A DNA stretch of 64,000 nucleotides, from assembly GCA_018509705.1 (NCBI GenBank), contig GCA_018509705.1_3630.1; one strand, written 5' to 3'. Origin of the DNA: a phage. Shown here one piece after another: positions 1 through 64,000 of this stretch. Within the stretch, counting starts at the first letter, position 1; each line of letters opens with the position of its first letter. Position numbers and translations under genes: made by a program. The notes beneath the pieces are model-generated. The model did no database searches. It was given only the letters and a program-made list of their open reading frames with translations, and was not told the DNA's origin.

Positions 1-178
1 CTCGCCCCTCGTAGGCGAGTGCCAATGAAGGGCCGACACTACCCATAGTAAGTAATAAATTTAAAACATGGTACTTAGGATCTAATATATTCTACATAAG
101 TTAAGTATATGTACTTAGTACCATAAGTACTAGATCTTTTGTTTTTTATTATTTAGTTATTTTAGTTATATTCTTTAT

Positions 179-222
179 GTGTCCGTATCACGGACAGTTA
201 GTGTCCGTATTACGGACAGTTA
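179..222. repeat. Two tandem 22-bp units (GTGTCCGTATCACGGACAGTTA / GTGTCCGTATTACGGACAGTTA), each with a 7-bp-arm palindrome TGTCCGT-N3-ACGGACA
   Basis: Read directly from sequence; operator-like dyad symmetry in non-coding leader. Confidence 0.8.
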
Positions 223-293
223 CTAACCTCTGTTCCAGAGCGAACATAAAACATACGAATCCTTATAGTACAGATATTTAAGTTTTTACTGGT

Positions 294-644
294 CTAACCA
301 GTTGTTGACATTCGAATAACTTCTTCTGGTGGCAAAACTTTGGAAAATGTGCATCTTTTACCTCTCCCTTGTGTGGATATTTCAACCACTCCCGCACATT
401 CTAAAGTTTTAACGCACGCTGCTGCTTTTGTTTTCTTTATTCCAACATCTGCTGCAATTTTCCTTGTGCTGGGTGTGAAGCGTGAACTTCCTCCAAGCTT
501 ATACCAGTTGTGCAGGTAGCAGTATACGATCTTGTCATACAAGTCAAGAACAACAACCTCCCCAGTTGTGTCATTCAAAACTTTTGACATAGATAGTATT
601 TCAAGGGGGACTTTAAGATATAGCAGCTTATCCCCATCTTTCAT
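294..644 (-). CDS. Hypothetical protein, possible helix-turn-helix DNA-binding protein
   Basis: 116-aa ORF; segment TRKIAADVGIKKTKAAACVKTLECAGVVE resembles an HTH/winged-helix recognition region. Confidence 0.4.
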   Translation of the reverse strand: MKDGDKLLYLKVPLEILSMSKVLNDTTGEVVVLDLYDKIVYCYLHNWYKLGGSSRFTPSTRKIAADVGIKKTKAAACVKTLECAGVVEISTQGRGKRCTFSKVLPPEEVIRMSTTG

Positions 645-691
645 ATCTCCTGATTCTCCTTGTGTGGCAATTTTCTTTAAAATAGCAGGGA

Positions 692-1246
692 TTACTCCCC
701 GCTGTCAATAGCAAAACTCATTGCAATACGGTATGCCTCTTCTAATGGTAAGAGTCTCCCCCACACATCCCAACCGACATCAAACTGTCTGCCAAACAAC
801 TGTTGTGTGGTTCCGTGAGCATGACCGAACAGTTGGACTGATCCGTGAGGCTTTCTGTTCCACTTTGCAAACTGGTAATGGCTCATACAGATCAAATTCT
901 TGTTGTGGCGAAGCTCGTAATAATCTACAACCTCATGACCGAACTCTTTCATAATTCTGACAGTCGTCCTTGTGTCATGGTTACCACGAACAAGAATAAT
1001 ATGTCCGTTCAACATATTTAGAACATCTGGGAGCAATTTGTTGATATTCTTATCATTAGTGCACGCAATATCTCCCAAGTGAAACACAGTGTCTGCAGGT
1101 GACACAACAGAGTTCCACTTGGTGATGATTCCCGCATTCATACTGTCAAGATTGTGATCATACTGAGATCTGTGTTTTTGACATGAGTCGAACTCCATGA
1201 CCCGCTGGTGGAGAAAGTGTGTGTCGCTTGTTACAAAGTATTTCAT
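692..1246 (-). CDS. Calcineurin-like metallophosphoesterase (Ser/Thr phosphatase-like)
   Basis: Motifs VTSDTHFLH, HLGDIA and VRGNHD match the metallophosphatase signature; start moved to internal Met (MKYF) to remove overlap with upstream gene. Confidence 0.75.
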   Translation of the reverse strand: MKYFVTSDTHFLHQRVMEFDSCQKHRSQYDHNLDSMNAGIITKWNSVVSPADTVFHLGDIACTNDKNINKLLPDVLNMLNGHIILVRGNHDTRTTVRIMKEFGHEVVDYYELRHNKNLICMSHYQFAKWNRKPHGSVQLFGHAHGTTQQLFGRQFDVGWDVWGRLLPLEEAYRIAMSFAIDSGE

Positions 1247-1253
1247 ACATTCC

Positions 1254-1721
1254 TCATTTAAGTTTAATGCAGTTTTTAAGCTGGCGTTCCATACGATCCA
1301 CAACCCTGTCTGGAACATCATGAATGCTTTTATTACCATGGCGGTTTTCAACCACGATCACGGTATAACTATACCCATGACTGATCGCCATGTCAATATA
1401 TTCTTGCACATATTTTTCTTTTGTAAACGTATTACTTACCACGATACGGTCGTATCCCATACGCATCATATCTTCTACGTTATCTTTGCACCATTTTGCT
1501 GCAAGTGTTACTTTACTTGCATCCCAGTTGTAATTTCCATCATCGTCGTACCAGAACATGTCGTTCTCAAAATGTGGATACAGACCTTCTAAAGATAGCG
1601 CATTTGCCAGTGTTGATTTGCCAGACCCTGGTAGACCACGCACGATATATAGCATTTTAGACATAGTAATCCTCCGTTTTAATTTCAACGATAGTATACC
1701 CAACTGTTTTGTTAATTTCAA
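1254..1721 (-). CDS. P-loop NTPase, polynucleotide-kinase-like
   Basis: Walker A GLPGSGKST near N-terminus; about 150 aa; immediately upstream of the phosphatase on same strand; start may be internal Met (MSKMLYIV). Confidence 0.6.
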   Translation of the reverse strand: MKLTKQLGILSLKLKRRITMSKMLYIVRGLPGSGKSTLANALSLEGLYPHFENDMFWYDDDGNYNWDASKVTLAAKWCKDNVEDMMRMGYDRIVVSNTFTKEKYVQEYIDMAISHGYSYTVIVVENRHGNKSIHDVPDRVVDRMERQLKNCIKLK

Positions 1722-1724
1722 GTG

Positions 1725-1758
1725 TTGACACTAGGTTATTTGTGTGGCAGGATAGACT
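1725..1758 (+). promoter_or_regulatory. Candidate sigma70-type promoter (TTGACA at 1725-1730, weak -10)
   Basis: Exact -35 hexamer upstream of first + strand gene; -10 is poor. Confidence 0.35.
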
Positions 1759-1785
1759 GACAAAATGACAAATGAGGAATGTATA

Positions 1786-2700
1786 ATGAAGTATTTTAAT
1801 GCAGACGACCTAGTTGACAAAGGTCTTGTAACCAGCAGATATTACCCAGATCTTGGGTTAAAGATCTATAAATATGCCAGAAAAGTATTCTACAACAACT
1901 TATGGCATTTGTCTCCTCGATTACTGGAGTGCCGAGGCATTGTTGTCGGTAATGAAGGAAATGTTGTGGCATGGCCCTTCACAAAAGTGTTTAACTTGGG
2001 AGAAAACTCCACCAACCTGCCTGACAATAAGCTTGTGACGGCGGTAGAGAAAAAGAACGGATTCCTTGGTGTGGTGTCATCTCATAAAGGTGAACTATTG
2101 TTCTCAACAACCGGGTCTCTTGATTCTCCATATTGTAACCTTGCAAAGGAAACCATCCAGGAGCAATGCAGTAATTTAGATCTTATCAAGAAGGTTATGG
2201 GCAATGAAAACATGACATTCATGTTTGAAATTTGTCACCCTTCAGATCCGCATATTGTTCAGGAAGATCATGGTGCATATTTGATAGGTTGCAGATATAA
2301 TGATTCTGGAATAATGCTACCAGAAGCAGCTTTAGATGGGATTGCCAAATACCTTGGTGCAAAACGTCCTCACACTGTGCGTGAAATTCCGTTCAGTTAT
2401 GCAAAAGAATTGGCTGCAGAAACAAGAGGTGAAGGGTATATGATTCGTAAGCCTTACTACCCTTATGATCTGCAGCTGAAGATTAAGTCTCCATACTATC
2501 TGGCACGGAAGGCCGTAATGAGGGGTAAAGCTTGGAAGATTTGGGATGATGATATCTTTAAACGTGTTGACGAAGAGTTTTACGGCATGGTAAACTTCAT
2601 TCGTAACAACTACACAGAGGATGTATGGAACTGCCTCCTGGAGCAGGAACGCCGTGAGATACTTGATTACTATTTCCACAACGAGAACTATATGCAATGA
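1786..2700 (+). CDS. Nucleotidyltransferase-superfamily polynucleotide ligase, probably RNA ligase
   Basis: Motif I-like EKKNGF (KxNG), motif IV EGYMIRK, motif V LKIKSP; start set at second ATG (1786) preceded by GAGGA. Confidence 0.5.
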   Translation: MKYFNADDLVDKGLVTSRYYPDLGLKIYKYARKVFYNNLWHLSPRLLECRGIVVGNEGNVVAWPFTKVFNLGENSTNLPDNKLVTAVEKKNGFLGVVSSHKGELLFSTTGSLDSPYCNLAKETIQEQCSNLDLIKKVMGNENMTFMFEICHPSDPHIVQEDHGAYLIGCRYNDSGIMLPEAALDGIAKYLGAKRPHTVREIPFSYAKELAAETRGEGYMIRKPYYPYDLQLKIKSPYYLARKAVMRGKAWKIWDDDIFKRVDEEFYGMVNFIRNNYTEDVWNCLLEQERREILDYYFHNENYMQ

Positions 2701-3047
2701 AGAAGTTGATTGTGTGGCTAGATGACTTGAGAGATCCGTCAAATTATGGGCTCCCAGACGCTATTTGGCTAAAGAATTCCTCCGAGTTTATGGATTTTAT
2801 TAACGATAATAAAAAGCTCTACAGACGCGTTTCTGAGTGGCATATGGACAACGACCTTGGAGAGGTATTCGAAGGGTACGATTGCCTATCCATGTTGGAG
2901 GAAAAGTTTGTATTTGGTAAGCCTCCTGTAGTTGACAACGTGAAGATTTTCGTGCATACTTCTAACCCATCAGCGGCTCGTAAATTCATGCTTGCGACTG
3001 ACTCGTTTAAAAAGTTTGGAATAGAGATTAAACAAAACATCTACTGA
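2697..3047 (+). CDS. Hypothetical protein
   Basis: 116-aa ORF overlapping upstream stop (ATGA coupling); no motif recognised. Confidence 0.45.
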   Translation: MKKLIVWLDDLRDPSNYGLPDAIWLKNSSEFMDFINDNKKLYRRVSEWHMDNDLGEVFEGYDCLSMLEEKFVFGKPPVVDNVKIFVHTSNPSAARKFMLATDSFKKFGIEIKQNIY

Positions 3048-3055
3048 GGACACTT

Positions 3056-3817
3056 ATGCGACGACTGATTGTTATCTCCGGTGCTGGTTTGAGTGCTGAA
3101 TCTGGTATTCCCACTTTCCGATCTGGTAGCACTGCAATGTGGGAGAATTTCAGCATCGATGAGGTGTGCAACATCCACACCTTTGCCAAGAACTACTATA
3201 AGGTGCATGACTTTTACAATGCACGTCGTGTAGCTTTAGGCAGTGTTGAGCCTAACCTTGCACATCTTCGGATCGCTGAGTGGTATTCCCGCTGGTCTGG
3301 TCGTGTGATCAACCTTACCACCAATGTAGATGATTTGCTGGAGCGTGCTGGTGTAAAACATGAAGATATTTTACATGTCCACGGGTATTTGCCAGAAATA
3401 GTCTATGAGGACGATGAAGGAAGTGACGTCATTAAGGACATTGGATACTCTGAGGTAGACGCAGGAAAGTATACCTGGGTTAAGCCTAATGTGGTGTTCT
3501 TCGGAGAAGTAGCTCCGAAGTATACAGACATGTATGACCTGTTGACTTCTCTTACGAGCAATGATATGGTTATCCTTGTAGGGTGCTCCAACACAGTTAT
3601 CAATTTTAACTGGGAGCTATTCCCTGCCTGCAATAAGGGAACCAAACTACTGATCGTTAATAAATACGACTCACAGCATCTAGAGGAGAATGGCATTTCA
3701 CGTAGTGATATTTACCAGTATGAGGATCGCGGCATCCCAGTTTGGTTTAACGGTGCGGTTGATGCCTTCTCTGATAAAACATTCATTGAGACTGTAGAAA
3801 ACTTTATGGAACTTTAA
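3056..3817 (+). CDS. Sir2-family (sirtuin-like) protein lacking the zinc-ribbon cysteines
   Basis: GAGLSAESGIPTFRSG (GAGxSxxSGIPxFR), TTNVDDLLERAG (TQNID-like), HVHG catalytic His, VVFFGE; no CxxC pairs. Confidence 0.75.
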   Translation: MRRLIVISGAGLSAESGIPTFRSGSTAMWENFSIDEVCNIHTFAKNYYKVHDFYNARRVALGSVEPNLAHLRIAEWYSRWSGRVINLTTNVDDLLERAGVKHEDILHVHGYLPEIVYEDDEGSDVIKDIGYSEVDAGKYTWVKPNVVFFGEVAPKYTDMYDLLTSLTSNDMVILVGCSNTVINFNWELFPACNKGTKLLIVNKYDSQHLEENGISRSDIYQYEDRGIPVWFNGAVDAFSDKTFIETVENFMEL

Positions 3818-3830
3818 AAGGAGACCTTTA

Positions 3831-4544
3831 ATGCTGAATACTAAATTAATTGACAACCTGGAAAAACTATCCCAACCTGAAAACTACCTTTGGTCTGCCA
3901 ACTGGGTGGAAAACTGGAACCGTGTGGCAGCTAAAGTGAAAAAATCATACACACCATTCGAATTACAGCTTAGCTTCATTGAGGAAGAGTTCAATGAAGT
4001 TTTGGAAGAGCTGGAGAAAGGTGATGGTGGAGATCACCTGCTAAAAGAGGCCTGCGATCTTCACGTTGTCACAAGTTATGCAGCTTATCTTGTTAATGAC
4101 AATCACGAAAAGTGGTCAAACCTGTTTGATAATCCACGAGGTCTTAAGTTCAAGATCGGTGAGTTCTATGACACACTGATCGCTGCGAAAAACACATCCA
4201 AGCAAAGAGCGTCAGCTTACCGTTTAGCGGAGTTGTCAACAGCTTTGCTGTTCCAGCTTCGCGGCGATGTGTGCGGGATGATGCGTAAGGTTCTCAAATC
4301 GAATGACAGCAAGTTTGCACGGGTCAACCATCTACGGTATTCACACGGTGCCAGTGCAGATATGCCTGCTGAACAACTCATCGAGTTGGAGATTAAAGAT
4401 CTTGAGCGACGCTTTGATGGTCGATATGAAGGTTTTGTTGCTAAGGAAGAATTCTACAACGGTAATAAAGTTATCATATTCCTCGACAGTAAAGGTAAGA
4501 TTATGAAGCCTTCAAGCTTCAAGGATGTAACAGAATATATTTAA
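3831..4544 (+). CDS. MazG-like nucleotide pyrophosphohydrolase (putative)
   Basis: Acidic EEEFNEVLEELEK...EACDLHVV segment resembles the MazG EExxE...D motif. Confidence 0.45.
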   Translation: MLNTKLIDNLEKLSQPENYLWSANWVENWNRVAAKVKKSYTPFELQLSFIEEEFNEVLEELEKGDGGDHLLKEACDLHVVTSYAAYLVNDNHEKWSNLFDNPRGLKFKIGEFYDTLIAAKNTSKQRASAYRLAELSTALLFQLRGDVCGMMRKVLKSNDSKFARVNHLRYSHGASADMPAEQLIELEIKDLERRFDGRYEGFVAKEEFYNGNKVIIFLDSKGKIMKPSSFKDVTEYI

Positions 4545-4550
4545 TAATAT

Positions 4551-4578
4551 AGCCGGGGCGATCCCGGCTTTACTTGTT
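4551..4578 (+). terminator. Rho-independent terminator
   Basis: Hairpin AGCCGGGGCGATCCCGGCT followed by T-rich tract, just after the MazG-like gene. Confidence 0.55.
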
Positions 4579-4608
4579 TCGGAAAGTATGCAAGTGAGGT
4601 AGAAAGTT

Positions 4609-4917
4609 ATGTACAAGCACTCCAGAGATCTTGAAAACGATGCTGTGTTTGGGGATCAGATGAAAGAATTGGTTAAACTTATAGGTAGGATAGAGGATAA
4701 GTTTGACACTAAGATCTACATCGACAGCAAAGTATTCAACCACAAAATATGGACAAATCTGTGTGTTGGACTACATGGAGATAAAGATGTGGTAAATTTA
4801 GTTGTAATTAAGTTCATAGTGTGGCAGAATAAAACTATAAATTATTACGATCCACACCTGCTTGTTTACCCGATAAAAGACCTATTAGAGAAGGAGGACT
4901 GCAATGCCGTTATTTAA
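4609..4917 (+). CDS. Hypothetical protein
   Basis: 102-aa ORF in co-oriented array; no motif recognised. Confidence 0.4.
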   Translation: MYKHSRDLENDAVFGDQMKELVKLIGRIEDKFDTKIYIDSKVFNHKIWTNLCVGLHGDKDVVNLVVIKFIVWQNKTINYYDPHLLVYPIKDLLEKEDCNAVI

Positions 4918-5173
4918 TCTTGCTAAACCTGTAGAAGCACACCAGTTTGACGGAAGCTCTTCATCAGTATCTGATCTGCAACGGTGGATTGATACAGGTG
5001 TGTTTACATCGTCACCTGTTCGGACCAGAGATCTTCGTCGTATGTGTGAGCTTGTAGAGCCGTTTGGTAACCTAGTCTTGTACCAGGGTGATTGGCTTGT
5101 TGATTTTATGGGTGACTGGTTGGTAATGAGTAAAGAAGAGATGTTTAAAATTTTTAAGGAAGAGGTAGAGTAA
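4904..5173 (+). CDS. Hypothetical protein
   Basis: 89-aa ORF; stop overlaps ligase start. Confidence 0.4.
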   Translation: MPLFNLAKPVEAHQFDGSSSSVSDLQRWIDTGVFTSSPVRTRDLRRMCELVEPFGNLVLYQGDWLVDFMGDWLVMSKEEMFKIFKEEVE

Positions 5174-6438
5174 TGCATCAATTCAAAACAACACTTTATG
5201 CTCGCAATAAAGACGGGTCCATCCAGATGTGGAAAGTAGATACAAGCGGCAACGAGGTTATTGTTGTGTTCGGCAGGGTTGGTGGCGCTGTACAATCAAA
5301 AACCACAAAATGTGAAGCCAAAAACATCGGGCGATCCAACGAAACTACAGCAGAAGAACAAGCTGTTTTAGAGGCGCAGTCTAAATGGGAAAAGCAAGTC
5401 CGGCTGGGTTACAAAGAAAATGTCGAAGACCTTGAGGCCATTGACATTTCACCTATGCTGGCGCAAGATGCTTCGAAAAAACCACACGCTATTGTGTATC
5501 CATGCCACCTGCAACACAAACTTGACGGGAACCGTTGCTTTGTCAAATTCGTAGACGGTGTACCTAAATTCATCTCTCGCGGTAACAAAGTGTATGAGCC
5601 GAAAGGTAACATCCTCCGTGAGCTACAAGACCTGCATGAAGAAACAGGCTTTGATGAATTTGATGGGGAGTTCTACATTCACGGTTTACCGTTGCAGAAA
5701 ATAACCTCCCTCGTTAAGAAATGGCGTAGTCTGGAAGACATTGAGAAAGAAATTGATAAGGATTTCATGGCAGACATAAAACGCCGTGAGAAAGCGATCA
5801 AGGCCGGAGAGGAGACATGGAAAGACTTCAACAAGGTTGATCATCCGGTTTATGAAGAACCTGTCCGTGATTCTGATCGGTATGGAGGTTACTGCTCTTA
5901 TGACCTGAAACTGATGGTGTTCGATGTTCCTGATTGCATCCATCGCTGGGAAGATCGGGCCACAAATCTTCAGGAAGTTATTGATTATTGTGAAGTTAAC
6001 CATCTCACAAACGTCGAGGGTGTTCCTTTCAAGATCGCCTACAACGAGGAAGAGGTTCGCAACTCCATCGGACAGTACATGCAGGAAGGTTATGAAGGAT
6101 CTATTATTCGTAACTTCTGTGGCACCTACGAATACGGTCAACGCTCTACTGATCTGCTCAAGTGGAAACTGTTCACCGATGTTGAAGCAAAAGTGATCGG
6201 TGTTGAAAAAGATAAAAACGGGGAAGGTGTTCTTATCTGCGAAGAGAAAGATGGGACACAATGCAAATGCAAAATGAAAGGCACTTTTGCCGTAAGGAAC
6301 TACGAAAAATGCTGCTCATATGTTGGCAAATTTATCACGATAAAATTCCAACAGCGTACGGTGGACGGTGTGCCTCAATTCCCTGTGGGTATCGCATTCC
6401 GCAATCTTAATCCAGAAACTTGGGAGGTGCTGGAATAA
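5173..6438 (+). CDS. ATP-dependent DNA ligase
   Basis: Motif I HKLDGNR (KxDGxR), FDGEFYIHG, EGSIIRN, LKWK. Confidence 0.75.
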   Translation: MHQFKTTLYARNKDGSIQMWKVDTSGNEVIVVFGRVGGAVQSKTTKCEAKNIGRSNETTAEEQAVLEAQSKWEKQVRLGYKENVEDLEAIDISPMLAQDASKKPHAIVYPCHLQHKLDGNRCFVKFVDGVPKFISRGNKVYEPKGNILRELQDLHEETGFDEFDGEFYIHGLPLQKITSLVKKWRSLEDIEKEIDKDFMADIKRREKAIKAGEETWKDFNKVDHPVYEEPVRDSDRYGGYCSYDLKLMVFDVPDCIHRWEDRATNLQEVIDYCEVNHLTNVEGVPFKIAYNEEEVRNSIGQYMQEGYEGSIIRNFCGTYEYGQRSTDLLKWKLFTDVEAKVIGVEKDKNGEGVLICEEKDGTQCKCKMKGTFAVRNYEKCCSYVGKFITIKFQQRTVDGVPQFPVGIAFRNLNPETWEVLE

Positions 6439-6561
6439 TGTAGGAAGGTCTAGTAGGTAACGGTAACCAATTGAATGATGGTTTTCAATTGGCACCTACA
6501 TAACCACACTATGCAGTGTTGTTGATCGGGTTAGTTATGAGTAAACTGGAGAGTATGAAAA

Positions 6562-7050
6562 ATGAAACTTGATAAAAATGTTCAACGAAAAGCTTTCTTG
6601 GATATGATCGCATATTCGGAAGGAACAGATAATGGTAGACAACCTACCAAGGATCGGGGGTACGATGTCATAGTCGGCGGCAAGCTGTTCAGCGATTACA
6701 GCAAGCATCCCGGTGTTTACGTTAAGCTAAATGCTAAACTTACCTCCTCCGCTGCTGGGCGTTACCAGGTTTTGGAGAAGTTTGCTAAACACTACATGAA
6801 ACAGTTAGGATTACCAGATTTTGGCCCTGCCAGTCAGGACAAGATTGCGTTGCAACTGATCCGTGAGTGCAAGGCTCTCGCCGACATTGATGAAGGGCGT
6901 ATTCATCAGGCCATTTATAAATGCCGCAGCCGCTGGGCAAGCTTCCCACCACCGCCAGGGGCTGGAAAGCTGTACAATCAGCGAGCAGAAAGTATAGACA
7001 AGATGCTGGAGATCTTTAAGAGGGCAGGTGGAGTTGTTACAGATGAGTAA
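6562..7050 (+). CDS. Endolysin, lambda R-type lytic transglycosylase
   Basis: Near-colinear similarity to phage lambda R as recalled (QRKAFLDM..SEGTDNGRQ..GYDVIVGG..AGRYQ). Confidence 0.9.
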   Translation: MKLDKNVQRKAFLDMIAYSEGTDNGRQPTKDRGYDVIVGGKLFSDYSKHPGVYVKLNAKLTSSAAGRYQVLEKFAKHYMKQLGLPDFGPASQDKIALQLIRECKALADIDEGRIHQAIYKCRSRWASFPPPPGAGKLYNQRAESIDKMLEIFKRAGGVVTDE

Positions 7051-7723
7051 CGGGATTGACTGGTGGAGTGTCTTTAGATACGATACAGGCACTGGAAGGT
7101 TGTTTTGGAAGTCCCCACCAAAAAACAAACCTCAACTAATGGGAAAGGAGGCTGGATGTACTAACAACGGGTACAGGGATATAGTCTATCGTGGCGTGCA
7201 TTACTACAGGCATAGATTGGTGTGGGAGATGCATTATGGACCAATCCCAGAAGGGTACGAAGTTGATCACATAAAGCCACTTTTCTATTCCGACGGTGTT
7301 GCGGATGATAGGGTAGAAAACCTACAACTGTTAACACCAGAAGAAAATGCAAAAAAGGCGGCAGATGACGGATGCCTGGCACGCAAGATACCTAAATCCA
7401 ATACTGGACATTTGGGTGTATATTTTCATGCTAGATCTGGAAGGTATGCTGCTTTTGGTAAGGTAGGTCATTACTATAAGAAAGACCTAGGAGAATACGA
7501 TACCTTAGAAGAGGCCATTGCTGCTCAAAAGTCTTTTGAAAGTGGCACGTTTGTCAGGGAATATCGTGGACAGCCTTTAGGGAGGGATAAATCTAGAGGT
7601 GTCAGATTTGAAGCAGATAGGGGCAAATGGAAAGTAACTTTCAGAGGAAAAACGCTAGGCAGGTTTGACACCAAAGAGTCTGCTGAAGCGTGTTACGCAA
7701 AGGCTCTTACTGAAAGCTTGTAA
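7043..7723 (+). CDS. HNH homing endonuclease with AP2-like DNA-binding domain
   Basis: HRLVWEMHYGPIPEGYEVDHIKP...NLQLLTPEEN (HNH) plus TGHLGVYFHARSGRYAAFG (AP2-like); start at in-frame ATG 7043. Confidence 0.7.
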   Translation: MSNGIDWWSVFRYDTGTGRLFWKSPPKNKPQLMGKEAGCTNNGYRDIVYRGVHYYRHRLVWEMHYGPIPEGYEVDHIKPLFYSDGVADDRVENLQLLTPEENAKKAADDGCLARKIPKSNTGHLGVYFHARSGRYAAFGKVGHYYKKDLGEYDTLEEAIAAQKSFESGTFVREYRGQPLGRDKSRGVRFEADRGKWKVTFRGKTLGRFDTKESAEACYAKALTESL

Positions 7724-7791
7724 CAGTATCATTGACATAACCACACGGACGTGGTATTGTCACCTCATAAAATGTTTGAGAGGGTTTAACC

Positions 7792-7998
7792 ATGAAAGAT
7801 TTTCTGTTGGCAATTTTGTTCATGGCGGCATGTCTGGCCTGTGGTGTAGTGTTTGCAGGTGAAACAGCGTATCTTGTCGATGTATATCGGGACAATGGTA
7901 AACGTATTTGCCTTTATGAGACAAGCCAAGGTGAGCTCTACGAACTTGTGAAACAAGGAGAGGCAGGTTCCTGCCCTCGTACCCATTTCTTTGAATGA
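7792..7998 (+). CDS. Putative small lipoprotein
   Basis: N-terminal hydrophobic signal with lipobox-like FMAAC/LAC motif; 68 aa. Confidence 0.4.
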   Translation: MKDFLLAILFMAACLACGVVFAGETAYLVDVYRDNGKRICLYETSQGELYELVKQGEAGSCPRTHFFE

Positions 7999-8007
7999 GG
8001 AGGATAC

Positions 8008-8472
8008 GTGGAAGACGGACGTTTAATGAAGTCTGAACGCAGGCTTATTGTGCAACTGATCCCAGAAACAGCTTGGTATAATAACCTCCGAAACGCTGTA
8101 AAGAAGAGTGAGTGGGATAAGATCCGCAAGAAGTGCTATAGAGAAGCCAACTACACCTGTGAGGTGTGCGGCGGTAAAGGCAGCAAACACCCAGTGGAGT
8201 GTCATGAACTTTACACTTTCGAAGAGGGAGTGATCCGGCTTGTCGGACTGATAGCGTTGTGCCCAGATTGTCACACATCGGTGCATCCTGGGTTAGCAAA
8301 TATTCGTGGAAAGTATGCTCAGGCAGTTAATCAGTTGGCTAAGGTGAATAAGATCACCAGAGGTATGGCAGAGGCGTATTACCGAGACTGCTTTGCAGAG
8401 TGGCGCGAGCTTAGTAAAGTTCCAGAATGGAAGACTGACTTTTCGTGGATAGAGGATTACCTTGATGGCTAA
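8008..8472 (+). CDS. HNH endonuclease (zinc-binding)
   Basis: CEVCG...ECHE...CPDCH cysteine/histidine arrangement; GAGGAGGA RBS upstream. Confidence 0.65.
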   Translation: MEDGRLMKSERRLIVQLIPETAWYNNLRNAVKKSEWDKIRKKCYREANYTCEVCGGKGSKHPVECHELYTFEEGVIRLVGLIALCPDCHTSVHPGLANIRGKYAQAVNQLAKVNKITRGMAEAYYRDCFAEWRELSKVPEWKTDFSWIEDYLDG

Positions 8473-8755
8473 GAGATCTGTAAAAGAGAAATTCGATAAG
8501 ACAGCTTTTGTATTCGATACACCTCTGGACGATATCATCAGAGGTATGCAAGCCTTGTATCGGAAGGCTGAATCTGAGCAGTTGTCTGAATCAGAACTTT
8601 ACTGGCTTGGTTGGTGGGAGTTAAACCTGCCTAGAGCTGAAAGTTCTTGTCTGAGAACTGTTAAAACGTGCGCCCAAGAAAACGCTGCACTTGGAATCTA
8701 CCACAAAAGGAAAAGATCAACAAAAAGCTCTCCAAGAAAGACTAAAAAGTCTTGA
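8462..8755 (+). CDS. Hypothetical protein
   Basis: 97-aa ORF; no motif recognised. Confidence 0.35.
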   Translation: MMAKRSVKEKFDKTAFVFDTPLDDIIRGMQALYRKAESEQLSESELYWLGWWELNLPRAESSCLRTVKTCAQENAALGIYHKRKRSTKSSPRKTKKS

Positions 8756-8781
8756 CAAAAGTGTTATTAATCTGATATTAT
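8752..8781 (+). promoter_or_regulatory. Sigma70-type promoter (TTGACA-18-TATTAT)
   Basis: Exact -35 and near-consensus -10 upstream of ORF at 8815. Confidence 0.55.
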
Positions 8782-8814
8782 CGGTCAGATATCTATAAAC
8801 TAGGAGAACTAGAT

Positions 8815-9123
8815 ATGCTTAAAATTTTTATTGTTGAAGATAAAGATATTGTCCAGTTGTATGCAAACGAGAATCATAAAGGTATGATTCTGAAGAAGGC
8901 AAGCAACCTTCATGAAAACACAATTCAACCTGGCGATGTAATTAAGATCTGTGGTTATATGATACCAGACTCCTTGATGAAAATAACCCACCACTGGGGG
9001 TCTAATCCGTTCCTTTTTGAAAAGTATTGGGATGTTGAGTCACTTATTGCAGAGAGTGATGATGCATTCCATTACAGCATCCAACCATCTTGCAGAATAA
9101 CTAACAGGAGGGTCTTTGAGTAG
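8815..9123 (+). CDS. Hypothetical protein
   Basis: 102-aa ORF downstream of promoter with AGGAG RBS. Confidence 0.45.
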   Translation: MLKIFIVEDKDIVQLYANENHKGMILKKASNLHENTIQPGDVIKICGYMIPDSLMKITHHWGSNPFLFEKYWDVESLIAESDDAFHYSIQPSCRITNRRVFE

Positions 9124-10255
9124 AGAATATCCACTTATTGAGTCCATAGATTGTCTGGCTGATCTTCTTGAACCTGACGCTATAGTTTATTATGACTTCG
9201 ATCAGGTTGCATATCAAGCTGCAGCAAGTTGTGAAAAAAGGACAATTGAGGTAACACACAAAGCCTCCGGACGTAAGAAGATGTTTAAAACACGAACAGA
9301 GTTCTGGGGGCGGCAGAAGAACACCGTTGGTGGTTGGTTAAAAGCTGAGAATACCAACCGTGAAGCTGCATGTAAAAAGGCTGGCAAGGAGTTTATTCCG
9401 TGGACACGAGAAGATTTCGATGTCTTGGATATCCAAACCCCTGATCCTGTAGAGAACTGCTTGCACACAATTAAGTGTAAAGCTAATGCAGTCCTTAATT
9501 ATCTCGGTATTCCGGAAGATCGGTGCGTGGGGGTACTTGGAGGCACAGGTAATTTCAGACTAGATCTTCCCATGCCGGAAAGATATAAAGCCAACCGTAA
9601 CAATACTCTTCGACCACTGCTGCTTGGAGATGCAAGACAGTATCTCCAAAAGCAGTATAATGCTCAAGTGATCAACGGTATCGAGGCTGACGACTGGTTA
9701 GCTATCCAGCAATTTGAAGGTTGGAATCACTACCAAAAAACAGGTAAGTTCAACAAGTTTATTATCTCTATTGATAAGGACCAAAGAACACTACCGGGGC
9801 TTGTGTTCGATCCCATGCGAAACGATAAGGGAGATTTTGTAAGAGAAACCCCTATGCTGATCGATAACGGTATGGGGAACATCTTCATGAAGCCTAATGG
9901 AGAGGTTGGTGGTTACGGAATGCTGTTCTTCGGATACCAAATGCTGTGTGGTGACTCTGCTGACAACATCAAGCCGTATCAGGGACTTATCGGTAAGGGT
10001 AAGTTCGGAGATGCCTCAGCATTCTACCTACTGTCTCAGTGCAGCACTCCAAAGGAGATGTGGATGGCTATTATTGATCAGTACAAGAAGTGGTTCCCGA
10101 AAGGTGTTGTTAAGTATACTGACTTCAATGGTATTGATCGTAGAATTTCCGTAGGTCAATGGATGAGTATAATTTTTGACTGTTTGTATATGAAGCGAAC
10201 ATTCAATGATCAAACAAAACTTGTTAACGTTCTTAGAAATGTTGGAGCAATTTGA
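9116..10255 (+). CDS. 5'-3' exonuclease / flap endonuclease-like (RNase H-like)
   Basis: GIEADDWLA matches the GxEADD motif of FEN/5' nucleases; TTG start with AGGAGG RBS. Confidence 0.5.
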   Translation: MSREYPLIESIDCLADLLEPDAIVYYDFDQVAYQAAASCEKRTIEVTHKASGRKKMFKTRTEFWGRQKNTVGGWLKAENTNREAACKKAGKEFIPWTREDFDVLDIQTPDPVENCLHTIKCKANAVLNYLGIPEDRCVGVLGGTGNFRLDLPMPERYKANRNNTLRPLLLGDARQYLQKQYNAQVINGIEADDWLAIQQFEGWNHYQKTGKFNKFIISIDKDQRTLPGLVFDPMRNDKGDFVRETPMLIDNGMGNIFMKPNGEVGGYGMLFFGYQMLCGDSADNIKPYQGLIGKGKFGDASAFYLLSQCSTPKEMWMAIIDQYKKWFPKGVVKYTDFNGIDRRISVGQWMSIIFDCLYMKRTFNDQTKLVNVLRNVGAI

Positions 10256-10587
10256 TGACTAAAAATTCTGTAGATAACGCAATTATGGAAGCTGTTTTTG
10301 AGGATGATCACACAACAGGGACACTTAAAACAAAAAATACATTCGTTGTTGCCACAGGTATGTGGCGGTTGTATGAAGATGACACCATTTCATACATCCT
10401 GTACACGGATGATTACGCAGATGACCGTGTATGGTCTGCTGTTTTAAAAGAGGATTGTGAGCTGATTGAGGGCGAGCGGTTATGCATGTTCACCAGTGTG
10501 GAAACAGATGTTAAGCTTTGCTCTCTCGTATTGTTCAAAGATAAGGCTTATGCTCCTGATGAAGGAGAGGAGGATGAGGAAGCATGA
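10252..10587 (+). CDS. Hypothetical protein
   Basis: 111-aa ORF, acidic C-terminus. Confidence 0.4.
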   Translation: MMTKNSVDNAIMEAVFEDDHTTGTLKTKNTFVVATGMWRLYEDDTISYILYTDDYADDRVWSAVLKEDCELIEGERLCMFTSVETDVKLCSLVLFKDKAYAPDEGEEDEEA

Positions 10588-11213
10588 GAGAGCGTCTATT
10601 ATCCATAGACCAGTCGTTGACACACACAGCTTGCGTTGTATGGGACGATGGAAAGCCTGTTCATAAGGTTGTGTTACGAACTCAAAGCTCATCTGCAAAA
10701 GAGAAGAAACCAGGGACGGTTTCTTTTGCAACAGCTGCTGAGCGTATTGACTGGATCTGCAAACAGGTCAGATATTATATCCACACGCACGGCGTTGACA
10801 CCGTAGTTATGGAAGGGCTTTCCTTTGGATCACGCGGGGATGCCACACGTGAACTGGCTGGGTTGTTTTACGGTCTTGAAGTTATGCTTTGGGATGCCTT
10901 AGCTGATTGTGAAAATGACGGCCTGTTTAAGGTCCACACAGTGACACCAACAACTGCCAAAAAGTTTGCTCGTAGTCATCTTCCTGAGGAACTTGCTTTC
11001 GAGGAGAAGAAAAAGCTTGACAAAAAGACAGGTAAAGAGCATACTGTGAAGAAACCTGTTACGATGGATAAAAAGTTGATGGTTAAGGCCTGCGAAGTAT
11101 CTGAACCTGGGTTCCTAGATGGGGTCAATTTGGTACAAGGTAAGGCCGATCTCGCAGATGCTTATTGGATAGGCAGGGCGCATCTGGAGGGATTATCGCA
11201 AAGCGTAAAATAA
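10584..11213 (+). CDS. RuvC-like Holliday junction resolvase (putative)
   Basis: N-terminal LSIDQSLTHTACVV and VVMEGL resemble RuvC-fold motifs. Confidence 0.4.
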   Translation: MRERLLSIDQSLTHTACVVWDDGKPVHKVVLRTQSSSAKEKKPGTVSFATAAERIDWICKQVRYYIHTHGVDTVVMEGLSFGSRGDATRELAGLFYGLEVMLWDALADCENDGLFKVHTVTPTTAKKFARSHLPEELAFEEKKKLDKKTGKEHTVKKPVTMDKKLMVKACEVSEPGFLDGVNLVQGKADLADAYWIGRAHLEGLSQSVK

Positions 11214-11770
11214 GAAAGAAAGCTGTCAAAGCCCCCGTTCATAACGGGTGGTTAAAAGATTCTAAGGACATAGCCAACTTTCGAAAAGAATTGTCAGAGG
11301 AGCAGGATGGTCTTGATCCGATCTTGTGCGAGCCACTTCGTAAGCCTTGTTTGGATCATGACCATCTGACTGGTCGTTGCAGGGGTGTTTTGTCACAATG
11401 CACTAATACCTTTGAGGGGTATGTGCTTAAATACTGGATGAAATACTGTAACGAGTATACAGATTGCAGTTTATCAGAGGCGTTGCGCCGGATGGCTGAC
11501 TATTTGGAGAAAGACTACAGCGACTTCCCGCTCCACAAAAACTACAGAGATGATATGACAAAGTTCTTGAGGAGATGCTCTAAAGCTACGATCATTGCAC
11601 GAGCAGAATCAGATCTCAATATTGTCATTAATCCAGAGTGCACCAAGCATGAGGCTATTGAGTTCTACATGCAAGAGTTTATAAAGAAAACTGAGGAGAG
11701 AGATTTCTATGGGGATGAAAAAGGTATTCAATCCTTGCGACTCAGTCCTGATCAGGATGAAATACCGTAA
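11165..11770 (+). CDS. Recombination endonuclease VII
   Basis: LDHDHLTGRCRGVLSQCTN matches T4 gp49 motif DHDHxxGxxRGxLCxxCN; start uncertain (TTG, overlaps upstream gene). Confidence 0.8.
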   Translation: MDRQGASGGIIAKRKIRKKAVKAPVHNGWLKDSKDIANFRKELSEEQDGLDPILCEPLRKPCLDHDHLTGRCRGVLSQCTNTFEGYVLKYWMKYCNEYTDCSLSEALRRMADYLEKDYSDFPLHKNYRDDMTKFLRRCSKATIIARAESDLNIVINPECTKHEAIEFYMQEFIKKTEERDFYGDEKGIQSLRLSPDQDEIP

Positions 11771-11942
11771 CTGGAAAGGTGTTGTTGCAGATCGCTGCGT
11801 TACTGAGCCTAATTTATGGTTTGGCTCTACAGAGTATCATAAAGAAGAGCAGTGGTTGATGCGTGCCTTCGATGTAGACAAGGGCGAATATCGTGACTTC
11901 GCTTTAAAAGACATTCTTCAGTTTTACTAAGGAATCTTAACG

Positions 11943-12926
11943 ATGATGACAAAGTTAACTCTTGAGCAAATTTTAACACTAAAGCAACAGGGATACACTA
12001 ATAGACAAATTGCTCGTGAATTTTTAGGCCGTGAGTCACGTGAGAGCTGGATCCGACTACAGCTTAAACGTGCACAAGAGAATATGTCAGAGATTGTAGG
12101 AGAAGCAACGGAGCGCTTCCTTGAAGAGCACAAAGGTGCTAAAGTTTGGGTGTATGATACAGAAACATCCCCAACAAACGGCTGGTTCTTTGGGCACTAT
12201 AAGACCAACATTCAAACCTGTGGTATTGAAGTTATGCCCTATATGCTAACTTTCGCAGGTAAGTGGTTAGACAGCCCTAGTGTGGTTGACTGCGCTCTTC
12301 CCGATTACAAAATGTGGGATGAGGATATTCACAATGATCTCGAATTGATTCAGGATTTGTGGTATTATCTGGATAAATGTGATGTCGCAGTAGCCCACAA
12401 TTCAGGTTTTGACTGTGGGTGGGCCAACCAACGATTTGCATTTCACGGGTTGCCTCCAACAAGCCCCTACAAAGAGGTTGACACCCTTAAAATGATCAAG
12501 AAGGCATTCCGTTTGAATGCAAACACTTTGGAGTATGCATGCAAATACTTCCAACTTGCCCGACAGAAACTAATTGACCACACATTTGAAATGTGGATCA
12601 AGTGTGTTCACGGTGATCTTGAGGCGTTTAAACAGATGCGGGAGTACAATGTTGGTGATATCCTATCTCTGGAAGGCCTGTATTTGCTGGCTCGACCGTT
12701 TGCTAAGCAGCACCCCAACATGTCATTGTACTACCAGGACGAGGAGCCAAAAGTTCGTTGCCCACGCTGTGGTGGAGAACACCTTCACGAGGAAGAAGCT
12801 TTGGCGTATACTCAATTGAGTGCATTTAAAACATACCGCTGCGAAGGTTGTGGATCTGTTGTTCGTGATCGTAACAACATCCGTACCAGAGAAGAAATGA
12901 AAAACACCCTGATTCAGATAATCTAA
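11943..12926 (+). CDS. DnaQ-like 3'-5' exonuclease with N-terminal HTH and C-terminal zinc ribbon
   Basis: Exo I VYDTETSP, Exo II AHNSGFD, Exo III YNVGDI; CPRCG...CEGCG. Confidence 0.6.
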   Translation: MMTKLTLEQILTLKQQGYTNRQIAREFLGRESRESWIRLQLKRAQENMSEIVGEATERFLEEHKGAKVWVYDTETSPTNGWFFGHYKTNIQTCGIEVMPYMLTFAGKWLDSPSVVDCALPDYKMWDEDIHNDLELIQDLWYYLDKCDVAVAHNSGFDCGWANQRFAFHGLPPTSPYKEVDTLKMIKKAFRLNANTLEYACKYFQLARQKLIDHTFEMWIKCVHGDLEAFKQMREYNVGDILSLEGLYLLARPFAKQHPNMSLYYQDEEPKVRCPRCGGEHLHEEEALAYTQLSAFKTYRCEGCGSVVRDRNNIRTREEMKNTLIQII

Positions 12927-12941
12927 CAATTATAGGGAGGC

Positions 12942-13778
12942 TTGCGCCTCCCTTTTCCTTTTGGAGGCACTTTGAGCAAGAAAGAGTCCAACGACAAATA
13001 TTACACAAACCCTGAGTATGCAGAATATCTTGTTGGTAAAGTAAAAGATAAGTATGGGAATTGTGCATACGTTGAGCCTTCTGCTGGAAGGGGTTCTTTT
13101 TCAAAACTATTTTCAGAGATACTGTCGTACGATTTAGTACCAGATCCTGAATTTGAAGGACCAACACCGTGCATTCAGGCAAACTTCTTGGAGGTGCATC
13201 CCAAGGCAGATGTCTTCATAGGTAACCCACCATTTGGCAAGAATTCATCCTTAGCTTGCAAATTCTTTAACCATTGTGCATCATTGCTAGAGATTGGAGG
13301 AGCTATAGCCTTCATCTTGCCACGGACATTTGAAAAAATATTTTTTGCAAACAAACTGGACATGTCGATGCATCTTGTCTACAGCGAAAGGTGCCCTAAG
13401 AACTCGTTTTTACTTAATGGCAAACCTTATGACGTGCCATGTGTTTTCCAAATTTGGGAGAAAAAGGCGTGCAATAGGGATCCTGTAGAGGTTGGAGAGA
13501 ATAAGTTATTTTCTTTTAGCACACCAGATGACTACGACTTCTGTGTAAGACGTGTTGGGTATAATGCTGGAAAAGTACTGGGGGATGATGATCCAAAATC
13601 TGAAGAATCTACATATTTCATAAAATCTTTAGTTGACGGTGTTGACAGAGTGTTTGCTGAATGCTATTCTTCTTTTCAAGAAGAAGCAGGTAAGACTGCT
13701 GGAATGAAGAGTATAGGCAAGAAAGAACTACAATACATTTTGGAGACCAGGTATGATCAAAAGCATAGATTTGACTAA
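12942..13778 (+). CDS. DNA N6-adenine methyltransferase
   Basis: Motif I-like EPSAGRGSF and motif IV FIGNPPFG. Confidence 0.7.
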   Translation: MRLPFPFGGTLSKKESNDKYYTNPEYAEYLVGKVKDKYGNCAYVEPSAGRGSFSKLFSEILSYDLVPDPEFEGPTPCIQANFLEVHPKADVFIGNPPFGKNSSLACKFFNHCASLLEIGGAIAFILPRTFEKIFFANKLDMSMHLVYSERCPKNSFLLNGKPYDVPCVFQIWEKKACNRDPVEVGENKLFSFSTPDDYDFCVRRVGYNAGKVLGDDDPKSEESTYFIKSLVDGVDRVFAECYSSFQEEAGKTAGMKSIGKKELQYILETRYDQKHRFD

Positions 13779-14211
13779 AGAACTTACTGATGCAAAAGCT
13801 TTTGGTGAGACAGCGGTACAAAGGGGGCAGGCGATGGGACTGGCACTACCTTTCGTCTTAAAAGAGCACTTTACCGATTTTCAACTTATCAAGGGTGATA
13901 AGGGAATGCTTATCCTGGAGCATAAGTTGAGTAAGAAACGCTATAAAGTTGTTTTTAATTCTAAAGCTCCAACAAAACTGGGATTCAGAACTTACAATCT
14001 TAACCCATCCTACACTAAGGGTGTTGGAAGGGTAGAACAACAGCATTTCAGTGCCAGAGCTTCTTTAGCCCCTTTGATGCTAAATTTCTCAGGGGTGGCT
14101 TTAGGATACCTTGATAAGAAAAGAGTTCTTCATGTCCGTTTCACAGACTTTGTAACGCTTTTAGCTAACAACGAGGTTGATGAAAAGGGACGTGTAAAAA
14201 CAAACTTCTAA
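13753..14211 (+). CDS. Hypothetical protein
   Basis: 152-aa ORF directly after methyltransferase. Confidence 0.4.
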   Translation: MIKSIDLTKELTDAKAFGETAVQRGQAMGLALPFVLKEHFTDFQLIKGDKGMLILEHKLSKKRYKVVFNSKAPTKLGFRTYNLNPSYTKGVGRVEQQHFSARASLAPLMLNFSGVALGYLDKKRVLHVRFTDFVTLLANNEVDEKGRVKTNF

Positions 14212-14226
14212 TAACGCATAGTATGA

Positions 14227-14430
14227 TTGGAGGCCACAATGACACTAAAGTTAACAATTCCAGACAGCTTTTCAGAAAACTTTATCCCAGAAATGATGGG
14301 TAAGATGCGATCATTGCTTGATCAGATTGAGGAAGCTGTTTGGGAAGACGATGCTGTAGTGGCTAACGAGCTGGTAGATAAGTGTAAAAGTATTATTGAT
14401 GCAGTTGAAGAATACCACGGAGGTTTTTGA
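14227..14430 (+). CDS. Hypothetical protein
   Basis: 67-aa acidic ORF with GGAGG RBS. Confidence 0.4.
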   Translation: MEATMTLKLTIPDSFSENFIPEMMGKMRSLLDQIEEAVWEDDAVVANELVDKCKSIIDAVEEYHGGF

Positions 14431-15044
14431 TGGATATTATTGTTCTTAACGCCCCACCTAGCAGTGGCAAGGATCACATTGCAGATCTCTTGTTGGAAGC
14501 TATTCCTAACTCACACCACCGTGAGGTTAAGGAAATGCTCTTCAGTGTGGCAATTAAGGCAGCTGGTGTAACCCCTCAACTCTGGAGTGCACTTTATGAC
14601 CGCCACTACAAGGAAGAGCCTTGCCCTTTCTTAATGATGGACGGCAAGCATGTTTCTCCGCGAGAATGGATGATCCATTGTAGTGAAAATCTGATTAAAC
14701 CTATCTTTGGTGAAGATGCTTTCGGTAAAGCCGCAGTCGCATCTTTGAAGAAAGATTTCCCTGAAGGTAAAGGGGTTGTTGTTTACTCCGATGGTGGATT
14801 CAAAGAGGAGCTGGCATGCCTTAGTGAGTACGCATACAGCACAGGTGGAGATCTGTTGTTGTTCCGTATTCACCGTGTCGGATATGACTGGGGAAATGAT
14901 TCCAGAACCTATCTAAGTCTGGAAAAGAACGGAATAAAAGGGATTGAGTTTGATGTTGTAAACCCTGAAGGTGCACCTTGGGAATGTGCATCGGAGATTG
15001 TGTGCAAGTATATTGATGCTAAAGAGGCCCAAGAAGAATGTTAA
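14427..15044 (+). CDS. dNMP kinase-like P-loop kinase (putative)
   Basis: N-terminal IIVLNAPPSSGKDHIADLL resembles T4 gene 1 dNMP kinase N-terminus. Confidence 0.4.
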   Translation: MMDIIVLNAPPSSGKDHIADLLLEAIPNSHHREVKEMLFSVAIKAAGVTPQLWSALYDRHYKEEPCPFLMMDGKHVSPREWMIHCSENLIKPIFGEDAFGKAAVASLKKDFPEGKGVVVYSDGGFKEELACLSEYAYSTGGDLLLFRIHRVGYDWGNDSRTYLSLEKNGIKGIEFDVVNPEGAPWECASEIVCKYIDAKEAQEEC

Positions 15045-15631
15045 TCGGAATTGATGTAGATTTGACACTGGTAGATTCAGGAACAGCATGGTGGGAGTGG
15101 TTGGAGCGTTTGTATGGTCCAGCCAGTAAGACAGTCGCTAAACCTTCTAACGGGCTGATGTATTACGATCTGTCAAAGTATTGGCCTGATCGCCCCAAAG
15201 AAAACATCATAGGGCCTTTTGATTTCTGGAGTGACCCGTTCCTTTACGACTTTCTTAAGCCTGAAGAGGGGGCTATTGAGGTTATGAAAGATTTGGTGGC
15301 TCGTGGTCACAAGCTTGCGTTTATCTCGGTATGCAAGAAAGGTCACCTTGCATCTAAATCAAGGTTCTTAAAGCGTTGGACCAGTGATTTTATGGATCTG
15401 GACGATCACACCCAGGGCCACGGATTCTACGCCACACATTTCAAAGGGAATGTGGCTGTAGATGTTATAATTGACGACAGGCATGAATACCTGAACCAAT
15501 TCGCTTCACGACCTGAAGTTATTAAAATCCTAAAAGATACGCCTTATGAGCAATTCGAGGAGTTAAAGGTCAGTATTGACTATACCGCTAATAGCTGGTA
15601 TAAAATAGGAAAGTTTTTAGAAGGTATTTGA
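15038..15631 (+). CDS. HAD-superfamily phosphatase (5'-nucleotidase-like)
   Basis: N-terminal IGIDVDLTL (DxDxT motif I). Confidence 0.5.
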   Translation: MLIGIDVDLTLVDSGTAWWEWLERLYGPASKTVAKPSNGLMYYDLSKYWPDRPKENIIGPFDFWSDPFLYDFLKPEEGAIEVMKDLVARGHKLAFISVCKKGHLASKSRFLKRWTSDFMDLDDHTQGHGFYATHFKGNVAVDVIIDDRHEYLNQFASRPEVIKILKDTPYEQFEELKVSIDYTANSWYKIGKFLEGI

Positions 15632-15632
15632 A

Positions 15633-15833
15633 ATGGGCAGATGTTCTAAAGGTGGCGATCCTGTAGTCAGATACGGAGACTGGCTAGAGGTATATAATCT
15701 GGAGGGAAAGCTAGTGTATGCTTCCAGGATCACCCAGGATATGTGCTCTGATATGTTTAACAGGTACCTTGCATTTAAGGCCAACATAAACCCAGACGAA
15801 ATTTCCAAAATTAAAACAAGGAGAGCTAAATAA
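15633..15833 (+). CDS. Hypothetical protein
   Basis: 66-aa ORF. Confidence 0.35.
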   Translation: MGRCSKGGDPVVRYGDWLEVYNLEGKLVYASRITQDMCSDMFNRYLAFKANINPDEISKIKTRRAK

Positions 15834-16816
15834 TGCTAAAACTGTGCACTGCAAAGATTATTGCTGACAGCATTTCCGAGAAAGGTAAGTGTATAACCAC
15901 TTTTGAGCTAGAGTATCCTAGAATCATTCACTCTGAACTCATGACACACCGAGTTTTCAGCAGAAACGCCATGTCCTCTCGTGCAGTACCTGTTAACAAA
16001 ATGCTGCAGCAGGTTATGGAAAATCCTGCAATGCCAGTTCGTTTTGGTGTAAACCAGCGAGGTATGGAGGATGGTGGCGATCACGATCAGAAGATCCGTG
16101 TAGAGTATACTGATCTTGAGTTCTCTCCTGAAGAGTTCTGGAAAGAAGCTGCCAAAAATGCAGCCTGGCACGCTGAGAAGTTTGCTCTTGCTGGATACCA
16201 TAAGCAGGTGTGTAACCGCTTAGTAGAGCCGTTTCAGCGCATGAAAACAGTTGTAACAAGCACCGAGTGGAATAATTTTTTCCACCTCCGTTGCTGGCAC
16301 GATGCAGATCCTACGATTCAGATGTTGGCTAATTGTATGTGGGAGGCTATGACTAATAGCACTCCTGAAATCCTTAAACCTGGTCAATGGCACACCCCAT
16401 ATGTAGAGCACATTTATTTGGACGGTGAGTTTAACTATGCTGTACGGGATGCAGAAGGAAAGCTCTGCGTTCTCAATACTGAAGAAGCTCTATCTATTAG
16501 TGCGAGCTGTTGTGCACAAGTATCTTATCGCAATATTGACAGCACGTTTGAAAAGGCAGACAATGTGGCTAAAAAATTGATTGGTGGGGATCGTATTCAT
16601 GCAAGCCCTTACGAGCACCAGGCAACACCTATGGATCACGATAACGCAATGGAACGTTTAAACTACTACCTGTCTTCATGTGAGATCACACAAGACATCA
16701 GTACTTGGCAGGAAGGTGTAACCCATCAAGACCGTGATGGTAAATTCTGGTCTGCTAACTTTTGTGGGTGGGTTCAGCACAGACAACTGCTTAATAACCA
16801 CTTCGTGAAAGGTTAA
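15833..16816 (+). CDS. thyX: ThyX-family flavin-dependent thymidylate synthase (or related pyrimidine-modifying enzyme)
   Basis: MTHRVFSRNAMSSR fits the ThyX signature RHRxxSxNxxSxR with T for first R; protein is longer (327 aa) than typical ThyX. Confidence 0.55.
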   Translation: MLKLCTAKIIADSISEKGKCITTFELEYPRIIHSELMTHRVFSRNAMSSRAVPVNKMLQQVMENPAMPVRFGVNQRGMEDGGDHDQKIRVEYTDLEFSPEEFWKEAAKNAAWHAEKFALAGYHKQVCNRLVEPFQRMKTVVTSTEWNNFFHLRCWHDADPTIQMLANCMWEAMTNSTPEILKPGQWHTPYVEHIYLDGEFNYAVRDAEGKLCVLNTEEALSISASCCAQVSYRNIDSTFEKADNVAKKLIGGDRIHASPYEHQATPMDHDNAMERLNYYLSSCEITQDISTWQEGVTHQDRDGKFWSANFCGWVQHRQLLNNHFVKG

Positions 16817-16845
16817 TCCTATCACAGCGATAGGTAACTTTTGTG

Positions 16846-16874
16846 TTGACTAATAGTATTAGATAATCTATAAT
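16846..16874 (+). promoter_or_regulatory. Sigma70-type promoter (TTGACT-17-TATAAT)
   Basis: Near-perfect consensus read directly. Confidence 0.65.
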
Positions 16875-16875
16875 A

Positions 16876-17376
16876 ATGGCTCACTTTGTTAGTGAGCCAG
16901 AAATGGAGACAGATATGAGTAATGTTATGATTCCTAAAAAGACATTTATTTCAGTTACTTTGGATTTCCTATCTACCGTTCCCGGGTTTAACGTTCGCAC
17001 ACGAAACGGTCTCCGAGCTGCACTCTTTGCCGTAGGGTTTGATTTAAAAAGTATTGATGTTCTTCGTGGAAAAAACGTTCGATGCAAAAATAAGCCAACA
17101 CATTATCGAAAGGCAGATGTATTTGCTGGTGTTATGCGTGCAGACTTTAGATACCCGCAAATGTATAACGGTGTAGATATTTTAGATGTAGATAAAGCAC
17201 CTGGTGAGGCAATGCTTGTTCAAGATCTTCCGTATGATATTCCTGTAGAGGATCGTGTTAATGTAAGAAAGTATACAAAACAATCTGAAAAGGCTGAAGA
17301 TATTCATATTGTTGATGAACCTTTCAATTTTGAAGATCTGCATCGCCTGGAAAAATTATTCGGTATTGAAAGCTAA
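16876..17376 (+). CDS. Hypothetical protein (start probably downstream, near 16915)
   Basis: 166-aa ORF; ORF begins immediately after -10 box so true start is likely a later Met. Confidence 0.4.
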   Translation: MAHFVSEPEMETDMSNVMIPKKTFISVTLDFLSTVPGFNVRTRNGLRAALFAVGFDLKSIDVLRGKNVRCKNKPTHYRKADVFAGVMRADFRYPQMYNGVDILDVDKAPGEAMLVQDLPYDIPVEDRVNVRKYTKQSEKAEDIHIVDEPFNFEDLHRLEKLFGIES

Positions 17377-17386
17377 GGTGGTGAAG

Positions 17387-17617
17387 ATGAGTCATAACTC
17401 CAAGTGGAAGGATCTTGGTTTTGCAAGTCGGGCAGAATATGTTGGTTGGCTTTGGTTCAACGGTCTGACAAACGATATTAAAATGTATGATGATGTTTAT
17501 TATGACGAGTATACAGGTAAAATTATAAATATCTCTGTAGAAGAGGATACCTTTATCCAGCAAGATACTGATACCTGCCTTGATAAATACGTTAATGAAG
17601 TGGAGGAAGCAAATTGA
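17387..17617 (+). CDS. Hypothetical protein
   Basis: Internal ATG with AAGGTGGTG RBS; track ORF 17309 overlaps upstream gene. Confidence 0.4.
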   Translation: MSHNSKWKDLGFASRAEYVGWLWFNGLTNDIKMYDDVYYDEYTGKIINISVEEDTFIQQDTDTCLDKYVNEVEEAN

Positions 17618-19929
17618 TCACCAAGGTAATTAAAAGTAACGGATGTGAAGTGGCATTCGATCCAGAACGTTTAAATAAGGCAGCTATTTTCGGTGACGAC
17701 GGTAACGGCAATTGGTCACATATTGCACTAGATGCATACAAACGACTGTATGATGGATGTACAACCAAAGAAGTTAACCAAGCTATCATAGACTCCTGTG
17801 TTAGCCGTAAAGACGAAGCACATTCTCGTATGGCTGGTCGTGTTCTTATTGGTCAGATTTATAAAGAGGCTTTTGGAGGGTTTACAAAGATCCCTTCCTT
17901 ACCATCATTTTACAATACCATGGTTGAGAAAGGGTATTGGGAGGATATGGGTTATAGCTTTACCGAGCTAAACACTTTAGACGCTGTTATTGACCACAGT
18001 AAAGATCTCGGTTATGGCTATGCAGTCCTTAAACAGTTTCGCGACAAATACGGGATCAAGGATACTCTTAAAGACACCCTGTTTGAATCCCCCCAGATGA
18101 TGTTTATGGGGATAGCAATGGCTGTCATGAAGAATATGCCGAAAGAACGTCGTATCAACGATGTTGTAAAATTATACACTTATCTGTCCGACTTAAAGAT
18201 CAATGCCCCGACACCGTACTTAAACGGGCTGCGCACAGGTAAGACAGGGTATGCATCTTGTTGTGTAATAAAAGCTGACGATACAGCAAAATCTATTGGT
18301 GTGGCACGTGAAGTTGCGTACACAATGACGGTTAACCAAGCAGGTATCGGCTACTACTTATCCTCAAGATCTGCAGGCGATGGTGTTCGTGGTAACACTA
18401 TTAAACATATGGGTAAGATTCCATATTATCGAGGTATTGATGCTGGTGTTAAGGAGAACAGACAACAATCACGTGGCGGTTCTGCAACAGTATCATTCCT
18501 TGCACTGGACCCGCAGATTGATGAGCTAATCCGTTTGAGAAACCCTATGACTGTTGCTTCAAAAAGAATCAACACCATGGACTACTCCATCGGTATTAAT
18601 AGGTCGTTTATCAACCGTGTGGCTAAGAATTTAGATTGGATGCTTGTTTCTTATAAGCACGCTCCTCAACTGCATGAGGGTATCTTCACCATGTCTATGG
18701 AGGAGTTTGATGCAGAGGTTGATCGTATTGCTAAAGATGACAGTATTCCTAAAACATGGATCCGAGCCAGAGATCTTGCTGTTGAACTGATCACGCAGCG
18801 TACTGAGGTGGGAAGGCTGTATGTATACTGGACAGATGAGATGAATAGACATACACCTTTTAAAGATGTGATCTATTCAAGTAACCTGTGTGCAGAAATA
18901 GCCCTCCCTACAAAAGGCTATTCAGATATGCGTAATATCTTCAAGTACGATGCTGATGATGGAGAGGTTGCATTGTGCTTCCTGTCATCTCTTGTAGCTG
19001 GAAGGGTTACTCCAGAGGAGTATGAGGATGTTGCATACTACACGGTGCTTATGATTGACAATGTTATGGAAATCATGACATATCCGTATGAAAATATGGA
19101 AAGCACAGTTAAAAAACGCAGATCCATCGGGGTTGGCCTTACCAATGTTGCACATTTTATTGCCAGCCACAAGGTTACTTACGGGTCTCCTGAAAGTAAA
19201 CAGCTCGTTCACGATCTTGCAGAACTTCACAGCTACAGCTTGCATAAGGCAAGTTTACGGTTGGCAAAAGAGCGTGGTGTCTGCGAGTGGATGCATAAAA
19301 CAAAATATCCAGAAGGTTGGTTACCAATCGACACCTATAACAAAGAGGTCGATAGCGTGGTGAAAGATCCTTCTCTTAAGCAGGATTGGGAAGGGTTACG
19401 TAAAGAAATCATTGAAAATGGTGGGCTACGTAATAGCGTTCTTGAAGCATATATGCCTAATGAAAGCTCTTCGCTGGCAACAAACACCACTAACGGGGTC
19501 TATCCTGTCCGTGAGCACATTATCTTTAAAAAGTCGCCACAAGGGCAGGTGCTGTTTATCGTTCCTGACTATGATGAGTTGAAAGAGTATTACACTTCGG
19601 CTTGGGACGTTGATACTAACGACATGATCGATATGTATGCTGTGATTCAAAAATTCACAGGTCAGGCAATCAGCGCGGATTTATACATAGACTACACCAA
19701 GTTGAAAGATGGTAAAATTTCAATGAAGGAGCAGCTAGGTTACCTTATCCGTGCCACTAAATTCGGGATGAAGACATGGTATTATTTAAACTCCCGGGTT
19801 GGTGCTGGTGACTCCTTGGCAGAGGAACTTCATGCCAAGAAACAGGCTGAAGATGAAACCAGAAAGAACTATCCTTTGATTGCAGATAGTTCAGTTGAAG
19901 ATCAGTATTGCGAAAGTTGTGCACTATAA
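17614..19929 (+). CDS. nrdA: Ribonucleotide reductase class Ia large subunit
   Basis: 771 aa; N-terminal ATP-cone (VIKSNGCEVAFDPERL), C-terminal CESCAL redox pair. Confidence 0.9.
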   Translation: MITKVIKSNGCEVAFDPERLNKAAIFGDDGNGNWSHIALDAYKRLYDGCTTKEVNQAIIDSCVSRKDEAHSRMAGRVLIGQIYKEAFGGFTKIPSLPSFYNTMVEKGYWEDMGYSFTELNTLDAVIDHSKDLGYGYAVLKQFRDKYGIKDTLKDTLFESPQMMFMGIAMAVMKNMPKERRINDVVKLYTYLSDLKINAPTPYLNGLRTGKTGYASCCVIKADDTAKSIGVAREVAYTMTVNQAGIGYYLSSRSAGDGVRGNTIKHMGKIPYYRGIDAGVKENRQQSRGGSATVSFLALDPQIDELIRLRNPMTVASKRINTMDYSIGINRSFINRVAKNLDWMLVSYKHAPQLHEGIFTMSMEEFDAEVDRIAKDDSIPKTWIRARDLAVELITQRTEVGRLYVYWTDEMNRHTPFKDVIYSSNLCAEIALPTKGYSDMRNIFKYDADDGEVALCFLSSLVAGRVTPEEYEDVAYYTVLMIDNVMEIMTYPYENMESTVKKRRSIGVGLTNVAHFIASHKVTYGSPESKQLVHDLAELHSYSLHKASLRLAKERGVCEWMHKTKYPEGWLPIDTYNKEVDSVVKDPSLKQDWEGLRKEIIENGGLRNSVLEAYMPNESSSLATNTTNGVYPVREHIIFKKSPQGQVLFIVPDYDELKEYYTSAWDVDTNDMIDMYAVIQKFTGQAISADLYIDYTKLKDGKISMKEQLGYLIRATKFGMKTWYYLNSRVGAGDSLAEELHAKKQAEDETRKNYPLIADSSVEDQYCESCAL

Positions 19930-19936
19930 TTTTAAA

Positions 19937-19956
19937 GGGGCTTCGGCCCCATTTTA
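19937..19956 (+). terminator. Rho-independent terminator
   Basis: GGGGCTTCGGCCCC hairpin followed by ATTTT after nrdA. Confidence 0.5.
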
Positions 19957-19968
19957 GAGGTTAGAATA

Positions 19969-21057
19969 ATGGCTGTATTTAATGCTGAGAACACCGCTCA
20001 TAAAACTGGTGACTATCCGCTGTTTCTAGGACAGCAAATGGGTATGTACGACTCTATCAACAAAAAATATCCACAACTGTTTGAACTGTACAAAAAACAA
20101 AAAGAACAAGATTGGGCAGAGGATGAAGTGGATTTGTCGCAATCTATTTCAGATTTTGTAACATGCTCAAAGTCAACTTATGACGTGATGGTGCAGACCT
20201 TGATGTGGCAATGGGAGGCTGATAGCGTTGCGGCAAGATCGATCATCTGCCTCTTTTCACCATTCATCACTAATAGTGAGCTTTTCACCCTATTGATGAA
20301 ACAGTCGGAGATTGAAGTTCTTCACGCACTAACTTACTCAGAGATTGTTAGACAATGCCTCCCCAATGCCCGTGAGATTATAGAAGAGATCCAGGAAAAC
20401 CAAAACGTTCTGAGCAGATCCGGCGTTATTGTCAAATACATGCAGGAACTCGAGGTTATTGGTGCAAAATACCGACTGGATCCTTCTAGTGTTGAAGAAG
20501 ATGTTGTGCGGAAATGCATTCTTAGAGCGCTTTTTGCACTTTTGGCTCTGGAAAGTATTGAGTTTATTGCAAGTTTTGCATGCACTTTCGCAGTGGCTGA
20601 ACAGGGTATCTTTGTTCAGGTGGCGCAGCTTGTTCAAAAAATCATGCTTGACGAAATGCTACATTCGAAAGGTGATTTTGCCATCATTGATATCCTGCTT
20701 AACGATCCCGCATGGGAGAAAAGCTTCCTTGAGATAAAGGGAGAGTTAAAAGAGATTCTTGATGAAGTACGAACCAAGGAGTACGGTTGGAGCGACTATA
20801 TTTTCAGCGAAGGAAGAGCGATTATAGGTCTTAACTCACCGTTGCTTAAAGAATGGGTTGACTATAACTGTTCACCGATTTATGATTACTACGACATCGA
20901 CAAAGACTTTGTGCCGCCAACAAAGGACCCGCTACCGTTTATGCAGGTGTGGATGAAACCTTCATTGCAACAGACGGCGAACCAAGAAATGTCGAACACT
21001 GACTACCGCGTCAACACAACTGTTAACGACGCTGAAGAAGAAATTTGGGAGTTTTAA
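19969..21057 (+). CDS. nrdB: Ribonucleotide reductase class Ia small subunit
   Basis: 362 aa, immediately downstream of nrdA; assigned from position and size, no motif cited. Confidence 0.8.
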   Translation: MAVFNAENTAHKTGDYPLFLGQQMGMYDSINKKYPQLFELYKKQKEQDWAEDEVDLSQSISDFVTCSKSTYDVMVQTLMWQWEADSVAARSIICLFSPFITNSELFTLLMKQSEIEVLHALTYSEIVRQCLPNAREIIEEIQENQNVLSRSGVIVKYMQELEVIGAKYRLDPSSVEEDVVRKCILRALFALLALESIEFIASFACTFAVAEQGIFVQVAQLVQKIMLDEMLHSKGDFAIIDILLNDPAWEKSFLEIKGELKEILDEVRTKEYGWSDYIFSEGRAIIGLNSPLLKEWVDYNCSPIYDYYDIDKDFVPPTKDPLPFMQVWMKPSLQQTANQEMSNTDYRVNTTVNDAEEEIWEF

Positions 21058-21060
21058 TAT

Positions 21061-21339
21061 ATGAGCTGTGAAAAATCTTTTTTCTTTATTATTTACGGTA
21101 AAGATAACTGCCCACATTGTGTCAGAGCAAAAGAATTTGCAATCAGCAAAGGTCTGCCTTTTGTATATAAGACACTTGGCGAGGGATACACAAAAGAAGA
21201 GCTTATTGAGAAGTGTAGCCCAATCGTGCCCAGAACGTTGCCGCAGATCTTCTTAGAAAGCAATCTTGAAAGTGTCCATATAGGCGGTGCCGACGATTTC
21301 ATCTCTTTTGTTAAGAATGGTTTTGGAGAGAAAAAGTGA
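21061..21339 (+). CDS. Glutaredoxin/NrdH-like redoxin
   Basis: CPHC active site in YGKDNCPHCVRAKEF; 92 aa. Confidence 0.7.
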   Translation: MSCEKSFFFIIYGKDNCPHCVRAKEFAISKGLPFVYKTLGEGYTKEELIEKCSPIVPRTLPQIFLESNLESVHIGGADDFISFVKNGFGEKK

Positions 21340-22199
21340 AAGTTGTAAAACGGGACGGTAGAGAAGAGTTCTATAACGGAATTAAGGTGATCAAGGCGGC
21401 AGAGTCCGCCTTACTTGAGTCTGGACATACTGAAGAAGAAGCTTACCGGATCGCCTGCGCGGTTAATGAAGTTGTTGCTAACAATCTACCAACCGACCAG
21501 TGCACGATCTCTGTAAAAAATATCCATATCCTTGTTGAAGACGCTCTTATGGATATGGGTTTAAAATGTGCAGCCAGAGAATACATCCAGTATAGGCAGA
21601 CAAGAGATAATAACAGAGAGGCAGGTGGAAAACTGCTTGCAGATATTAGTGGCTTCTTGGATCGCACTTGTGATGAATTTACAAAAGAAAACGCAAATAA
21701 GCCTACCAATCATGTACACACTCATCGTGACCTGCTTGCAGGCATTCTTAGCAAACACCTTGCATCAACACAGATCCTGCCAGACCGTGTCTCTGAAGAG
21801 CACAATAAAGGCTTCATCCATGTGCATGATCTTGACTACTTGATCAGTCCGTTAACAAACTGTTGTTTGGTAAATTATCCAGATATGCTGGAAAACGGAT
21901 TCAACATTGGTAACGCTCATGTCAGTAAGCCGAAGTCAATAGGGGTTGCAACAACAATCCTTAGCCAAATCTCTAGTGCGGTAGCTAGTGCTCAATATGG
22001 TGGTCAGACTATGAGCCATATTGATCATTATCTGGCACAGTATGCTGAAGCAACCTATGAGAAGAACCTTAAATTTTGCCAGGAACATTGGTTGCCAGAT
22101 GCTGAGACTGTTGCAATGCAAATGACAGATAAAGACGTATTTGACAGCATGCAGACTTTGCTCTATCAAATCAATACGTTAACTTCTGTCAACGGTTAA
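21336..22199 (+). CDS. nrdD: Anaerobic ribonucleoside-triphosphate reductase, exon 1 (3' boundary approximate)
   Basis: N-terminal ATP-cone MKVVKRDGREEFYNG; frame ends in stop followed by structured non-coding RNA-like sequence. Confidence 0.75.
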   Translation: MKVVKRDGREEFYNGIKVIKAAESALLESGHTEEEAYRIACAVNEVVANNLPTDQCTISVKNIHILVEDALMDMGLKCAAREYIQYRQTRDNNREAGGKLLADISGFLDRTCDEFTKENANKPTNHVHTHRDLLAGILSKHLASTQILPDRVSEEHNKGFIHVHDLDYLISPLTNCCLVNYPDMLENGFNIGNAHVSKPKSIGVATTILSQISSAVASAQYGGQTMSHIDHYLAQYAEATYEKNLKFCQEHWLPDAETVAMQMTDKDVFDSMQTLLYQINTLTSVNG

Positions 22200-22507
22200 C
22201 AAACTGGCCGTTTTAAAACTCTGCTAACCTCAGTATGAGGGGTCAGCTGATCGCTGGCTAACGGGGAACGCTAAGGCGAAAGCTATGCCAATCCCGTGAC
22301 TAGCTTCACAAGGAGTGAGGCGGTTGTAACGACTAACCTTTTGGTGTAGGGATTATGGAAGATTCCGAAACGCAGAGGTCTGATTAAGAATCACACGGTG
22401 TGATTTCAGGCAAGAGATAGTCTGGCCTTGTGGAAACATAAGGGTGGGGACCGCAAACCCCTTTTATCACATTAAGTTTAGGTCTGGACACCTCAGTATT
22501 TGGTAGA
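22200..22507 (+). ncRNA. Putative group I intron 1 in nrdD (boundaries approximate)
   Basis: About 300 nt without ORF between nrdD fragments; AAGAGATAGTC at 22412-22422 matches the group I S element consensus as recalled; GTTGTAACGACTAA resembles the R element. Confidence 0.55.
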
Positions 22508-22762
22508 ATGATTACCAAAAACTACTTGAAAGTCCACAAAATGGGTCTTGGTGAAGAACGTATCACACCTGTGTTCCCTAAAGTGCTGTTCTTCCTAGAA
22601 GAGGGTGTCAACATGAACCCTGGAGATCCTAACTATGATTTGAAACGATTAGCTTTGGAATGCTCTGCAGAGCGGATTTATCCTGACTTTGTTTCTGTTC
22701 CACTAAATCGTAAAGTGACAGGATCGACAGATGGCAAAGTAACGAGCATGGGTAAACTATAA
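22508..22762 (+). CDS. nrdD: Anaerobic ribonucleotide reductase, exon 2 (boundaries approximate)
   Basis: 84-aa ORF in a different frame between two intron-like regions; assigned by position only, not by NrdD motif. Confidence 0.5.
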   Translation: MITKNYLKVHKMGLGEERITPVFPKVLFFLEEGVNMNPGDPNYDLKRLALECSAERIYPDFVSVPLNRKVTGSTDGKVTSMGKL

Positions 22763-23500
22763 CTGCTCATGTAAAATCTATCTAAACGGGGAAACTCCAG
22801 AACGGACAATCCCGTGCTAAACGTAACAGAACTCCTGACCAAGAGGAGTCCTGAAATGAGAAAACAAATTCGTGATTTTGAAGGTTATGAAATTGACGAG
22901 ATGGGCAATGTTTATTGCACCCGCTACGAAAATGAAAGAATTATTCATTCGTGGGAAGAGATAAACACAGGTTACCGTCTTGTTAGGATACGCAAGAACA
23001 AAAAGACTGTTTGCCTAAGGGTTCACAGACTTGTTGCTGAATCGTTCTTACCAAATCCAGACAATTTACCCTATGTTAAGCACAAAGGGGACAACAGGAA
23101 AGATAACAGTGTATACAACCTTGAGTGGGGAGCTTGCCCAGACAATACGCAAGAAGGATACAACAACAACTGTTATGCTTTTTACACAAAATGCCACGGT
23201 GTGAAAGCCACCAACAAATTAACTGGTGAGGTTTTCCACTTTAAAAGTCTGAGATGTTGTGCTGATGTTTTAGGAGTGGATAGAAAAAGAATATCTGCTA
23301 TCCTGAAACGTGGTGCGCCTAATAACTATGATTACGAGTTCTGTTACGAAATGCCTAACGACTAACCGTGATGAATGTAGCGGTGTAGGGTGTAAGCCGA
23401 TGACACTCGAAATGGTAGACACACTAAGTGTGAAGATATAGTCTGATCTGCATGGGAACATGCAGCAGCACGTAAAGGTGCGGGGGTGGACTTGCGAACC
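22763..23500 (+). mobile_element. Putative group I intron 2 in nrdD carrying a homing endonuclease ORF (boundaries approximate)
   Basis: AAGATATAGTC at 23433-23443 is an exact match to the S element consensus as recalled; HNH ORF embedded. Confidence 0.6.
22856..23365 (+). CDS. HNH homing endonuclease (intron-encoded)
   Basis: VHRLVAESF...VKHKGDNRKDNSVYNLEW (HNH_3-like) plus N-terminal EGYEIDEMGNVY motif; ATG at 22856 with AGGAG RBS. Confidence 0.7.
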   Translation: MRKQIRDFEGYEIDEMGNVYCTRYENERIIHSWEEINTGYRLVRIRKNKKTVCLRVHRLVAESFLPNPDNLPYVKHKGDNRKDNSVYNLEWGACPDNTQEGYNNNCYAFYTKCHGVKATNKLTGEVFHFKSLRCCADVLGVDRKRISAILKRGAPNNYDYEFCYEMPND

Positions 23501-24478
23501 ACCCTGAACATAATGTGTAGAAGTTTCTTATCGAAATATAGCGACCCTGTAACAGGCGAGGAGAAATACCTTGGCAGATTTAACTTAGGCGTTGTTAGCC
23601 TTAACCTGCCAATGATTGCGGCAAAAGCTAAAACGGAAGGTGTTGATTTCTTTGCAGTTCTTGACGAATACCTGGATCTTGCATACGAGGCTCACCTTGT
23701 AAGGGTTAACCGTCTAAAAGGAACAAAGGCAGGGCAGAACCCTATCATGTGGTGTGAAGGCGCTCTTGCTCGCCTGGATCCTGAAGAGAGTATTGATAAA
23801 CTCTTCTATGACGGGTACGCTTCCATCAGTATTGGGTATATTGGTGTGTATGAAACCTGTCAGATTTTGGGCAGGGAGGGTGACAAGGCTTTAGCTCTTG
23901 GAATACTACAGCACATGAGAGATGCTTGTGAGCGATACAAGAAGGAAAGTAGACTAGCGTTTAGCTTGTACGGCACTCCTTCTGAGAGTCTATGCTATAA
24001 AGCTGCAACCTGTCTGGATCGTGAATATCCTGAAGTGTTGAAGCACGAGCATGAATATCTCACCAACAGTTTCCATCAGCCAGTATGGATCAATAGCTCT
24101 CCTTTTGATAAGTGGGAGTATGAAGAAGGTTTTGCTATGATATCCTCTGGTGGCAACATCGGATACGTAGAGACACCAAATCTGAAAAACAACTTAGATG
24201 CTTTGGAAGCTCTTGTTGATTTCGGATATAAACACATTATGTATTTTGGTATCAACCAGCCTGTGGATAAATGTCTTAAGTGTGGTTTCTCTGGTGAGTT
24301 CAGTGCAACAGCTAAAGGGTTCTGCTGCCCTGCGTGCGGATGCCACGATGAACAATATATCTCAGTGATCCGAAGAGTGTCTGGATACCTTTCCAGTCCT
24401 AACTCCCGTCCTTACAATAAAGGTAAGCAAGCGGAAGTTATAGAACGGGTTAAGCACTACGGAAGTTGTGGTTGCTGA
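23486..24478 (+). CDS. nrdD: Anaerobic ribonucleotide reductase, exon 3 (5' boundary approximate)
   Basis: Conserved CRSFL and GRFNLGVVSLNLP region, C-terminal zinc site CLKCG...CPACG and glycyl radical motif RRVSGYL. Confidence 0.85.
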   Translation: MDLRTTLNIMCRSFLSKYSDPVTGEEKYLGRFNLGVVSLNLPMIAAKAKTEGVDFFAVLDEYLDLAYEAHLVRVNRLKGTKAGQNPIMWCEGALARLDPEESIDKLFYDGYASISIGYIGVYETCQILGREGDKALALGILQHMRDACERYKKESRLAFSLYGTPSESLCYKAATCLDREYPEVLKHEHEYLTNSFHQPVWINSSPFDKWEYEEGFAMISSGGNIGYVETPNLKNNLDALEALVDFGYKHIMYFGINQPVDKCLKCGFSGEFSATAKGFCCPACGCHDEQYISVIRRVSGYLSSPNSRPYNKGKQAEVIERVKHYGSCGC

Positions 24479-24544
24479 TACTTGACAAAAGCCACAAGGA
24501 TGTGGCACCCTTAGTTCAAAGACGAGAACTAAGAGGATTCAGCA

Positions 24545-25705
24545 GTGAGAAAACTTACAACCGAAGATTTTATAGAGGGGGCGAAAGCAGTTCATGGTGA
24601 TAAATATGATTATTCCAAAGTCAAATATGTGGGTGCACACACCAAGATTGTAATTATATGCCCTGAGCATGGAGAATTTAAGAAAACTCTTGGAGATCAC
24701 CTCCGTAAAAAACAGGGTTGCCCAAAATGTCAGATTGAAGCAGAAAGAGCGGCTTCTGCTGAAAAATTTAAAGCGGAGGCCGAGGCTAAGTATAATTATA
24801 AATATGATTACTCTAAGGTAGAGTATGTAAATGCTAAAACTAAAGTTGTGATTGTTTGTCCTGTTCACGGCGAGTTTGAGCAAAAGCCTGATAACCATCT
24901 CCGCGAGGGGGGTTGCCGTAAGTGTGGAGGAACTGAGAGAAAGACTACTGAAGAGTGGATCGCTGAGGCAAAAGCGCTTCATGGCGATAAGTATGATTAC
25001 TCTCTTGTAAATTATAAAACCGGTAATGATAAAGTGGAGATAATCTGTAATACATGTGGTGCTCACTTCCCACAAAGACCTCATGACCATGCACCAAGTG
25101 GAAAAGGTTGCCCCGAGTGCGGGAAGAAGAAGGTGGCCGAGGTTAGTAGGAAGACGCAGAGAAAGAAAGCATCTGAGGTAGCTAAAAGGTTTGAGGCAAG
25201 AGCCAGAGCTATCCATAAAGATAAATACGATTATTCCAGGGTGGAATATGTTAATAGGGAGACAGAGGTCACTATCATCTGTCCGATTCACGGGGAGTTC
25301 ACACAAAAACCGTTTGTCCACATCAACCAAAAAGCTGGCTGTCAAAAATGTGCTAAAGTCGGCTTCTTATCTCATGAACATGGTAGCCTTTATATCATGG
25401 TTGACGATCTGGAAGTACCAACTATGATGAAAATTGGTGTGAGTGTCCGGGTAGATGAACGAAGAAAAGATGTGTTAAAAAGAGCTAAAAAAGCTGGTGC
25501 TAGATTCTCTGATCTACATGTTATAAAAACTTGGGAAGGAACAACAGACGACATGCAAACTTTAGAAAAAGCTATGCACCAAGCCTTGAGCCAATACAAA
25601 ATCAACTTCACAGAGAAGTTTGATGGCTGTCGAGAGTTCTTCTACTACAGACCGGAGGTGTTCAGCATAGTGGAAGCAGCGTATAAAGAGATCTGCGGTA
25701 AATGA
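24545..25705 (+). CDS. T5orf172/GIY-YIG-like domain protein with four N-terminal tandem Cys/His repeat modules
   Basis: Four repeats of about 60 aa (KYDYSKV.YV...TK..I.CP.HGEF.QKP..H...GC.KC); C-terminal KIGVS...E..H..L...REFF pattern. Confidence 0.55.
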   Translation: MRKLTTEDFIEGAKAVHGDKYDYSKVKYVGAHTKIVIICPEHGEFKKTLGDHLRKKQGCPKCQIEAERAASAEKFKAEAEAKYNYKYDYSKVEYVNAKTKVVIVCPVHGEFEQKPDNHLREGGCRKCGGTERKTTEEWIAEAKALHGDKYDYSLVNYKTGNDKVEIICNTCGAHFPQRPHDHAPSGKGCPECGKKKVAEVSRKTQRKKASEVAKRFEARARAIHKDKYDYSRVEYVNRETEVTIICPIHGEFTQKPFVHINQKAGCQKCAKVGFLSHEHGSLYIMVDDLEVPTMMKIGVSVRVDERRKDVLKRAKKAGARFSDLHVIKTWEGTTDDMQTLEKAMHQALSQYKINFTEKFDGCREFFYYRPEVFSIVEAAYKEICGK

Positions 25706-25757
25706 TCGTAGAAAGATACACACATCTTAAACATGCTATAAACTAAGGAGGTACAGT

Positions 25758-25874
25758 ATGTCTAAAGGTATTTCTAAAATTTGCAAGTGTGGTTGTCGTT
25801 GCAATCTTCGTTGGTGCAAGGCACTAGATGATTTTATTTGGCATTGCCCTAAATGTGATACGGAGTATCTATGA
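25758..25874 (+). CDS. Small Cys-rich zinc-ribbon-like peptide (38 aa)
   Basis: Hand-translated MSKGISKICKCGCRCNLRWCKALDDFIWHCPKCDTEYL; strong RBS AAGGAGG; stop overlaps nrdG start. Confidence 0.5.
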   Translation: MSKGISKICKCGCRCNLRWCKALDDFIWHCPKCDTEYL

Positions 25875-26344
25875 ACATTGTCGGATACACAGAAATATCT
25901 TACACAGAAGGGCCAGGTATTAGAACTGCCTTGTGGGTATCTGGGTGCCCACACGCTTGCCCTGGTTGCTTTAATCAGGCATTTTGGTCAAAAGATAAGG
26001 GGAGGGAGTTCACTGAAGAAGATTTGCAAAAAATCTTGTCAGATTTAGATAACCCGTCTGTGTGCGGTATCTCTCTGCTGGGTGGAGAACCCTTAGCATA
26101 CTATAATGAGCCAGATATTATTAGCCTGATGGAGAAAATTAAGGAAAAATTTGGTGACAAGAAAACTATTCTTGTATATACTGGGTTCACATTTAACCAT
26201 ATCTCTAGTGATGTTCTTAAACTGGCTGATATCATCATTGACGGTAAGTATGTAAAAGATTTACCAACCAAGAAACCGTTCCGAGGCAGTGATAATCAAA
26301 GAATGTTTAAAAAAGTATCAGGCGGTTGGGTTCAGGTAGACTAG
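25871..26344 (+). CDS. nrdG: Anaerobic ribonucleotide reductase activating protein (radical SAM)
   Basis: CPHACPGC radical-SAM cysteine motif; 157 aa. Confidence 0.85.
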   Translation: MNIVGYTEISYTEGPGIRTALWVSGCPHACPGCFNQAFWSKDKGREFTEEDLQKILSDLDNPSVCGISLLGGEPLAYYNEPDIISLMEKIKEKFGDKKTILVYTGFTFNHISSDVLKLADIIIDGKYVKDLPTKKPFRGSDNQRMFKKVSGGWVQVD

Positions 26345-26347
26345 TTG

Positions 26348-26377
26348 TTGACAAAGCTTTGTTTAGATAGGTATAAT
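26348..26377 (+). promoter_or_regulatory. Sigma70-type promoter (TTGACA-18-TATAAT)
   Basis: Consensus hexamers read directly. Confidence 0.65.
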
Positions 26378-26408
26378 TATCGTAAAATGAAAGCAGAGGA
26401 GGTGCCAA

Positions 26409-26522
26409 ATGGCTAAAAAAGCCTTGAAGAAGGCGTACAAGAAAGAGATTGCGCTTGAGCTTAAGAAAAAACACAAGCGTGAAAAGAAACATCATGAGGA
26501 TGAAGAGGGGGTGCAACAGTGA
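26409..26522 (+). CDS. Small highly basic peptide (37 aa)
   Basis: Hand-translated MAKKALKKAYKKEIALELKKKHKREKKHHEDEEGVQQ; GAGGAGG RBS. Confidence 0.35.
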   Translation: MAKKALKKAYKKEIALELKKKHKREKKHHEDEEGVQQ

Positions 26523-26869
26523 CACAAGAACGTATCGATTTGGCTAATAAGTTTGTAGATCTCATTTTGCCACGGTTAGTTACTCAACATGCAGACGCTA
26601 TTTCTACTAATCTTGATGGCTTACGCCTAATGCTGAATCGCACAGATGATCCTCGTATTCGAGCTGATTTAGAAGCCTCTGCCAACAAACTGGAAAAGTT
26701 CTTGCAAGTAGATACGCAAGAAGCCTTACACAAGATTATGGTGGAAGGTTTCTCTAAAGAATTTACCATTAAAGAGCTTAAGGAGCTGATCCACCAAGAA
26801 GAGATGAATATCCGAGTTCAGGCTGTTGCAAGCAGCATGGAAGCGGCTATTGAAAAACTGTTGCAGTAA
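26519..26869 (+). CDS. Hypothetical protein
   Basis: 116-aa ORF. Confidence 0.4.
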   Translation: MTQERIDLANKFVDLILPRLVTQHADAISTNLDGLRLMLNRTDDPRIRADLEASANKLEKFLQVDTQEALHKIMVEGFSKEFTIKELKELIHQEEMNIRVQAVASSMEAAIEKLLQ

Positions 26870-26907
26870 AAGTACTTGGCACATCTCAATCTGAAAGGAG
26901 TACCAAC

Positions 26908-27696
26908 ATGGGTCGAGCTAAAGAAACAAAACGCATGCGTGATGAAGCTAGAGAGGCTCGCAAATCTGATCGCCTGCGTAAGGCTGCTGAGAAATTTGCT
27001 GACGAACGAGAGCACACCGCTCCAGCTCTCCGACCGATGAATAAAAAGCAGCAAAAGTATCTTGATTATCTAGGGTCGCGTAAGATTATTATTGTAAACG
27101 GTGTGTTTGGATCCGGTAAGACATTCATGGCATCTGCATATGCAGGTGATCTTCTGCGTAAGAATGAGATTGATAAGATCATTGTTGCACGTCCTTATGT
27201 ACAGACCGGAAAATCAAGCGGATACAAACCGGGAACGTCAATGCAGAAGCTTTGGCCTTACCTTCGCAGTATGATGGACACTATTTGTCGTCGTGTTGGC
27301 AAAGGTGCTTTTGCCGCAATGCTGGGAGATGGTCAGAACAGCCGTATCGAGATTTGTGAAGTTGAAAGCATTCGTGGTCGTAGTTTCGATGAGCGATGCT
27401 TTGTCCTGATTGACGAGGCACAGCAAACTAACCCTGAAGAAATGTTGTCAATTATCACAAGGATCTCTGATCAGGCCACACTTGTAATTATGGGAGATAA
27501 TAGCCAACGCGACATCCCTGGTAAATCTGGCCTTGCATGGGTGACGGATTTCTTTACTCGTCATCCAGATCCTGAGGTTGGAATGATCAGCTTTGATAGT
27601 CCAGACGATGTCGTTCGTTCTGGGTTGGGTCGTCAGATTGCACTCAATCTTATTGAGGATCGTGCAAATCATATTTGGACCCCTGTTTCCGAGTAA
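26908..27696 (+). CDS. phoH: PhoH-like ATPase
   Basis: Walker A GVFGSGKT; 262 aa. Confidence 0.8.
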   Translation: MGRAKETKRMRDEAREARKSDRLRKAAEKFADEREHTAPALRPMNKKQQKYLDYLGSRKIIIVNGVFGSGKTFMASAYAGDLLRKNEIDKIIVARPYVQTGKSSGYKPGTSMQKLWPYLRSMMDTICRRVGKGAFAAMLGDGQNSRIEICEVESIRGRSFDERCFVLIDEAQQTNPEEMLSIITRISDQATLVIMGDNSQRDIPGKSGLAWVTDFFTRHPDPEVGMISFDSPDDVVRSGLGRQIALNLIEDRANHIWTPVSE

Positions 27697-27740
27697 TACA
27701 GAAGGGTGGTTATTCCACCCTTAAATGTCTAAAACAGTTG

Positions 27741-27769
27741 TTGACAAACAGGTGAGCTTTAGATACTAT
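27741..27769 (+). promoter_or_regulatory. Sigma70-type promoter (TTGACA-17-TACTAT)
   Basis: Read directly; lies inside the track ORF, implying a later start codon. Confidence 0.45.
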
Positions 27770-27799
27770 TATTGGACAAAACAAGGAGAAGGGCACAGT

Positions 27800-28111
27800 A
27801 TGGCTACAATACAAGAGAGACTGAATAAAATATACTGCCTGTTTGTCTATAACGGTGAGACAATTTTGGCAAATAAAGGATCCAAGAATGTGTGGACCAA
27901 GGATAGTGGTGGTAATATAATCAACTTAGCGTTGCTACGTGAGCGCCGACACAGATTCTTTACCGAGTCTCGGATTATTGAAAGCAGCACCTGCTACAGA
28001 ACAGGCGATAAAGTGATTGTTGACAATGATACGTGGTATGTGGTAGACTGGCAATCATTGAGCTGTGATGCTTCTGACAATCGTAAGTATTCCATAGTGA
28101 TTGCTAAATAA
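27800..28111 (+). CDS. Hypothetical protein
   Basis: Start reset to ATG 27800 with AAGGAGAAGGG RBS. Confidence 0.45.
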   Translation: MATIQERLNKIYCLFVYNGETILANKGSKNVWTKDSGGNIINLALLRERRHRFFTESRIIESSTCYRTGDKVIVDNDTWYVVDWQSLSCDASDNRKYSIVIAK

Positions 28112-28171
28112 AGGTAAATGTGAATCAGGTTTAAATAAACAGCTTTCAACTTCCAATATTAAGGATTTCTC

Positions 28172-29221
28172 ATGAATTTAACATATCGCAGCACCATGGT
28201 ACACGGCATGAAAGAAAAACAGAACGGTTTCGAACCTATGAGTAATAAAATGTTCGGTATGCCGGGTGGTATTATGGAAACATACAGCTACCCAACACCA
28301 GTTGTTGACCACGTTCTTTATATCGACGATTTGGAAGACTTACAAGATCATATGTCTCGTCTGCAGACGATCCGTATGGCTCAGCCGGAAGAAAGCATTC
28401 GGGTGATCATCAATAGCCCTGGGGGTTGCGTGCACATTGCAATGGCTTATCTGCAGGCATTCCGCGAGTCTCAGGCAAGCGTTGTTGCACATGCTGAAGG
28501 GATGTGCTGCTCTGCTGGAACAATCTTATGGCTTGGTTGCAAAGAACGTACTGTGGCTCCGGACACAGAATTTATGTTCCACTACTATCAAGGTGGCACT
28601 TATGGTAACGGTGTGAACATGAATACTCAGGTCAGCTACTGGAAAAAACGTTTTGAACGCCTGATCGAAAAATACTACGGTGGGGTGCTGACAGAAGATG
28701 AGATCGCATCCATCACAGCTGGCGGTGAAGTGTGGTTAGATGGAGAAGAGCTGGCATCTAGAACTGGTGCTATCATTCTGGACGATGAAAACATTCAGCG
28801 CATTCAGAATGGACAGAAACCGAAAAAGCTTTTGGCAAAAAGTGATGAAGAAGGTGTGCTAGGCGAAGCAGGCCTGCCAGAGATTCACCAATGCACATCT
28901 CTGGACGAGCTGGTTCATGCTGTTGAGTCTGCAAAAGCAAATGGTATGAAAGATGATGTTCACACTGTGTTCCTGAATCTGCAGATGGAAAGTGGCGAGA
29001 CCGTCCGGATCGCCCTGGGTGAAATTACTTCAGAAGATCTGCAGCGATTCTCTGTCGTCGAACTTCAGGATATTCTGTCTCAATTGAAGACTACTCTGAA
29101 CGGCGGTGAAGAGGTTAAGGTGAAAGACAAGACCCGCAAGCGTCTGATGGACAATATCATTAAAACAGCAAAAGAGCTCAATGAAAAAATCCTGGGTGCA
29201 GGAATTGTCGAAGAAGCTTAA
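28172..29221 (+). CDS. ClpP-like serine protease with C-terminal extension
   Basis: VIINSPGG, GMCCSAG (Ser), FMFHYYQGG (His) resemble ClpP; about 150 aa of extra acidic/coiled C-terminal sequence. Confidence 0.6.
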   Translation: MNLTYRSTMVHGMKEKQNGFEPMSNKMFGMPGGIMETYSYPTPVVDHVLYIDDLEDLQDHMSRLQTIRMAQPEESIRVIINSPGGCVHIAMAYLQAFRESQASVVAHAEGMCCSAGTILWLGCKERTVAPDTEFMFHYYQGGTYGNGVNMNTQVSYWKKRFERLIEKYYGGVLTEDEIASITAGGEVWLDGEELASRTGAIILDDENIQRIQNGQKPKKLLAKSDEEGVLGEAGLPEIHQCTSLDELVHAVESAKANGMKDDVHTVFLNLQMESGETVRIALGEITSEDLQRFSVVELQDILSQLKTTLNGGEEVKVKDKTRKRLMDNIIKTAKELNEKILGAGIVEEA

Positions 29222-29233
29222 ACATTAATTCTA

Positions 29234-29257
29234 AAGCCCTCTTCGGAGGGCTTTTAT
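29234..29257 (+). terminator. Rho-independent terminator
   Basis: AAGCCCTCTTCGGAGGGCTT hairpin plus T-tract. Confidence 0.6.
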
Positions 29258-29272
29258 GATCTGGAGATTTGC

Positions 29273-29806
29273 ATGACTTGTGCTAGAAAACCTGATGAAC
29301 AACGTAACGCATACGATGAGTATGTGACACCGGAGTGGTGTGCAGAAGGGCTGTATGACCTTATTCCGTTCCCAGAGGGCTGGACCTACTTAGAGCCTTG
29401 CAGGAATAGTGCCTCAGGTGTGTTCTACTCCCGTATGCCGTTAGGATCTGCATGGGGAGAAATCCAAGAAGGTGTTGACTATCTGAATACAGAATACAAC
29501 CATGTTGACTGTATTATCACCAACCCACCATACAGTTTGGCTCGTGAGTTTGTAGACAAGGCGTTGAAAGATGCTGACGTAGTTATTATGCTTTTGCGTC
29601 TTAATTTTCTGGAAAGCAAAGCCAGATTTGAATGGTGGCTTGATAATGCACCTACCACTGTGATCACAATATCTAAGCGTCCATCTTTTCAATCAAATGG
29701 CAGAACTGACGGGCAAGCATATGCATATTTTGTGTGGGATAAGAAAAACCGTTTAGGCTTGCCGCCATTTATGTGGTTGGCACCACCAGAGGTAGACCTG
29801 AAATGA
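29273..29806 (+). CDS. Small DNA methyltransferase (NPPY motif)
   Basis: ITNPPYSL catalytic motif IV; 177 aa. Confidence 0.65.
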   Translation: MTCARKPDEQRNAYDEYVTPEWCAEGLYDLIPFPEGWTYLEPCRNSASGVFYSRMPLGSAWGEIQEGVDYLNTEYNHVDCIITNPPYSLAREFVDKALKDADVVIMLLRLNFLESKARFEWWLDNAPTTVITISKRPSFQSNGRTDGQAYAYFVWDKKNRLGLPPFMWLAPPEVDLK

Positions 29807-30087
29807 AAATGAGTGCTAAGGACAAATTACACCAGTTAGCGCTAAAACGTCCTGTAACGCTCCCTGACGAGCTTAACTCCATTTATGATGCGATTGTAGG
29901 GGAGATACAAAATAAAGCGTTAGCAGGCTTTCTGGGGTGCGGATTTTCGATAAATCTACCCTCGCATCTCTCAGATTACTTCCCGCACATTGTTGGAGAT
30001 TTAAGGGCAGGAGGTCTGCAGGTAGATGTTGTTGGCATCTCCCCAGAGAAAAATAATACGGTTGCCTACTTGACAGTAACCTGGTAG
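29803..30087 (+). CDS. Hypothetical protein
   Basis: ATGA overlap with methyltransferase stop. Confidence 0.4.
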   Translation: MKMSAKDKLHQLALKRPVTLPDELNSIYDAIVGEIQNKALAGFLGCGFSINLPSHLSDYFPHIVGDLRAGGLQVDVVGISPEKNNTVAYLTVTW

Positions 30088-30124
30088 TTGTGTATTGTTG
30101 TTTTCAACAAGAGGGGGGTCATTT

Positions 30125-30364
30125 ATGTACAAGTCATTTTCAATCTACTCAAGACAGGCGAAACACTACACAGAGATCCTGATCACTCAGAAAAAATCTG
30201 TGGAAGGTGAGTGGGAATATCACCATAAAATGTTGCGTCCAGACTGGGTTTTTGATAGACTTATTGCTATGATCCCTCTCGGAGAAGTATACCCTCTGAC
30301 AGCCCATCGCGATGCTTGGGATTTAATTGATTACATAGATTCATTTAAGGAGCCTAGATTATGA
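30125..30364 (+). CDS. Hypothetical protein
   Basis: Internal ATG with GAGGGGGG RBS. Confidence 0.4.
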   Translation: MYKSFSIYSRQAKHYTEILITQKKSVEGEWEYHHKMLRPDWVFDRLIAMIPLGEVYPLTAHRDAWDLIDYIDSFKEPRL

Positions 30365-30762
30365 AGATTGAGATTACTAAAGAAGGTAAGAAAGTGTCCG
30401 GCAACTATGCAACAGTAATTCGGGATTTAATGTTTGAAGCCACCAAGATCGGTACATCTAAAGTTGGTCAAACTGTTAGTGTGCAAAGTAATATCGCCAC
30501 AGGAGAGAAGGTATTCATTGTGGTCAAAGGGCAGGATCCTGTGGAAGGAACAGTGGGCCGAGGAGGTTACCTGTGCATTTCTGAAGAGCCTCGTATGCTA
30601 GTGGCTGACTCCGCTACTATAGGTGGGAAACGTGTGTGCGAGGCGGATGAGGTAATGATTATCCAGCCTGTTGACCCAGATGATCCAGCAACTTGGATGG
30701 TAGGAAATGAAATCTTCTCTTTAGAAGAGTTATCCTTCCCAGCCCCGCGCTCTGTTCAGTAA
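30361..30762 (+). CDS. Hypothetical protein (MKIEI-start small protein)
   Basis: 133-aa ORF; N-terminus similar to family A paralogs. Confidence 0.45.
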   Translation: MKIEITKEGKKVSGNYATVIRDLMFEATKIGTSKVGQTVSVQSNIATGEKVFIVVKGQDPVEGTVGRGGYLCISEEPRMLVADSATIGGKRVCEADEVMIIQPVDPDDPATWMVGNEIFSLEELSFPAPRSVQ

Positions 30763-30801
30763 TAATTTATCTTACCAGGGACGGTAGAAGCAGGAGGTAG
30801 C

Positions 30802-31035
30802 ATGAAAGTTAAATTTCTTACAGATTTAGGGTACCCTTCCTTGGTTGACTGTGTTGGTAAAATTGTGGAAGCAAAACGGCTATCTGCAAACGAGAATGTT
30901 GTCCTGGTTAAAGGGAAGGATTTACTAGCTGCAGGTGCAGAGTCTGGCAGGATCTCTCCTGATTATATGTATTACCTATCTTTAAGTAATCTGCCAGAGC
31001 GAGGCGGTAAAGGCCTTGAAGTTGTGGAGGAGTGA
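30802..31035 (+). CDS. Small paralog family A member
   Basis: MKVKFL start, DLLAAGA motif, ends LEVVEE; AGGAGG RBS. Confidence 0.55.
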   Translation: MKVKFLTDLGYPSLVDCVGKIVEAKRLSANENVVLVKGKDLLAAGAESGRISPDYMYYLSLSNLPERGGKGLEVVEE

Positions 31036-31565
31036 CAGGTATGCTTCTGATTAACTGGGAAGACCTCTATGGGGACAAAGACCCTGTTGCGTTTGTTGAT
31101 CGTAGGTGGAGATACACTGAAGAACAACTGGCGGCAAAAAATTTAACTGCAAAACGCAGAAAGATCATCCAGTGCAAGTACAAATACGCACAGTTTGCTG
31201 CAAAAGTGTCTCCACAAATCGAGAGCTTTGTGCTTAAATTGTATGACGAGTACCTCAAATTCAAATTGGATTTTGTACAGGTGTACCGTGCACAGGTACG
31301 ACCAGATACCAACATATGTAGATGGAAGGTTGTTTGTGACGGTAAAGATTTGCCGCTCAGCTTGACAATTGAGTGGCGTTATGGGTATCATGAGTGTGGT
31401 CTGTATGATATTTGGGATGTCATTGTAGATCCTGCTAAGCATCTGAACACAGAGGAGCTGGAATATATCAATAAGGTTATTCTCGATATGTTTTTCAGCT
31501 ACACCCATGAAAACTCTGAGAAAGAACGGGATAATTTTCTTGACACCCTCAGCTGCCATTTGTAG
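31032..31565 (+). CDS. Hypothetical protein
   Basis: 177-aa ORF. Confidence 0.45.
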   Translation: MTGMLLINWEDLYGDKDPVAFVDRRWRYTEEQLAAKNLTAKRRKIIQCKYKYAQFAAKVSPQIESFVLKLYDEYLKFKLDFVQVYRAQVRPDTNICRWKVVCDGKDLPLSLTIEWRYGYHECGLYDIWDVIVDPAKHLNTEELEYINKVILDMFFSYTHENSEKERDNFLDTLSCHL

Positions 31566-31568
31566 TAT
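31540..31568 (+). promoter_or_regulatory. Sigma70-type promoter (TTGACA-17-TAGTAT)
   Basis: Read directly at 3' end of upstream ORF. Confidence 0.55.
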
Positions 31569-31595
31569 ACAATTTAACCTACAAAGGGAGGACCA

Positions 31596-31832
31596 ATGAG
31601 TATAAATGTTGTGCTAATAGGTTACCTGGTAATGTCCGTTATAACAGCGGTATTCTTGACAGGTGTATGCATCGTGTCCAGACGAAGGGTGAAGTTTGAT
31701 GATTTTATCACCATCATCACTGCTGCACCTTTTTGGCCTGTTGTTATCTTCATCGTGATAATGTGCCTGGTTGATTACTACAAGAATATCCGTAAGGAGA
31801 AAAAGGAGGGTAGGGATGGAGACCGCACCTAA
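31596..31832 (+). CDS. Small membrane protein (two hydrophobic segments)
   Basis: Two hydrophobic stretches of about 20 aa each. Confidence 0.45.
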   Translation: MSINVVLIGYLVMSVITAVFLTGVCIVSRRRVKFDDFITIITAAPFWPVVIFIVIMCLVDYYKNIRKEKKEGRDGDRT

Positions 31833-31968
31833 AACTGTTTATACTGTTCTTAAAGAGATTGCGTTCTACGCAGATCTTAGCCAGGCACCTTTATGGGAAA
31901 AGAGCATGTATTTAAAATGGTGCGTTAATTTAGGGAGGCCTTCCAGTGTTTCAAGCCATGTTTATTGA
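31816..31968 (+). CDS. Hypothetical small protein
   Basis: ATG with AAAGGAGGG RBS inside track ORF 31771. Confidence 0.35.
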   Translation: METAPKTVYTVLKEIAFYADLSQAPLWEKSMYLKWCVNLGRPSSVSSHVY

Positions 31969-32051
31969 GATGCTATCTGGGGTATTGTTACTGGTAGCCA
32001 TCTTAGGTGGTGCAGTTCTGATGTATAACTATCTTGAAAAAGGAGACAGCA

Positions 32052-32237
32052 ATGGTAAAAAATAAATCTTTAGAGCAGGCTGAAAACCTTCTCCACGAGC
32101 TGGTAAAGGAGTGGAAAGTTGAATACTCAGATTTTAATGCACGAGAGGGTGAAGATTATTGGCCTACTGAGCGCTCCGAGGGTGAATGGTATCAAGATTT
32201 TATAGAGTGGTTATATCAGACGTGCGATGAGGGGTGA
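32052..32237 (+). CDS. Hypothetical protein
   Basis: ATG with AAAGGAGA RBS. Confidence 0.4.
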   Translation: MVKNKSLEQAENLLHELVKEWKVEYSDFNAREGEDYWPTERSEGEWYQDFIEWLYQTCDEG

Positions 32238-32707
32238 CGATGTTTGTTAAATATGTAAAAACGTGCCTCAACAGCCTTGGCAGAGAGCATTGGTACACCT
32301 TGCTTGAAAAAGGAGAAATTTTAACAAAATCTGGAAAGATAACTTTGATACCTCTTGATAGTAAAGGTAAAGACCCGTCACGACTTGTTATAGATGATTA
32401 CGTTACAGGTGTGACGTTCGAGGTCTCTGTGGAGAGGTTAATACGCAGAGCTGGCGGCCCTTATGACCGAAGAGAGTATGTTTTCGATTCCGTTACAGAG
32501 ATGGGGGAGCATCCGTCTTTAATGTTCAGGATGGTAATCAGAGATATGAGGTCATCTATAGATAGGATCGTAAAGGACATTAAGGAACCTTTTAGAGTAA
32601 AAGTTAAGAAGTTTTTCGATTCTAAGATTAACATACTCGCCGTTGCACTAGGTGTAGTTCAACTTCTGTTAATTTTGCACTATTTTGAACTACTATTTAA
32701 GTGGTAG
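32234..32707 (+). CDS. Hypothetical protein with C-terminal transmembrane segment
   Basis: 157-aa ORF, hydrophobic C-terminus. Confidence 0.45.
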   Translation: MTMFVKYVKTCLNSLGREHWYTLLEKGEILTKSGKITLIPLDSKGKDPSRLVIDDYVTGVTFEVSVERLIRRAGGPYDRREYVFDSVTEMGEHPSLMFRMVIRDMRSSIDRIVKDIKEPFRVKVKKFFDSKINILAVALGVVQLLLILHYFELLFKW

Positions 32708-32766
32708 TTGAGATATGGCACAAAGGATGTGCCATAGTGAAATAAACTAAGAAAGAGGTAGAGAGA

Positions 32767-33114
32767 ATGCCAAAGATTAAAACGTTATTACTGTGGGTAG
32801 CTGTTTTAGCTTTTATAGGGTACTGGACTTGGGAAACTGAATTAAAAGATATCGGATATACCAGTCTTGAGAGCAAGGCGTGCATTGGCATAACCGATGC
32901 GTTCAGGCAAAATGCTATGGATCACGAATGTGTTGATGCAGATATAGATGAGAAACTGTCTAAGGACAAAGATTTTTACCATGGGCATGCTTTACTTGAT
33001 AGTGGTGACACTGTAGAGTTCTGGTCGTGGTTTCGTGAAGATGGAACAATAAAAACAGCAGTAAAGATCTCTAACAAAGAGTTAATGCTGTTGCAGCAAA
33101 AGGAGGCTCAATGA
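32767..33114 (+). CDS. Hypothetical protein with N-terminal signal/TM segment
   Basis: Hydrophobic N-terminus LLLWVAVLAFIGYW. Confidence 0.45.
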   Translation: MPKIKTLLLWVAVLAFIGYWTWETELKDIGYTSLESKACIGITDAFRQNAMDHECVDADIDEKLSKDKDFYHGHALLDSGDTVEFWSWFREDGTIKTAVKISNKELMLLQQKEAQ

Positions 33115-33398
33115 TCTGGATATCCTATGCTGATGGCACCATGCTGTATACTGCAGGTACCAGATATGAAGTTCAGGAGAACGATAAAAAATTTATCGTA
33201 AAAACATTTGACAAGGACGACAACCTTTTGCTAGAATTGACTTCCAAAGTTGGAGAGGTATCCAATATCCAGTTGGATTGTGGTCATAAAGATAATCCAC
33301 TCAAAAAACCTGGAGTAGGTAAGGCTTCAGAAGAACGTCTGTCTCGTATTGCAGAAAGCGTTTCTCCCCAAAAATCTAAGAAGAGGACTAGAAAATGA
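33111..33398 (+). CDS. Hypothetical protein
   Basis: 95-aa ORF, stop/start overlap. Confidence 0.4.
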   Translation: MIWISYADGTMLYTAGTRYEVQENDKKFIVKTFDKDDNLLLELTSKVGEVSNIQLDCGHKDNPLKKPGVGKASEERLSRIAESVSPQKSKKRTRK

Positions 33399-33589
33399 AA
33401 AACTTACGTTTTAACACTTATTACTACAACACATTGAATGATTTGTATTATATTGTTCGAAGTAAAAGTCCTGAAACAGTCCTATTCTGCCGCGAACCTT
33501 TCAAAGGGGAGGAAGTAGAGTCTGAGATGAATGTTAGCCAGATCACCTCTTTGTTGCTCTCAGGCGCAATGGAAGAAGCAATATTCTAA
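33395..33589 (+). CDS. Hypothetical protein
   Basis: 64-aa ORF. Confidence 0.35.
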   Translation: MKNLRFNTYYYNTLNDLYYIVRSKSPETVLFCREPFKGEEVESEMNVSQITSLLLSGAMEEAIF

Positions 33590-33607
33590 ACCAGGCGGGA
33601 GGGTTTT

Positions 33608-33793
33608 ATGAAGCACTATTGCCTGTCTGGTAGAATGGGTGCAGATTGTGATTGGGTTTTCTTAAAACTTGTCAGCATTCGAGAGTTCATCCCAGAGGAA
33701 GAGCAAGAAAGCGAGCTGATGTCATGGATCAACCACTACGGTAACACTTTTCGGCATGTTAAGGTAGAAGAGTTGCCAAGCGAGGCTGATTGA
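33608..33793 (+). CDS. Hypothetical protein
   Basis: 61-aa ORF. Confidence 0.35.
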   Translation: MKHYCLSGRMGADCDWVFLKLVSIREFIPEEEQESELMSWINHYGNTFRHVKVEELPSEAD

Positions 33794-33795
33794 CT

Positions 33796-33885
33796 ATGAT
33801 TGCATCAATATTAACGTTTATGGGTGGCGTGGCATTCGGATTCATTGTTTGCCTGTTTATAGTGATTATGTCTATGCGAGGCTGA
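33796..33885 (+). CDS. Small hydrophobic peptide (29 aa)
   Basis: Hand-translated MIASILTFMGGVAFGFIVCLFIVIMSMRG; single TM helix. Confidence 0.35.
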   Translation: MIASILTFMGGVAFGFIVCLFIVIMSMRG

Positions 33886-33888
33886 ATT

Positions 33889-34185
33889 ATGAAACTTTTT
33901 GAGTGGTTTAAAAAGTTTAAATATAAAGCTGTAGCCATCGTGCCGTGGTCCATTCAGTGGGTTGATGAAGGTGGTCTACCGATACCTGGTGACAAAGATA
34001 CTGGGTACTGGATTATGATGGAGAACGGGTTTGGAAAGCGAAAGTATACGTGCACAAACTCTACTCGATCTGCACTTAATAGAGTACCTGGTTACAAACT
34101 TATGGTTGTGTGGAAAATGTCAGGCGTGCCTCCAGCCAATGCTCAATTTCTTACTGACAATCCGACCACGGTAGAGGGAGATTGA
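33889..34185 (+). CDS. Hypothetical protein
   Basis: 98-aa ORF. Confidence 0.4.
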   Translation: MKLFEWFKKFKYKAVAIVPWSIQWVDEGGLPIPGDKDTGYWIMMENGFGKRKYTCTNSTRSALNRVPGYKLMVVWKMSGVPPANAQFLTDNPTTVEGD

Positions 34186-34469
34186 TAATGAAAAAGATTA
34201 ACAGTAGTGAAGTAGAGTTTAAACTTGTCGGAAAAGGCACTTACTGGGAAGTTCGTCAAAAGGTATATTTGTTCGGTCTTATTCCCTACTGGTCTAAATT
34301 CTACTGGGGAGCTAACGAGTTGGGAAGATACGCCACCAAATCAATGGCACTTATTGGTATAGCAGAGTACATTGCAGCCCGAGACAGGGTTGGAACCACT
34401 TATTACTACACTGCTGACGATATTCGTAACAGTGTTTACGTCCCACAACCGCCTGAGGGAGACCGTTGA
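34182..34469 (+). CDS. Hypothetical protein
   Basis: 95-aa ORF. Confidence 0.4.
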   Translation: MIMKKINSSEVEFKLVGKGTYWEVRQKVYLFGLIPYWSKFYWGANELGRYATKSMALIGIAEYIAARDRVGTTYYYTADDIRNSVYVPQPPEGDR

Positions 34470-34693
34470 TGAAAGTTAAAGTTTTAGATTCAAGCTTCTA
34501 TATTGGTCAGGAGCCCTTAGTGGGGAAAGTGTTTACCGCTATCCCTAACGAAGATTATCCTGACCTTTTAAAAATAAAAGGTGCAGATCTTATTGCCGCT
34601 GGTGCATCTCAGGACTGCTTTGACAGTCAGTGGACCTACAACTTTGCCCTTGGTGAGGATGTAGAGATAGTGGAGGACGATCATGAAGGTTAA
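34469..34693 (+). CDS. Small paralog family A member
   Basis: MKVKVL start, DLIAAGA motif, VEIVED end. Confidence 0.55.
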   Translation: MKVKVLDSSFYIGQEPLVGKVFTAIPNEDYPDLLKIKGADLIAAGASQDCFDSQWTYNFALGEDVEIVEDDHEG

Positions 34694-34937
34694 AATTCTT
34701 GATTCTAACGTCTACTTGGGACAATCCTTCCTGAAGGGAAAGGTCGTTCCTGCGGTATACTTTGAAGGGTTGCCGTGGGATGATCCTGTGCGGCAACATC
34801 ACAGTTATGTAGGCCACAACGTGGTGTTTATCTTGGGATCAGACCTGATCGCTGCTGGTGCACCGGAATATTATTTCGGGGAAGAGTCCTATTATGCCTT
34901 TGGGGCAGGGTCAGATGCAGATATTGTAGAGCTGTGA
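34683..34937 (+). CDS. Small paralog family A member
   Basis: MKVKIL start, DLIAAGA motif, ADIVEL end. Confidence 0.55.
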   Translation: MKVKILDSNVYLGQSFLKGKVVPAVYFEGLPWDDPVRQHHSYVGHNVVFILGSDLIAAGAPEYYFGEESYYAFGAGSDADIVEL

Positions 34938-35348
34938 TTGGTAACCGTTGTGAAAAATAAACTGTTCAAAGTTACAATGAAAATTCGCGGAGCTTGGAGC
35001 GTAAAGCAAGGGCGTATCCCAGAATTTGAGAAAGACTTCTACGTAGTCTCCACCTCGGAGGAGGCTGCATGCTGGCAGGCTGGCTATGCCTATGCAAGAA
35101 CCTGGTACGAAGGATACCAGACCGGGGGATATGACGGAGAAATTATCAGCAAAGGTGTGGAAGAAATTAATGTGTTGACAAGTGAAAAAGTTTTTGTTAT
35201 AGTGCACCCAGATTCTAGAGTGAAGCATTACTGGAATGCCAGAACAAAAACTTGGACACCGTTTGCAGATTCTGCTACACCACTTTTAAACCAGAAAGCT
35301 CTTGACTCTGTCCCGAGCTATGGGGTTGTTGAAGAAAAGCTAAACTGA
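34938..35348 (+). CDS. Paralog family B member
   Basis: C-terminal HPDSRVKHYWNARTKTWTP resembles HPHSNIAYYWDVLNNEWTP of ORF 37155. Confidence 0.45.
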   Translation: MVTVVKNKLFKVTMKIRGAWSVKQGRIPEFEKDFYVVSTSEEAACWQAGYAYARTWYEGYQTGGYDGEIISKGVEEINVLTSEKVFVIVHPDSRVKHYWNARTKTWTPFADSATPLLNQKALDSVPSYGVVEEKLN

Positions 35349-35365
35349 AACGGTGAGGTACTAAC

Positions 35366-35656
35366 ATGATGGATTTAGTTCTAGACACTGATAACACCGG
35401 AGCGTTTAAAAAGGATGGTGTAACAAGCGTTGACCAATCATTCCCTGCCAAGATTGACTCAAAATGGACCTACAAGTTTGATGGAGAGATCTTCGCAAAT
35501 GATGAGAAGGTTGTAGATGCTGCAGCCATTTTGAACGCTCTAGGGTACGACCCTGTGAATTCTTTGATCAAGGATCCTGTTGAGTTTGCAGAGTATGTTC
35601 GAAAAATGGCAGATCTTGCTGTGGATATTTTAAAAACTATCGACAACAATCTGTAA
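35366..35656 (+). CDS. Hypothetical protein
   Basis: 96-aa ORF. Confidence 0.4.
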   Translation: MMDLVLDTDNTGAFKKDGVTSVDQSFPAKIDSKWTYKFDGEIFANDEKVVDAAAILNALGYDPVNSLIKDPVEFAEYVRKMADLAVDILKTIDNNL

Positions 35657-35662
35657 AAACTG

Positions 35663-35691
35663 TTGACACAACGCTTCAGATTTAGTATCAT
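35663..35691 (+). promoter_or_regulatory. Sigma70-type promoter (TTGACA, -10 TATCAT)
   Basis: Read directly; followed by a GC hairpin in the leader. Confidence 0.5.
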
Positions 35692-35738
35692 TGTTTTCAA
35701 AGAGGGTTTGGTTCCCTCTTCTTTAAAAGGAACACGTT

Positions 35739-36056
35739 ATGCAAATTGAAATCACTGGCAACGTAGAAATCACTGAAGGTATGGTGTCTTTCATTTCCCA
35801 CAAAATGTCTAAGCTGGAGCGTTTGCATCCCTCTGCCAACTATGCACGTGTGAGTGTAAAAGTTGAAAATGATCACCAGGAAGTTATGGCGTTCATTTTT
35901 GACAATTCTGGAAAAGAAGTTATTGCCAAAGCTAAAGGCAGTGATGCTTACGAGGCAACTGACCGTATGGTAGATGTTGCAGCACGTCAACTGGCTAAAT
36001 GCGGTGGAAAGAAAGGTAAGGGGAAAGGCAAAGTAAAGATTGACTTTAGAGAATGA
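35739..36056 (+). CDS. Hypothetical protein
   Basis: 105-aa ORF, Lys/Gly-rich C-terminus. Confidence 0.4.
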   Translation: MQIEITGNVEITEGMVSFISHKMSKLERLHPSANYARVSVKVENDHQEVMAFIFDNSGKEVIAKAKGSDAYEATDRMVDVAARQLAKCGGKKGKGKGKVKIDFRE

Positions 36057-36193
36057 GGTGCTACAATGGGTGTGATCAAGAAATTAGTCCCAAATGTAGA
36101 GATTGCATGCTTTGAAATTATGTTTGCAATCGCAGTTGTAGTTAATGTGTTAGGTTACGGCTATTAATATCAAATAATTGAGGAGACCTCTAA

Positions 36194-36463
36194 ATGAAAA
36201 TTAAATTATTCAAAACTGAGCTGGCAGACAAAAACTGTGGACTGGTTGAAGGTATGATTGTCGAAGCACAACCAGTTGACTATATGAAGGTGGTTCGTGA
36301 TGCCCTGGGTGAAGGTTTTGATCTGATGGAGCCAGCTCTGCGAGAAGATGTTATCGAGATGGCTAAAAAGCACACACCTGAAGGCATGGTGGTGTTTGTT
36401 GCACCGGGTAACGGAGAAGAGTTGATTGTAACTCCGGATGTGTATGAGATTGTAGAGGAATAA
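36194..36463 (+). CDS. Small paralog family A member
   Basis: MKIKLF start, YEIVEE end. Confidence 0.55.
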   Translation: MKIKLFKTELADKNCGLVEGMIVEAQPVDYMKVVRDALGEGFDLMEPALREDVIEMAKKHTPEGMVVFVAPGNGEELIVTPDVYEIVEE

Positions 36464-36554
36464 TCCTGCTTGGATTAGCATACTTCCTCGATAAGGAAGG
36501 TTTGTAATTATTTGTGGGAAAGGAATCCCAATCTCTTACCAGAGGTGATACTAT

Positions 36555-36818
36555 ATGATTGTTTATTTTAAAACTTCAGGTGGATACCCTGATTCTCAAA
36601 GCTTGATCGGAAAAACGTGCACAGCATACTCACCTCTTGATGAGGAGGTAGGCGATATTCTACGAAATATGTATCGGATTGATCCTCAAGAAGCTTTTGA
36701 TCAAAACCTTGTATTTGTCAAGGGCTCAGACATGAAGTCTTTGGGAGCATTCCCTGAAGCAGATGATGATGCCGTTTATTCGTTCATGACCCCTTTTGAA
36801 GCTATGGTTGTTGGGTGA
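36555..36818 (+). CDS. Small paralog family A member (divergent)
   Basis: Similar size and layout to neighbours. Confidence 0.4.
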   Translation: MIVYFKTSGGYPDSQSLIGKTCTAYSPLDEEVGDILRNMYRIDPQEAFDQNLVFVKGSDMKSLGAFPEADDDAVYSFMTPFEAMVVG

Positions 36819-36822
36819 TAAT

Positions 36823-37155
36823 ATGAAAGTACGCTTTATTGGTGAAACAATTCCTGTGCATCTCCGGTCGCCTGAGGATTCTGCAGATCTTGCATCTCAA
36901 AAGGCGAGAGGTTATGATAAGAAAGTAACCTCAACTGATGTAGTGCTTGAGGCTACTAGTCTACCTGACCCTGCTGCATTCTTTAATCATTATGGGTACT
37001 ATTTCAGCAATCTGATGAATATCGGTGAGCTTGTGTTTATTAGTGGTGGAGAGATTGTTAGCAAGCTTGGCGGCGATCCGGATGTCTTTCATGAAACCTG
37101 TCCTTTTGCATTTGTGGTAGGTTCAGATGTGGAAGTTATTGAGGAGGTGCGGTAA
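36823..37155 (+). CDS. Small paralog family A member
   Basis: MKVRFIG start, VEVIEEVR end. Confidence 0.5.
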   Translation: MKVRFIGETIPVHLRSPEDSADLASQKARGYDKKVTSTDVVLEATSLPDPAAFFNHYGYYFSNLMNIGELVFISGGEIVSKLGGDPDVFHETCPFAFVVGSDVEVIEEVR

Positions 37156-37550
37156 TGGTAAGCCTATACCGTGTTGAGTATAGCTCAGATACTGTATACA
37201 ACGTAAGAAGCAAAGATCGCAGCGACAGAGTGCAAGAAATGTATGTTCTTGCCGACAGTCCGTTATCTGCAGCGTTCAAGGCAGGGGCTCTTGCATCTCG
37301 TTGGAAATTTGAAGGCGGATCTTTCTATGAAGAAACCCTTGAAGATTCTGTTGTTATTTCTTCTGTAGAGGTTTCAGATGACTACGAAGGGAAAAAGTTC
37401 GTAATGCGGCACCCACACAGCAACATTGCGTACTACTGGGATGTTCTGAACAACGAGTGGACCCCAGATCTTCAGAAGGCTACTGTGCTAACACCGTTTT
37501 TGGCAGATAAGTTCCCACCAGAAGGTAATTTATCCGCACTGTTTCAGTAA
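37155..37550 (+). CDS. Paralog family B member
   Basis: Shares HP.S..YW...W.P block with ORF 34938. Confidence 0.45.
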   Translation: MVSLYRVEYSSDTVYNVRSKDRSDRVQEMYVLADSPLSAAFKAGALASRWKFEGGSFYEETLEDSVVISSVEVSDDYEGKKFVMRHPHSNIAYYWDVLNNEWTPDLQKATVLTPFLADKFPPEGNLSALFQ

Positions 37551-37568
37551 TTTTCTTGCACACAGGTG

Positions 37569-37597
37569 TTGACAACGCCAACCCTGTGTGAAATAAT
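37569..37597 (+). promoter_or_regulatory. Sigma70-type promoter with flanking inverted repeat (CACAGG...CCTGTG)
   Basis: TTGACA at 37569-37574 bracketed by dyad symmetry. Confidence 0.45.
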
Positions 37598-37629
37598 ACC
37601 TTCATCTTAACAAGACAGGAGACCGATTG

Positions 37630-37887
37630 ATGAAGATTAAATTGAAAAACCTTGAAACGGCAGAGATTCAGGACGGTGTTGATTTCCGTTCTAAAGATGG
37701 TGACATCTTAGAGGTAAATATTCCAACCTACGAGCTGATTAAAGGTTTTGGCAACGTTCAGGAAGAGGATATTACAGAAATTCTTATGATGTTGATTCTT
37801 GACGGAACTGTGTTTGTAGGTGAAGGTGAGAACGCTATTGCAATCCCAGGCCATTTTTATGAAGTAGTTGACGAAGAGGTGCTGTAA
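37630..37887 (+). CDS. Small paralog family A member
   Basis: MKIKLKNL start, YEVVDEEVL end. Confidence 0.55.
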   Translation: MKIKLKNLETAEIQDGVDFRSKDGDILEVNIPTYELIKGFGNVQEEDITEILMMLILDGTVFVGEGENAIAIPGHFYEVVDEEVL

Positions 37888-38238
37888 ATGAAAGTAGAAA
37901 TTACTGGTTTTGATGTTAATGTGGTTCCGGAAGATATTTTAGCTAAACTTCCGGAAGGTTTTGGTAACGGTGTTGTGGTGGATGCTGTTCCTCCTACTAA
38001 AGACATTCTGCTGCAGTATGGTGTAGCAGAGGAAGATGTCGATAAAGTTCTTACAATGATGGCAATCAATCGTGTTGTCGTTGTTAAAGGTCTCGATAAT
38101 TTTGAGAGTGATCCACTGATTATTCGTGGAGATGACTACAAAATCATCGATAATGAAGGCCAAGAGTTCTATGAGCCTTGTGCAGAAGATATTCTTAACT
38201 TATTACTGGAAGCAGGCACCGAAGAGGAGGACGAATAA
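37888..38238 (+). CDS. Small paralog family A member
   Basis: MKVEITGF start, acidic C-terminus. Confidence 0.5.
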   Translation: MKVEITGFDVNVVPEDILAKLPEGFGNGVVVDAVPPTKDILLQYGVAEEDVDKVLTMMAINRVVVVKGLDNFESDPLIIRGDDYKIIDNEGQEFYEPCAEDILNLLLEAGTEEEDE

Positions 38239-38567
38239 TGAAGATTGACCCGTTACTGAAGGCTCGTGCAGAAAAAGCGTACACCATTAAGTTGACCAAC
38301 TTGGTTCCTACTTGTCATCCGGATGTAGGTTGGCCCGAAGGTTTGGTGGAGGGAACTGTAACAGCTGCATACCTTCCTAACATCAAATACCTCATGGAAA
38401 TCTTGGAGCTGGATGAGGAAACGGCAGAAGAGTTCCAGTTGGACATGAAACAAAGTGGGACTCTGGTTATTCACGGGTGGTACAATACTAAAGATGCAGA
38501 AGACCCTCTGGTAACTTCTAATCTGGCATATGAAATCTTAGGGCCTTTGAACCTGGAGGAAGACTAA
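38238..38567 (+). CDS. Small paralog family A member (divergent)
   Basis: MKID start, acidic C-terminus, translationally coupled. Confidence 0.4.
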   Translation: MKIDPLLKARAEKAYTIKLTNLVPTCHPDVGWPEGLVEGTVTAAYLPNIKYLMEILELDEETAEEFQLDMKQSGTLVIHGWYNTKDAEDPLVTSNLAYEILGPLNLEED

Positions 38568-38854
38568 TGAAAGATCTGGTTAAGATTAAGATTAAAGATA
38601 CCAATGGAGAACTCAGCCATTTTGGAATTAATGATGGTGACGAGCTGATCGCACACCTGCCTACCAAGGAGGTTGTAAGCAAAGCAGTTGCCGGAGAAGA
38701 AGCTGCAATGCAGGCTGCAGGTGTGGATGAAAACTATGTAGCTATGTGCATGTGCCGAGATCAGGTTGTTCTGTATAAAGCGTATCGACCAAACGGAGCC
38801 ACGGAGTGGCTTGTATTCCGACCCGAAGGATATGAAATCTTAGAGGCACTATGA
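38567..38854 (+). CDS. Small paralog family A member
   Basis: KIKIKD near start, YEILEAL end. Confidence 0.45.
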   Translation: MKDLVKIKIKDTNGELSHFGINDGDELIAHLPTKEVVSKAVAGEEAAMQAAGVDENYVAMCMCRDQVVLYKAYRPNGATEWLVFRPEGYEILEAL

Positions 38855-38943
38855 TAAATCTTGCCAAGGTTGCAACGGCACTGTTAATTATTTGCTGGTC
38901 AGTAACCTTAACACTGTGTCTTGTATTTCAGTGAGGTGCTTGT

Positions 38944-39207
38944 ATGAACATCCTGATGTGGGTTATAGCAGTGGCGTTTGTTGCATGTTTTTGCTGCTGG
39001 GTTGCGGTGAGGATTTCTGTAGCTACCCTTCGGAAGTTGGGGTTCTCAGAATGGGATATTAATATCCTTTCTTTTCGCAATGAAACAATCTCAGCCGCCC
39101 TGCTTTGTAAGAAATTTAAGTGGGAACCTTGTGAGGTCATGAGCTATCTAAGAACAGGCGATATCCCTGAAAGATTTAAAAAAGTTCTTGACGGCAAGGA
39201 TAAATGA
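38944..39207 (+). CDS. Small membrane protein
   Basis: N-terminal TM helix WVIAVAFVACFCCWVAV. Confidence 0.45.
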   Translation: MNILMWVIAVAFVACFCCWVAVRISVATLRKLGFSEWDINILSFRNETISAALLCKKFKWEPCEVMSYLRTGDIPERFKKVLDGKDK

Positions 39208-39362
39208 CAGTATAGTGACTAACAAGAGGTGAGGGGTGACTGATTTTACTGAAGCTTTAATGACGGCCTTGTCTGTTTTAGCGCTATCGGTGTGTTTTGG
39301 GGCGTTATTCACATCTCTGGTTAAAGTTTTACATACAGTATTATTACCCAAGGAGCGCAGTA

Positions 39363-39614
39363 ATGACGAAGATTGACTTGAATGCTGGTGATCATGTTGT
39401 TGTCAAATGCGTTGGAGATTATCTTGGATTCACAATCGGCAATACTTACGAGGCGGTAGTGGCGAAGGTTTATCATGATAAAGTCCTCAGTCTTGTATTT
39501 GACTGTGATGATGACGGAGATGACCGTTACGTCTGTGAGGTGCTGGCTCGTGACGATAGTGAAGACCAGAAATTCCTGGTTATTGAACTGAACGGTATTT
39601 TTGTAGAACGTTAA
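39363..39614 (+). CDS. Hypothetical protein
   Basis: ATG with AAGGAG RBS inside track ORF 39297. Confidence 0.4.
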   Translation: MTKIDLNAGDHVVVKCVGDYLGFTIGNTYEAVVAKVYHDKVLSLVFDCDDDGDDRYVCEVLARDDSEDQKFLVIELNGIFVER

Positions 39615-39642
39615 TTTAAAACAACATAAGGAGACTCTTACT

Positions 39643-39948
39643 ATGGCTAAATCTAAAGTTGAACTGTTCACCTCTCTTCCTTCTGACACTGCAGAACGTG
39701 ATCGCCTTCGCAAAACAATTGAAGAACTGGTGGAACTCCAGCTTCAGATTAAAGATTTGAAAGATGCCATCAAGGATATCATTCTTGTTGAGAAGCAGGA
39801 TCATCTGTATTCTCCTAAATTCATCAAATCTCTGGTGGCTACCGAGTTCGATATTCGCTATGAGGCTGAAAAACGTCGCGCTAAAATCGAAGAAGAGGTT
39901 GAGCACATGTCTGAGGCAGACATTCTGTTCAAACGCTCTGTAGAATAA
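39643..39948 (+). CDS. Hypothetical coiled-coil protein
   Basis: 101 aa, charged heptad-like sequence; strong RBS; followed by strong terminator. Confidence 0.5.
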   Translation: MAKSKVELFTSLPSDTAERDRLRKTIEELVELQLQIKDLKDAIKDIILVEKQDHLYSPKFIKSLVATEFDIRYEAEKRRAKIEEEVEHMSEADILFKRSVE

Positions 39949-39953
39949 TGACA

Positions 39954-39980
39954 AAGAGGGGGGCTTGGGCCCCTCTTTTT
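39954..39980 (+). terminator. Rho-independent terminator
   Basis: AAGAGGGGGGCTTGGGCCCCTCTT hairpin plus TTT. Confidence 0.65.
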
Positions 39981-40003
39981 ACTATCTATGAAGGAGATTT
40001 GAG

Positions 40004-40330
40004 ATGGGTATACCGATTACTGTAAAAGAGCTAAATGAACGTGATGCAGGTGGTCTATGGCCTGCACGAAAAATCCGCTGCGTCTATATGAAAGAGAATC
40101 TTGAACATCTTGATCAACAGATAAAGGTCGGCGATATTTTCGAGGTCTTCTATTCCAATCGGCGCAACTGGGAAACCATTCAGCCTTCTGGTTTTGTTCT
40201 TGCCAAACTTGACACTGGAGAAGTGATTATCCCTGGGTTGGATATTGTCTTCGAAATTATCCAGGAGTGGGATCCGGATAAGATTAGATACGAAGAATTA
40301 TTCGGTAAAGGTATTATCAAACCTGTGTGA
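40004..40330 (+). CDS. Hypothetical protein
   Basis: 108-aa ORF with GAAGGAGA RBS. Confidence 0.45.
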   Translation: MGIPITVKELNERDAGGLWPARKIRCVYMKENLEHLDQQIKVGDIFEVFYSNRRNWETIQPSGFVLAKLDTGEVIIPGLDIVFEIIQEWDPDKIRYEELFGKGIIKPV

Positions 40331-40338
40331 GGTGGATT

Positions 40339-40638
40339 ATGTCTACAAAGGCGGCTAAATACTCCTATATGCCATCAACCTCTGCAGAGGTAGACTTTAG
40401 TTTCGATGTGTTTCCACTGTTTGAGGTGGTTCTGGCATACCCAACAATACTATCTACTCCTGAATCACTTGTGCCTGTTAAGTTGCAGAACGCTATGCAT
40501 TCTATGCACTACAACAATAAATGTAGGCACAGATGGTGTCAGGACGAGGAGAGAGATTTGGATAGTTTGAGAGATTTTGACAGTCACCTTTTGACACCTT
40601 TCAGCTACTCCAACCTTGATAAGCCTTCATGGGTATAG
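40339..40638 (+). CDS. Hypothetical protein
   Basis: Start reset to ATG 40339 with GAGGTGG RBS. Confidence 0.4.
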   Translation: MSTKAAKYSYMPSTSAEVDFSFDVFPLFEVVLAYPTILSTPESLVPVKLQNAMHSMHYNNKCRHRWCQDEERDLDSLRDFDSHLLTPFSYSNLDKPSWV

Positions 40639-40663
40639 CAAAATATCAAATTTAAGACACCTA

Positions 40664-40690
40664 GGACGCTCTGTGGCGTCCTTTTCTTTA
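40664..40690 (+). terminator. Rho-independent terminator
   Basis: AGGACGCTCTGTGGCGTCCT hairpin plus T-tract. Confidence 0.6.
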
Positions 40691-40851
40691 TATGGTGCAC
40701 GATTGCATACCTTGGACAAATAATCTCGTTACAGAGCGTTTAAGGACGGTCTACAAACAAATCTCTCTTTCGAGCGTAGCGAGAACGCACGTCCGTTTTG
40801 ACCCAAATCACCATACGCTCGGATTTTAACCAAACCCTCGCGGCGTTTCTG

Positions 40852-40880
40852 TTGACACATTACCGCTCCAGTGATAGTAT
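40852..40880 (+). promoter_or_regulatory. Sigma70-type promoter (TTGACA-17-TAGTAT)
   Basis: Read directly. Confidence 0.55.
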
Positions 40881-40912
40881 CCACACATAGTTTGTAGAAT
40901 ATGGAGTACACA

Positions 40913-41002
40913 ATGAGAACATTGTCCGAAGTTTTAGTGGTGATCCTGATGATTATTACGTCCATAGCGGCTGTTGCCGGAATACTCACGGGTGGAACAT
41001 GA
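40913..41002 (+). CDS. Small hydrophobic peptide (29 aa)
   Basis: Hand-translated MRTLSEVLVVILMIITSIAAVAGILTGGT; GGAG RBS; ATGA overlap with next ORF. Confidence 0.4.
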   Translation: MRTLSEVLVVILMIITSIAAVAGILTGGT

Positions 41003-41211
41003 TCAACACACATGCATCTGAAGAGACATCCGAAGGAGTGACCATATGTCCCTTGGCTGATCCAGTGAAAGAGGAAAACTTCGATTCTGAAGATTCTCCA
41101 TCTTCGCTCCAGGTAGATCCTGAGGCTGATGATCTAACGTGGGAAGACATCGTAGACATCTGGTTCTCTATTATGCCTGAGCACGAAGAGTTCAGGGGTG
41201 GTAGACTATGA
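40999..41211 (+). CDS. Small highly acidic protein
   Basis: 70 aa rich in D/E. Confidence 0.4.
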   Translation: MINTHASEETSEGVTICPLADPVKEENFDSEDSPSSLQVDPEADDLTWEDIVDIWFSIMPEHEEFRGGRL

Positions 41212-41332
41212 AGCACCGAGCCCACACAGGTTCCTCATGCTAAAGCATGGCCTGAAGAGGCAAACGTGCATAATTCCAGTGCATTGGAACGTATAAAACC
41301 CAGTTCACACTCTCATTTCCAGAGGAGATTTC

Positions 41333-41548
41333 ATGAAGATAGAAATATTTGGTGGAGCTGACAACACTCGTGGCCTGATTTACCTTGAGTTCGATGAATC
41401 ATACCTGCCAGAGGTGTTAAATATGGACTCTGTTGCTGATGCTTTGGGAGTAAGTCCTAAAGATCTCTACTCTGGTGCTGAGATTGATGGTTGGGAGGAG
41501 ACCATGAACATTGATTTCAGTGAAGTAGGTGATGAACCACTGGACTGA
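41333..41548 (+). CDS. Small acidic protein (family A-like start MKIEIF)
   Basis: 71 aa; AGAGGAGA RBS. Confidence 0.45.
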   Translation: MKIEIFGGADNTRGLIYLEFDESYLPEVLNMDSVADALGVSPKDLYSGAEIDGWEETMNIDFSEVGDEPLD

Positions 41549-43034
41549 CACACAATTAGCTACCCGGCTAAAGTGCTGGGAGCACCTATAACACATCTTT
41601 CAACTAAATTTCCCACCACCACAATCACTTACCTCCCACACATGACTGTTTGCTTGTTTAGTGAGCAGTCATGCCTTGACATTCTTGCCTATCCTGATAA
41701 AATTAAGTTCTTCTCTTTTCTTTTACCGAGTAATTCGGGTTTTCTGTTCTCTTCGGTTTGAAGGGGGTATGGAGATACACCTGAGTGAACAGGGTGAACA
41801 ACCGAACCATTGGCTATGGCATTAGCATGGCGAAGCGGACGGGTGACGAAAGAGGGGCCGGAGGACACCAGTCACTGCCATATGATATATGGGTGATAAC
41901 CTGAAGAATCTGAATAAGTGTTTAAGTACCAGTCAGAGGAAAAGGTGAATGGTAGCTGAAGGGGAGGGGGGTTTCTTGTATCTTTAATTTGTATATTATG
42001 TATACACTTGTAAACCAATTTCATCTGAATCTGTTTACCACACAAAGTGGATAGAGACAAATATTACCTATTAAACTTGAATTATTTATAGAAAATACCA
42101 CAACACCACTTAAGTCTTTGATTTTACACACAAATCCTGCAGATATTCAACCTCCATATTTAACATACTTGTAACATATTCCATACTCTACCTGCCTGAT
42201 CAATTTCCCCAACTACATCCCCCATATTTTCCCTGTCTGTACTACCCCTGCCCCGCCGGGAGTCCCGTCATATCTGGCTTTCCAGCAAATATCACACCCA
42301 CAAATATCATTGCCTGAAGAGGGTTTCATCCCATAATACCTGCCTTGCCTGAAGAGGGTTTCATACGCCACGTAAATTTTTTAATTGACCCCTCCCCGCC
42401 GCCGGAAAGGTTGGCTTTTCTCGCACAGACCTGAAGAGTCAGCCAGAAATATCTGAATAGGCCCAATTCTACCCCGATTTTGACCTGACCTACAGGAGCG
42501 CTGCCCTGTCAGGAGCCGTAGCGACTGGAGTGCTGCCAGGCGGACGAAATGGGAATACTTCTCATTCTTATAACAATTCTCAAATATCGAGGCAGTGAGG
42601 CAAATTAATAGGCCAGGCCGTTCACACAGTGGCACAACATTTGCAACCTATCCTGTGGGGATGAATGAGAATACCTATCATTGTGAGAACCATTATCATT
42701 ACGGGCAATTTAACATAATACCCATTATGCGCACCACTGGCGATACATACAGGGATTGATAACATGGGTTACTGTTTACGCACATAACAATTATATTTCT
42801 TACCATTTGTGTGGGATATAGTTAGCAGCCGATAGATTAGATATTAACCTGCAGACTTCTGACCGTCCAGACGTCTAAACGCCCACACACCAAGGATTAT
42901 ACATACACTCCTGAATGTAAACAGGGCCGCAAAAATGCTACCATACAAGCTTGTAAATTTTTCATGCAGCACTTGACAAAGAGGAGAAAAACTTGTCTGA
43001 CATAATGTGACCTAACTGACACAACATGACACTT

Positions 43035-43121
43035 TTACACACCTATTAGTTTACACACTGGATTGTTTACATTCCTGATTGTTCACATGCTAACCATTTA
43101 CATGATTGACTGTTTACACAC
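43035..43121. repeat. Six phased iteron-like repeats of TTTACA/TGTTTACA at about 16-bp spacing
   Basis: Copies begin near 43035, 43050, 43066, 43082, 43099, 43112. Confidence 0.6.
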
Positions 43122-43130
43122 CGATAATCA

Positions 43131-43394
43131 GCCATGCCATTCGTTTGCATGACAATAATTATACATGACAATAATCGCACTGATTATAATTAGCATGACA
43201 TAATATAAAAGCAGGGCAACTATTAGCAGATCTATAGTTGCCTTGCTTGTCATGTCATGATTAACTAAATACAAGGCAACTATGATCTGATTAATAGTTT
43301 GCAGACAAACTATCACGGGGGTGATGGTTACTGCTTTTATATTATGTCGCGACTCCGTCGCGCCATGCCATTCGTTTGCATAGTTGCCTTATTG
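43131..43394. repeat. Composite dyad region: 20-bp direct repeat GCCATGCCATTCGTTTGCAT (43131-43150, 43362-43381) framing an 18-bp inverted repeat and multiple GCAACTAT sites
   Basis: Inverted arms GACATAATATAAAAGCAG (43197-43214) and CTGCTTTTATATTATGTC (43331-43348); GCAACTAT in both orientations. Confidence 0.7.
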
Positions 43395-43991
43395 TTACAG
43401 ATAAAATAATTGTATTGTTAATTATTTCTTATCTTTCTATTAGTCATCTAATGATTTCAGTTAATATAGTAACGTACAGTAAACATTAGACGACTAAAGA
43501 TTTCTCTGCTTATGGTAACCTAACGTGACAATTCCAGACTGTTTACGAAAAATGTTGACACCTGGGCCGATTTATGTTATGCAGTTTACACGAATAATTA
43601 TTTTATGCAGGTATTGACTATTCCGTTATTCTATGGTTGGAATAAATGCTTAGCAGGCTATAGAATGGCGAGCGTACGTAAATTCTGAGATCTGGCGGCT
43701 ATAGTTATACTCGATTTTTCACGTAGAAAACGCTTTTGTAGTTATGTAAGTGTATGACTTATAAAGATTTTTAGTTGTTGACAAGCTATTGAAGATATGC
43801 ATCAGGTTAAATTTTGTGCAAATGCTGCATTATGTGCAATTTTGGAAGGAAAAACGTGTAAAAATGGCCCTGCTACCACACAATGAAAAATTATGCAATA
43901 GTTATTTTATATGTATGTTTGTACAGTGGGGTTAATTGCTGGCTTGTTGATTATTCCATTTGCCAGGCGGGGCCATTTGTGGTAGGAAAAG

Positions 43992-44022
43992 AGGAGACAA
44001 AAAGAAAGGGGCTTTAAGCCCC
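43992..44022 (-). terminator. Rho-independent terminator for the leftward gene block
   Basis: GGGGCTTTAAGCCCC hairpin followed on the - strand by TTTCTTTTT. Confidence 0.55.
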
Positions 44023-44042
44023 TGACCGTGCACCTTGTTGTA

Positions 44043-44306
44043 TTATTTGTTGCTCATCCAGTTTTCCCAAGCTGCCTGATAATCTGCCTCACTACGGCGG
44101 ATCTCTTCTTGCTCTTCAAGGCGGATCTCTTCTTCCAGGTACCCCAAGATGTCAGCCTTTTTGGTCTGGCGTAACATCCAATCATCTTTTTTACGAGTGA
44201 AGATCTTATAAGCTTTCTCGCAAACCTCTTTTTTGCTACCTTTCTGGACTTCAAGAATTCTGTAGGCCATGTACTGAACTAATTTAAGCTGATCCAGACG
44301 TTTCAT
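44043..44306 (-). CDS. Hypothetical protein
   Basis: Start reset to internal ATG with AAGAGGAAA RBS; charged 87-aa product. Confidence 0.45.
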   Translation of the reverse strand: MKRLDQLKLVQYMAYRILEVQKGSKKEVCEKAYKIFTRKKDDWMLRQTKKADILGYLEEEIRLEEQEEIRRSEADYQAAWENWMSNK

Positions 44307-44367
44307 GATGTTTTCCTCTTTATGTGGTCCTGGTTTAGTGGGCCTTTTGGCCCGTGTCATTATCTTA

Positions 44368-44640
44368 TTACTTATGGCGGCAGAATTCAAGTGTTTTTAA
44401 TTGATAATCTTCCTCAGCCTGGAGTACGACCGCCTCGATCATTTCGTTGGCATTGTTAAAGCCATAACCTTTAGCGAACTCATCCGCGCCACCTTCGTGA
44501 TCATGTTCTGCGTTCATCGCTTCCACAAAATGGAATTCCAAATTGTTGAGGTAGGGGCTTGATGTGCCGTCTTCTTTTTCGATGAGATCCCAAATAGCAT
44601 TAAAACGTGATTCGACTTCTTGATTAATCCAGCTTGACAT
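44368..44640 (-). CDS. Hypothetical protein
   Basis: 90-aa ORF with AGGAGAGAGG RBS. Confidence 0.45.
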   Translation of the reverse strand: MSSWINQEVESRFNAIWDLIEKEDGTSSPYLNNLEFHFVEAMNAEHDHEGGADEFAKGYGFNNANEMIEAVVLQAEEDYQLKTLEFCRHK

Positions 44641-44851
44641 AGTGTTTTCCTCTCTCCTGGTTATTGTGTGGGCACTTTTGCCCCTTCAAGATAAATGTTA
44701 CCCCACCCCATGGCAGATGTCAACGGTTTTTATAGTTCTTATATGACAGGCAGGCCCGGTGATTGTCTCCACCCGTCGCCAGGTGCCTGCCGTGAAACAA
44801 GTATAACAAAAAACAGGACCATTGCAAGCCCTGTTTTGTAGTTTATAAGGA

Positions 44852-45043
44852 TTATATTTTTTCGCCTATGTAGTCCGGTCGGTTTTTCTCTGTCATGCGC
44901 TTGAGCAATTCTTGCATGTTGCTTATGGCTTGCAGTGTATCCCCTTCCAGACTTGAATCAACATAATCAGGATCGTCTATAACCTTTCTATGATTATGAT
45001 AACGCAGTACCGCCAATACCTTTCTAACTTGTTCGATATTCAT
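44852..45043 (-). CDS. Hypothetical protein
   Basis: 63-aa ORF. Confidence 0.35.
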   Translation of the reverse strand: MNIEQVRKVLAVLRYHNHRKVIDDPDYVDSSLEGDTLQAISNMQELLKRMTEKNRPDYIGEKI

Positions 45044-45055
45044 TTTTATCGCTCT

Positions 45056-45190
45056 TTAAAACAAGGTGCCAACCGTTCCCAATAGATCACTGACTACCAG
45101 GACAATACTGATCAGCACATACCTAACCATAAGGGGAAAGAGCGCCAGCGATCCAGCCACAATCCCCAAGGTGATGATTATCTTTCTCAT
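45056..45190 (-). CDS. Small hydrophobic peptide (44 aa)
   Basis: Hand-translated MRKIIITLGIVAGSLALFPLMVRYVLISIVLVVSDLLGTVGTLF; start 2 nt after upstream stop. Confidence 0.35.
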   Translation of the reverse strand: MRKIIITLGIVAGSLALFPLMVRYVLISIVLVVSDLLGTVGTLF

Positions 45191-45192
45191 GG

Positions 45193-45477
45193 TTAACGGT
45201 TTACGTAAGCTTTACCGTTTACGGTGATGGGCAGATCTTCCAGGTCTGGATCTTCCTTAAGGTCGCGAGCAAGCTCACCGCACCGGATACCCTCGAATCC
45301 GTAGTACTCTGTTGTGCCGTCATTAAAAGTTTTAGCGGCAAGGCATAAGCGATAAGTAACCCAGATTTGATTGACGGCATGGATATCCGTTAGATTAACC
45401 TCTTTTGCCAGCTCTTTAGCCATTACAGGCGCATTAAGTCCAACAACCAGGGCAACTACTGCGATCATCTTTTTCAT
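45193..45477 (-). CDS. Secreted/periplasmic protein with signal peptide
   Basis: N-terminal MKKMIAVVALVVGLNAPVMA; AAAGAGG RBS. Confidence 0.5.
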   Translation of the reverse strand: MKKMIAVVALVVGLNAPVMAKELAKEVNLTDIHAVNQIWVTYRLCLAAKTFNDGTTEYYGFEGIRCGELARDLKEDPDLEDLPITVNGKAYVNR

Positions 45478-45568
45478 TGTGTCTAGCCTCTTTCTGCTAC
45501 GTTTAAGGCGGCGGTAACCGCCTGTTTATGATTTATTGGTTAATTTTCAGGTATCGCTATAAATTAAA

Positions 45569-45793
45569 CTATGCTGTACGCTCAACTATAACAACGGTTT
45601 GAGGGATCTCACCTTCCACCACTATCAAGGCCTTTTTCTGCGTGATGGATATCTTTACCCGTTGCAGCGTGGCGGTGAAGTCTTTCATTTCGTCACGTGG
45701 TGTTTTAGTGCAATGCCAGATCTCAGGCTTACCTATTTGCAAGCCGCGTAAAAATTCTGTTTTACCTGTCTTATTCGTGATCATTTGATTCAC
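45569..45793 (-). CDS. Hypothetical protein
   Basis: 74-aa ORF. Confidence 0.4.
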   Translation of the reverse strand: MNQMITNKTGKTEFLRGLQIGKPEIWHCTKTPRDEMKDFTATLQRVKISITQKKALIVVEGEIPQTVVIVERTA

Positions 45794-45794
45794 C

Positions 45795-45899
45795 TTAACC
45801 GATACCGTGGGAAGATAGGATCATGTTAGCCATAGTTGCAACCACTCCAACCGATAATGCCAGGCCAACTACTACAACCGTGAAAATTTTCTCTAACAT
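45795..45899 (-). CDS. Small hydrophobic peptide (34 aa)
   Basis: Internal Met of track ORF with GAGGG RBS; single TM helix. Confidence 0.35.
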   Translation of the reverse strand: MLEKIFTVVVVGLALSVGVVATMANMILSSHGIG

Positions 45900-45982
45900 G
45901 ATTCTACCCTCATTAATGGGCGTTGCCTTATTGCCCCGCCCTACGAAATACAGTCTATCAAGTAATAAACTATTGTCAAGAT

Positions 45983-46120
45983 TTATTTTACTTCCCAAAC
46001 GGAAAATTCACTACCTGGCGGAATCATCTTTTTAATCTTGTTTGCTGCTGCTACCAGATCCACGGCTTGTACTGTAATAATATAACCAATTGTCGAGGCT
46101 GTTGCGTTGAAAGTTTTCAT
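45983..46120 (-). CDS. Small protein (45 aa)
   Basis: Hand-translated MKTFNATASTIGYIITVQAVDLVAAANKIKKMIPPGSEFSVWEVK; GAGGG RBS. Confidence 0.35.
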   Translation of the reverse strand: MKTFNATASTIGYIITVQAVDLVAAANKIKKMIPPGSEFSVWEVK

Positions 46121-46457
46121 TAAATTACCCTCATTAATGGCGGGAAGTATTCCCGCGCTATGTAGTACACTTTACCAGATTGTTGACTGTTGTCAAACTA
46201 TTTTAACGATAATCATCATATGCTTTATTGACCTGGCGAATATAACATTCAAAAGCTAGATCAATAGATTTATATTCACGGATATATTCACCATAGGAAA
46301 CCACATACATTTCTATAGCTTCCTCATATGCGAGGAGAATAGAATCTAAGCCTACGATCTCAGTCTTTGCAATAATAGCCATGATTTTTATCCTCTTTGT
46401 GGTTGGTGGGGCTTGTTGCCCCCTTTGATTTATATTCTACAGTCTTATAAGGTCATG

Positions 46458-46691
46458 TCAACTATTTTCAAAAAATTTTTCTGCTGTAATATTTTTCCCG
46501 GTAGGGTTCGCTACTTTCAAAATTTTATCATGCACTGGACGCCCAAAAGAATAAGCGCCGTACACAGTGCACCAATAATCGCCGTCAGGCTGTACTATTA
46601 CAGCCGCATAGGGTACGCCTTTTTCGTTTTTGCTGACAAAATAGATCACGTTGCCATTAATAGCCTCGGCGCGTTTAATTTGTTCCATCAT
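46458..46691 (-). CDS. Hypothetical protein
   Basis: 77-aa ORF with AGAGAGG RBS preceded by GC hairpin. Confidence 0.45.
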   Translation of the reverse strand: MMEQIKRAEAINGNVIYFVSKNEKGVPYAAVIVQPDGDYWCTVYGAYSFGRPVHDKILKVANPTGKNITAEKFFENS

Positions 46692-46747
46692 GATGATTTG
46701 CCTCTCTTTATTTTCATAATTGGGGGGCCTTTTCGGCCCCGCCAGGT

Positions 46748-47032
46748 TTATTTATTGATAGCGTGCAGCGGGAAAGGTACGCCAGGTTGATAGATAACTT
46801 TTACAACCTCATCAGAGCAAAAGAAATTACAAAATTCACCCTGATAAGCCTCATCCTCTTTTAATTCTTCATCAACATACTGGAAAAAGTAGTCAATGCT
46901 TGGATAATCCTGACCGGGATTATATTCAACCATGGTTAATAACAATTCTTGATCATTCCGTATGATATGCATACCAGCTTTTAAGTATTTGGCTTCCATT
47001 TCTACTACATCGCCAACGGTAACAATAGCCAT
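46748..47032 (-). CDS. Hypothetical protein
   Basis: 94-aa ORF. Confidence 0.45.
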   Translation of the reverse strand: MAIVTVGDVVEMEAKYLKAGMHIIRNDQELLLTMVEYNPGQDYPSIDYFFQYVDEELKEDEAYQGEFCNFFCSDEVVKVIYQPGVPFPLHAINK

Positions 47033-47169
47033 GGTTTTAACTCCTATCTATCCGGTTAATGATTGGAGGCCTCACCGCCCCCCGACACCCTTTATTATCC
47101 ATATTGTAGGACTTGATGCAAGTACTTCTTTAAAAATTTTTTAAGCGCCTTGGGGGCCGCTGTAACGCC

Positions 47170-47200
47170 AAAATAATAAAGGCTATGCAACCGCATAGCC
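47170..47200 (-). terminator. Rho-independent terminator (- strand)
   Basis: GGCTATGCAACCGCATAGCC hairpin followed on - strand by T-rich tract. Confidence 0.5.
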
Positions 47201-47238
47201 TTTATGTGATTATATCGCTGCAGGCCCTGCCAGGGGCC

Positions 47239-47589
47239 TTATTTTGCATTCTTTCCTATATTGCCGCTACGGTACCAGCGTTTACGGTGAAAATGGTAAT
47301 AATCACCATCGGCATTAAACATCAGATGATTTTCAATAACCAGCTTACGAAGGTGGGCCGGATCTTGTTCCATTCTTGCCAGATTCTGGCGGCTGTTACG
47401 TAAGCGGATAAATTCTATATTCAGGCCGTTGATTGCAGCATGGATGTCAAAGTAACCACCTTTGAGACGTTCACGCATGGCGTTAAGCTCAACACAATAT
47501 ACAGATTTCTCACAAATCAAGGTATTAGCCAGGGCGCGGACCTGGGCAAGAGGGTTAAGCTCATTAAGGTAATATAGTTTTACTTTCAT
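47239..47589 (-). CDS. Hypothetical protein
   Basis: 116-aa ORF. Confidence 0.45.
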   Translation of the reverse strand: MKVKLYYLNELNPLAQVRALANTLICEKSVYCVELNAMRERLKGGYFDIHAAINGLNIEFIRLRNSRQNLARMEQDPAHLRKLVIENHLMFNADGDYYHFHRKRWYRSGNIGKNAK

Positions 47590-47606
47590 AAAATCACCTG
47601 CTGAAA

Positions 47607-47927
47607 TTAGTTTGAGAAAACATCGTTCACAATAGCGATCACAATGCCGCCCACCTTGTCACGGTCAACAATGCACAAATCACCATAGATCATGTGGTAG
47701 TCTGGATGATCTTTGACGGAATAGTCGATAAGTGTTTTCTTGTCATCCAGCTTACTAACTTCCATTCTCATAACGATATGAGAATCATCAAAGGCATTAT
47801 TCCGAAAAGTCATAACCTGACCGCCAGGGCACCCGGTGATTTCCACCTCCACGCCGTCTACGATCTGACCATCAAAGAAATAAAGATTATTAGCCTGGAT
47901 AAACATGATCATTACTCCTTTTTGCAC
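47607..47927 (-). CDS. Hypothetical protein
   Basis: 106-aa ORF. Confidence 0.45.
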   Translation of the reverse strand: MQKGVMIMFIQANNLYFFDGQIVDGVEVEITGCPGGQVMTFRNNAFDDSHIVMRMEVSKLDDKKTLIDYSVKDHPDYHMIYGDLCIVDRDKVGGIVIAIVNDVFSN

Positions 47928-47950
47928 TGATTATTTTAACAGGGTTTAAA

Positions 47951-47994
47951 TTTACTTTATTGATGGCCCTGGAGTCAAGGCCATCTAAAAATAA
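47951..47994 (-). promoter_or_regulatory. 44-bp conserved element, copy 1 (palindrome GATGGCC-N10-GGCCATC containing a - strand TTGACT)
   Basis: Near-identical to copies at 51667 and 52288; sits just upstream of a - strand gene. Confidence 0.55.
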
Positions 47995-47997
47995 ATT

Positions 47998-48198
47998 TTA
48001 CAGGCCTACAATCTCTTTAATTCGTTTTACTGCTGCCTCAGCGCCTTGAGGGTAAAAATTATGGTAACCAATCACGCGAGTGATACTAATCGCCGTTTGA
48101 TGATCTTCATAATCACCTTTAAAGATTTCTTGACCGTCAATCAGCACGGCAATTTTTTCTTCTTTTTTGAAGTTAATAACGCGGATATTGTTGCTCAT
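47998..48198 (-). CDS. Hypothetical protein
   Basis: 66-aa ORF with AAGGAGA RBS. Confidence 0.4.
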   Translation of the reverse strand: MSNNIRVINFKKEEKIAVLIDGQEIFKGDYEDHQTAISITRVIGYHNFYPQGAEAAVKRIKEIVGL

Positions 48199-48339
48199 TT
48201 TGTTTCTCCTTTTGGAACTTTGTCTATGCGGTGGGGAGTGTCTCCCCGTTGATTGTTATTATCCATATTCTGGATCGGATTGCAACACTCAGGGAGAAAA
48301 AAATTTGAAAAGTTAGGCCCCCATGATCGGGGGCCGTTC

Positions 48340-48459
48340 TTAGTTACTTACAGCGATAAAGTACATCCCTACGCCTAGCAATATTTCAAGGGCGATAATC
48401 TCAAGCCATACCATAACGCGGCGCACCTTATCGGTGCATGGCTTATCCTTGGTTGTCAT
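48340..48459 (-). CDS. Small hydrophobic peptide (39 aa)
   Basis: Hand-translated MTTKDKPCTDKVRRVMVWLEIIALEILLGVGMYFIAVSN; GGGGAG RBS. Confidence 0.35.
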   Translation of the reverse strand: MTTKDKPCTDKVRRVMVWLEIIALEILLGVGMYFIAVSN

Positions 48460-48625
48460 CGTCTCCCCCTTTCCTTCTGGTAGTAGTGACGCGATCTACA
48501 ATGGCCCCCAGGAGTCCTATCACGACACACACCACAAGAAAAATTATCTCCGCTGTTGTTCGATCCATTGTTATAAAATTCCTCAAGATCAGGCCTGAAA
48601 ATAAAGCGTTCGTTATTGAATCCAT
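48443..48625 (-). CDS. Small membrane protein
   Basis: 60-aa ORF with TM segment IIFLVVCVVIGLLGAIV. Confidence 0.35.
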   Translation of the reverse strand: MDSITNALFSGLILRNFITMDRTTAEIIFLVVCVVIGLLGAIVDRVTTTRRKGGDDDNQG

Positions 48626-48678
48626 CCCGCCAGGCGGCTGGCTTCAAATCTTCACTAAAGGGGTTAATTAACGTGGCA

Positions 48679-49083
48679 TTATTTAAACGGCTGGTCCACA
48701 TATTTTCTATTCCTCTCAAATAGGCGATCCGCCTCAGTTAAACAAATCTCATGGGCGTGATCTCTGGTTTTAGCTTCATCGAAAACCTGTTGTGCAAGGC
48801 TGCAACGTAGGGAGACTGGAAGATCACTATAATAGGCGTTGACAAACGTTTGAGCGTCGTACAGGTCTGAAAATACTTTACCCTTTCTATTATTCCCCTT
48901 GTCAACAATTGCAAGGATAACCAATACAATAGTTGCAACCACCCCCAGGAAAATAGATATAATAAACCATAAAAAGGCGGATCTTCCCATCTTGCCAGCG
49001 ATCCAGGCGTTAAACAAGGCAACCAATACAGCCAAAATAATAAATTCCATTCTATGTACCTCTTTTACAGTTCTGATTAACAA
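48679..49083 (-). CDS. Membrane protein (two TM helices); start uncertain
   Basis: Hydrophobic segments FIILAVLVALFNAWIA and FLWFIISIFLGVVATIVLVILAIV. Confidence 0.45.
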   Translation of the reverse strand: MLIRTVKEVHRMEFIILAVLVALFNAWIAGKMGRSAFLWFIISIFLGVVATIVLVILAIVDKGNNRKGKVFSDLYDAQTFVNAYYSDLPVSLRCSLAQQVFDEAKTRDHAHEICLTEADRLFERNRKYVDQPFK

Positions 49084-49114
49084 TAAGGCGGCAAATATGC
49101 CGCCTGCTACCTGA

Positions 49115-49495
49115 TTAAAAATTATCGCCGTAAATCTTTCCGCTTTCTACCCATACCACCACGCGAGGCATACTATCCCACACGTCTTGTTTTAGATTGA
49201 GCGCGTGCAATTCTTCGGTGGTGCTCATACCGGGCACGGGCTGATTGTATACTGCAAAACGACCGCCTGCATAATCATAGGCCAGGGTTAAATCACACTG
49301 GATCATCTTTTTGATCATGGCATTAAGCATGGCGTTAGCCGCATATTGATCACGTTTTAAAGGCAACTCTTTGATTAGTTTGCGATAGTTTTCGATATGG
49401 TCGCACACTGTTTCACGAGGAAGATCTTTCATATCTTCACGGAATGTAACCAGGTTAAACATAACGGTGTCAATAGCCTTGGTAGTGTTTTTCAT
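49115..49495 (-). CDS. Hypothetical protein
   Basis: 126-aa ORF with AAGAGGA RBS. Confidence 0.45.
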   Translation of the reverse strand: MKNTTKAIDTVMFNLVTFREDMKDLPRETVCDHIENYRKLIKELPLKRDQYAANAMLNAMIKKMIQCDLTLAYDYAGGRFAVYNQPVPGMSTTEELHALNLKQDVWDSMPRVVVWVESGKIYGDNF

Positions 49496-49585
49496 GATGT
49501 TATCCTCTTTGTTTTGTGTTGGGGCAAACGTCTTGCCACCTTGAGTTTTAATATAGCAGGTTTTTAGGTTATTGCAACACTTTAT

Positions 49586-49963
49586 TTATGAAAAAGTCAT
49601 CTCACCATATTCATCGACATCAAACCGCCAATCATTGGCCTCGATAAGGCCGATCAGGTTTTCTGCGGTGAACTGTTCTAGATAGGCCTCCTCCAGGTCT
49701 ACGTAAACCTTGCGGGATAGCTCCCGTACCGTCTCGGTGATCAGTTCTTCCAGGTCTTCCACTTTGTTTTCTTGTTTGGCGGTCAGATCTAGCCAAGTGG
49801 TATCAATGTACCCGCTTACAGTGTTTTCATGGCTGTAATGGCTGTACTTGTCGCGTTCAACACTGGCTGATAACTCGCCATCGTGCATTGTGCCGAACAA
49901 GTGACGAATTGATCGGAACTTGGTCAGGGCCTTTACTTTACGCAAAAATTTTTCTAAATCCAC
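49586..49963 (-). CDS. Hypothetical protein
   Basis: 125-aa acidic ORF. Confidence 0.45.
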   Translation of the reverse strand: MDLEKFLRKVKALTKFRSIRHLFGTMHDGELSASVERDKYSHYSHENTVSGYIDTTWLDLTAKQENKVEDLEELITETVRELSRKVYVDLEEAYLEQFTAENLIGLIEANDWRFDVDEYGEMTFS

Positions 49964-50020
49964 GTTTTCAGCACTGATTGACGCGCCGTCACCCTGGCAC
50001 CAAAAGCCTGACCAATGTAC

Positions 50021-50209
50021 TTAGGTATCTTCAAGGCCATACTCTGGAAAAACATATTCTTTATAGTATTCAATTACACTTTCTGCAAAAAAGTTATCCC
50101 CGCTGTGTTCTTCTCTTTCGCGGACCATTTCAACGGCTTTTTCTTTTTGTTCGTCGGTCAGCACGTCGAAAGATAAATTGTAACCTGCGGTAATGTTAAC
50201 GGTGGTCAT
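50021..50209 (-). CDS. Hypothetical protein
   Basis: 62-aa ORF downstream of promoter and leader hairpin. Confidence 0.45.
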   Translation of the reverse strand: MTTVNITAGYNLSFDVLTDEQKEKAVEMVREREEHSGDNFFAESVIEYYKEYVFPEYGLEDT

Positions 50210-50266
50210 GATATTTTCTCCTATTTTCTTTGTTAGTGGCGGGAAGTTTTCCCGCCTGTGTGTTTA

Positions 50267-50294
50267 AGTATACTTATTGAGGCTTACTTGTCAA
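50267..50294 (-). promoter_or_regulatory. Sigma70-type promoter on - strand (TTGACA-16-TATACT)
   Basis: Read directly on reverse complement. Confidence 0.55.
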
Positions 50295-50544
50295 CACTAT
50301 TTTTTAAATTATTGTGGCGCAAAATGTTTAAAATCTCCTCAACGTCATCAACACGGCGGCAATTTTTAAACGCTACCAATTGCCCCATGATTTTAATCAC
50401 TGGGCGGCCTTGCCAGTGCCCCTGAAGAAAGCGCGCCCTGACTTTATCGGTGGAACTATCACGCCACCAAATAGCCTTGTTGTTGCAGTAGTAAAAATTA
50501 TTCAGGATAACATCAACTTTATCAAAATTTTTTAATTTACGCAT
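50284..50544 (-). CDS. Hypothetical protein
   Basis: 86-aa ORF. Confidence 0.4.
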   Translation of the reverse strand: MRKLKNFDKVDVILNNFYYCNNKAIWWRDSSTDKVRARFLQGHWQGRPVIKIMGQLVAFKNCRRVDDVEEILNILRHNNLKNSVDK

Positions 50545-50762
50545 GGCGTTTACTCCTTTCTCTCTTTGATGTGGTTAGTATAGCTAACCTGTTGACGATG
50601 TCAATGATATTTTTAACGCCATGAAACGGCCCTGGGCGATGTTTTCAGGTTAAAGGGGGCGATTGCATAGGTGGGGGCCTTTTTGGCGCTTACAGGGCCA
50701 ACCAGGGGCGCTATTCGTAGGATAGAAATAAAAAGCCCCGCACAATGGCGGGGCGTTGGTTG

Positions 50763-50984
50763 TTATTTGTCTTTATGGCGGTATCGTTCTGCCTGTCGTT
50801 CACGTTCCAAAAGTAGGCCGGGCAATTTACGATCATAATGATTACGCCAGATCTTCCCAAACCTTTTTGGCTTATTCAGTTTATTGTTACGCTGGCGGCG
50901 TTCTGGCAGCTCTTCGGAATCATGAGGGCGCTTTACAATTTTCTCGAAATTAATTTTCATATATTCCCCCCTTGCTAACTTCAA
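50763..50984 (-). CDS. Small highly basic protein
   Basis: 73 aa rich in R/K. Confidence 0.4.
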   Translation of the reverse strand: MKLARGEYMKINFEKIVKRPHDSEELPERRQRNNKLNKPKRFGKIWRNHYDRKLPGLLLERERQAERYRHKDK

Positions 50985-51303
50985 TATTGGCCTGAATAGC
51001 CCGGATACGGCGCTTTATAACTTCCTGATCTGTGTGGTCGTATCCCCAAAAGTCTACAATTTTTGCGCCCCCCGCCTCCAGGCGGTATAGTGTTTCCTGC
51101 ATTTTGTAAGCCGGGATCGGTCGCGGTGTTACTTGGTCACCTTCTTTATTTTTATACTTTATAATATAATCTTCGTTATCGTTGAATGCCCAAAATGGAT
51201 ATTCTGCAAGGGCGGTACTTCCTCTTTCCTTTTTATCCTGGATCTTATTTACAATTAAAGCCGTAGCAATAGCGCCAATAATAAAACTTGCCCCGCTGAT
51301 CAT
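50950..51303 (-). CDS. Hypothetical protein with N-terminal TM segment
   Basis: 117-aa ORF; hydrophobic N-terminus. Confidence 0.45.
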   Translation of the reverse strand: MISGASFIIGAIATALIVNKIQDKKERGSTALAEYPFWAFNDNEDYIIKYKNKEGDQVTPRPIPAYKMQETLYRLEAGGAKIVDFWGYDHTDQEVIKRRIRAIQANIEVSKGGIYEN

Positions 51304-51377
51304 GTACTTTCTCCTTTCATGGTGTTAATAAATTATCTTTATAGATGGCCCTGCAACCAGGACCACCGAAAAAATAA

Positions 51378-51623
51378 CTATTTCACAATGCCTACAAAAC
51401 AGATCCCGCCTTCACCTATATAAGCAATATCGGTCACTTTATAACTTGTCAAGATCTGCTTATTTAGTTCATTAATAAAATCGGTCATTGCGTTGGTGTA
51501 GTTGTCTTCCGTGTCTAAGGCATAATCCCAGGTGTACACCTTTTTACGTCCGAAGCCTTTTACCATGATACGGGCGCTTTTGGTGTTGGTAGGGGCATAA
51601 TATTTGGTGATTAGTGCTGCCAT
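51378..51623 (-). CDS. Hypothetical protein
   Basis: 81-aa ORF downstream of element copy 2. Confidence 0.45.
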   Translation of the reverse strand: MAALITKYYAPTNTKSARIMVKGFGRKKVYTWDYALDTEDNYTNAMTDFINELNKQILTSYKVTDIAYIGEGGICFVGIVK

Positions 51624-51666
51624 GGTTTTAACTCCTATGCATTAGTTCAGTGTTAACAGTATAAAG

Positions 51667-51710
51667 TTTACTTTATTGATGGCCCTGGTGTCAAGGCCAT
51701 CTAAAAATAA
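51667..51710 (-). promoter_or_regulatory. 44-bp conserved element, copy 2
   Basis: TTTACTTTATTGATGGCCCTGGTGTCAAGGCCATCTAAAAATAA. Confidence 0.55.
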
Positions 51711-51712
51711 GC

Positions 51713-52054
51713 TTACTCGTTTTCTTCCAGCTCCGCAAGCTCTTCTTTTGCTTCTTCTAACTCTGTCTGTAATTCCTGGTATTCTTCATCGTCCTCAATA
51801 TCCAGGCTGTCGATGTAGTCGCTAAATCCGCAGCGGTAAGCGATAGGATCTAGCTCCTTGAGGATACGCGACGGAAGAAAAGAAATGTTTCCGATCATAA
51901 TTTCGCCGTAGATCTCGTCTAACCATTCATCATAGTTTTCGTCGTACTTGTCCTCGTCGATTTCAAAGTTATCGATCTTATTCTCAAGGTCTGCGATCTG
52001 TTTTTTCAGTTCAGCGATCTGCATAGCTTTTTCTGAGGCGGTCATAGTAGTCAT
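51713..52054 (-). CDS. Highly acidic coiled-coil protein
   Basis: 113 aa, D/E-rich with heptad-like spacing. Confidence 0.45.
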   Translation of the reverse strand: MTTMTASEKAMQIAELKKQIADLENKIDNFEIDEDKYDENYDEWLDEIYGEIMIGNISFLPSRILKELDPIAYRCGFSDYIDSLDIEDDEEYQELQTELEEAKEELAELEENE

Positions 52055-52105
52055 GGTGTTTTTCTCCTTTTGTGTGTTCTGGGAAGTTTTCCCGTTTATG
52101 TGCTT

Positions 52106-52133
52106 ATTATATCGATTTAAGTTAGCTTGTCAA
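52106..52133 (-). promoter_or_regulatory. Sigma70-type promoter on - strand (TTGACA-16-TATAAT)
   Basis: Read directly on reverse complement. Confidence 0.55.
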
Positions 52134-52253
52134 TTAAAAGTTTAAGAAAAATTTTGCGACACCGTTGGCGCTACCCATCAACATTTGCGCCAGGATGTAC
52201 CCAATGATGCAAACGATGATGGTTACCTTTGTGTGCTGGCGTGTAGTGCTCAT
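52134..52253 (-). CDS. Small hydrophobic peptide (39 aa)
   Basis: Hand-translated MSTTRQHTKVTIIVCIIGYILAQMLMGSANGVAKFFLNF; AAAGGAGG RBS. Confidence 0.4.
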   Translation of the reverse strand: MSTTRQHTKVTIIVCIIGYILAQMLMGSANGVAKFFLNF

Positions 52254-52287
52254 CTTTAAGCCTCCTTTTCCGCTCAACTGTGGTTAG

Positions 52288-52331
52288 TTTACTTTATTGA
52301 TGGCCCTGGTGTCAAGGCCATCTAAAAATAA
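52288..52331 (-). promoter_or_regulatory. 44-bp conserved element, copy 3
   Basis: Identical core to copy 2. Confidence 0.55.
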
Positions 52332-52333
52332 AC

Positions 52334-52729
52334 TCAATAAGTTTTTAGTACTTTCCCGTCCAATCTGTCAAGCTGGATCTCGATAGCTGCAGAAAACCTA
52401 TTGTAAACCACATCGCCCAGGGAGTCCAGCCAATCTATGACGTTATATACCTGCTCTTTATTCTTGCAAGTCCGGATCCGTTTCATTACGTAAGACGGAT
52501 CAATATTAGCGCTCTCGTTGTTGTGGTCCTGCGCCTGGCCTGCTGCGCTAGTTATAGATTTTACAACCACCTGAAAGGGCTTTAAGGTGCCTTTTGCGTT
52601 CATCTCACGCGCTTTTGCGGCGCGGTTGTTATATGTTACACAACGGCGGCAAATGTTGACCAAATGCATATCAATAATTTTTTCATCGTTTGCCAGTTCG
52701 TTCATGATGCGGCGTACGTTCTTGTTCAT
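52334..52729 (-). CDS. Hypothetical protein
   Basis: 131-aa ORF. Confidence 0.45.
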   Translation of the reverse strand: MNKNVRRIMNELANDEKIIDMHLVNICRRCVTYNNRAAKAREMNAKGTLKPFQVVVKSITSAAGQAQDHNNESANIDPSYVMKRIRTCKNKEQVYNVIDWLDSLGDVVYNRFSAAIEIQLDRLDGKVLKTY

Positions 52730-52811
52730 GATCTTTTTCCTTTGTGCTGGCGGGAAACATTCCCGCCTTTTGTGTCTAGTTTACTTAAATTTTGCAGCGT
52801 GTCAATGATTT

Positions 52812-53210
52812 TTATTCGTGGGCGCATGTTACAATGTGTTTTTTATAGCCCAGGTGGTCAGCAAGTGCCGACAAAAACTCTTCTTCGTAGATCCAGCCGT
52901 CGGCAGTGATCCCCATAGCATTTAATGCGCTCTCAAGTGCTGCGTTAGCTTTATCGTAACCGTGACCGCTCGCCTTGCCGCCAGTATAACCGTACTTATT
53001 GTTCTTGTTGTCGTGAATCCAAAACACGCAGTAGTGAGTGTTCCCGCTGGCGGCGGCATAATACCGGATCTCAGCTACTTCGTGCAAATTATTGTCATCG
53101 TCCAGGCCCACCAGATTATAAGCCTTGTAAAATCCACGATCACGGCGGCAGTTCTTGACATCAGAAAAAGAAAAGTCCGCATTATCAAAATTAAAGGTAG
53201 TGGTTTTCAT
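52812..53210 (-). CDS. Hypothetical protein
   Basis: 132-aa ORF. Confidence 0.45.
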   Translation of the reverse strand: MKTTTFNFDNADFSFSDVKNCRRDRGFYKAYNLVGLDDDNNLHEVAEIRYYAAASGNTHYCVFWIHDNKNNKYGYTGGKASGHGYDKANAALESALNAMGITADGWIYEEEFLSALADHLGYKKHIVTCAHE

Positions 53211-53274
53211 GATTTTATCCTCTTAGTGTCTTTTGTGTTTTTAGTGTATTTGGTGTCGGACTATATGTCAATAC

Positions 53275-53472
53275 TTATTTTTTATTAAACCAGTGGTTGA
53301 TCTGTCCTTTTGTCAGGGCGCAACGATTAAGCTGTTGCCGGGTATAGCTCTGACCGCGACGGAATTTATAAAGGCCTTGCCCGTTGTTGATGGTTACGTC
53401 CACCTGGCAAACCATTTGATCGGTGACCACCTGGCGAGTGTTGCGACGTACTTTGATCCCGTATGCGTTCAT
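53275..53472 (-). CDS. Small basic protein
   Basis: Start reset to internal Met with AAGAGGA RBS because a promoter overlaps the track start. Confidence 0.4.
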   Translation of the reverse strand: MNAYGIKVRRNTRQVVTDQMVCQVDVTINNGQGLYKFRRGQSYTRQQLNRCALTKGQINHWFNKK

Positions 53473-53522
53473 AAATTTATCCTCTTTACTGGTTAGTGCG
53501 GTGTTGTTCACCTTGTAGGGTA

Positions 53523-53550
53523 ATAATACCATGATTAACCTTGTTGTCAA
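53523..53550 (-). promoter_or_regulatory. Sigma70-type promoter on - strand (TTGACA-16-TATTAT)
   Basis: Read directly on reverse complement. Confidence 0.5.
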
Positions 53551-53837
53551 CGATTATTTTAAATTATTTTTATGATAGAATCCACCTGCCGCCCCCGCCA
53601 GGTTAACCACCATTTTTTCGTACTCTTCTTTATGTTCCCGCGCTTCTGTATCATTAATCACTACATTTCCCAGGTGAGTAGCATTACCTTTCATTTTTGT
53701 ACCTCCTCTTCAATTGTTTACCCTACAGCATGGGCCTACCAGGTTTGCAAGATTTCACCCTCTCCCACCTGGTCAGTTAGGTCCTGCCAGGTTGCAACGG
53801 TTAGCGCATCAGGTTAGAAAAATTTTTTGAAAAGGTG

Positions 53838-53866
53838 TTGACAGCGGCCCCGCCAGGGGGCACAAT
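53838..53866 (+). promoter_or_regulatory. Sigma70-type promoter on + strand inside the - strand block (TTGACA-17-CACAAT)
   Basis: Exact -35; no + strand ORF downstream. Confidence 0.4.
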
Positions 53867-54293
53867 ATACCTATCGAAAGGACGGCAGGCACCGGTGACG
53901 GGGGAGACAACCACCGGGGATGGGCGCTGCATAAAATGAGAACGGTTATCATTATCATTTAAAAATTTATGCAAAAAATCCTTGCCTTCTTTGTCCTGTG
54001 TGATACTATAATAACAAGCCGGGGCAACAGGGGCCGGGAGACAATCACCGGGCCTGCCCGTTATTCTGCAAACGAGAATGATTATCATTCAAAATTCTAA
54101 ATGAGAACTCCTCGCATTTAATAAATTTAATTAGCATGCTAATTACCCTCCGTAACAATTTCCTATAAAACAGTATCCCATAAAATATTCCCATATAGAA
54201 ATTTTAAAAATCCATTTCTGAAAACGAAAAATCGATTTCGTCCCCAAAAATTTCAGGTCGAGAGCTGGAACGATTTCCAGAAAATCCGATTCA

Positions 54294-54389
54294 GAAAACG
54301 AAAAACAGATCGAGTACTTGGAAATTTATCGAGAAAAATTTTCAGAAAATTCAATCTTTGAAACGAAAAACAGATCGAGTACTTGGAAA
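54294..54389. repeat. 30-bp direct repeat GAAAACGAAAAACAGATCGAGTACTTGGAAA (two near-identical copies 65 bp apart; degenerate third copy near 54219)
   Basis: Read directly in 1-kb non-coding island. Confidence 0.75.
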
Positions 54390-54694
54390 GCTGTACCGCA
54401 ACTTCAAGATAGTGGCTGGATTATTGCCATAAAAGGCCAAGGGCGAGTGGGAAAGTTCTGGTAGAAGGGTGTGAGCATACGCGGAAAATCTGGAATGGTA
54501 GCCCGGAATATGACGCAAACGATAGGATGAGTGGTTCAGCTCATCGTGTCTACCCTGAAAAATCCATTTTAGTTTTCGATCCGTTTTCTGATTTTCTAAG
54601 AATTTTAAAATATCTGGCCTGGTGAAATATCAAAAAGGAGGAAATCCATTTTAGAAATCCCCCTTATACTTGATATGCCAGAAATTTTCAAGTA

Positions 54695-55024
54695 TCAGCT
54701 ATCTTTGTTTTTAGGTTTATACATGCGGAGAGGTATAGTCTTTGTAACATTCCACTTCCTCAACCCTTCCCAGCTCCAATTGTGGGCGTGGTATCCGGTT
54801 ATGCATGCACTGCTAGAGTGATCGTAAGCATAAGAGAACGCTAAGCGCACCAGGTGAGGCCAGTCCTTCCACGGTTGTGGCCCGTAAGCTTTTCTCCAAC
54901 ACCGACACAAACTAAATGTCTCAAGGATAGGAAGGATAACAAACCCATACACTGTAACCAAAATAGTCAGTGCAATGATTGTCAGGAACACATACCCTGC
55001 AGTTGAAATGATGATCTCTGTCAT
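54695..55024 (-). CDS. Membrane protein
   Basis: N-terminal hydrophobic segments (IIISTAGYVFLTIIALTILVTVYGFVILPI). Confidence 0.45.
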   Translation of the reverse strand: MTEIIISTAGYVFLTIIALTILVTVYGFVILPILETFSLCRCWRKAYGPQPWKDWPHLVRLAFSYAYDHSSSACITGYHAHNWSWEGLRKWNVTKTIPLRMYKPKNKDS

Positions 55025-55218
55025 TTGTCGTCCCCTTTCTTACGGATATAAATGTGAGAACCTGCCTGTATATAAATTTCTCGACCATCTTCTGCAAAGA
55101 TGTGGAATACACGATCACCTTCGTACTCGATACGAGATATCTTCATGATTGTCTTTCCACCTGGGATGCGGATCTCGTCTCCCACAGCGATGTTCCATGC
55201 AGATTTAAGCTTAAACAT
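55021..55218 (-). CDS. Hypothetical protein
   Basis: Start reset to internal Met with AAGGAGGG RBS. Confidence 0.4.
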   Translation of the reverse strand: MFKLKSAWNIAVGDEIRIPGGKTIMKISRIEYEGDRVFHIFAEDGREIYIQAGSHIYIRKKGDDK

Positions 55219-55456
55219 CCGCACCCTCCTTTGGGAACTCGAATTCTGGCATAGCCATATACGCCACAACAGGGTTGTAATCAAAGTAGAAATGACCGTT
55301 AATTATCCCAGTTTTGTGAGCATAGTCACCAGATCCTGCAAGAACAACCTCGCAAACTCCGAAATCCACCTTGCCATTCTCATCTGCCATGGCTACAATA
55401 TACTTTCCTAGAGGCATGTTTTTAACGCCGTCTACAAATGTCCACCCTTTGTTCAT
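55211..55456 (-). CDS. Hypothetical protein
   Basis: 81-aa ORF. Confidence 0.4.
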   Translation of the reverse strand: MNKGWTFVDGVKNMPLGKYIVAMADENGKVDFGVCEVVLAGSGDYAHKTGIINGHFYFDYNPVVAYMAMPEFEFPKEGADV

Positions 55457-55477
55457 AACTTTATCTCCTGGACTTTC

Positions 55478-55810
55478 TTAAGGTAACCAGTAAACAATTT
55501 CGCCTTTCAGTTCCATGTCGTTACCGACATAGATTTTCCAGCCATCCATTTTAGCCACTGCAGGAGTGAAGTCCGTAGAACCACTAACCTCTTTCCAAGT
55601 CCCGTAGTCAGGTTGCCAGATATAGAATCCACCTTCCTTGTCCCATGCTCCATATACCACATCGAGCAGGTTGCCCATTGCAACAATAGTGGGCCGTGGG
55701 AATAATACATCTACAGATGCGCCACAATTTCGGGTAGATTTTAAATTACAATCCCAAAAGATGTCTGCCAGTGTAGCGGCAATAGCTTTACGTCTTTCTA
55801 ATGTTACCAT
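55478..55810 (-). CDS. Hypothetical protein
   Basis: 110-aa ORF. Confidence 0.45.
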   Translation of the reverse strand: MVTLERRKAIAATLADIFWDCNLKSTRNCGASVDVLFPRPTIVAMGNLLDVVYGAWDKEGGFYIWQPDYGTWKEVSGSTDFTPAVAKMDGWKIYVGNDMELKGEIVYWLP

Positions 55811-55817
55811 ATCATAC

Positions 55818-56009
55818 TCACTTGTTGTTAATAAGTTCTAAAACTTTCTGTCTTACTTTGTCAAGGTCTGTTGATTCAAAAACTGTGCGATATTCCCAAC
55901 TTTGCCCATAGGAGTGACTGCAATCCCCGTAGCACCATTGCTCAATTTGATAGTATTCAAGGAACGGGTGCTGTCTAACTATGATACCATCCCGGTTAAA
56001 AATTACCAT
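55818..56009 (-). CDS. Hypothetical protein
   Basis: 63-aa ORF. Confidence 0.35.
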   Translation of the reverse strand: MVIFNRDGIIVRQHPFLEYYQIEQWCYGDCSHSYGQSWEYRTVFESTDLDKVRQKVLELINNK

Positions 56010-56072
56010 AATACATCGCTCTCTGTTAGTTTATGCGTATATTATACACTGCAGTTTTCAGATGTCAACCTC

Positions 56073-56267
56073 TTACAGATTGCTCCAGTACAATCGGCAT
56101 TTACATTTTGGGCAATGAGGTTCTTTTATGTAATAACCGTCAGTCTTTGGAACACTTTTTGGTGCAGTTTTAATATTGTACCTGGTAAAACATCGGAAGC
56201 AGGTTACCTCTCCGATCTGTTGATCGTTAATCCACTCGCCAGAGTAAAGCTCTTTCTTGTTTCTCAT
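56073..56267 (-). CDS. Small zinc-ribbon-like protein
   Basis: CFRC...CPKCKC cysteine pairs; start reset to internal Met. Confidence 0.4.
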   Translation of the reverse strand: MRNKKELYSGEWINDQQIGEVTCFRCFTRYNIKTAPKSVPKTDGYYIKEPHCPKCKCRLYWSNL

Positions 56268-56518
56268 AATTCTCTTCAAAATCCTCTGCAATCTTATACC
56301 AAAATCTCCAGCCAGAAAGCACACGGGAACACTTTGAGGATTGAATCTTTACTTGGCTCGGAAGTTCTTTTTCCGTATGGTAGGTAGAAATACCCTCCTG
56401 CAGATTCGAATATAGCTCCTTCGGTTGTATCTACCACAGCAAGAATTAAGATTTTAGTCTCCACAGTGCTCCCCTCTCTTAGTTGTTGTGGTGACTATAC
56501 CATCTCAAAAACCAGCTG

Positions 56519-57076
56519 TCAACACTTTTTGTACTCCACCACGATAATATCCATATCAAAAGTGGCAAGGTTAATAACGTCCTCTACGTGCTCCCACTTC
56601 AAACCGCCTATGCCGCACCCGATCTTAGGGATGTAGAATGGTAAAGTCGATCCACTGAATACCTCATTGACTAGCTCAAAGCCTTTCAGGATTGAGAAAT
56701 ATTCAGCATTAGGTCCTGGGTAGAACTGAGTATACAGATTGATTCCGTAGACAATACCTCTCGGAGATAAGTGCTCCCATCGGGAGAACGCACCCAGTTT
56801 ACTTAGGCAACCATGTCTGGTCTCTTTGTCAGCTGCCAATGCTTGAGGGAACTCACGGGTAATCTGTTTTGCTATCCCCTTGCCCATTGTGTGGAAGCAG
56901 TTACAACCGTGGATCAGGTGACCAGCACCACTCTTAAAAAGGGAGATTAAATCTCCCTCTACAGTATCAATAATCACGGTATTCCAGCTCCTCTTCTGCA
57001 ATTTCCAAAAACTCATCCCAACCCTGTGGCATATTTGAGTTGCCGAAGTGGCTTTCGTAGTAGAGATTTTTACCAC
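56519..57076 (-). CDS. Macro-domain protein (ADP-ribose binding/processing), putative
   Basis: HGCNCFHTMGKGIAKQI resembles the macro NAAN..GGG motif; PKIGCGIGGL resembles the glycine-rich phosphate-binding loop. Confidence 0.5.
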   Translation of the reverse strand: MVKISTTKATSATQICHRVGMSFWKLQKRSWNTVIIDTVEGDLISLFKSGAGHLIHGCNCFHTMGKGIAKQITREFPQALAADKETRHGCLSKLGAFSRWEHLSPRGIVYGINLYTQFYPGPNAEYFSILKGFELVNEVFSGSTLPFYIPKIGCGIGGLKWEHVEDVINLATFDMDIIVVEYKKC

Positions 57077-57392
57077 TTGGAAGGTAGAAATCTGTTACCT
57101 CATAGAATCCACAATCGTCGCACTCACCTTCTTCAAACTTGGCCTCAACCTTAATACCGAGGAAGGTGAAAAGTTTATGGATATCTTCAGTTTCGAACTC
57201 CCAGTGAATGTTGTTTTCCGCATCGGTGTAGAACTGGATCAGCAGACCATTGTCCAGTTTACCAAAATACTCTGTGAAGTAACTTCCTTCCCAGAAATCT
57301 TTATGACAAATAATATCCATGCGTTTGCCCATAATAATGGTGTGAGCGTTTTGGGCATCGTCACGAATCAGTTTTGGCATTTCATAGATCAT
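56967..57392 (-). CDS. Hypothetical protein
   Basis: 141-aa ORF overlapping downstream gene start. Confidence 0.4.
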   Translation of the reverse strand: MIYEMPKLIRDDAQNAHTIIMGKRMDIICHKDFWEGSYFTEYFGKLDNGLLIQFYTDAENNIHWEFETEDIHKLFTFLGIKVEAKFEEGECDDCGFYEVTDFYLPSGKNLYYESHFGNSNMPQGWDEFLEIAEEELEYRDY

Positions 57393-57457
57393 CTTAGTTC
57401 TCCGGGTTCAACAGGTGGTGCTACAGGAAGATCATAAAACATGGCTATCACAGTCTC

Positions 57458-57655
57458 TTACACAGGAATTGCTTCAAATAGACCGTTATCTATACCGTCC
57501 TTCAGATAGAGATTATATTCTATATCGGTATCTGTATAAAGGGCAGCATCCAGCATTCTATCTGTGAGTCCATCCATCGGGTGGAGAAACCACCACCCAC
57601 GCCAGTCAAAGTAACAGCCTGGTGCATCTTCTCTTACACGGATTCGATAAATCAT
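57458..57655 (-). CDS. Hypothetical protein
   Basis: 65-aa ORF. Confidence 0.35.
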   Translation of the reverse strand: MIYRIRVREDAPGCYFDWRGWWFLHPMDGLTDRMLDAALYTDTDIEYNLYLKDGIDNGLFEAIPV

Positions 57656-57751
57656 GGGCAGTGGCCTCCTGTTAGTTATACATCCCAGTTTTCTTCGTTC
57701 ATCACGTCCTCCCGTTCTATGAAGTTATAATTGCACACCTTTCAACCTGTG

Positions 57752-58168
57752 TCAACAGAAAACTTCAACAAATTCTTCCACAGTTTTAATGTCGTGGGAA
57801 AAAGGTTTACGGCTATAACGGGCAATAGCACTATCAACCACCGCCCGGTACTCCAAATCTTCAGAATATTTCATGAAGCATTGCAGCGTCTCTGGGCAGA
57901 TAGCTAAATAGCTCCACCACCCCTCTTCAGATTGGTAGTCGAATCCCATACTCTCCAACCATGAAGCATATACGCCTGCACCCTCAAGCCAGTGAGTATT
58001 TTCATCCAGAAACTTGTTAATAGACATGTGAGCTTCTAAGCATTTATCCAGCTCTTTTCCGTTAACCAGCCACGCACTGACCATGGCGCATCCAAGGTCT
58101 ACAGATTGAGTTGACAGGTTGTATTGGTCATAGTTCTCAGGTTTAACAATGATATCTTCTAATGTCAT
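57752..58168 (-). CDS. Hypothetical protein
   Basis: 138-aa ORF. Confidence 0.45.
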   Translation of the reverse strand: MTLEDIIVKPENYDQYNLSTQSVDLGCAMVSAWLVNGKELDKCLEAHMSINKFLDENTHWLEGAGVYASWLESMGFDYQSEEGWWSYLAICPETLQCFMKYSEDLEYRAVVDSAIARYSRKPFSHDIKTVEEFVEVFC

Positions 58169-58229
58169 TTTTCAGATCTCCTTATACAAAAAGCCCCACC
58201 CTTTCGGGCAGGGCTATGTTAGTTATGTG

Positions 58230-58808
58230 TTAAAAGTATTCATAGAAGTATCCATCTGGAGCTGGAATTTTTTCATGAATGTAGTAACCAATATATATTC
58301 CAGTTTCTCTGCTACAAGAGTTGTGGGATACCCATTCTTTAAGAACGTTACCATTCATGTCCAACCTCCTTACATTTTTGCACCGTCTACCGCTGGTGCT
58401 TCTATGTAACAGAATATCCTCTGTCTGCTTGTCTTTATTTTCTCCCCAAGTCGTTAAACGGATATTATCAAAAGAGTACCCTTTGAAATCATCTATCCTG
58501 TCGCAAGAAGGCTTTTTCCTTTTGTCGTATCCGCTGGCTACCCACTGATCATACAACTCTTTGTAACCGTTTAGGTATAGCCACTCCTTAAACTCTTTTT
58601 TGGTGTAAGTCGGAGGAGGGTGACCTCTTTGCTTGCTGTTGCACTTTTGAGCCTTGTACAACACACGTATTACACCTTTTTCTGAAGAGTCTTTAGCAAA
58701 TTGGTCAGCCTCCCTGCTGGCCTTCTTGCAACACTCTTTGCACGTTGATTTGTTACTGGTGTAGAAGTCGGAGGCCTCCTTGTCCTCTCCACAACGTTTG
58801 CATTTCAT
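58230..58808 (-). CDS. Zinc-ribbon protein, possibly a nuclease/homing-endonuclease-like protein
   Basis: N-terminal CKRCG...CKECC; no clear catalytic motif identified. Confidence 0.3.
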   Translation of the reverse strand: MKCKRCGEDKEASDFYTSNKSTCKECCKKASREADQFAKDSSEKGVIRVLYKAQKCNSKQRGHPPPTYTKKEFKEWLYLNGYKELYDQWVASGYDKRKKPSCDRIDDFKGYSFDNIRLTTWGENKDKQTEDILLHRSTSGRRCKNVRRLDMNGNVLKEWVSHNSCSRETGIYIGYYIHEKIPAPDGYFYEYF

Positions 58809-58816
58809 AACTGACC

Positions 58817-60043
58817 TCAGAAAGGGATCGAGTCATCGAACTCATACTGTGCTGGATTCTGGCCCATCGGGTCATCTTCCTCGTCATTTACAGGAGGAGC
58901 GTCTACAGTGTTTTGCTGTGGAGCGGCTTCCTGTTTGGCAGTTTGAGGTTCTTGATGGTCAGTTGACCCAGCCCCGTTCTTGATCCAATCGTACAACGGC
59001 TCAGCCAGATTAGTCAAGACATCTTTTGCTTCTGTAGTAATTGCCACTGCAAAATCATCAACTTTCGTTTTCTTGTCAATACGGCGACAAGCGTTCAACA
59101 CCGCATTACCGACACTGGCACCCACTTCATCTTCAGTTCGGTTGGTGGCTTGAGCATACTCTTTCTTAAGCTCAATGGTGACTACGTGCAGTGTTTTAGC
59201 CATGCCTAGTGGGTCGTCTACCTTAAACCCGCGATCCAGGATGATTTGCAACGCATTGATGCTATGCCCCGTTTCCACACCGATAGGGTCGTAAGAGGAT
59301 TTACGCTTGCCACCAGAGCCTTGAGTGCCGTTCTCTGCCTTAGGAGGATAGGCCTTGAAACCACTGATAATGTTTCCGGTGTCTTTGTCAACAATGGCTG
59401 CAACACGACCACCTACCACCAGGTCTTTAAGCTGCTCATCAGTGACAACCATAGCACCTTCGCCAATCTTGTGGTCATTAACAGTAACCACGTTGCCAAC
59501 AATCTGAGTCACATCACCATAGATGCGTAAAACGTCCTGATTGGCATTCTGCTGAGGTTTCTGCTTCTGGCCTTGTGATTGTGCACCTTGTTGCTGTTTT
59601 TGCTGCTGAGTCGCTGCTGGAGCCTCTCCTGCACCCAGCTTAACCATCTTAGCCAGTGAGCCTTTGTAATAGGTCTTACCGTTATGCTCGTTTGCCTTCA
59701 AAGGGATATTTACGATCCATCCTGGCGTTACGGTTTCCCACTTGTCATCAATCTTAACAGAGACAGAGTCTTGATGACCCGGTTTAAGCAGTTTATCACC
59801 CATGCTGATCCAGACTTCTTCACCACCTTGAAGCAGGTTATCAGAGGAATCCAGTTCAGAAATCAGTAAAGAGATGGTGTGGCTGGATTCAATTTTCTTA
59901 CCTTGCCACACAGTGGTTTTAATACCTGTTGTAGGATCAGCACCTTTGATAGGCTTGATGCTGACACGTTTAATCATGCCGTGAGCCAGTAAAACAGTTT
60001 CACGCGGATTCATCGGGTTAGCGAATTGTTGAATAACGCTCAT
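58817..60043 (-). CDS. Putative single-stranded DNA-binding protein
   Basis: C-terminal acidic tail ending DDSIPF resembles SSB tip DDDIPF; central Q-rich linker; 408 aa. Confidence 0.4.
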   Translation of the reverse strand: MSVIQQFANPMNPRETVLLAHGMIKRVSIKPIKGADPTTGIKTTVWQGKKIESSHTISLLISELDSSDNLLQGGEEVWISMGDKLLKPGHQDSVSVKIDDKWETVTPGWIVNIPLKANEHNGKTYYKGSLAKMVKLGAGEAPAATQQQKQQQGAQSQGQKQKPQQNANQDVLRIYGDVTQIVGNVVTVNDHKIGEGAMVVTDEQLKDLVVGGRVAAIVDKDTGNIISGFKAYPPKAENGTQGSGGKRKSSYDPIGVETGHSINALQIILDRGFKVDDPLGMAKTLHVVTIELKKEYAQATNRTEDEVGASVGNAVLNACRRIDKKTKVDDFAVAITTEAKDVLTNLAEPLYDWIKNGAGSTDHQEPQTAKQEAAPQQNTVDAPPVNDEEDDPMGQNPAQYEFDDSIPF

Positions 60044-60408
60044 TATTTGTCTCCTTGTTCTTCGTTAGTGTTTGCCGTGTGTGCAAACCCTGCTTGAATT
60101 AATTTGTCCTGAACTTGAGCCAACAGCCCCATTGCAAAACTTGTGGTCCCAGAGAGGGCCATCAGCATATCTCGTTGTTGAGCTACCCAACCTAAGGCAT
60201 AGTCCAAACGACGATATTTTTCTTCTTCACGCAGAGCTTGAAATAATTGTTCAGCCTCTGGTTGTTGTGTGAGCTCCTGAAGTCTTCCCATGAAAGAAGA
60301 AAGCACTAGCAGAAGAGACACTTGATCTTTACTTAACCCTAAGAAAAATTCTTGAGGTTGTTCTTGCTCGTTCATCGCAACCGACGCTTGATCGTTCATT
60401 TGTTCCAT
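60043..60408 (-). CDS. Hypothetical protein
   Basis: 121-aa ORF, stop/start overlap with SSB-like gene. Confidence 0.45.
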   Translation of the reverse strand: MEQMNDQASVAMNEQEQPQEFFLGLSKDQVSLLLVLSSFMGRLQELTQQPEAEQLFQALREEEKYRRLDYALGWVAQQRDMLMALSGTTSFAMGLLAQVQDKLIQAGFAHTANTNEEQGDK

Positions 60409-60491
60409 TATGGAATCTCCGATTTTATTTGAACAACATAGAAGGAGACACTATTTTAGCATCCCCTTCTGCAAATTACAATAGGTATTTG

Positions 60492-60737
60492 TTAGCCAAT
60501 CACTTCGAAAGTTCCCCAATTCCCGTCCAGCAGGCAGGTGATCGGATCCCCATCGTCGTCAAAGATTTCAAAGTTTTCAGCATCCAGGATGTGGCCCTCG
60601 AACACAATACTTTCGTCGCCACCACCAGAAATAACAGCGTATTCCTTACCTTGAGTCAAGTTTTGACACCCTTTGCCACCAAAACCTACTTCAACACAAC
60701 GTACTTTCTGTCCTGCGCGAGCAACTACTTCAGTCAT
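60492..60737 (-). CDS. Hypothetical protein
   Basis: 81-aa ORF. Confidence 0.4.
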   Translation of the reverse strand: MTEVVARAGQKVRCVEVGFGGKGCQNLTQGKEYAVISGGGDESIVFEGHILDAENFEIFDDDGDPITCLLDGNWGTFEVIG

Positions 60738-60754
60738 CTTAAGGTCTCCTGATA

Positions 60755-61075
60755 TTAATCGTCAAGTTCAAAATAGATTTTAACAGCTTCATCAAAGATT
60801 GGAATCCCAATGTTGTTGATAAGCTGCCAAACTACCATATCTTTACCTGGATCTGGGAGAATGTCAACCTTTCTCCATGCGCTGTATATCCAGTTCGGAC
60901 CACCTTCTGCACTAACTGGCAGATTTTCACCAGCCTCCTGCAGATACTTATACAGCAAAAGATATTCTGGATACTCTAGAACACTGTCCTCTGTAGTATA
61001 TAGCAGTTCACGGTATACTTTTAAGAACCCTGCTGGGGTAATGTTTTCAGTCTTCATTTGCCGCTTCTCCTGCAT
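60755..61075 (-). CDS. Hypothetical protein
   Basis: 106-aa ORF. Confidence 0.45.
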   Translation of the reverse strand: MQEKRQMKTENITPAGFLKVYRELLYTTEDSVLEYPEYLLLYKYLQEAGENLPVSAEGGPNWIYSAWRKVDILPDPGKDMVVWQLINNIGIPIFDEAVKIYFELDD

Positions 61076-61439
61076 TCATCAGGTCTGCCATAGCGTCACC
61101 TACGAAGAGAACAACCACATCGTTGACAGCGTCAGCATCATCTTTATTGACGTTGCTGAATTTAGGACACACCGCAATGATCATATAGACACCGTTACCA
61201 ACCTGAACTGTCCGTGTGGTGCACATCATGGCGGTATTTGTGCCTTCTTTGAAGGCGAAGCCTTGAAGACGCTCCTCTAAAGTGTTACCGGTAGATTTCA
61301 GAAGCGCCAGCTCGTCCAAGGCATAGATGATATCTCCGGAAGTTAGTGTTGCCTTGCCATCAGACACCATAATAACTCCATCAGTACCGTCAAGCTTAGA
61401 GGCTTCAAAGATATCAATATCCCAAATATTTTTCATCAC
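61047..61439 (-). CDS. Hypothetical protein
   Basis: 130-aa ORF. Confidence 0.45.
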   Translation of the reverse strand: MMKNIWDIDIFEASKLDGTDGVIMVSDGKATLTSGDIIYALDELALLKSTGNTLEERLQGFAFKEGTNTAMMCTTRTVQVGNGVYMIIAVCPKFSNVNKDDADAVNDVVVLFVGDAMADLMNAGEAANED

Positions 61440-61756
61440 GCTTCCTCGTCGTCTAAAGAGTTGAAGATTTCACCGAAGTATTCTAAGACTTCTAGCTCCC
61501 GTGTGGTGCAGAAAACACAGTCACCGTTGTCATCCTCGATAACGGCCTCTTTACCCAGCACATCTACTTCAAGTTTATCGTTCAACAGGACAGCCCCTGT
61601 GTAAACTTTGTCGGCTGTGCAGTCCCGAAAAGCAGAGTCTTTCTCCAGATAGTCTGGCTTAACCTTGGCTTTAATTCGTTGGTATTGTTTGGTCATTGCT
61701 GTGGTCCCCTTTCGTTTTGATAGGGCCATTATATTAGGCCCCATCACTGTTGTCAA
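61436..61756 (-). CDS. Hypothetical protein (AFRDCT paralog)
   Basis: Shares AF[RK]DCT block and Cys spacing with ORF 61760. Confidence 0.45.
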   Translation of the reverse strand: MTTVMGPNIMALSKRKGTTAMTKQYQRIKAKVKPDYLEKDSAFRDCTADKVYTGAVLLNDKLEVDVLGKEAVIEDDNGDCVFCTTRELEVLEYFGEIFNSLDDEEA

Positions 61757-61759
61757 GTA

Positions 61760-62014
61760 TTAATGTTCAGGTTTTACAAAAACTACTTCATTAACAGTGC
61801 ACCATACAGAGTCTCCTTCATCATCTTTAAAGGTAAGGCACTGTGCTGAGTTTTCCAGCTCATCGATCTCTTCTTGTGATAAAGGGGCCCCTTCTTCCAG
61901 GAGGGCTTTTACCAGAGGGTTCTCACAAAACTCTGCTTCATAAATTGCACCGACTGTGCAATCTTTAAAAGCTCGGTCATTTGCAACGCATTCTGACTTC
62001 AAAGTAATTTTCAT
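61760..62014 (-). CDS. Hypothetical protein (AFKDCT paralog)
   Basis: Paralog of ORF 61436. Confidence 0.45.
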   Translation of the reverse strand: MKITLKSECVANDRAFKDCTVGAIYEAEFCENPLVKALLEEGAPLSQEEIDELENSAQCLTFKDDEGDSVWCTVNEVVFVKPEH

Positions 62015-62090
62015 CTTAGCAGTCTCCTTAGTTATTTAAAAATCAACACTCTGTTTGTGCGAAGCATCTTATATCTAATCTTACTTCTTG

Positions 62091-62489
62091 TCAATGGCTA
62101 TTTTCAATCAGCCACACAGGGTCTAGGTAAATTTGTTGGCGTGTTGCCCAATGACAAACTTCATTGTACATCTGAATCTCTTTGTCAGTCAGTTCACGAA
62201 TAGGCTCATCTATACCCTCATTTTTGTGGTAATCCCAGTCGGCATCGATTTCCCACAACCATGACTTGTTGTCACCACGCTTACGCACACAGAAGTCACC
62301 GGGACGGCCTGCCAATGCATTTAAGAACTCGTTCTCCGCTCGCTCCTGAAGAATACTAAGGAGCAAAACGTTGGAGCATGACCGTAAAATATGCTTCAGC
62401 TCACAATCATCAATCTCAACTTCAATACGTTGTTTGACTGTGTGGGTACCTTTTACTAACATCCTACCTCCTCTAAACGAACTCTGCAA
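62091..62489 (-). CDS. Hypothetical protein
   Basis: 132-aa ORF. Confidence 0.45.
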   Translation of the reverse strand: MQSSFRGGRMLVKGTHTVKQRIEVEIDDCELKHILRSCSNVLLLSILQERAENEFLNALAGRPGDFCVRKRGDNKSWLWEIDADWDYHKNEGIDEPIRELTDKEIQMYNEVCHWATRQQIYLDPVWLIENSH

Positions 62490-62667
62490 GAGTTGTGTTG
62501 TTCACTGCACCGCAGTAAATGGAGTATCCCAGCCCATTAGAGTGCAGAAACCACGGCGTGCCGAAATTATCTTTCACGTAGACATCACCGTTGTTTGTAA
62601 AGGGCCAATATTCTTCCCCAAGGGTAAAATACCTATTCATACCTTCAGCAAGATACTTTACTTTCAT
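62473..62667 (-). CDS. Small paralog family C member
   Basis: KDNFGTPWFLHSNG motif. Confidence 0.4.
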   Translation of the reverse strand: MKVKYLAEGMNRYFTLGEEYWPFTNNGDVYVKDNFGTPWFLHSNGLGYSIYCGAVNNTTLAEFV

Positions 62668-62891
62668 AGGTCCTCTTCAACAACTACAAACTTGGCAAGC
62701 AAAGTGGTTCCGTAGATATGATACTCACCGTTTGCCAGGTGAGAGATATACCAGGCAACCCCTTCCTCGTCTTTAATCATTTTGTTTGCACGAGCTTTAT
62801 CGTAATAAACCTCGTAGGTCTTTCCTTCTTTAAAGAATGACAGGTCTGTCATCTTTTCTTCTACAAAGGTAGCTTTAACCAAAGTCGTCAT
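62664..62891 (-). CDS. Small paralog family C member
   Basis: KDEEGVAWYISHLANG motif. Confidence 0.4.
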   Translation of the reverse strand: MTTLVKATFVEEKMTDLSFFKEGKTYEVYYDKARANKMIKDEEGVAWYISHLANGEYHIYGTTLLAKFVVVEEDL

Positions 62892-63262
62892 TGATCGGTC
62901 TCCTTCTTGTTAAGTCTGAATACTGCAATAATAGCATTCCCAAGGTGCAGTGTCAAGTCATTTCCAAGATACCACAGCATCCCACGGTCATCTTTAATGA
63001 AAGGGTAACAATCTGGTGCCTTCCAGACATTGTACACTTTCCCAACCTGAAAGAAATCAGGCCCTGTTGGGATTTTGGTGCCAGGCCACACTTGAGATAC
63101 CTGAACACACTCCACCTGCATAATAACAGGAATGGTCATGGATGTAAATGTTTTTGTTGGCTCTACTACCATAAAAGTCTCCTCTTTGCTCAACAGCACC
63201 TCCCTGTGCTGATAGTTTACATTAGTGACAATCACCCCAGTTACGACCACACAAGTATTCAC
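62888..63262 (-). CDS. Small paralog family C member
   Basis: KDDRGMLWYLGNDL motif. Confidence 0.4.
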   Translation of the reverse strand: MNTCVVVTGVIVTNVNYQHREVLLSKEETFMVVEPTKTFTSMTIPVIMQVECVQVSQVWPGTKIPTGPDFFQVGKVYNVWKAPDCYPFIKDDRGMLWYLGNDLTLHLGNAIIAVFRLNKKETDQ

Positions 63263-64000
63263 CTGTGATCTGGAACGGGACTCCCATCATTTTAGAAGCT
63301 TGCCAGAAGCAATGCACCACCATTTCACCCACAGGGCTCCAGATAAGTTCAAGCTTTCCGTCATCGTTCAGGATAGGATCGTACACCGTGTTTCCGTCTC
63401 TGTCAACCACTTCGTTTCCGTCCTCATCCTTGCGTGCCTTTTTGTACTTATGACCGTCGAACACATGAAGTTTGGCTTCCTGCTCTGCCTTAAATGCTTC
63501 CAGTTCTTCAATTGTGTCGAAGGTGTACACAGTCTTATACTTCGGTGTGTCAGGCACTTGAAGCTGATATTCGTCATGGTAATAGATAATACGACGGACA
63601 CCTTCATCGTACCACCCACGCTTCACCATTTGGTGGTGCATGAGTATCCCAACTAAGTCACACAGCGATGCACCACCATTTTGTTGGTATGCATTAAGTA
63701 AAGAGTGTTTAGATCGGGTCCAGATAGCATGACCATCAAAAGAGTAGATAAACTTCTTACCTGTTGCTTCCCAGAATTTCTCCAGATCCTCTTTGCGCCC
63801 CTTAAGACCGGGGTTGGCATCCCAAAGTGCATCGATCACCCTTTGCCCCAACTCTGGGGAGATATCCAGCATATCTGCAACTTTATCTTTTTGTGCCCCG
63901 TACATAACCCCATACGTGATAGGTTTACCGTCGTTACGAGACACCTCTCTGCCTGCTACTTTTGTATATGCCTCAGCATTGTTTTGGTGTGCGTCTCCGT
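63222..64000 (-). CDS. DNA polymerase I-like (family A) polymerase, C-terminal part; 5' end lies beyond window
   Basis: R.DGKPITYGVMYGA (motif B-like) and YYHDEYQL (motif C HDE); ORF is open to the window edge. Confidence 0.65.
   Translation of the reverse strand, partial: GDAHQNNAEAYTKVAGREVSRNDGKPITYGVMYGAQKDKVADMLDISPELGQRVIDALWDANPGLKGRKEDLEKFWEATGKKFIYSFDGHAIWTRSKHSLLNAYQQNGGASLCDLVGILMHHQMVKRGWYDEGVRRIIYYHDEYQLQVPDTPKYKTVYTFDTIEELEAFKAEQEAKLHVFDGHKYKKARKDEDGNEVVDRDGNTVYDPILNDDGKLELIWSPVGEMVVHCFWQASKMMGVPFQITGEYLCGRNWGDCH

What the first reader, a model, noticed from the sequence alone, without database searches (positions are those of the whole stretch)
45056..52253. Multiple very small hydrophobic peptides with their own ribosome-binding sites
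Hand translation shows complete short ORFs encoding single-helix hydrophobic peptides below the 60-aa track cutoff, each with a Shine-Dalgarno-like sequence: 45056..45190, 45795..45899, 48340..48459, 52134..52253 on the - strand (and 33796..33885, 40913..41002 on the + strand). Their number and consistent layout suggest a set of membrane-acting peptides, for example modulators of host transporters or receptors, or lysis-timing factors.
Basis: seen in the sequence. Interest (0 to 1): 0.4.

Follow-up and report, generated by a model that had tools for sequence, protein, structure and literature searches.

The report
Small membrane peptides of rV5-like phage
The six tiny hydrophobic ORFs are almost certainly real, conserved genes for single-helix membrane peptides in the early region of an rV5-like coliphage, but their equivalents were listed as one-helix "membrane proteins" for phage rV5 in 2013 and their function is still unknown.

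Summary
The window is an rV5-like coliphage (Vequintavirus, 98.8% identical to phage EdH4). All six ORFs exist at the stated coordinates. Each has a hydrophobic core typical of a transmembrane helix.

They are more than chance. Gaps on the coding strand hold 10 hydrophobic small ORFs, against 0.33 in shuffles. Every orthologue examined is intact. pN/pS is 0.13-0.45 for five of them; p33796 has too few differences to judge.

Four have a clear Shine-Dalgarno sequence. p45056 has none and p33796 only a weak one; both start 2 nt after the upstream stop codon, which suggests translational coupling.

None of this is new. The 2013 rV5 paper lists gp170, gp173, gp181 and gp193, the orthologues of the four minus-strand peptides, as "membrane protein, 1 TMD". 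Five of the six match PHROG families of unknown function.

They sit in short units with sigma-70-type promoters, far from the lysin and from the putative holin. That argues against a role in lysis timing. Two travel as mosaic two-gene cassettes shared with Stephanstirmvirinae phages.

Most likely they are inner-membrane micro-proteins made early in infection that act on envelope proteins; this mechanism is inferred, not shown.

One side finding: a hidden transmembrane ORF at 48443..48568 overlaps the annotated neighbouring gene.

The parts
45056..45190 (-). p45056: 44-aa hydrophobic peptide (MRKIIITLGIVAGSLALFPLMVRYVLISIVLVVSDLLGTVGTLF). Orthologue of rV5 gp170; phrog_16005.
   Evidence: ORF and hydropathy. 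Intact in 10 orthologues at 50-100% identity. Pooled pN/pS 0.45, while off-frames carry stops. Found in 159 phage records, including Phapecoctavirus and Justusliebigvirus. Listed as rV5 gp170 'membrane protein, 1 TMD'. No SD; the ATG lies 2 nt after the upstream stop.
45193..45477 (-). 94-aa protein with an N-terminal signal-peptide-like segment (MKKMIAVVALVVGLNAPVMA) and two Cys. Conserved upstream partner of p45056; phrog_9845.
   Evidence: Always directly upstream of the p45056 orthologue in Vequintavirus, phAPEC8 and ZCKP1. The cassette 45056-45547 is shared with Stephanstirmvirinae at 81-83% nt identity. pN/pS 0.23. Narrow family of 42 clusters.
45795..45899 (-). p45795: 34-aa peptide (MLEKIFTVVVVGLALSVGVVATMANMILSSHGIG). 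Allele A of the rV5 gp173 family; phrog_14631. The C-terminal motif ATM(A/S)N..(I/L)SS.(G/L)(I/T)G is conserved.
   Evidence: Pooled pN/pS 0.15, variable sites by codon position [3,1,11]. Two alleles 53% identical, plus a 50% identical copy in IMG/VR locus L007, all intact. 151 phage records. 14 protein clusters, none with a functional name.
45952..45979 (-). Sigma-70-like promoter (TTGACA, 16 nt, TAGACT, with TG extension) about 50 nt upstream of the p45795 start.
   Evidence: It lies inside the mechanical 67-aa TTG ORF 45795..45998, which is therefore an over-extension.
45569..45784 (-). 71-aa soluble protein (phrog_5988) immediately downstream of p45795; its cassette partner.
   Evidence: The cassette 45571-45979 (this gene, p45795 and the promoter) is shared with Phapecoctavirus and Justusliebigvirus at 87-89% nt identity while the flanks are not. 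pN/pS 0.11.
48340..48459 (-). p48340: 39-aa peptide (MTTKDKPCTDKVRRVMVWLEIIALEILLGVGMYFIAVSN). Orthologue of rV5 gp181; phrog_13629. Basic N-terminal tail; the helix carries two Glu residues.
   Evidence: Residues 15-39 are invariant, apart from one conservative M16I change in L005, while the N-tail varies and takes a 1-codon insertion. Pooled pN/pS 0.13. Variable sites by codon position [4,6,15]. 119 Vequintavirus records. Strong SD GGGGGAG. Overlaps the upstream annotated gene by 4 nt.
48316..48335 (-). Intrinsic terminator (GGCCCCCGATCATGGGGGCC followed by a T-rich tail) 5 nt after the p48340 stop.
   Evidence: Annotated as a terminator in EdH4.
48443..48568 (-). Hidden alternative-frame ORF: 41 aa from an internal Met (MDRTTAEIIFLVVCVVIGLLGAIVDRVTTTRRKGGDDDNQG) with a transmembrane helix. 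It overlaps the 3' half of the annotated gp182-like gene.
   Evidence: Intact in all 8 relatives; one (L003) has a late indel. Over 48482-48568, pN/pS is 0.37 in this frame, 1.18 in the annotated frame and 1.65 in the third frame. Found in 118 phage records. No PHROG family.
48456..48701 (-). Annotated gp182-like gene (81 aa here; phrog_12060). Only its 5' half behaves as coding in this frame.
   Evidence: N-half pN/pS 0.28. The tail has in-frame stops in MaxBurger, pangalan and FV3, giving 73 aa.
48679..49050 (-). 123-aa membrane protein (rV5 gp183, '1-2 TMD'; called 'putative holin' in the BASEL phage records). First gene of the overlapping operon that ends with p48340.
   Evidence: phrog_13090, unknown function. 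No Pfam holin family.
52134..52253 (-). p52134: 39-aa peptide (MSTTRQHTKVTIIVCIIGYILAQMLMGSANGVAKFFLNF). Orthologue of rV5 gp193; phrog_16391. Conserved C-terminal tail SAN..AKFFL.F.
   Evidence: Pooled pN/pS 0.24, codon-position variability [13,9,22]. 113 Vequintavirus records, some annotated 'putative membrane protein'. Perfect AGGAGG SD.
52286..52315 (-). Sigma-70-like promoter (TTGACA, 18 nt, TAAACT) upstream of p52134.
52106..52133 (-). Perfect consensus sigma-70 promoter (TTGACA, 16 nt, TATAAT) starting at the base after the p52134 stop codon. It serves the next gene downstream.
   Evidence: Corresponds to promoter P192 annotated in rV5.
33796..33885 (+). p33796: 29-aa peptide (MIASILTFMGGVAFGFIVCLFIVIMSMRG), almost entirely a transmembrane helix. 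Tightly packed between two genes: upstream stop, 2 nt, ATG; the next gene starts 3 nt after its stop.
   Evidence: Found in 91 Vequintavirus records, 72 of them identical; mostly unannotated, but called 'hypothetical protein' in some BASEL phages. Only 3 nt differences were available, so pN/pS (0.62) is uninformative. No PHROG family. This is the weakest of the six.
40913..41002 (+). p40913: 29-aa peptide (MRTLSEVLVVILMIITSIAAVAGILTGGT), or 33 aa from the ATG at 40901. phrog_34195; equals MaxBurger bas54_0138.
   Evidence: Pooled pN/pS 0.13, variability by codon position [0,2,8]. In rV5 it is hidden under a GTG-extended ORF162 in another frame.
36066..36167 (+). Orthologue of rV5 gp145; phrog_15151.
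   Evidence: pN/pS 0.22. SD GAGGT.
38851..38934 (+). Additional 27-aa hydrophobic ORF (MINLAKVATALLIICWSVTLTLCLVFQ). Unannotated in the relatives examined.
   Evidence: pN/pS 0.33 from few differences. SD GAGG. No PHROG family.
31946..32065 (+). Orthologue of rV5 gp131 (39 aa, 1 TMD), two genes downstream of the putative holin orthologue (31596..31829).
39236..39376 (+). Orthologue of rV5 gp156 (46 aa, 1 TMD).
   Evidence: pN/pS 0.67 from few differences.

Best explanation
The ORFs are genuine, independently evolved genes for single-pass inner-membrane micro-proteins of 27-46 aa. They lie in the gene-dense accessory/early region of an rV5-like coliphage.

Shown here: they are conserved, they are under purifying selection in their own frame, they are placed like genes, and they sit in short units with near-consensus sigma-70 promoters and intrinsic terminators.

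Inferred: host RNA polymerase transcribes them soon after infection. The peptides insert into the inner membrane, with the basic end cytoplasmic for p48340, p52134 and p45056. They then act through helix-helix contacts or their short conserved tails on host envelope proteins or on their own phage partner proteins. The likely outcome is host takeover, superinfection exclusion or evasion of membrane-linked defence, rather than the main lysis pathway. Two of them probably work with the gene they always travel with: p45056 with the 94-aa secreted protein, and p45795 with the 71-aa protein.
For: Identity of the window: 98.8% to Vequintavirus EdH4.

Coding status: the ORFs are real and hydrophobic. 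There are 10 against 0.33 expected by chance. All orthologues are intact with the same length and stop position, down to 50% identity. Pooled pN/pS is 0.13-0.45 for five of the six, with third-position-biased variation. Off-frames carry stops in every orthologue and give pN/pS 0.7-5, while neighbouring accepted genes give 0.11-0.23.

Prior annotation: five of the six are full-length PHROG families. TMHMM and Phobius called one TMD for the rV5 orthologues gp170, gp173, gp181 and gp193.

Expression context: sigma-70-like promoters are in excess (37 against 20.9 +/- 4.5), nearly all on the minus strand and 12 with a perfect TTGACA. p45795 and p52134 have their own promoters, and a terminator follows p48340 directly (annotated likewise in rV5 and EdH4).

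Where constraint lies: the p48340 helix is essentially invariant (one conservative M16I change in L005) while its cytoplasmic tail varies. The C-terminal tails of p45795 and p52134 are conserved.

Partner genes: the two-gene cassettes are shared across phage subfamilies while the flanks are not.

Lysis genes lie elsewhere.
Against: There is no direct evidence of translation, membrane insertion or timing for any of them. I found no transcriptome or ribosome-profiling study of this phage group. The rV5 paper notes that sigma-70-type promoters are spread across the whole genome, so they do not by themselves prove early timing.

p33796 has almost no sequence variation to test. p45056 shows only moderate constraint (0.45).

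No homologue has a known function in Pfam, NCBIfam, PADLOC or PHROGs. The fold of the 94-aa partner gave no lead. The proposed target class is therefore pure analogy.
Confidence: 0.6

Rival explanations
1. Lysis-timing factors. The peptides would be holin, antiholin, pinholin or spanin-like components that set or modulate when the membrane is permeabilised. In particular, p48340 and the hidden transmembrane ORF could act with the 123-aa membrane protein that BASEL annotators call 'putative holin'.
For: They are small membrane proteins, as holins and antiholins are. p48340 ends an overlapping operon that begins with the 123-aa, 1-2 TMD protein labelled 'putative holin' in MaxBurger. The rV5 holin assignment (gp129) is itself only a prediction.
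Against: None of the six is near the lysin (rV5 gp89) or near the holin predicted in the rV5 paper (gp129; window 31596..31829). The 123-aa protein matches no holin family in Pfam or PHROGs. The peptides lack the charged C-terminal tail typical of holins. p45056 has no lipobox Cys and its LPAM_1 hit is below threshold. The units have sigma-70 consensus promoters, not the T4-late-like motif reported upstream of rV5 late genes.
Confidence: 0.1
2. Toxic, membrane-depolarising peptides, working like type I toxins such as Hok, TisB or Ldr. The phage would use them to shut down host energy metabolism or transport early in infection.
For: Their size (29-44 aa) and single hydrophobic helix resemble type I toxins. 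p48340 carries two Glu residues inside its helix, which suggests oligomerisation or an ion path.
Against: No similarity to any toxin family. No antisense promoter is evident at these loci; almost all promoter-like sites are on the coding strand. The cassettes are absent from 5,426 E. coli genomes, where type I systems live. A phage with a full replication programme gains little from collapsing the proton motive force early.
Confidence: 0.1
3. Superinfection-exclusion modules. The cassette [94-aa periplasmic protein + p45056], and perhaps others, would block DNA entry or the tail lysozyme of incoming phages, as T4 Imm and Sp do. This is a specific sub-case of the best explanation.
For: A secreted small protein and a membrane peptide are translationally coupled, and they are kept together as a mosaic cassette across two phage subfamilies. 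The layout is that of an accessory gene.
Against: No sequence or fold similarity to Imm, Sp, Cor, Llp or Sie proteins. The structure model is weak and has no PDB match. The idea rests on analogy only.
Confidence: 0.15
4. Chance ORFs or annotation artefacts. Hydrophobic-looking reading frames would arise by composition in intergenic spacers and would not be translated.
For: Short ORFs are abundant: 115 ORFs of at least 25 aa in 9.5 kb. Two hydrophobic gap ORFs in the ORF-free stretch (42622..42765 and 42844..42972) look non-coding, with pN/pS 0.59 and 1.15. p33796 cannot be tested for selection.
Against: The excess over shuffles is 30-fold and strand-specific. The coding strand here is A-rich rather than T-rich (AT skew), so composition works against hydrophobic frames. 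All orthologues are intact and selection is frame-specific. SD sequences, promoters and terminators are positioned appropriately.
Confidence: 0.04

Closest known systems
rV5 gp170, gp173, gp181 and gp193 (also gp131, gp145, gp156), listed as 'membrane protein, 1 TMD' in Kropinski et al. 2013, Virol J 10:76, Table S3; and PHROG families 16005, 14631, 13629, 16391, 34195 and 15151
   Same: Direct orthologues: p48340 is 100% identical to gp181, p52134 92%, p45056 73%, and p45795 53% (the other allele). They have the same genomic position, length and predicted single TMD.
   Different: Nothing of substance. p33796, 38851..38934 and the hidden ORF 48443..48568 are not in the rV5 table. p40913 is masked there by an over-extended ORF162.
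Bacterial small bitopic membrane proteins under 50 aa (for example AcrZ, MgtS, MgrB, KdpF and CydX in E. coli; from my own knowledge of the small-protein literature)
   Same: Size, a single transmembrane helix with very short tails, constraint concentrated in the helix or a short tail, and a presumed mode of action by binding a larger membrane protein.
   Different: No sequence relationship; the best Pfam hit (YbgT_YccB, E = 0.45) is far below threshold. These are phage-encoded, absent from E. coli genomes, and no partner is known.
T4 superinfection-exclusion proteins Imm and Sp (from my own knowledge)
   Same: Early-expressed, non-essential small envelope proteins of a large lytic coliphage: one membrane-embedded, one facing the periplasm. 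The [94-aa secreted protein + p45056] cassette has that composition.
   Different: No detectable homology. Imm (83 aa) and Sp (97 aa) are larger and are not co-transcribed as a coupled pair. No functional evidence here.
Holins and antiholins (for example lambda S105/S107, T4 T and RI)
   Same: Small phage membrane proteins. p48340 shares an operon with a protein that some annotators call a putative holin.
   Different: Not next to the lysin, no charged C-terminal domain, shorter than any established holin, sigma-70 early-type promoters, and no holin family match.
Type I toxin peptides (Hok, TisB, Ldr, Ibs, ShoB)
   Same: A hydrophobic single-helix peptide of 19-50 aa.
   Different: No family match, no antisense RNA signature, no chromosomal or plasmid copies.

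Membership tests
Orthologues of rV5 1-TMD membrane proteins / PHROG small-protein families | Full-length match to the family profile | tested here: met
   E = 1e-25 (phrog_16005), 2e-22 (14631), 2e-32 (13629), 2e-31 (16391) and 3e-21 (34195), each covering the whole profile. p33796 has no family; its best hit has E = 0.004 and is partial.
Orthologues of rV5 1-TMD membrane proteins / PHROG small-protein families | Same position between the same neighbouring genes as in rV5 | tested here: met
   Gene order matches EdH4, MaxBurger, pangalan, rV5, JES2013 and FV3. tblastn of the rV5 proteins maps them onto the window ORFs.
Small bitopic inner-membrane proteins (functional class) | Under 50 aa with one hydrophobic segment long enough to span the membrane | tested here: met
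   KD19 maxima 2.08-2.95. TMHMM and Phobius call one TMD for the rV5 orthologues.
Small bitopic inner-membrane proteins (functional class) | Protein-level purifying selection in the stated frame | tested here: met
   pN/pS 0.13-0.45 for five of the six; off-frames give 0.7-5 and carry stops. Inconclusive for p33796.
Small bitopic inner-membrane proteins (functional class) | Actually translated and located in the membrane | not testable with these tools
   No Ribo-seq or proteomic data for infected cells were found. The rV5 proteomics covered virions only.
Holin / antiholin | Gene adjacent to, or co-transcribed with, the endolysin or other lysis genes | tested here: not met
   The lysin is rV5 gp89 at 71.6 kb and the putative holin gp129 at 94.1 kb. 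The peptides correspond to rV5 positions 96-115 kb and none abuts either gene.
Holin / antiholin | Hydrophilic, highly charged C-terminal tail after the last TMD | tested here: not met
   The C-terminal flanks carry 0-1 charged residues in all six.
Holin / antiholin | Match to a holin family profile | tested here: not met
   No Pfam, PHROG or NCBIfam holin hit for the peptides or for the 123-aa neighbour.
Spanin (o-spanin lipoprotein) | Lipobox with an invariant Cys after a signal sequence | tested here: not met
   p45056 has no Cys. Its LPAM_1 hit scores 14.2 bits against a cut-off of 20.
Type I toxin-antitoxin toxin | Convergent or overlapping antisense RNA gene with its own promoter | tested here: inconclusive
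   The consensus scan finds almost all promoter-like sites on the coding strand and none antisense at the four loci. A consensus scan cannot exclude weak promoters.
Type I toxin-antitoxin toxin | Presence in bacterial chromosomes or plasmids; family profile match | tested here: not met
   No match in 5,426 E. coli genomes. No Pfam, NCBIfam or PADLOC hit.

The most novel reading that the evidence does not exclude
The rV5-like early region would encode a battery of at least ten unrelated single-helix peptides. Each would be tuned to dock onto a different host inner-membrane protein, or to anchor a phage partner protein. These peptides would be traded between phage subfamilies as promoter-plus-two-gene cassettes. 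One of them (48443..48568) would be hidden in the alternative frame of an annotated gene and expressed either from an internal start or by a +1 shift at the GAGGAA-TTTT site. If so, these phages would be a natural library of transmembrane-helix inhibitors of E. coli envelope functions.
Probability: 0.2. Interest if true: 0.55.

Novelty: already known. Interest (0 to 1): 0.22.

Why it matters
It matters only modestly. Small membrane proteins are an under-studied class, and a large lytic coliphage that keeps ten or so of them under selection is a convenient place to ask what phage micro-proteins do in the host envelope. Candidate roles are superinfection exclusion, defence evasion and control of transporters. 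The genes themselves are already in databases and in the 2013 rV5 paper.

This analysis adds four things:
- Quantitative evidence that the ORFs are real coding genes.
- The observation that two of them travel as two-gene mosaic cassettes.
- A probable mis-annotation: a transmembrane ORF hidden in the 3' half of the gp182 gene.
- A correction of the rV5 ORF162 start.

None of this identifies a function.

Tried and rejected
- **Family searches.** I scanned the peptides and their neighbours against Pfam, NCBIfam, PADLOC and PHROGs. Only PHROG families of unknown function matched. The weak LPAM_1, YbgT, MP_p6, Mplas_variab_LP and PycTM hits are all below threshold and I treat them as noise.
- **Fold of the 94-aa partner.** Only one of five AlphaFold2 models was confident (mean pLDDT 74.7). 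Foldseek against the PDB gave no match with E <= 0.001, and the best TM-score was about 0.3 (HIV RT fragments). No inference was drawn.
- **Large-database homologue searches.** The 94-aa partner and p45795 both returned narrow, phage-restricted families with no functional names.
- **Literature.** Searches for transcriptomic, ribosome-profiling or functional data on Vequintavirinae early genes found nothing specific.
- **Prophage-moron idea.** The cassettes have no match in E. coli genomes.
- **ORF-free stretch.** The hydrophobic ORFs at 42622..42765 and 42844..42972 were rejected as genes (pN/pS 0.59 and 1.15). Rfam found nothing in that stretch.
- **Paralogy.** I rejected the idea that the peptides are paralogues of one family; cross-hits have E > 0.5.
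- **tblastn coverage as a stop test.** I tried using tblastn coverage to show stops in the annotated frame of gp182 across all phages. It is not diagnostic, because tblastn aligns through stops; only the identity distributions are informative.

Full report
**What the window is.** The 7.6 kb around the finding is 98.8% identical to Escherichia phage EdH4, and 93-99% identical to more than a hundred other Vequintavirus (rV5-like) coliphages. GC skew shows a plus-strand coding block up to about 42 kb and a minus-strand block from about 44 kb onward. This matches the rV5 paper's description of two convergent transcription units, genes 82-163 and genes 10-1-238-164, which meet at a stretch without ORFs. 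That paper already remarks that the region holds "88 mainly small ORFs".

**Checking the observation.** All six ORFs are present, complete and at exactly the stated coordinates. Each has a 19-residue Kyte-Doolittle maximum of 2.08-2.95.

A clear Shine-Dalgarno sequence precedes 45795 (GAGGG), 48340 (GGGGGAG), 52134 (AGGAGG) and 40913 (GGAG). 33796 has only a GAGG 10 nt upstream. 45056 has none. In both of these the ATG lies 2 nt after the stop codon of the upstream gene, which suggests translational coupling. The start of 45056 is GTG in the closest relatives.

The layout is therefore heterogeneous rather than consistent, and the peptides are not similar to one another.

**Are they more than chance?** I built a map of long ORFs on the coding strand and counted ORFs of at least 25 aa with a strongly hydrophobic 17-residue window in the remaining gaps. 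There are 10 on the coding strand. Five hundred shuffles gave 0.33 +/- 0.58 (maximum 3), and the antisense strand of the same gaps has 3. The coding strand here is A-rich rather than T-rich, so base composition works against hydrophobic frames.

**Conservation and selection.** I fetched the homologous region from 15 relatives:
- Vequintaviruses: EdH4, MaxBurger, pangalan, rV5, JES2013 and FV3.
- Stephanstirmvirinae: PaulScherrer, EmilieFrey, phAPEC8 and ZCKP1.
- Five IMG/VR contigs.

Every orthologue found is intact, with the same length and the same stop position. That includes copies only 50% identical: p45056 in L005, p45795 in L007 and in rV5.

| Peptide | Pooled pN/pS |
|---|---|
| p48340 | 0.13 |
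| p40913 | 0.13 |
| p45795 | 0.15 |
| p52134 | 0.24 |
| p45056 | 0.45 |

Variation is concentrated at third codon positions. In the two other frames of the same stretches, every orthologue carries stops and pN/pS is 0.7-5. Accepted neighbouring genes give 0.11-0.23. p33796 differs at only three nucleotides in my set and is identical in 72 of 91 phage records, so selection cannot be assessed. Its case rests on the tight gene-like packing, and on the fact that some careful annotators call it.

Distribution across phage records:
- p45056: 159 records.
- p45795: 151 records.
- p48340: 119 records.
- p52134: 113 records.
- p33796: 91 records.

The first two extend into Phapecoctavirus and Justusliebigvirus.

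**Already known.** Five of the six match full-length PHROG families of unknown function. All four minus-strand ORFs are annotated as hypothetical proteins in one or more close relatives.

Table S3 of the rV5 genome paper (Kropinski et al. 2013, PMC3606486) is decisive. It lists gp170 (44 aa), gp173 (46 aa), gp181 (39 aa) and gp193 (39 aa) as "membrane protein, 1 TMD". Those are the orthologues of p45056, p45795, p48340 and p52134. It lists gp131, gp145 and gp156 in the same way.

The window also contains orthologues of gp131 (31946..32065), gp145 (36066..36167) and gp156 (39236..39376), plus an unannotated 27-aa hydrophobic ORF at 38851..38934.

**Context of each peptide.**
- **p45056** always follows a 94-aa protein with a signal-peptide-like N-terminus and two cysteines. 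This pair is kept together in Vequintavirus, phAPEC8 and ZCKP1. It forms an island of 81-83% nucleotide identity between the two subfamilies.
- **p45795** has its own promoter (TTGACA, 16 nt, TAGACT, TG-extended, at 45979..45952) and a good SD, and is followed by a 71-aa gene. Promoter, peptide and 71-aa gene together form another shared island of 87-89% identity. The family has two alleles, 53% identical, that keep the C-terminal motif ATM(A/S)N..(I/L)SS.(G/L)(I/T)G.
- **p48340** is the last gene of an overlapping operon: a 123-aa membrane protein, then the gp182-like gene, then p48340. An intrinsic terminator follows 5 nt after its stop. Its helix, which contains Glu20 and Glu25, is invariant apart from one conservative M16I change in L005. 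Its basic N-terminal tail varies and accepts a one-codon insertion.
- **p52134** sits between a promoter at 52315..52286 and a perfect consensus promoter that begins at the base after its stop codon (rV5 promoter P192). Its C-terminal tail SAN..AKFFL.F is conserved.
- **p33796** is wedged between two genes with spacers of 2 and 3 nt.
- **p40913** precedes the gp162-like gene by a 4-nt overlap.

Across 44-53.5 kb, promoter-like sites are in excess (37 against 20.9 +/- 4.5), and almost all are on the minus strand. Terminator-like sites are also in excess (24 against 9.5 +/- 3.5).

**What they most likely do.** The shown facts are that these are real coding genes, that each has a membrane-spanning hydrophobic segment, that they sit in sigma-70-type units, that constraint is concentrated in the helix or a short tail, and that two have constant partner genes.

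From this I infer that they are inner-membrane micro-proteins made by the host transcription machinery early in infection. They would act through helix-helix or short-tail contacts with host envelope proteins or with their phage partners. I favour host-interaction roles such as superinfection exclusion, blocking of membrane-linked defence, or adjustment of transport.

I disfavour lysis timing. The rV5 lysin (gp89) and predicted holin (gp129; window 31596..31829) are elsewhere. The peptides lack a charged C-terminal tail. No holin family is matched by them or by the 123-aa protein that BASEL annotators call "putative holin".

A type I toxin-like role is possible but unsupported. There is no family match, no antisense promoter and no copy in E. 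coli genomes.

The sigma-70 promoters do not prove early timing, because the rV5 authors found such promoters across the whole genome. No transcriptomic or ribosome-profiling data exist for this phage group in the searched literature.

**Attempts to obtain a functional handle.** The 94-aa partner family is confined to these phages: 42 clusters, all at least 71% identical. Its AlphaFold2 model was confident in only one of five runs and had no significant PDB neighbour. The p45795 family comprises 14 near-identical clusters with no functional name. None of this yields a function.

**Side finding.** In the gene just upstream of p48340, two frames stay open across relatives. The annotated frame behaves as coding only in its 5' half, where pN/pS is 0.28. 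Over 48482-48568, pN/pS is 1.18 in the annotated frame but 0.37 in the +1 frame. The +1 frame encodes a transmembrane helix (MDRTTAEIIFLVVCVVIGLLGAIVDRVTTTRRKGGDDDNQG from the ATG at 48568).

The tail of the annotated frame acquires stop codons in MaxBurger, pangalan and FV3, and its substitutions are radical. The alternative-frame substitutions are conservative. The alternative peptide is found in 118 phage records. The annotated-frame tail is found in 94, at lower identity.

So there is probably one more small transmembrane peptide here, unannotated in every genome I examined. It could be made from the internal ATG, whose only SD-like sequence (GAGG) lies a poor 12 nt upstream. It could also be made by a +1 shift on the TTTT run that follows GAGGAA. 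I could not distinguish these two routes.

**Verdict.** The finding is not new, because the genes are annotated as 1-TMD membrane proteins in the type phage and catalogued in PHROGs. Function remains unknown. Interest is low to moderate.

Noticed in passing
window 48443..48701 (-): The 3' half of the annotated gp182-like gene appears to be coding in the +1 frame instead. That frame holds a 41-aa transmembrane ORF (48443..48568) under purifying selection (pN/pS 0.37, against 1.18 in the annotated frame). The tail of the annotated frame has stops in three relatives. This is either a separate overlapping gene or a +1 frameshift product at GAGGAA-TTTT.
   Followed up: partly
Three are orthologues of rV5 gp145, gp131 and gp156. 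The 27-aa ORF at 38851..38934 is unannotated in the relatives examined but is intact in all of them and has a GAGG SD.
   Followed up: partly
window ~41400..44000: An ORF-free stretch of about 2.6 kb where the two convergent transcription units meet; the rV5 paper reports 'no observable ORFs 104013-106618'. The hydrophobic ORFs at 42622..42765 and 42844..42972 are conserved but show pN/pS of 0.59 and 1.15, so they are probably not genes. No Rfam family matches. The function of this conserved non-coding block is unexplained.
   Followed up: partly
window 45571..45979 and 45056..45547, versus L011, L012, L015, L016: The early region is mosaic. Only a few short cassettes are shared with Stephanstirmvirinae (Phapecoctavirus, Justusliebigvirus), at 81-95% nt identity, while the flanking DNA is unrelated. 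p45795 exists as two alleles 53% identical, and their distribution cuts across genera: rV5 and JES2013 carry one; the window, FV3 and the Stephanstirmvirinae carry the other.
   Followed up: partly
window 40906..41211 (+); L010 10373..10678: rV5 ORF162 is annotated from a GTG that is GTA in this window. That extension overlaps p40913 in another frame and is probably a mis-annotation. The real start is most likely the ATG at 40999.
   Followed up: partly
window 45795..45998 (-): The mechanical 67-aa ORF from a TTG start runs straight across the sigma-70-like promoter at 45979..45952. The 34-aa reading from the ATG at 45899 is the real gene, as relatives annotate it. rV5 annotates a 46-aa version of its own allele.
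   Followed up: yes
window 25758..25874 and 26409..26522 (+): Two small non-hydrophobic ORFs flank the NrdG-like gene. One is a Cys-rich 38-aa peptide (CxC...CxxC, zinc-ribbon-like). The other is a Lys-rich 37-aa peptide. Both are annotated in MaxBurger (bas54_0177 and bas54_0175).
   Followed up: no
window 31596..32065 (+): The orthologue of the putative rV5 holin gp129 (78 aa, 2 TMD) is followed by overlapping small genes gp130 and gp131 (1 TMD). If any small transmembrane peptide in this window is lysis-related, gp131 is a better candidate than the six in the finding.
   Followed up: no
phage collection hits: About 20 records named 'Campylobacter phage' (MG0656xx; host given as C. jejuni; most unannotated) are 99% identical to this coliphage region. 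Their naming or host assignment looks doubtful. The same applies to a 'Pseudomonas phage PsgM04F' and an 'Acinetobacter phage' carrying the Stephanstirmvirinae cassettes.
   Followed up: no
window 52106..52133 (-): A perfect consensus promoter (TTGACA, 16 nt, TATAAT) starts at the base immediately after the p52134 stop codon, so the peptide gene is squeezed exactly between two promoters.
   Followed up: partly

What the first reader, a model, noticed from the sequence alone, without database searches (positions are those of the whole stretch)
46140..52767. Recurrent GC hairpin GGCGGGAA-N3-TTCCCGCC between - strand promoters and start codons
Near-identical stem-loops occur at 46140-46156, 50238-50256, 52081-52094 and 52749-52767, each placed between a - strand promoter and the next RBS. 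Other - strand leaders carry different GC hairpins in the same position. A shared hairpin in several 5' UTRs suggests a common RNA-level control such as a processing site, a stability element or a translational operator for one repressor protein.
Basis: seen in the sequence. Interest (0 to 1): 0.45.

Follow-up and report, generated by a model that had tools for sequence, protein, structure and literature searches.

The report
Promoter-proximal hairpins in phage early-gene cassettes
The repeated GC hairpin is real: it is one of about eleven stem-loops placed at the very start of early mRNAs in an rV5-like coliphage, most likely generic mRNA-stabilising structures inside reusable promoter cassettes, not a binding site for one repressor and not terminators.

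Summary
The window is an rV5-like coliphage (Vequintavirus). GGGAA-N3-TTCCC occurs 4 times against 0.08 expected, each time 10-12 nt after the -10 hexamer of a minus-strand sigma70 promoter and 19-28 nt before the start codon.

These four belong to a set of 11 leaders (44.3-52.8 kb) with one layout: promoter, 8-12 nt, G-first GC hairpin of 5-8 bp, an A/C-rich unstructured spacer with the ribosome binding site, then ATG. Six of 12 strong promoters in this block carry such a hairpin against 0.34 expected (P=4e-7).

- **Not terminators:** no hairpin has a U-tract on the coding strand.
- **Not ribosome-site operators:** none overlaps the Shine-Dalgarno sequence.
- **Structure is what is kept:** loops are the most variable part, loops flip between relatives, and different genes and genera use different stems at the same position.

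The cassettes resemble PeSLs (promoter-early stem-loops) of T4-like phages. They head ORFan genes and lie at several gene gain/loss junctions.

The most likely role is a sequence-independent 5'-terminal stem-loop that protects early mRNAs; this is inferred, since no transcript ends have been mapped.

One point is unexplained: the CGGGA...TCCCG core recurs in the same position in other Vequintavirinae genera. Verdict: new member of a known kind, modest interest.

The parts
52749..52767 (-). Focal hairpin GGCGGGAAUGUUUCCCGCC in the leader of the 131-aa gene 52729..52334
   Evidence: Exact motif match. 8-bp stem, -14.6 kcal/mol, z -3.4. Starts 10 nt after the -10 hexamer and ends 19 nt before the ATG.
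52778..52805 (-). Sigma70-type promoter TTGACA-16-TAAACT of that cassette
   Evidence: Predicted as P194 in the rV5 paper, Table S4.
50238..50256 (-). Focal hairpin GGCGGGAAAACUUCCCGCC in the leader of gene 50209
   Evidence: Exact motif. -14.6 kcal/mol, z -4.5. 10 nt after -10, 28 nt before the ATG.
50267..50294 (-). Promoter TTGACA-16-TATACT
   Evidence: P185 in rV5 Table S4.
52081..52093 (-). Degenerate focal hairpin GGGAAAACUUCCC (5 bp) in the leader of gene 52054
   Evidence: Core motif. -5.5 kcal/mol, z -1.7. 12 nt after -10. A 36%-identical homologue of this gene on IMG/VR contig L065 carries the full GGCGGGAATAGTTCCCGCC stem.
52106..52133 (-). Promoter TTGACA-16-TATAAT
   Evidence: 12 of 12 consensus match. 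P192 in rV5 Table S4.
46140..46156 (-). Focal hairpin GCGGGAAUACUUCCCGC in the leader of the 45-aa gene 46120
   Evidence: One mismatch to the full motif. 7-bp stem. 12 nt after -10, 19 nt before the ATG.
46169..46196 (-). Promoter TTGACA-16-TAAAGT. Its -35 region is the left junction of a module-replacement hot spot.
49521..49540 (-). Same-position hairpin, GGUGGCAAGACGUUUGCCCC (leader of gene 49495; promoter 49550-49577)
   Evidence: Relatives have GGGGGCAA..TTGCCCCC, an inverted-loop form and a G.U-containing form.
48233..48247 (-). Same-position hairpin GGGGAGACACUCCCC (gene 48198; promoter 48258-48285)
   Evidence: Four different stem/loop solutions among relatives.
47065..47082 (-). Same-position hairpin GGGGGCGGUGAGGCCUCC (gene 47032; promoter 47094-47121)
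   Evidence: Compensatory G-C to A-U change among relatives.
46408..46422 (-). Same-position hairpin GGGGCAACAAGCCCC (gene 46382; promoter 46434-46461)
   Evidence: Annotated as 'terminator' in the EdH4 record.
45918..45941 (-). Same-position hairpin GGGCGGGGCAAUAAGGCAACGCCC (gene 45899; promoter 45952-45979)
   Evidence: -16.8 kcal/mol, z -3.8. 10 nt after -10.
44670..44683 (-). Same-position hairpin GGGCAAAAGUGCCC (gene 44640; promoter 44695-44723)
   Evidence: Replaced by the 49495-type hairpin in phage C5, locus L126.
44340..44353 (-). Same-position hairpin GGGCCAAAAGGCCC (gene 44306; promoter 44362-44390)
   Evidence: Conserved in the divergent phage A7_1 as GGGCCGAAAGGCCC.
52299..52322 (-). 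Second cassette type: hairpin GATGGCC-TTGACAC-CAGGGCCATC with the -35 hexamer inside it. Further copies at 51678-51701 and 47962-47985; degenerate copy at 51344-51367.
   Evidence: Recombination between the first two copies deletes two genes in locus L121.
46724..46740 (-). GC hairpin without a recognisable promoter, between genes 47032 and 46691
   Evidence: In locus L086 the orthologous gene is headed by a full promoter plus the GGGCGGGAATGTTTCCCGCCT cassette.
50735..50754 (-). Canonical intrinsic terminator (GCCCCGCC..GCGGGGC followed by UUUUUAUUU), for contrast. Others at 58192-58215, 48316-48335 and 44810-44837.

Best explanation
The four near-identical hairpins are one subfamily of at least eleven promoter-proximal GC stem-loops. 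They sit in composite early-gene regulatory cassettes of an rV5-like phage. Each cassette reads: A-rich upstream tract, sigma70 promoter (mostly 16-nt spacer), 8-12 nt A-rich initial transcribed region, a 5-8 bp hairpin with a G-run 5' arm and a C-run 3' arm, an 18-34 nt A/C-rich unpaired spacer holding the Shine-Dalgarno sequence, then ATG of a small ORFan gene.

Shown: the layout, its enrichment, the fixed distance to the promoter, retention of a hairpin across relatives and across genera with different stems, and the absence of U-tracts.

Inferred: transcription starts about 7 nt after the -10 hexamer, so the hairpin would occupy roughly +3/+6 to +20/+28 of each early mRNA. There it would act largely independently of sequence, as a 5'-terminal stem-loop that hinders RppH and the 5'-end sensor of RNase E. 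It would also give a defined, insulated 5' end whichever gene the cassette is joined to.

As a by-product, the repeated sub-motifs (upstream tract with -35, hairpin, post-hairpin SD segment) serve as patches of homology where genes are gained, lost or swapped, as described for PeSLs of T4-like phages.
For: - **Motif and position:**. Distance from -10 is 8-12 nt (mean about 10), while distance to the ATG is 18-34 nt.
- **Enrichment:** 6 of 12 strong promoters against 0.34 expected, P=4e-7, only in the 44.0-53.3 kb block. Genome-wide in the near-identical phage C12, 7 of 11 strict hits lie in the corresponding 8.3 kb.
- **Folding:** all 11 leaders fold as one 5'-proximal hairpin with the SD region unpaired.
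- **Retention:** 55 of 57 distinct orthologous variants in 13 genomes keep a hairpin of -4 kcal/mol or better, through different stem and loop solutions.
- **Variability:** loops 68% variable columns, stems 31%, synonymous sites 39%. There is one G-C to A-U compensatory pair and loop inversions with the stem kept.
- **Other genera:** the same layout with unrelated stems occurs in the divergent Vequintavirinae phage A7_1 and in Seunavirus 4MG and LNA4, including a G-C to C-G flip.
- **No termination signal:** the 8 nt after the 11 hairpins contain 13 U in 88 positions, my count from the sequences listed. Real U-tract terminators lie nearby.
- **Literature:** a 5' hairpin stabilises mRNA and impedes RppH; RNase E is stimulated by an accessible 5' monophosphate (review PMC3997798).
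- **Cassette junctions of indels:**. PeSL concept: PMC2839356 and PMC4122927.
Against: - No transcript 5' ends are mapped for any Vequintavirus; none was found in the searched literature. The number of unpaired 5' nucleotides (predicted 1-6) is therefore unknown and may exceed what a protective 5' hairpin tolerates.
- Stem polymorphisms among close relatives show no clear bias toward sense-strand G.U over A.C (5 against 4 by my count from the alignments). Sense folds are more stable than antisense in only 33 against 23 variants. RNA-level selection on the mRNA strand is therefore not demonstrated.
- Stems are only moderately conserved, and one relative (Gotham) has lost a hairpin through a 4-nt deletion.
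- Promoters in 53-64 kb lack hairpins, so the element is not needed by every early mRNA.
- The CGGGA...TCCCG core recurs across genera, including on a 36%-identical homologue of gene 52054. The four window copies share the stem but not their flanks. This hints at a sequence-specific constraint that a purely generic stabiliser does not predict.
Confidence: 0.5

Rival explanations
1. PeSL-style attenuator or barrier. The hairpins act on read-through transcripts coming from upstream genes. They would be weak U-less terminators or attenuators, or 3'-exonuclease barriers after processing, and so insulate each ORFan cassette transcriptionally.
For: A PeSL stem-loop cloned in front of lacZ reduced expression like rrnB T1 (PMC2839356). 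The second cassette type here has its hairpin around the -35 hexamer, and one hairpin (46724-46740) has no promoter at all; both can only exist in RNA made from upstream promoters. The type-2 hairpins contain sense-strand U.G pairs, by my reading of the sequences. Depositors of EdH4 and Murica annotated some of these hairpins as terminators.
Against: The 11 type-1 hairpins lie downstream of their own promoter, so they would equally attenuate the gene they head. None has a U-tract. A terminator or barrier role does not explain the fixed 8-12 nt distance from the -10 hexamer. The phage uses canonical U-tract terminators where termination is evidently wanted.
Confidence: 0.2
2. Sequence-specific operator. 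The CGGGA-loop-TCCCG subfamily (four copies here) would be bound by one phage or host protein, either as a 19-bp DNA palindrome centred near +13 (a roadblock repressor for early shut-off) or as an RNA hairpin. This would define a small regulon.
For: The stems are identical while the flanks are no more alike than those of any two cassettes. The same core sits in the same promoter-proximal place in Seunavirus 4MG and LNA4, in contigs L065 and L086, and in A7_1. This includes a 36%-identical homologue of gene 52054. Conserved half-sites with a variable 3-bp centre is the usual pattern for dimeric DNA binders (general knowledge).
Against: Seven other leaders carry unrelated stems at the same position. 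Stem substitutions in the two perfect copies are as frequent among relatives as in other hairpins (6 independent variants). In Seunavirus, pair 2 flips G-C to C-G and the stem length changes. The hairpin does not overlap the SD or AUG. No DNA- or RNA-binding domain was found in the neighbouring proteins that were scanned. Hairpin swapping between leaders is documented and could by itself spread one stem.
Confidence: 0.12
3. DNA-level palindrome with no RNA role. The inverted repeats would matter as hairpin or cruciform structures or as recombination hot spots that drive cassette shuffling. Alternatively they would act as terminators for antisense (plus-strand) transcription, because the A-rich initial transcribed region reads as a T-rich tail on the other strand.
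For: Loop inversions with intact stems in relatives (TGT/ACA at 52749-52767; GACGT/ACGTC at 49521-49540) are the signature of intrastrand pairing or arm-to-arm exchange in DNA. Several indel junctions lie in or next to cassettes. Five of the hairpins pass a loose terminator scan on the plus strand, for example GGCGGGAAACATTCCCGCC followed by TTTTGTGT. The PeSL authors speculated about a protein targeting GGGG..CCCC.
Against: Neither recombination nor antisense termination needs a fixed 8-12 nt distance from the -10 hexamer. There are no plus-strand genes or convincing plus-strand promoters in this block. Many junctions are in the -35 or the SD segment rather than in the hairpin, and some indels have no cassette at all.
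Confidence: 0.1
4. No function of its own. The hairpins would be hitch-hiking remnants of duplicated cassettes or of former terminators captured downstream of promoters.
For: Stems are only moderately conserved. One relative lost a hairpin, and one window copy (52081-52093) is degenerate.
Against: Position-specific enrichment at P=4e-7. A hairpin is retained in 55 of 57 variants through different solutions. The same layout with unrelated stems occurs in three other Vequintavirinae lineages.
Confidence: 0.05

Closest known systems
PeSLs (promoter-early stem-loops) of T4-like phages RB49/phi1, T4/PST and KVP40/nt-1 (Arbiol et al. 2010, PMC2839356; Comeau et al. 2014, PMC4122927)
   Same: Composite intergenic cassettes made of a strong sigma70-type early promoter with an AT-rich upstream tract, a stable stem-loop rich in a G-run followed by a C-run, and a Shine-Dalgarno sequence. 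They are repeated many times in an ORFan-rich plastic region and are found at the junctions of gene insertions, deletions and replacements between close relatives. The window's second cassette type (hairpin around the -35) matches a described PeSL subclass. A subclass with the stem-loop downstream of the -10 is also described.
   Different: The phage subfamily differs (Vequintavirinae, not Straboviridae). There is no sequence homology to Krischvirus PeSLs: an ORFan shared with Krischvirus at 84.5% nt identity is homologous only over the ORF, not the flanks. The dominant hairpin position here is stereotyped (8-12 nt after -10, so inside the transcript), whereas PeSL stem-loops mostly lie between or over the promoter hexamers. 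No U-tract is present, and terminator activity and mini-circles were not tested.
5'-terminal stabilising stem-loops of E. coli mRNAs (ompA and papA 5' UTR hairpins; synthetic 5' hairpins on bla), which act against RppH and 5'-end-dependent RNase E
   Same: A short stable hairpin within a few nucleotides of the predicted mRNA 5' end, followed by an unstructured ribosome binding region. The stem sequence appears interchangeable.
   Different: The 5' ends are predicted, not mapped. Here the element is multiplied across a phage gene array and embedded in a recombining cassette. No half-life data exist.
Rho-independent (intrinsic) terminators, as annotated on some of these hairpins in GenBank records EdH4 and Murica
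   Same: GC-rich 5-8 bp stem with a short loop in an intergenic region.
   Different: No U-tract on the coding strand, and located after the promoter of the next gene rather than before it. Only the antisense strand shows a T-rich tail.
Phage mRNA operators and processing sites (T4 RegA/gp32/gp43 operators, MS2 coat-protein hairpin, T7 RNase III sites)
   Same: A recurrent RNA hairpin in the leaders of several phage genes.
   Different: It does not overlap the SD or AUG. The loop is not conserved. The stems are far too short for RNase III. No candidate binding protein was identified.

Membership tests
PeSL (promoter-early stem-loop cassette) | Strong sigma70-like early promoter with an AT-rich upstream tract | tested here: met
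   TTGACA-16/17-TAnnnT with 9-12 of 12 matches and an A-rich upstream tract. The same promoters were predicted in the rV5 paper, Table S4. Activity was not measured.
PeSL (promoter-early stem-loop cassette) | Adjacent stable stem-loop, typically a G-run followed by a C-run | tested here: met
   11 type-1 and 4 type-2 hairpins, all G-first, between -5.5 and -16.8 kcal/mol.
PeSL (promoter-early stem-loop cassette) | Many copies in the intergenic spaces of an ORFan-rich hyperplastic region | tested here: met
   15 cassettes in 44.3-52.8 kb. All downstream proteins that were scanned have unknown function. Gene content differs among 12 close relatives.
PeSL (promoter-early stem-loop cassette) | Recombination between cassettes causes gene indels and replacements | tested here: met
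   L121 deletion 52286..51713 between two type-2 copies. L121 deletion 46126..45919 within GCC(C)ATTAATGAGGGTA. Module replacement after TTGACAACA. Insertions at the -35 hexamer (L120) and at the post-hairpin SD segment (rV5 ORF166).. Other indels have no cassette at their junctions.
PeSL (promoter-early stem-loop cassette) | The stem-loop is an effective transcription terminator or attenuator | tested here: inconclusive
   No U-tract after any type-1 or type-2 hairpin, which argues against canonical termination. A reporter assay is needed.
PeSL (promoter-early stem-loop cassette) | Formation of cassette mini-circles during infection | not testable with these tools
   Requires inverse PCR on infected cells.
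PeSL (promoter-early stem-loop cassette) | Sequence relatedness to the T4-like PeSLs, or a T4-like host genome | tested here: not met
   The phage is a Vequintavirus. BLAST of 43-64 kb against a Krischvirus PeSL region finds only the shared ORF and one 25-nt match.
5'-terminal stabilising stem-loop (ompA/papA type) | Stem-loop within a few unpaired nucleotides of the mRNA 5' end | tested here: inconclusive
   The hairpin starts 8-12 nt after the -10 hexamer. With a start about 7 nt after -10 (general knowledge) that leaves about 1-6 unpaired nt. No mapped 5' ends are available.
5'-terminal stabilising stem-loop (ompA/papA type) | The effect depends on structure, not on stem sequence | tested here: met
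   At least 8 unrelated stems at the same position in this phage, further ones in A7_1 and Seunavirus, and hypervariable loops. This shows the structure is conserved; it does not show that the structure has an effect.
5'-terminal stabilising stem-loop (ompA/papA type) | Prolongs mRNA half-life in an RppH- or RNase E-dependent way | not testable with these tools
   Needs rifampicin-chase experiments in wild-type and mutant hosts.
Intrinsic terminator | U-tract immediately 3' of the stem on the transcribed strand | tested here: not met
   Tails are AGCACAAA, ACTAACAA, AGAACACA, CATTAATG and so on. The tool's terminator scan flags them only on the plus strand.
Intrinsic terminator | Lies after the stop codon of a gene and before the next promoter | tested here: not met
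   All 11 lie downstream of the next gene's -10 hexamer.
Translational operator hairpin (RegA/MS2-like) | Overlaps or sequesters the SD or start codon, with a conserved loop recognised by the protein | tested here: not met
   The hairpin ends 18-34 nt before the ATG and the SD is unpaired in all folds. The loop is the most variable class of columns and is sometimes inverted.
RNase III processing site | About two helical turns (roughly 20 bp) of double-stranded RNA | tested here: not met
   Stems are 5-8 bp.
Any Rfam family | Match at the gathering score | tested here: not met
   No hits in the whole window.

The most novel reading that the evidence does not exclude
The CGGGA-loop-TCCCG hairpin would be more than a generic 5' stem-loop: a conserved, sequence-specific recognition element of Vequintavirinae early leaders. 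It is kept from Vequintavirus to Seunavirus, including on a gene whose protein has diverged to 36% identity. A phage or host factor would read it and so set a small regulon of immediate-early genes apart. One possibility is selective shielding of these mRNAs while the phage's Srd-like protein (rV5 gp11, as suggested in PMC3606486) drives RNase E against host mRNA. Another is coordinated early shut-off.
Probability: 0.12. Interest if true: 0.6.

Novelty: new member of a known kind. Interest (0 to 1): 0.33.

Why it matters
It corrects a recurring annotation habit. Some GenBank records of rV5-like phages label these hairpins as terminators, although they sit inside the 5' leaders of the next gene.

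It extends the PeSL idea of self-contained promoter plus stem-loop cassettes that travel with ORFan genes. The idea moves from T4-like phages to an unrelated group of therapeutic and typing coliphages, with a stereotyped 5'-leader position that suggests a concrete RNA-level role.

For phage engineering, these are compact natural expression cassettes: strong promoter, 5' hairpin, open ribosome binding site. If the hairpins do protect phage early mRNAs from 5'-end-dependent decay, that would give a simple route by which a phage's messages outlast host messages. The element is not a new kind of system, so the interest is modest.

Tried and rejected
- **Rfam scan of the whole window:** nothing.
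- **IMG/VR scan for the exact 19-mer:** 115 loci. Most are unrelated single hairpins with T-rich tails, that is ordinary terminators. Only L057, L058, L065 and L086 share the promoter-proximal layout.
- **The search for related loci with the 131-aa protein:** only 2 loci, so relatives were taken from the GenBank phage collection instead.
- **Strand test by G.U against A.C substitutions and by sense against antisense folding energies:** no significant signal (5 against 4; 33 against 23).
- **RNAalifold on orthologues:** only one double compensatory pair. The relatives are too close (90-99% identity) for strong covariation.
- **MAFFT alignment of the cross-genus CGGGA subfamily:** it puts the Seunavirus stems out of register, so the count of structure pairs was not run on it.
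- **Whole-cassette duplication as the reason for the shared stem:** rejected, because the flanks of the four copies are no more similar than those of any two cassettes.
- **Homology of the cassettes to Krischvirus PeSLs:** rejected.
- **Pfam and PHROG scans of downstream and neighbouring proteins for a DNA- or RNA-binding candidate:** all of unknown function, apart from one small phage zinc-binding-domain protein.
- **Literature search for transcript maps of rV5-like phages:** none found.
- **RNase III site and translational operator readings:** rejected on stem length and on position relative to the SD.

Full report
**What the window is.** Region 45.9-53.0 kb is 99.7% identical to the GenBank record 'Campylobacter phage C12' (an unverified record classified as Vequintavirus). 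It is 99.1% identical to Escherichia phage EdH4 and 91-96% identical to rV5 and many other rV5-like coliphages. From about 44 kb to the right end, the minus strand carries a dense array of small genes annotated only as hypothetical proteins in related records. The ten leader-associated proteins I scanned have no Pfam domain above threshold and fall in PHROG families of unknown function. Window 42539-44023 aligns to the first 1.5 kb of the Gotham record, whose first 459 bp are annotated as the terminal repeat. The gene array therefore begins about 1.3 kb from a physical genome end.

**Check of the observation.** GGCGGGAANNNTTCCCGCC with up to 3 mismatches occurs at 46139-46157 (1 mismatch), 50238-50256 and 52749-52767. 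Shuffles give 0.11 expected, and none of 100 reaches 3. The core GGGAANNNTTCCC occurs four times, adding 52081-52093, against 0.08 expected. The fourth copy is degenerate, with a 5-bp stem. Read on the minus strand, each copy follows a sigma70-type promoter (TTGACA-16-TAAACT, TATACT, TATAAT, TAAAGT). Each starts 10-12 nt after the -10 hexamer and ends 19-28 nt before the ATG of the next gene. The rV5 genome paper predicted these same promoters (P194, P185, P192). It did not mention the hairpins, and they are not in its terminator list.

**The wider pattern.** A catalogue of every minus-strand intergenic gap shows eleven leaders between 44.3 and 52.8 kb with one architecture. The order is: A-rich upstream tract, promoter, 8-12 nt, a hairpin with a G-run 5' arm and a C-run 3' arm (5-8 bp, loop 3-6), an 18-34 nt A/C-rich spacer containing the Shine-Dalgarno sequence, then ATG.
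- The stems differ: GGCGGGAA, GGGGGC, GGGGAG, GGUGGCAA, GGGGGC..GCCUCC, GGGCG, GGGCA, GGGCC.
- Six of 12 strong promoters in 44.0-53.3 kb have a hairpin of at least 5 bp starting 8-12 nt after the -10 hexamer, against 0.34 expected (P=4e-7).
- None of 10 strong promoters in 53.3-64 kb does, and 1 of 29 on the plus strand does.
- Genome-wide in C12, 7 of 11 strict hits fall in the corresponding 8.3-kb block.
- Folded from the predicted start, every leader forms a single 5'-proximal hairpin and leaves the ribosome binding region open. Eight of the 11 have z-scores of -1.7 or lower; the others are -1.41, -1.29 and +0.07.

A second repeated cassette, GATGGCC-TTGACAC-CAGGGCCATC, has the -35 hexamer inside the hairpin. 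It has three exact or near-exact copies and one degenerate copy.

**What the hairpins are not.**
- **Not intrinsic terminators for the coding strand.** They lie downstream of the promoter of the gene they precede. The 8 nt after them (AGCACAAA, ACTAACAA, AGAACACA, CATTAATG and so on) are U-poor. Genuine hairpin-plus-U-tract terminators occur nearby at 50735-50754, 58192-58215, 48316-48335 and 44810-44837. Some GenBank records (EdH4, Murica) nevertheless label them terminators.
- **Not RNase III sites.** The stems are only 5-8 bp.
- **Not SD-occluding translational operators.** They end 18-34 nt before the ATG, and the SD is unpaired in all folds.
- **No Rfam family matches**.

**Comparative evidence.** I compared nine leaders across the window and 12 Vequintavirus loci.
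- 55 of 57 distinct variants keep a hairpin of -4 kcal/mol or better, often by a different solution. Examples are GGGGAG-ACA-CUCCCC against GGGGA-GCUAA-UCCCC, and GGGGG/CCCCC against GGAGG/CCUCC, the latter being a double compensatory change.
- Loops are the most variable class of columns (68%), above synonymous sites (39%). Stems stand at 31%, and the -35 hexamer at 6%.
- Twice the loop is exactly inverted while the stem is unchanged: TGT/ACA at 52749-52767 and GACGT/ACGTC at 49521-49540. This argues against loop-specific recognition and shows intrastrand pairing or arm exchange at the DNA level.
- The test for sense-strand G.U against A.C is uninformative (5 against 4; sense more stable in 33 against 23 variants). 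One relative has lost a hairpin. RNA-level selection is therefore plausible but not demonstrated by these close relatives.
- Stronger support comes from distant relatives. The unclassified Vequintavirinae phage A7_1 is about 50% identical in a shared protein. It has the same promoter, 8-10 nt, then hairpin layout with other stems, such as GGGGCGACAAGCGCCCC and GGGCGGCAAUGUUGCCGCUC. Seunavirus 4MG and LNA4 have it too.

**Relation to PeSLs.** The closest described entity is the PeSL, a promoter-early stem-loop cassette of T4-like phages. It combines strong sigma70-type promoters with G-run/C-run stem-loops. It is repeated in ORFan-rich plastic regions and mediates gene shuffling (PMC2839356, PMC4122927). 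The same behaviour is seen here.
- In locus L121, recombination between two type-2 cassettes removes genes 52253 and 52054.
- Recombination within the 16-nt post-hairpin segment GCC(C)ATTAATGAGGGTA removes gene 46120.
- The slot after TTGACAACA at 46196 holds three different modules in different phages.
- The 411-bp two-gene module 46204-45794 is 93.7% identical to A7_1, whereas the only other aligned segment is 72% identical.
- Insertions in L120 and rV5 have junctions at a -35 hexamer and at the post-hairpin SD segment.
- Phage C5 (L126) carries the 49495-type hairpin in the leader of gene 44640.
- Other indels have no cassette at their ends, so the cassettes are frequent junctions but not the only ones.

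The cassettes are not homologous to Krischvirus PeSLs. The 63-aa ORFan at 56009..55818 is shared with RB49-like phages (85-87% aa identity in tblastn; 84.5% nt over 200 bp). The similarity stops at the ORF boundaries, and the Krischvirus flanks carry PeSLs with the stem-loop between or over the promoter hexamers. No paper in the searched library describes PeSL-like cassettes in rV5-like phages.

**Most likely mechanism.** The one feature that discriminates between the candidate roles is the fixed distance to the promoter: 8-12 nt after -10, against 18-34 nt to the ATG. A terminator, a 3' barrier or a recombination site needs no such spacing. A 5'-terminal RNA structure or a promoter-proximal DNA operator does. 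The diversity of stems at that position, within this phage and across genera, speaks for structure rather than for a single binding site.

I therefore favour a sequence-independent 5'-terminal stem-loop on each early mRNA. Such hairpins impede RppH and 5'-end-dependent RNase E attack in E. coli (review PMC3997798; the primary work by Emory, Bouvet and Belasco 1992 is cited from that review's reference list). I put this at about 0.5. The transcription start is inferred from the promoter, not mapped, and the predicted 1-6 unpaired nucleotides are borderline for protection. The rivals are a PeSL-type attenuator or barrier (0.2), a sequence-specific operator for the CGGGA subfamily (0.12), a DNA-level palindrome or antisense terminator (0.1), and no function (0.05).

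**What remains unexplained.** Outside the hairpin, the four GGGAA-N3-TTCCC cassettes are no more alike than any two cassettes (0.64/0.59 against 0.60/0.60 identity). Recent whole-cassette duplication therefore does not explain the shared stem.

The same core also sits in the same place in other lineages:
- Seunavirus 4MG: GGCGGGAATAGTTCCCGCC, and GCCGGGACGGTTCCCGGC with a G-C to C-G flip.
- LNA4: three copies, two of them with a sense-strand G.U pair.
- L086: upstream of the orthologue of gene 46691, which in the window has a different hairpin.
- L065: upstream of a 36%-identical homologue of gene 52054.

Either the hairpin spreads between leaders by conversion, which is documented once, or the core has a sequence-specific partner. 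In IMG/VR at large the exact 19-mer is mostly an ordinary terminator, with a T-rich tail in 107 of 232 strand instances.

**Verdict.** The finding is real and statistically solid. The single-repressor operator idea is not supported, and the terminator alternative is unlikely on sequence grounds. The element is a new member of a known kind: PeSL-like promoter/stem-loop cassettes carrying 5'-leader hairpins. Interest is modest, at 0.33.

Noticed in passing
window 52299-52322, 51678-51701, 47962-47985 (degenerate copy 51344-51367), minus strand: A second repeated regulatory cassette of about 60 nt (TTATTTTTAGATGGCCTTGACACCAGGGCCATCAATAAAGTAAACT). Its hairpin encloses the -35 hexamer and contains a sense-strand U.G pair. 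No U-tract follows. Murica annotates two 45-nt terminators, apparently on these copies (positions not mapped here).
   Followed up: partly
window 50023 (minus-strand gene 50209..49586): A single G-to-T difference from EdH4 turns Glu63 (GAA) into a TAA stop. The 207-aa protein of EdH4 and rV5 (ORF185, PHROG 5162) is therefore split in the window, into a 62-aa ORF plus a downstream remainder.
   Followed up: yes
window 55814-56013, minus strand: The 63-aa ORFan is 84.5% identical in DNA (85-87% in protein) to genes of RB49-like Krischvirus phages, a different family. The similarity ends at the ORF boundaries. This looks like a recent transfer of a bare ORF between phage families.
   Followed up: partly
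window 45794-46204: A two-gene module with both of its promoter-hairpin cassettes is 93.7% identical to the divergent Vequintavirinae phage A7_1, whereas the only other aligned segment is 72% identical. The left junction is at the upstream tract and -35 of the cassette.
   Followed up: yes
L120 and L122 at the orthologue of 52749-52767; L123 at the orthologue of 49521-49540: The hairpin loops are exact reverse complements of the window's loops (TGT/ACA; GACGT/ACGTC) with unchanged stems. These are small inversions mediated by the inverted repeat.
   Followed up: partly
window 54194-54389, inside the 557-nt gene-free gap 54138-54694: Three direct repeats of about 57 nt, spaced 65-74 nt apart (61-82% identical), plus a 16-nt motif AAATCCATTTCTGAAA present three times. 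This may be an iteron-like or regulatory region. The rV5 paper shows a 'non-coding' box on its map.
   Followed up: no
window 42539-42997: Aligns (94%) to positions 1-459 of the Gotham record, which are annotated there as the terminal repeat region. The window therefore spans what is a physical genome end in that record, between the convergent plus- and minus-strand gene blocks.
   Followed up: partly
GenBank MG0656xx records (loci L123-L127, L133-L135): About 20 unannotated, 'UNVERIFIED' records named Campylobacter phage (host given as C. jejuni) are Vequintavirus genomes 90-99.7% identical to coliphages. The host label is probably wrong.
   Followed up: no
window 46748-47032 and 44852-45043; loci L125 and L127: Phages C9 and C7 lack 1.9 kb (window 46871..44969). 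The cause is in-frame recombination between two paralogous genes, which fuses them (junction TATGTTGAT).
   Followed up: partly
window 58230-58808, 56073-56279 and 47239-47589, minus strand: Three whole genes are present or absent among close relatives. They are a 192-aa protein with no Pfam hit, a 68-aa protein with a phage zinc-binding domain (PF23903), and a 116-aa protein with no hit. Their junctions are at stop codons or terminators rather than at cassettes.
   Followed up: partly
L126 (phage C5), leader of the orthologue of gene 44640: The usual hairpin GGGGCAAAAGTGCCC is replaced by GGGGCAAGACGTTTGCCCC, the hairpin of the 49495 leader. This is an apparent conversion between non-adjacent cassettes.
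   Followed up: no
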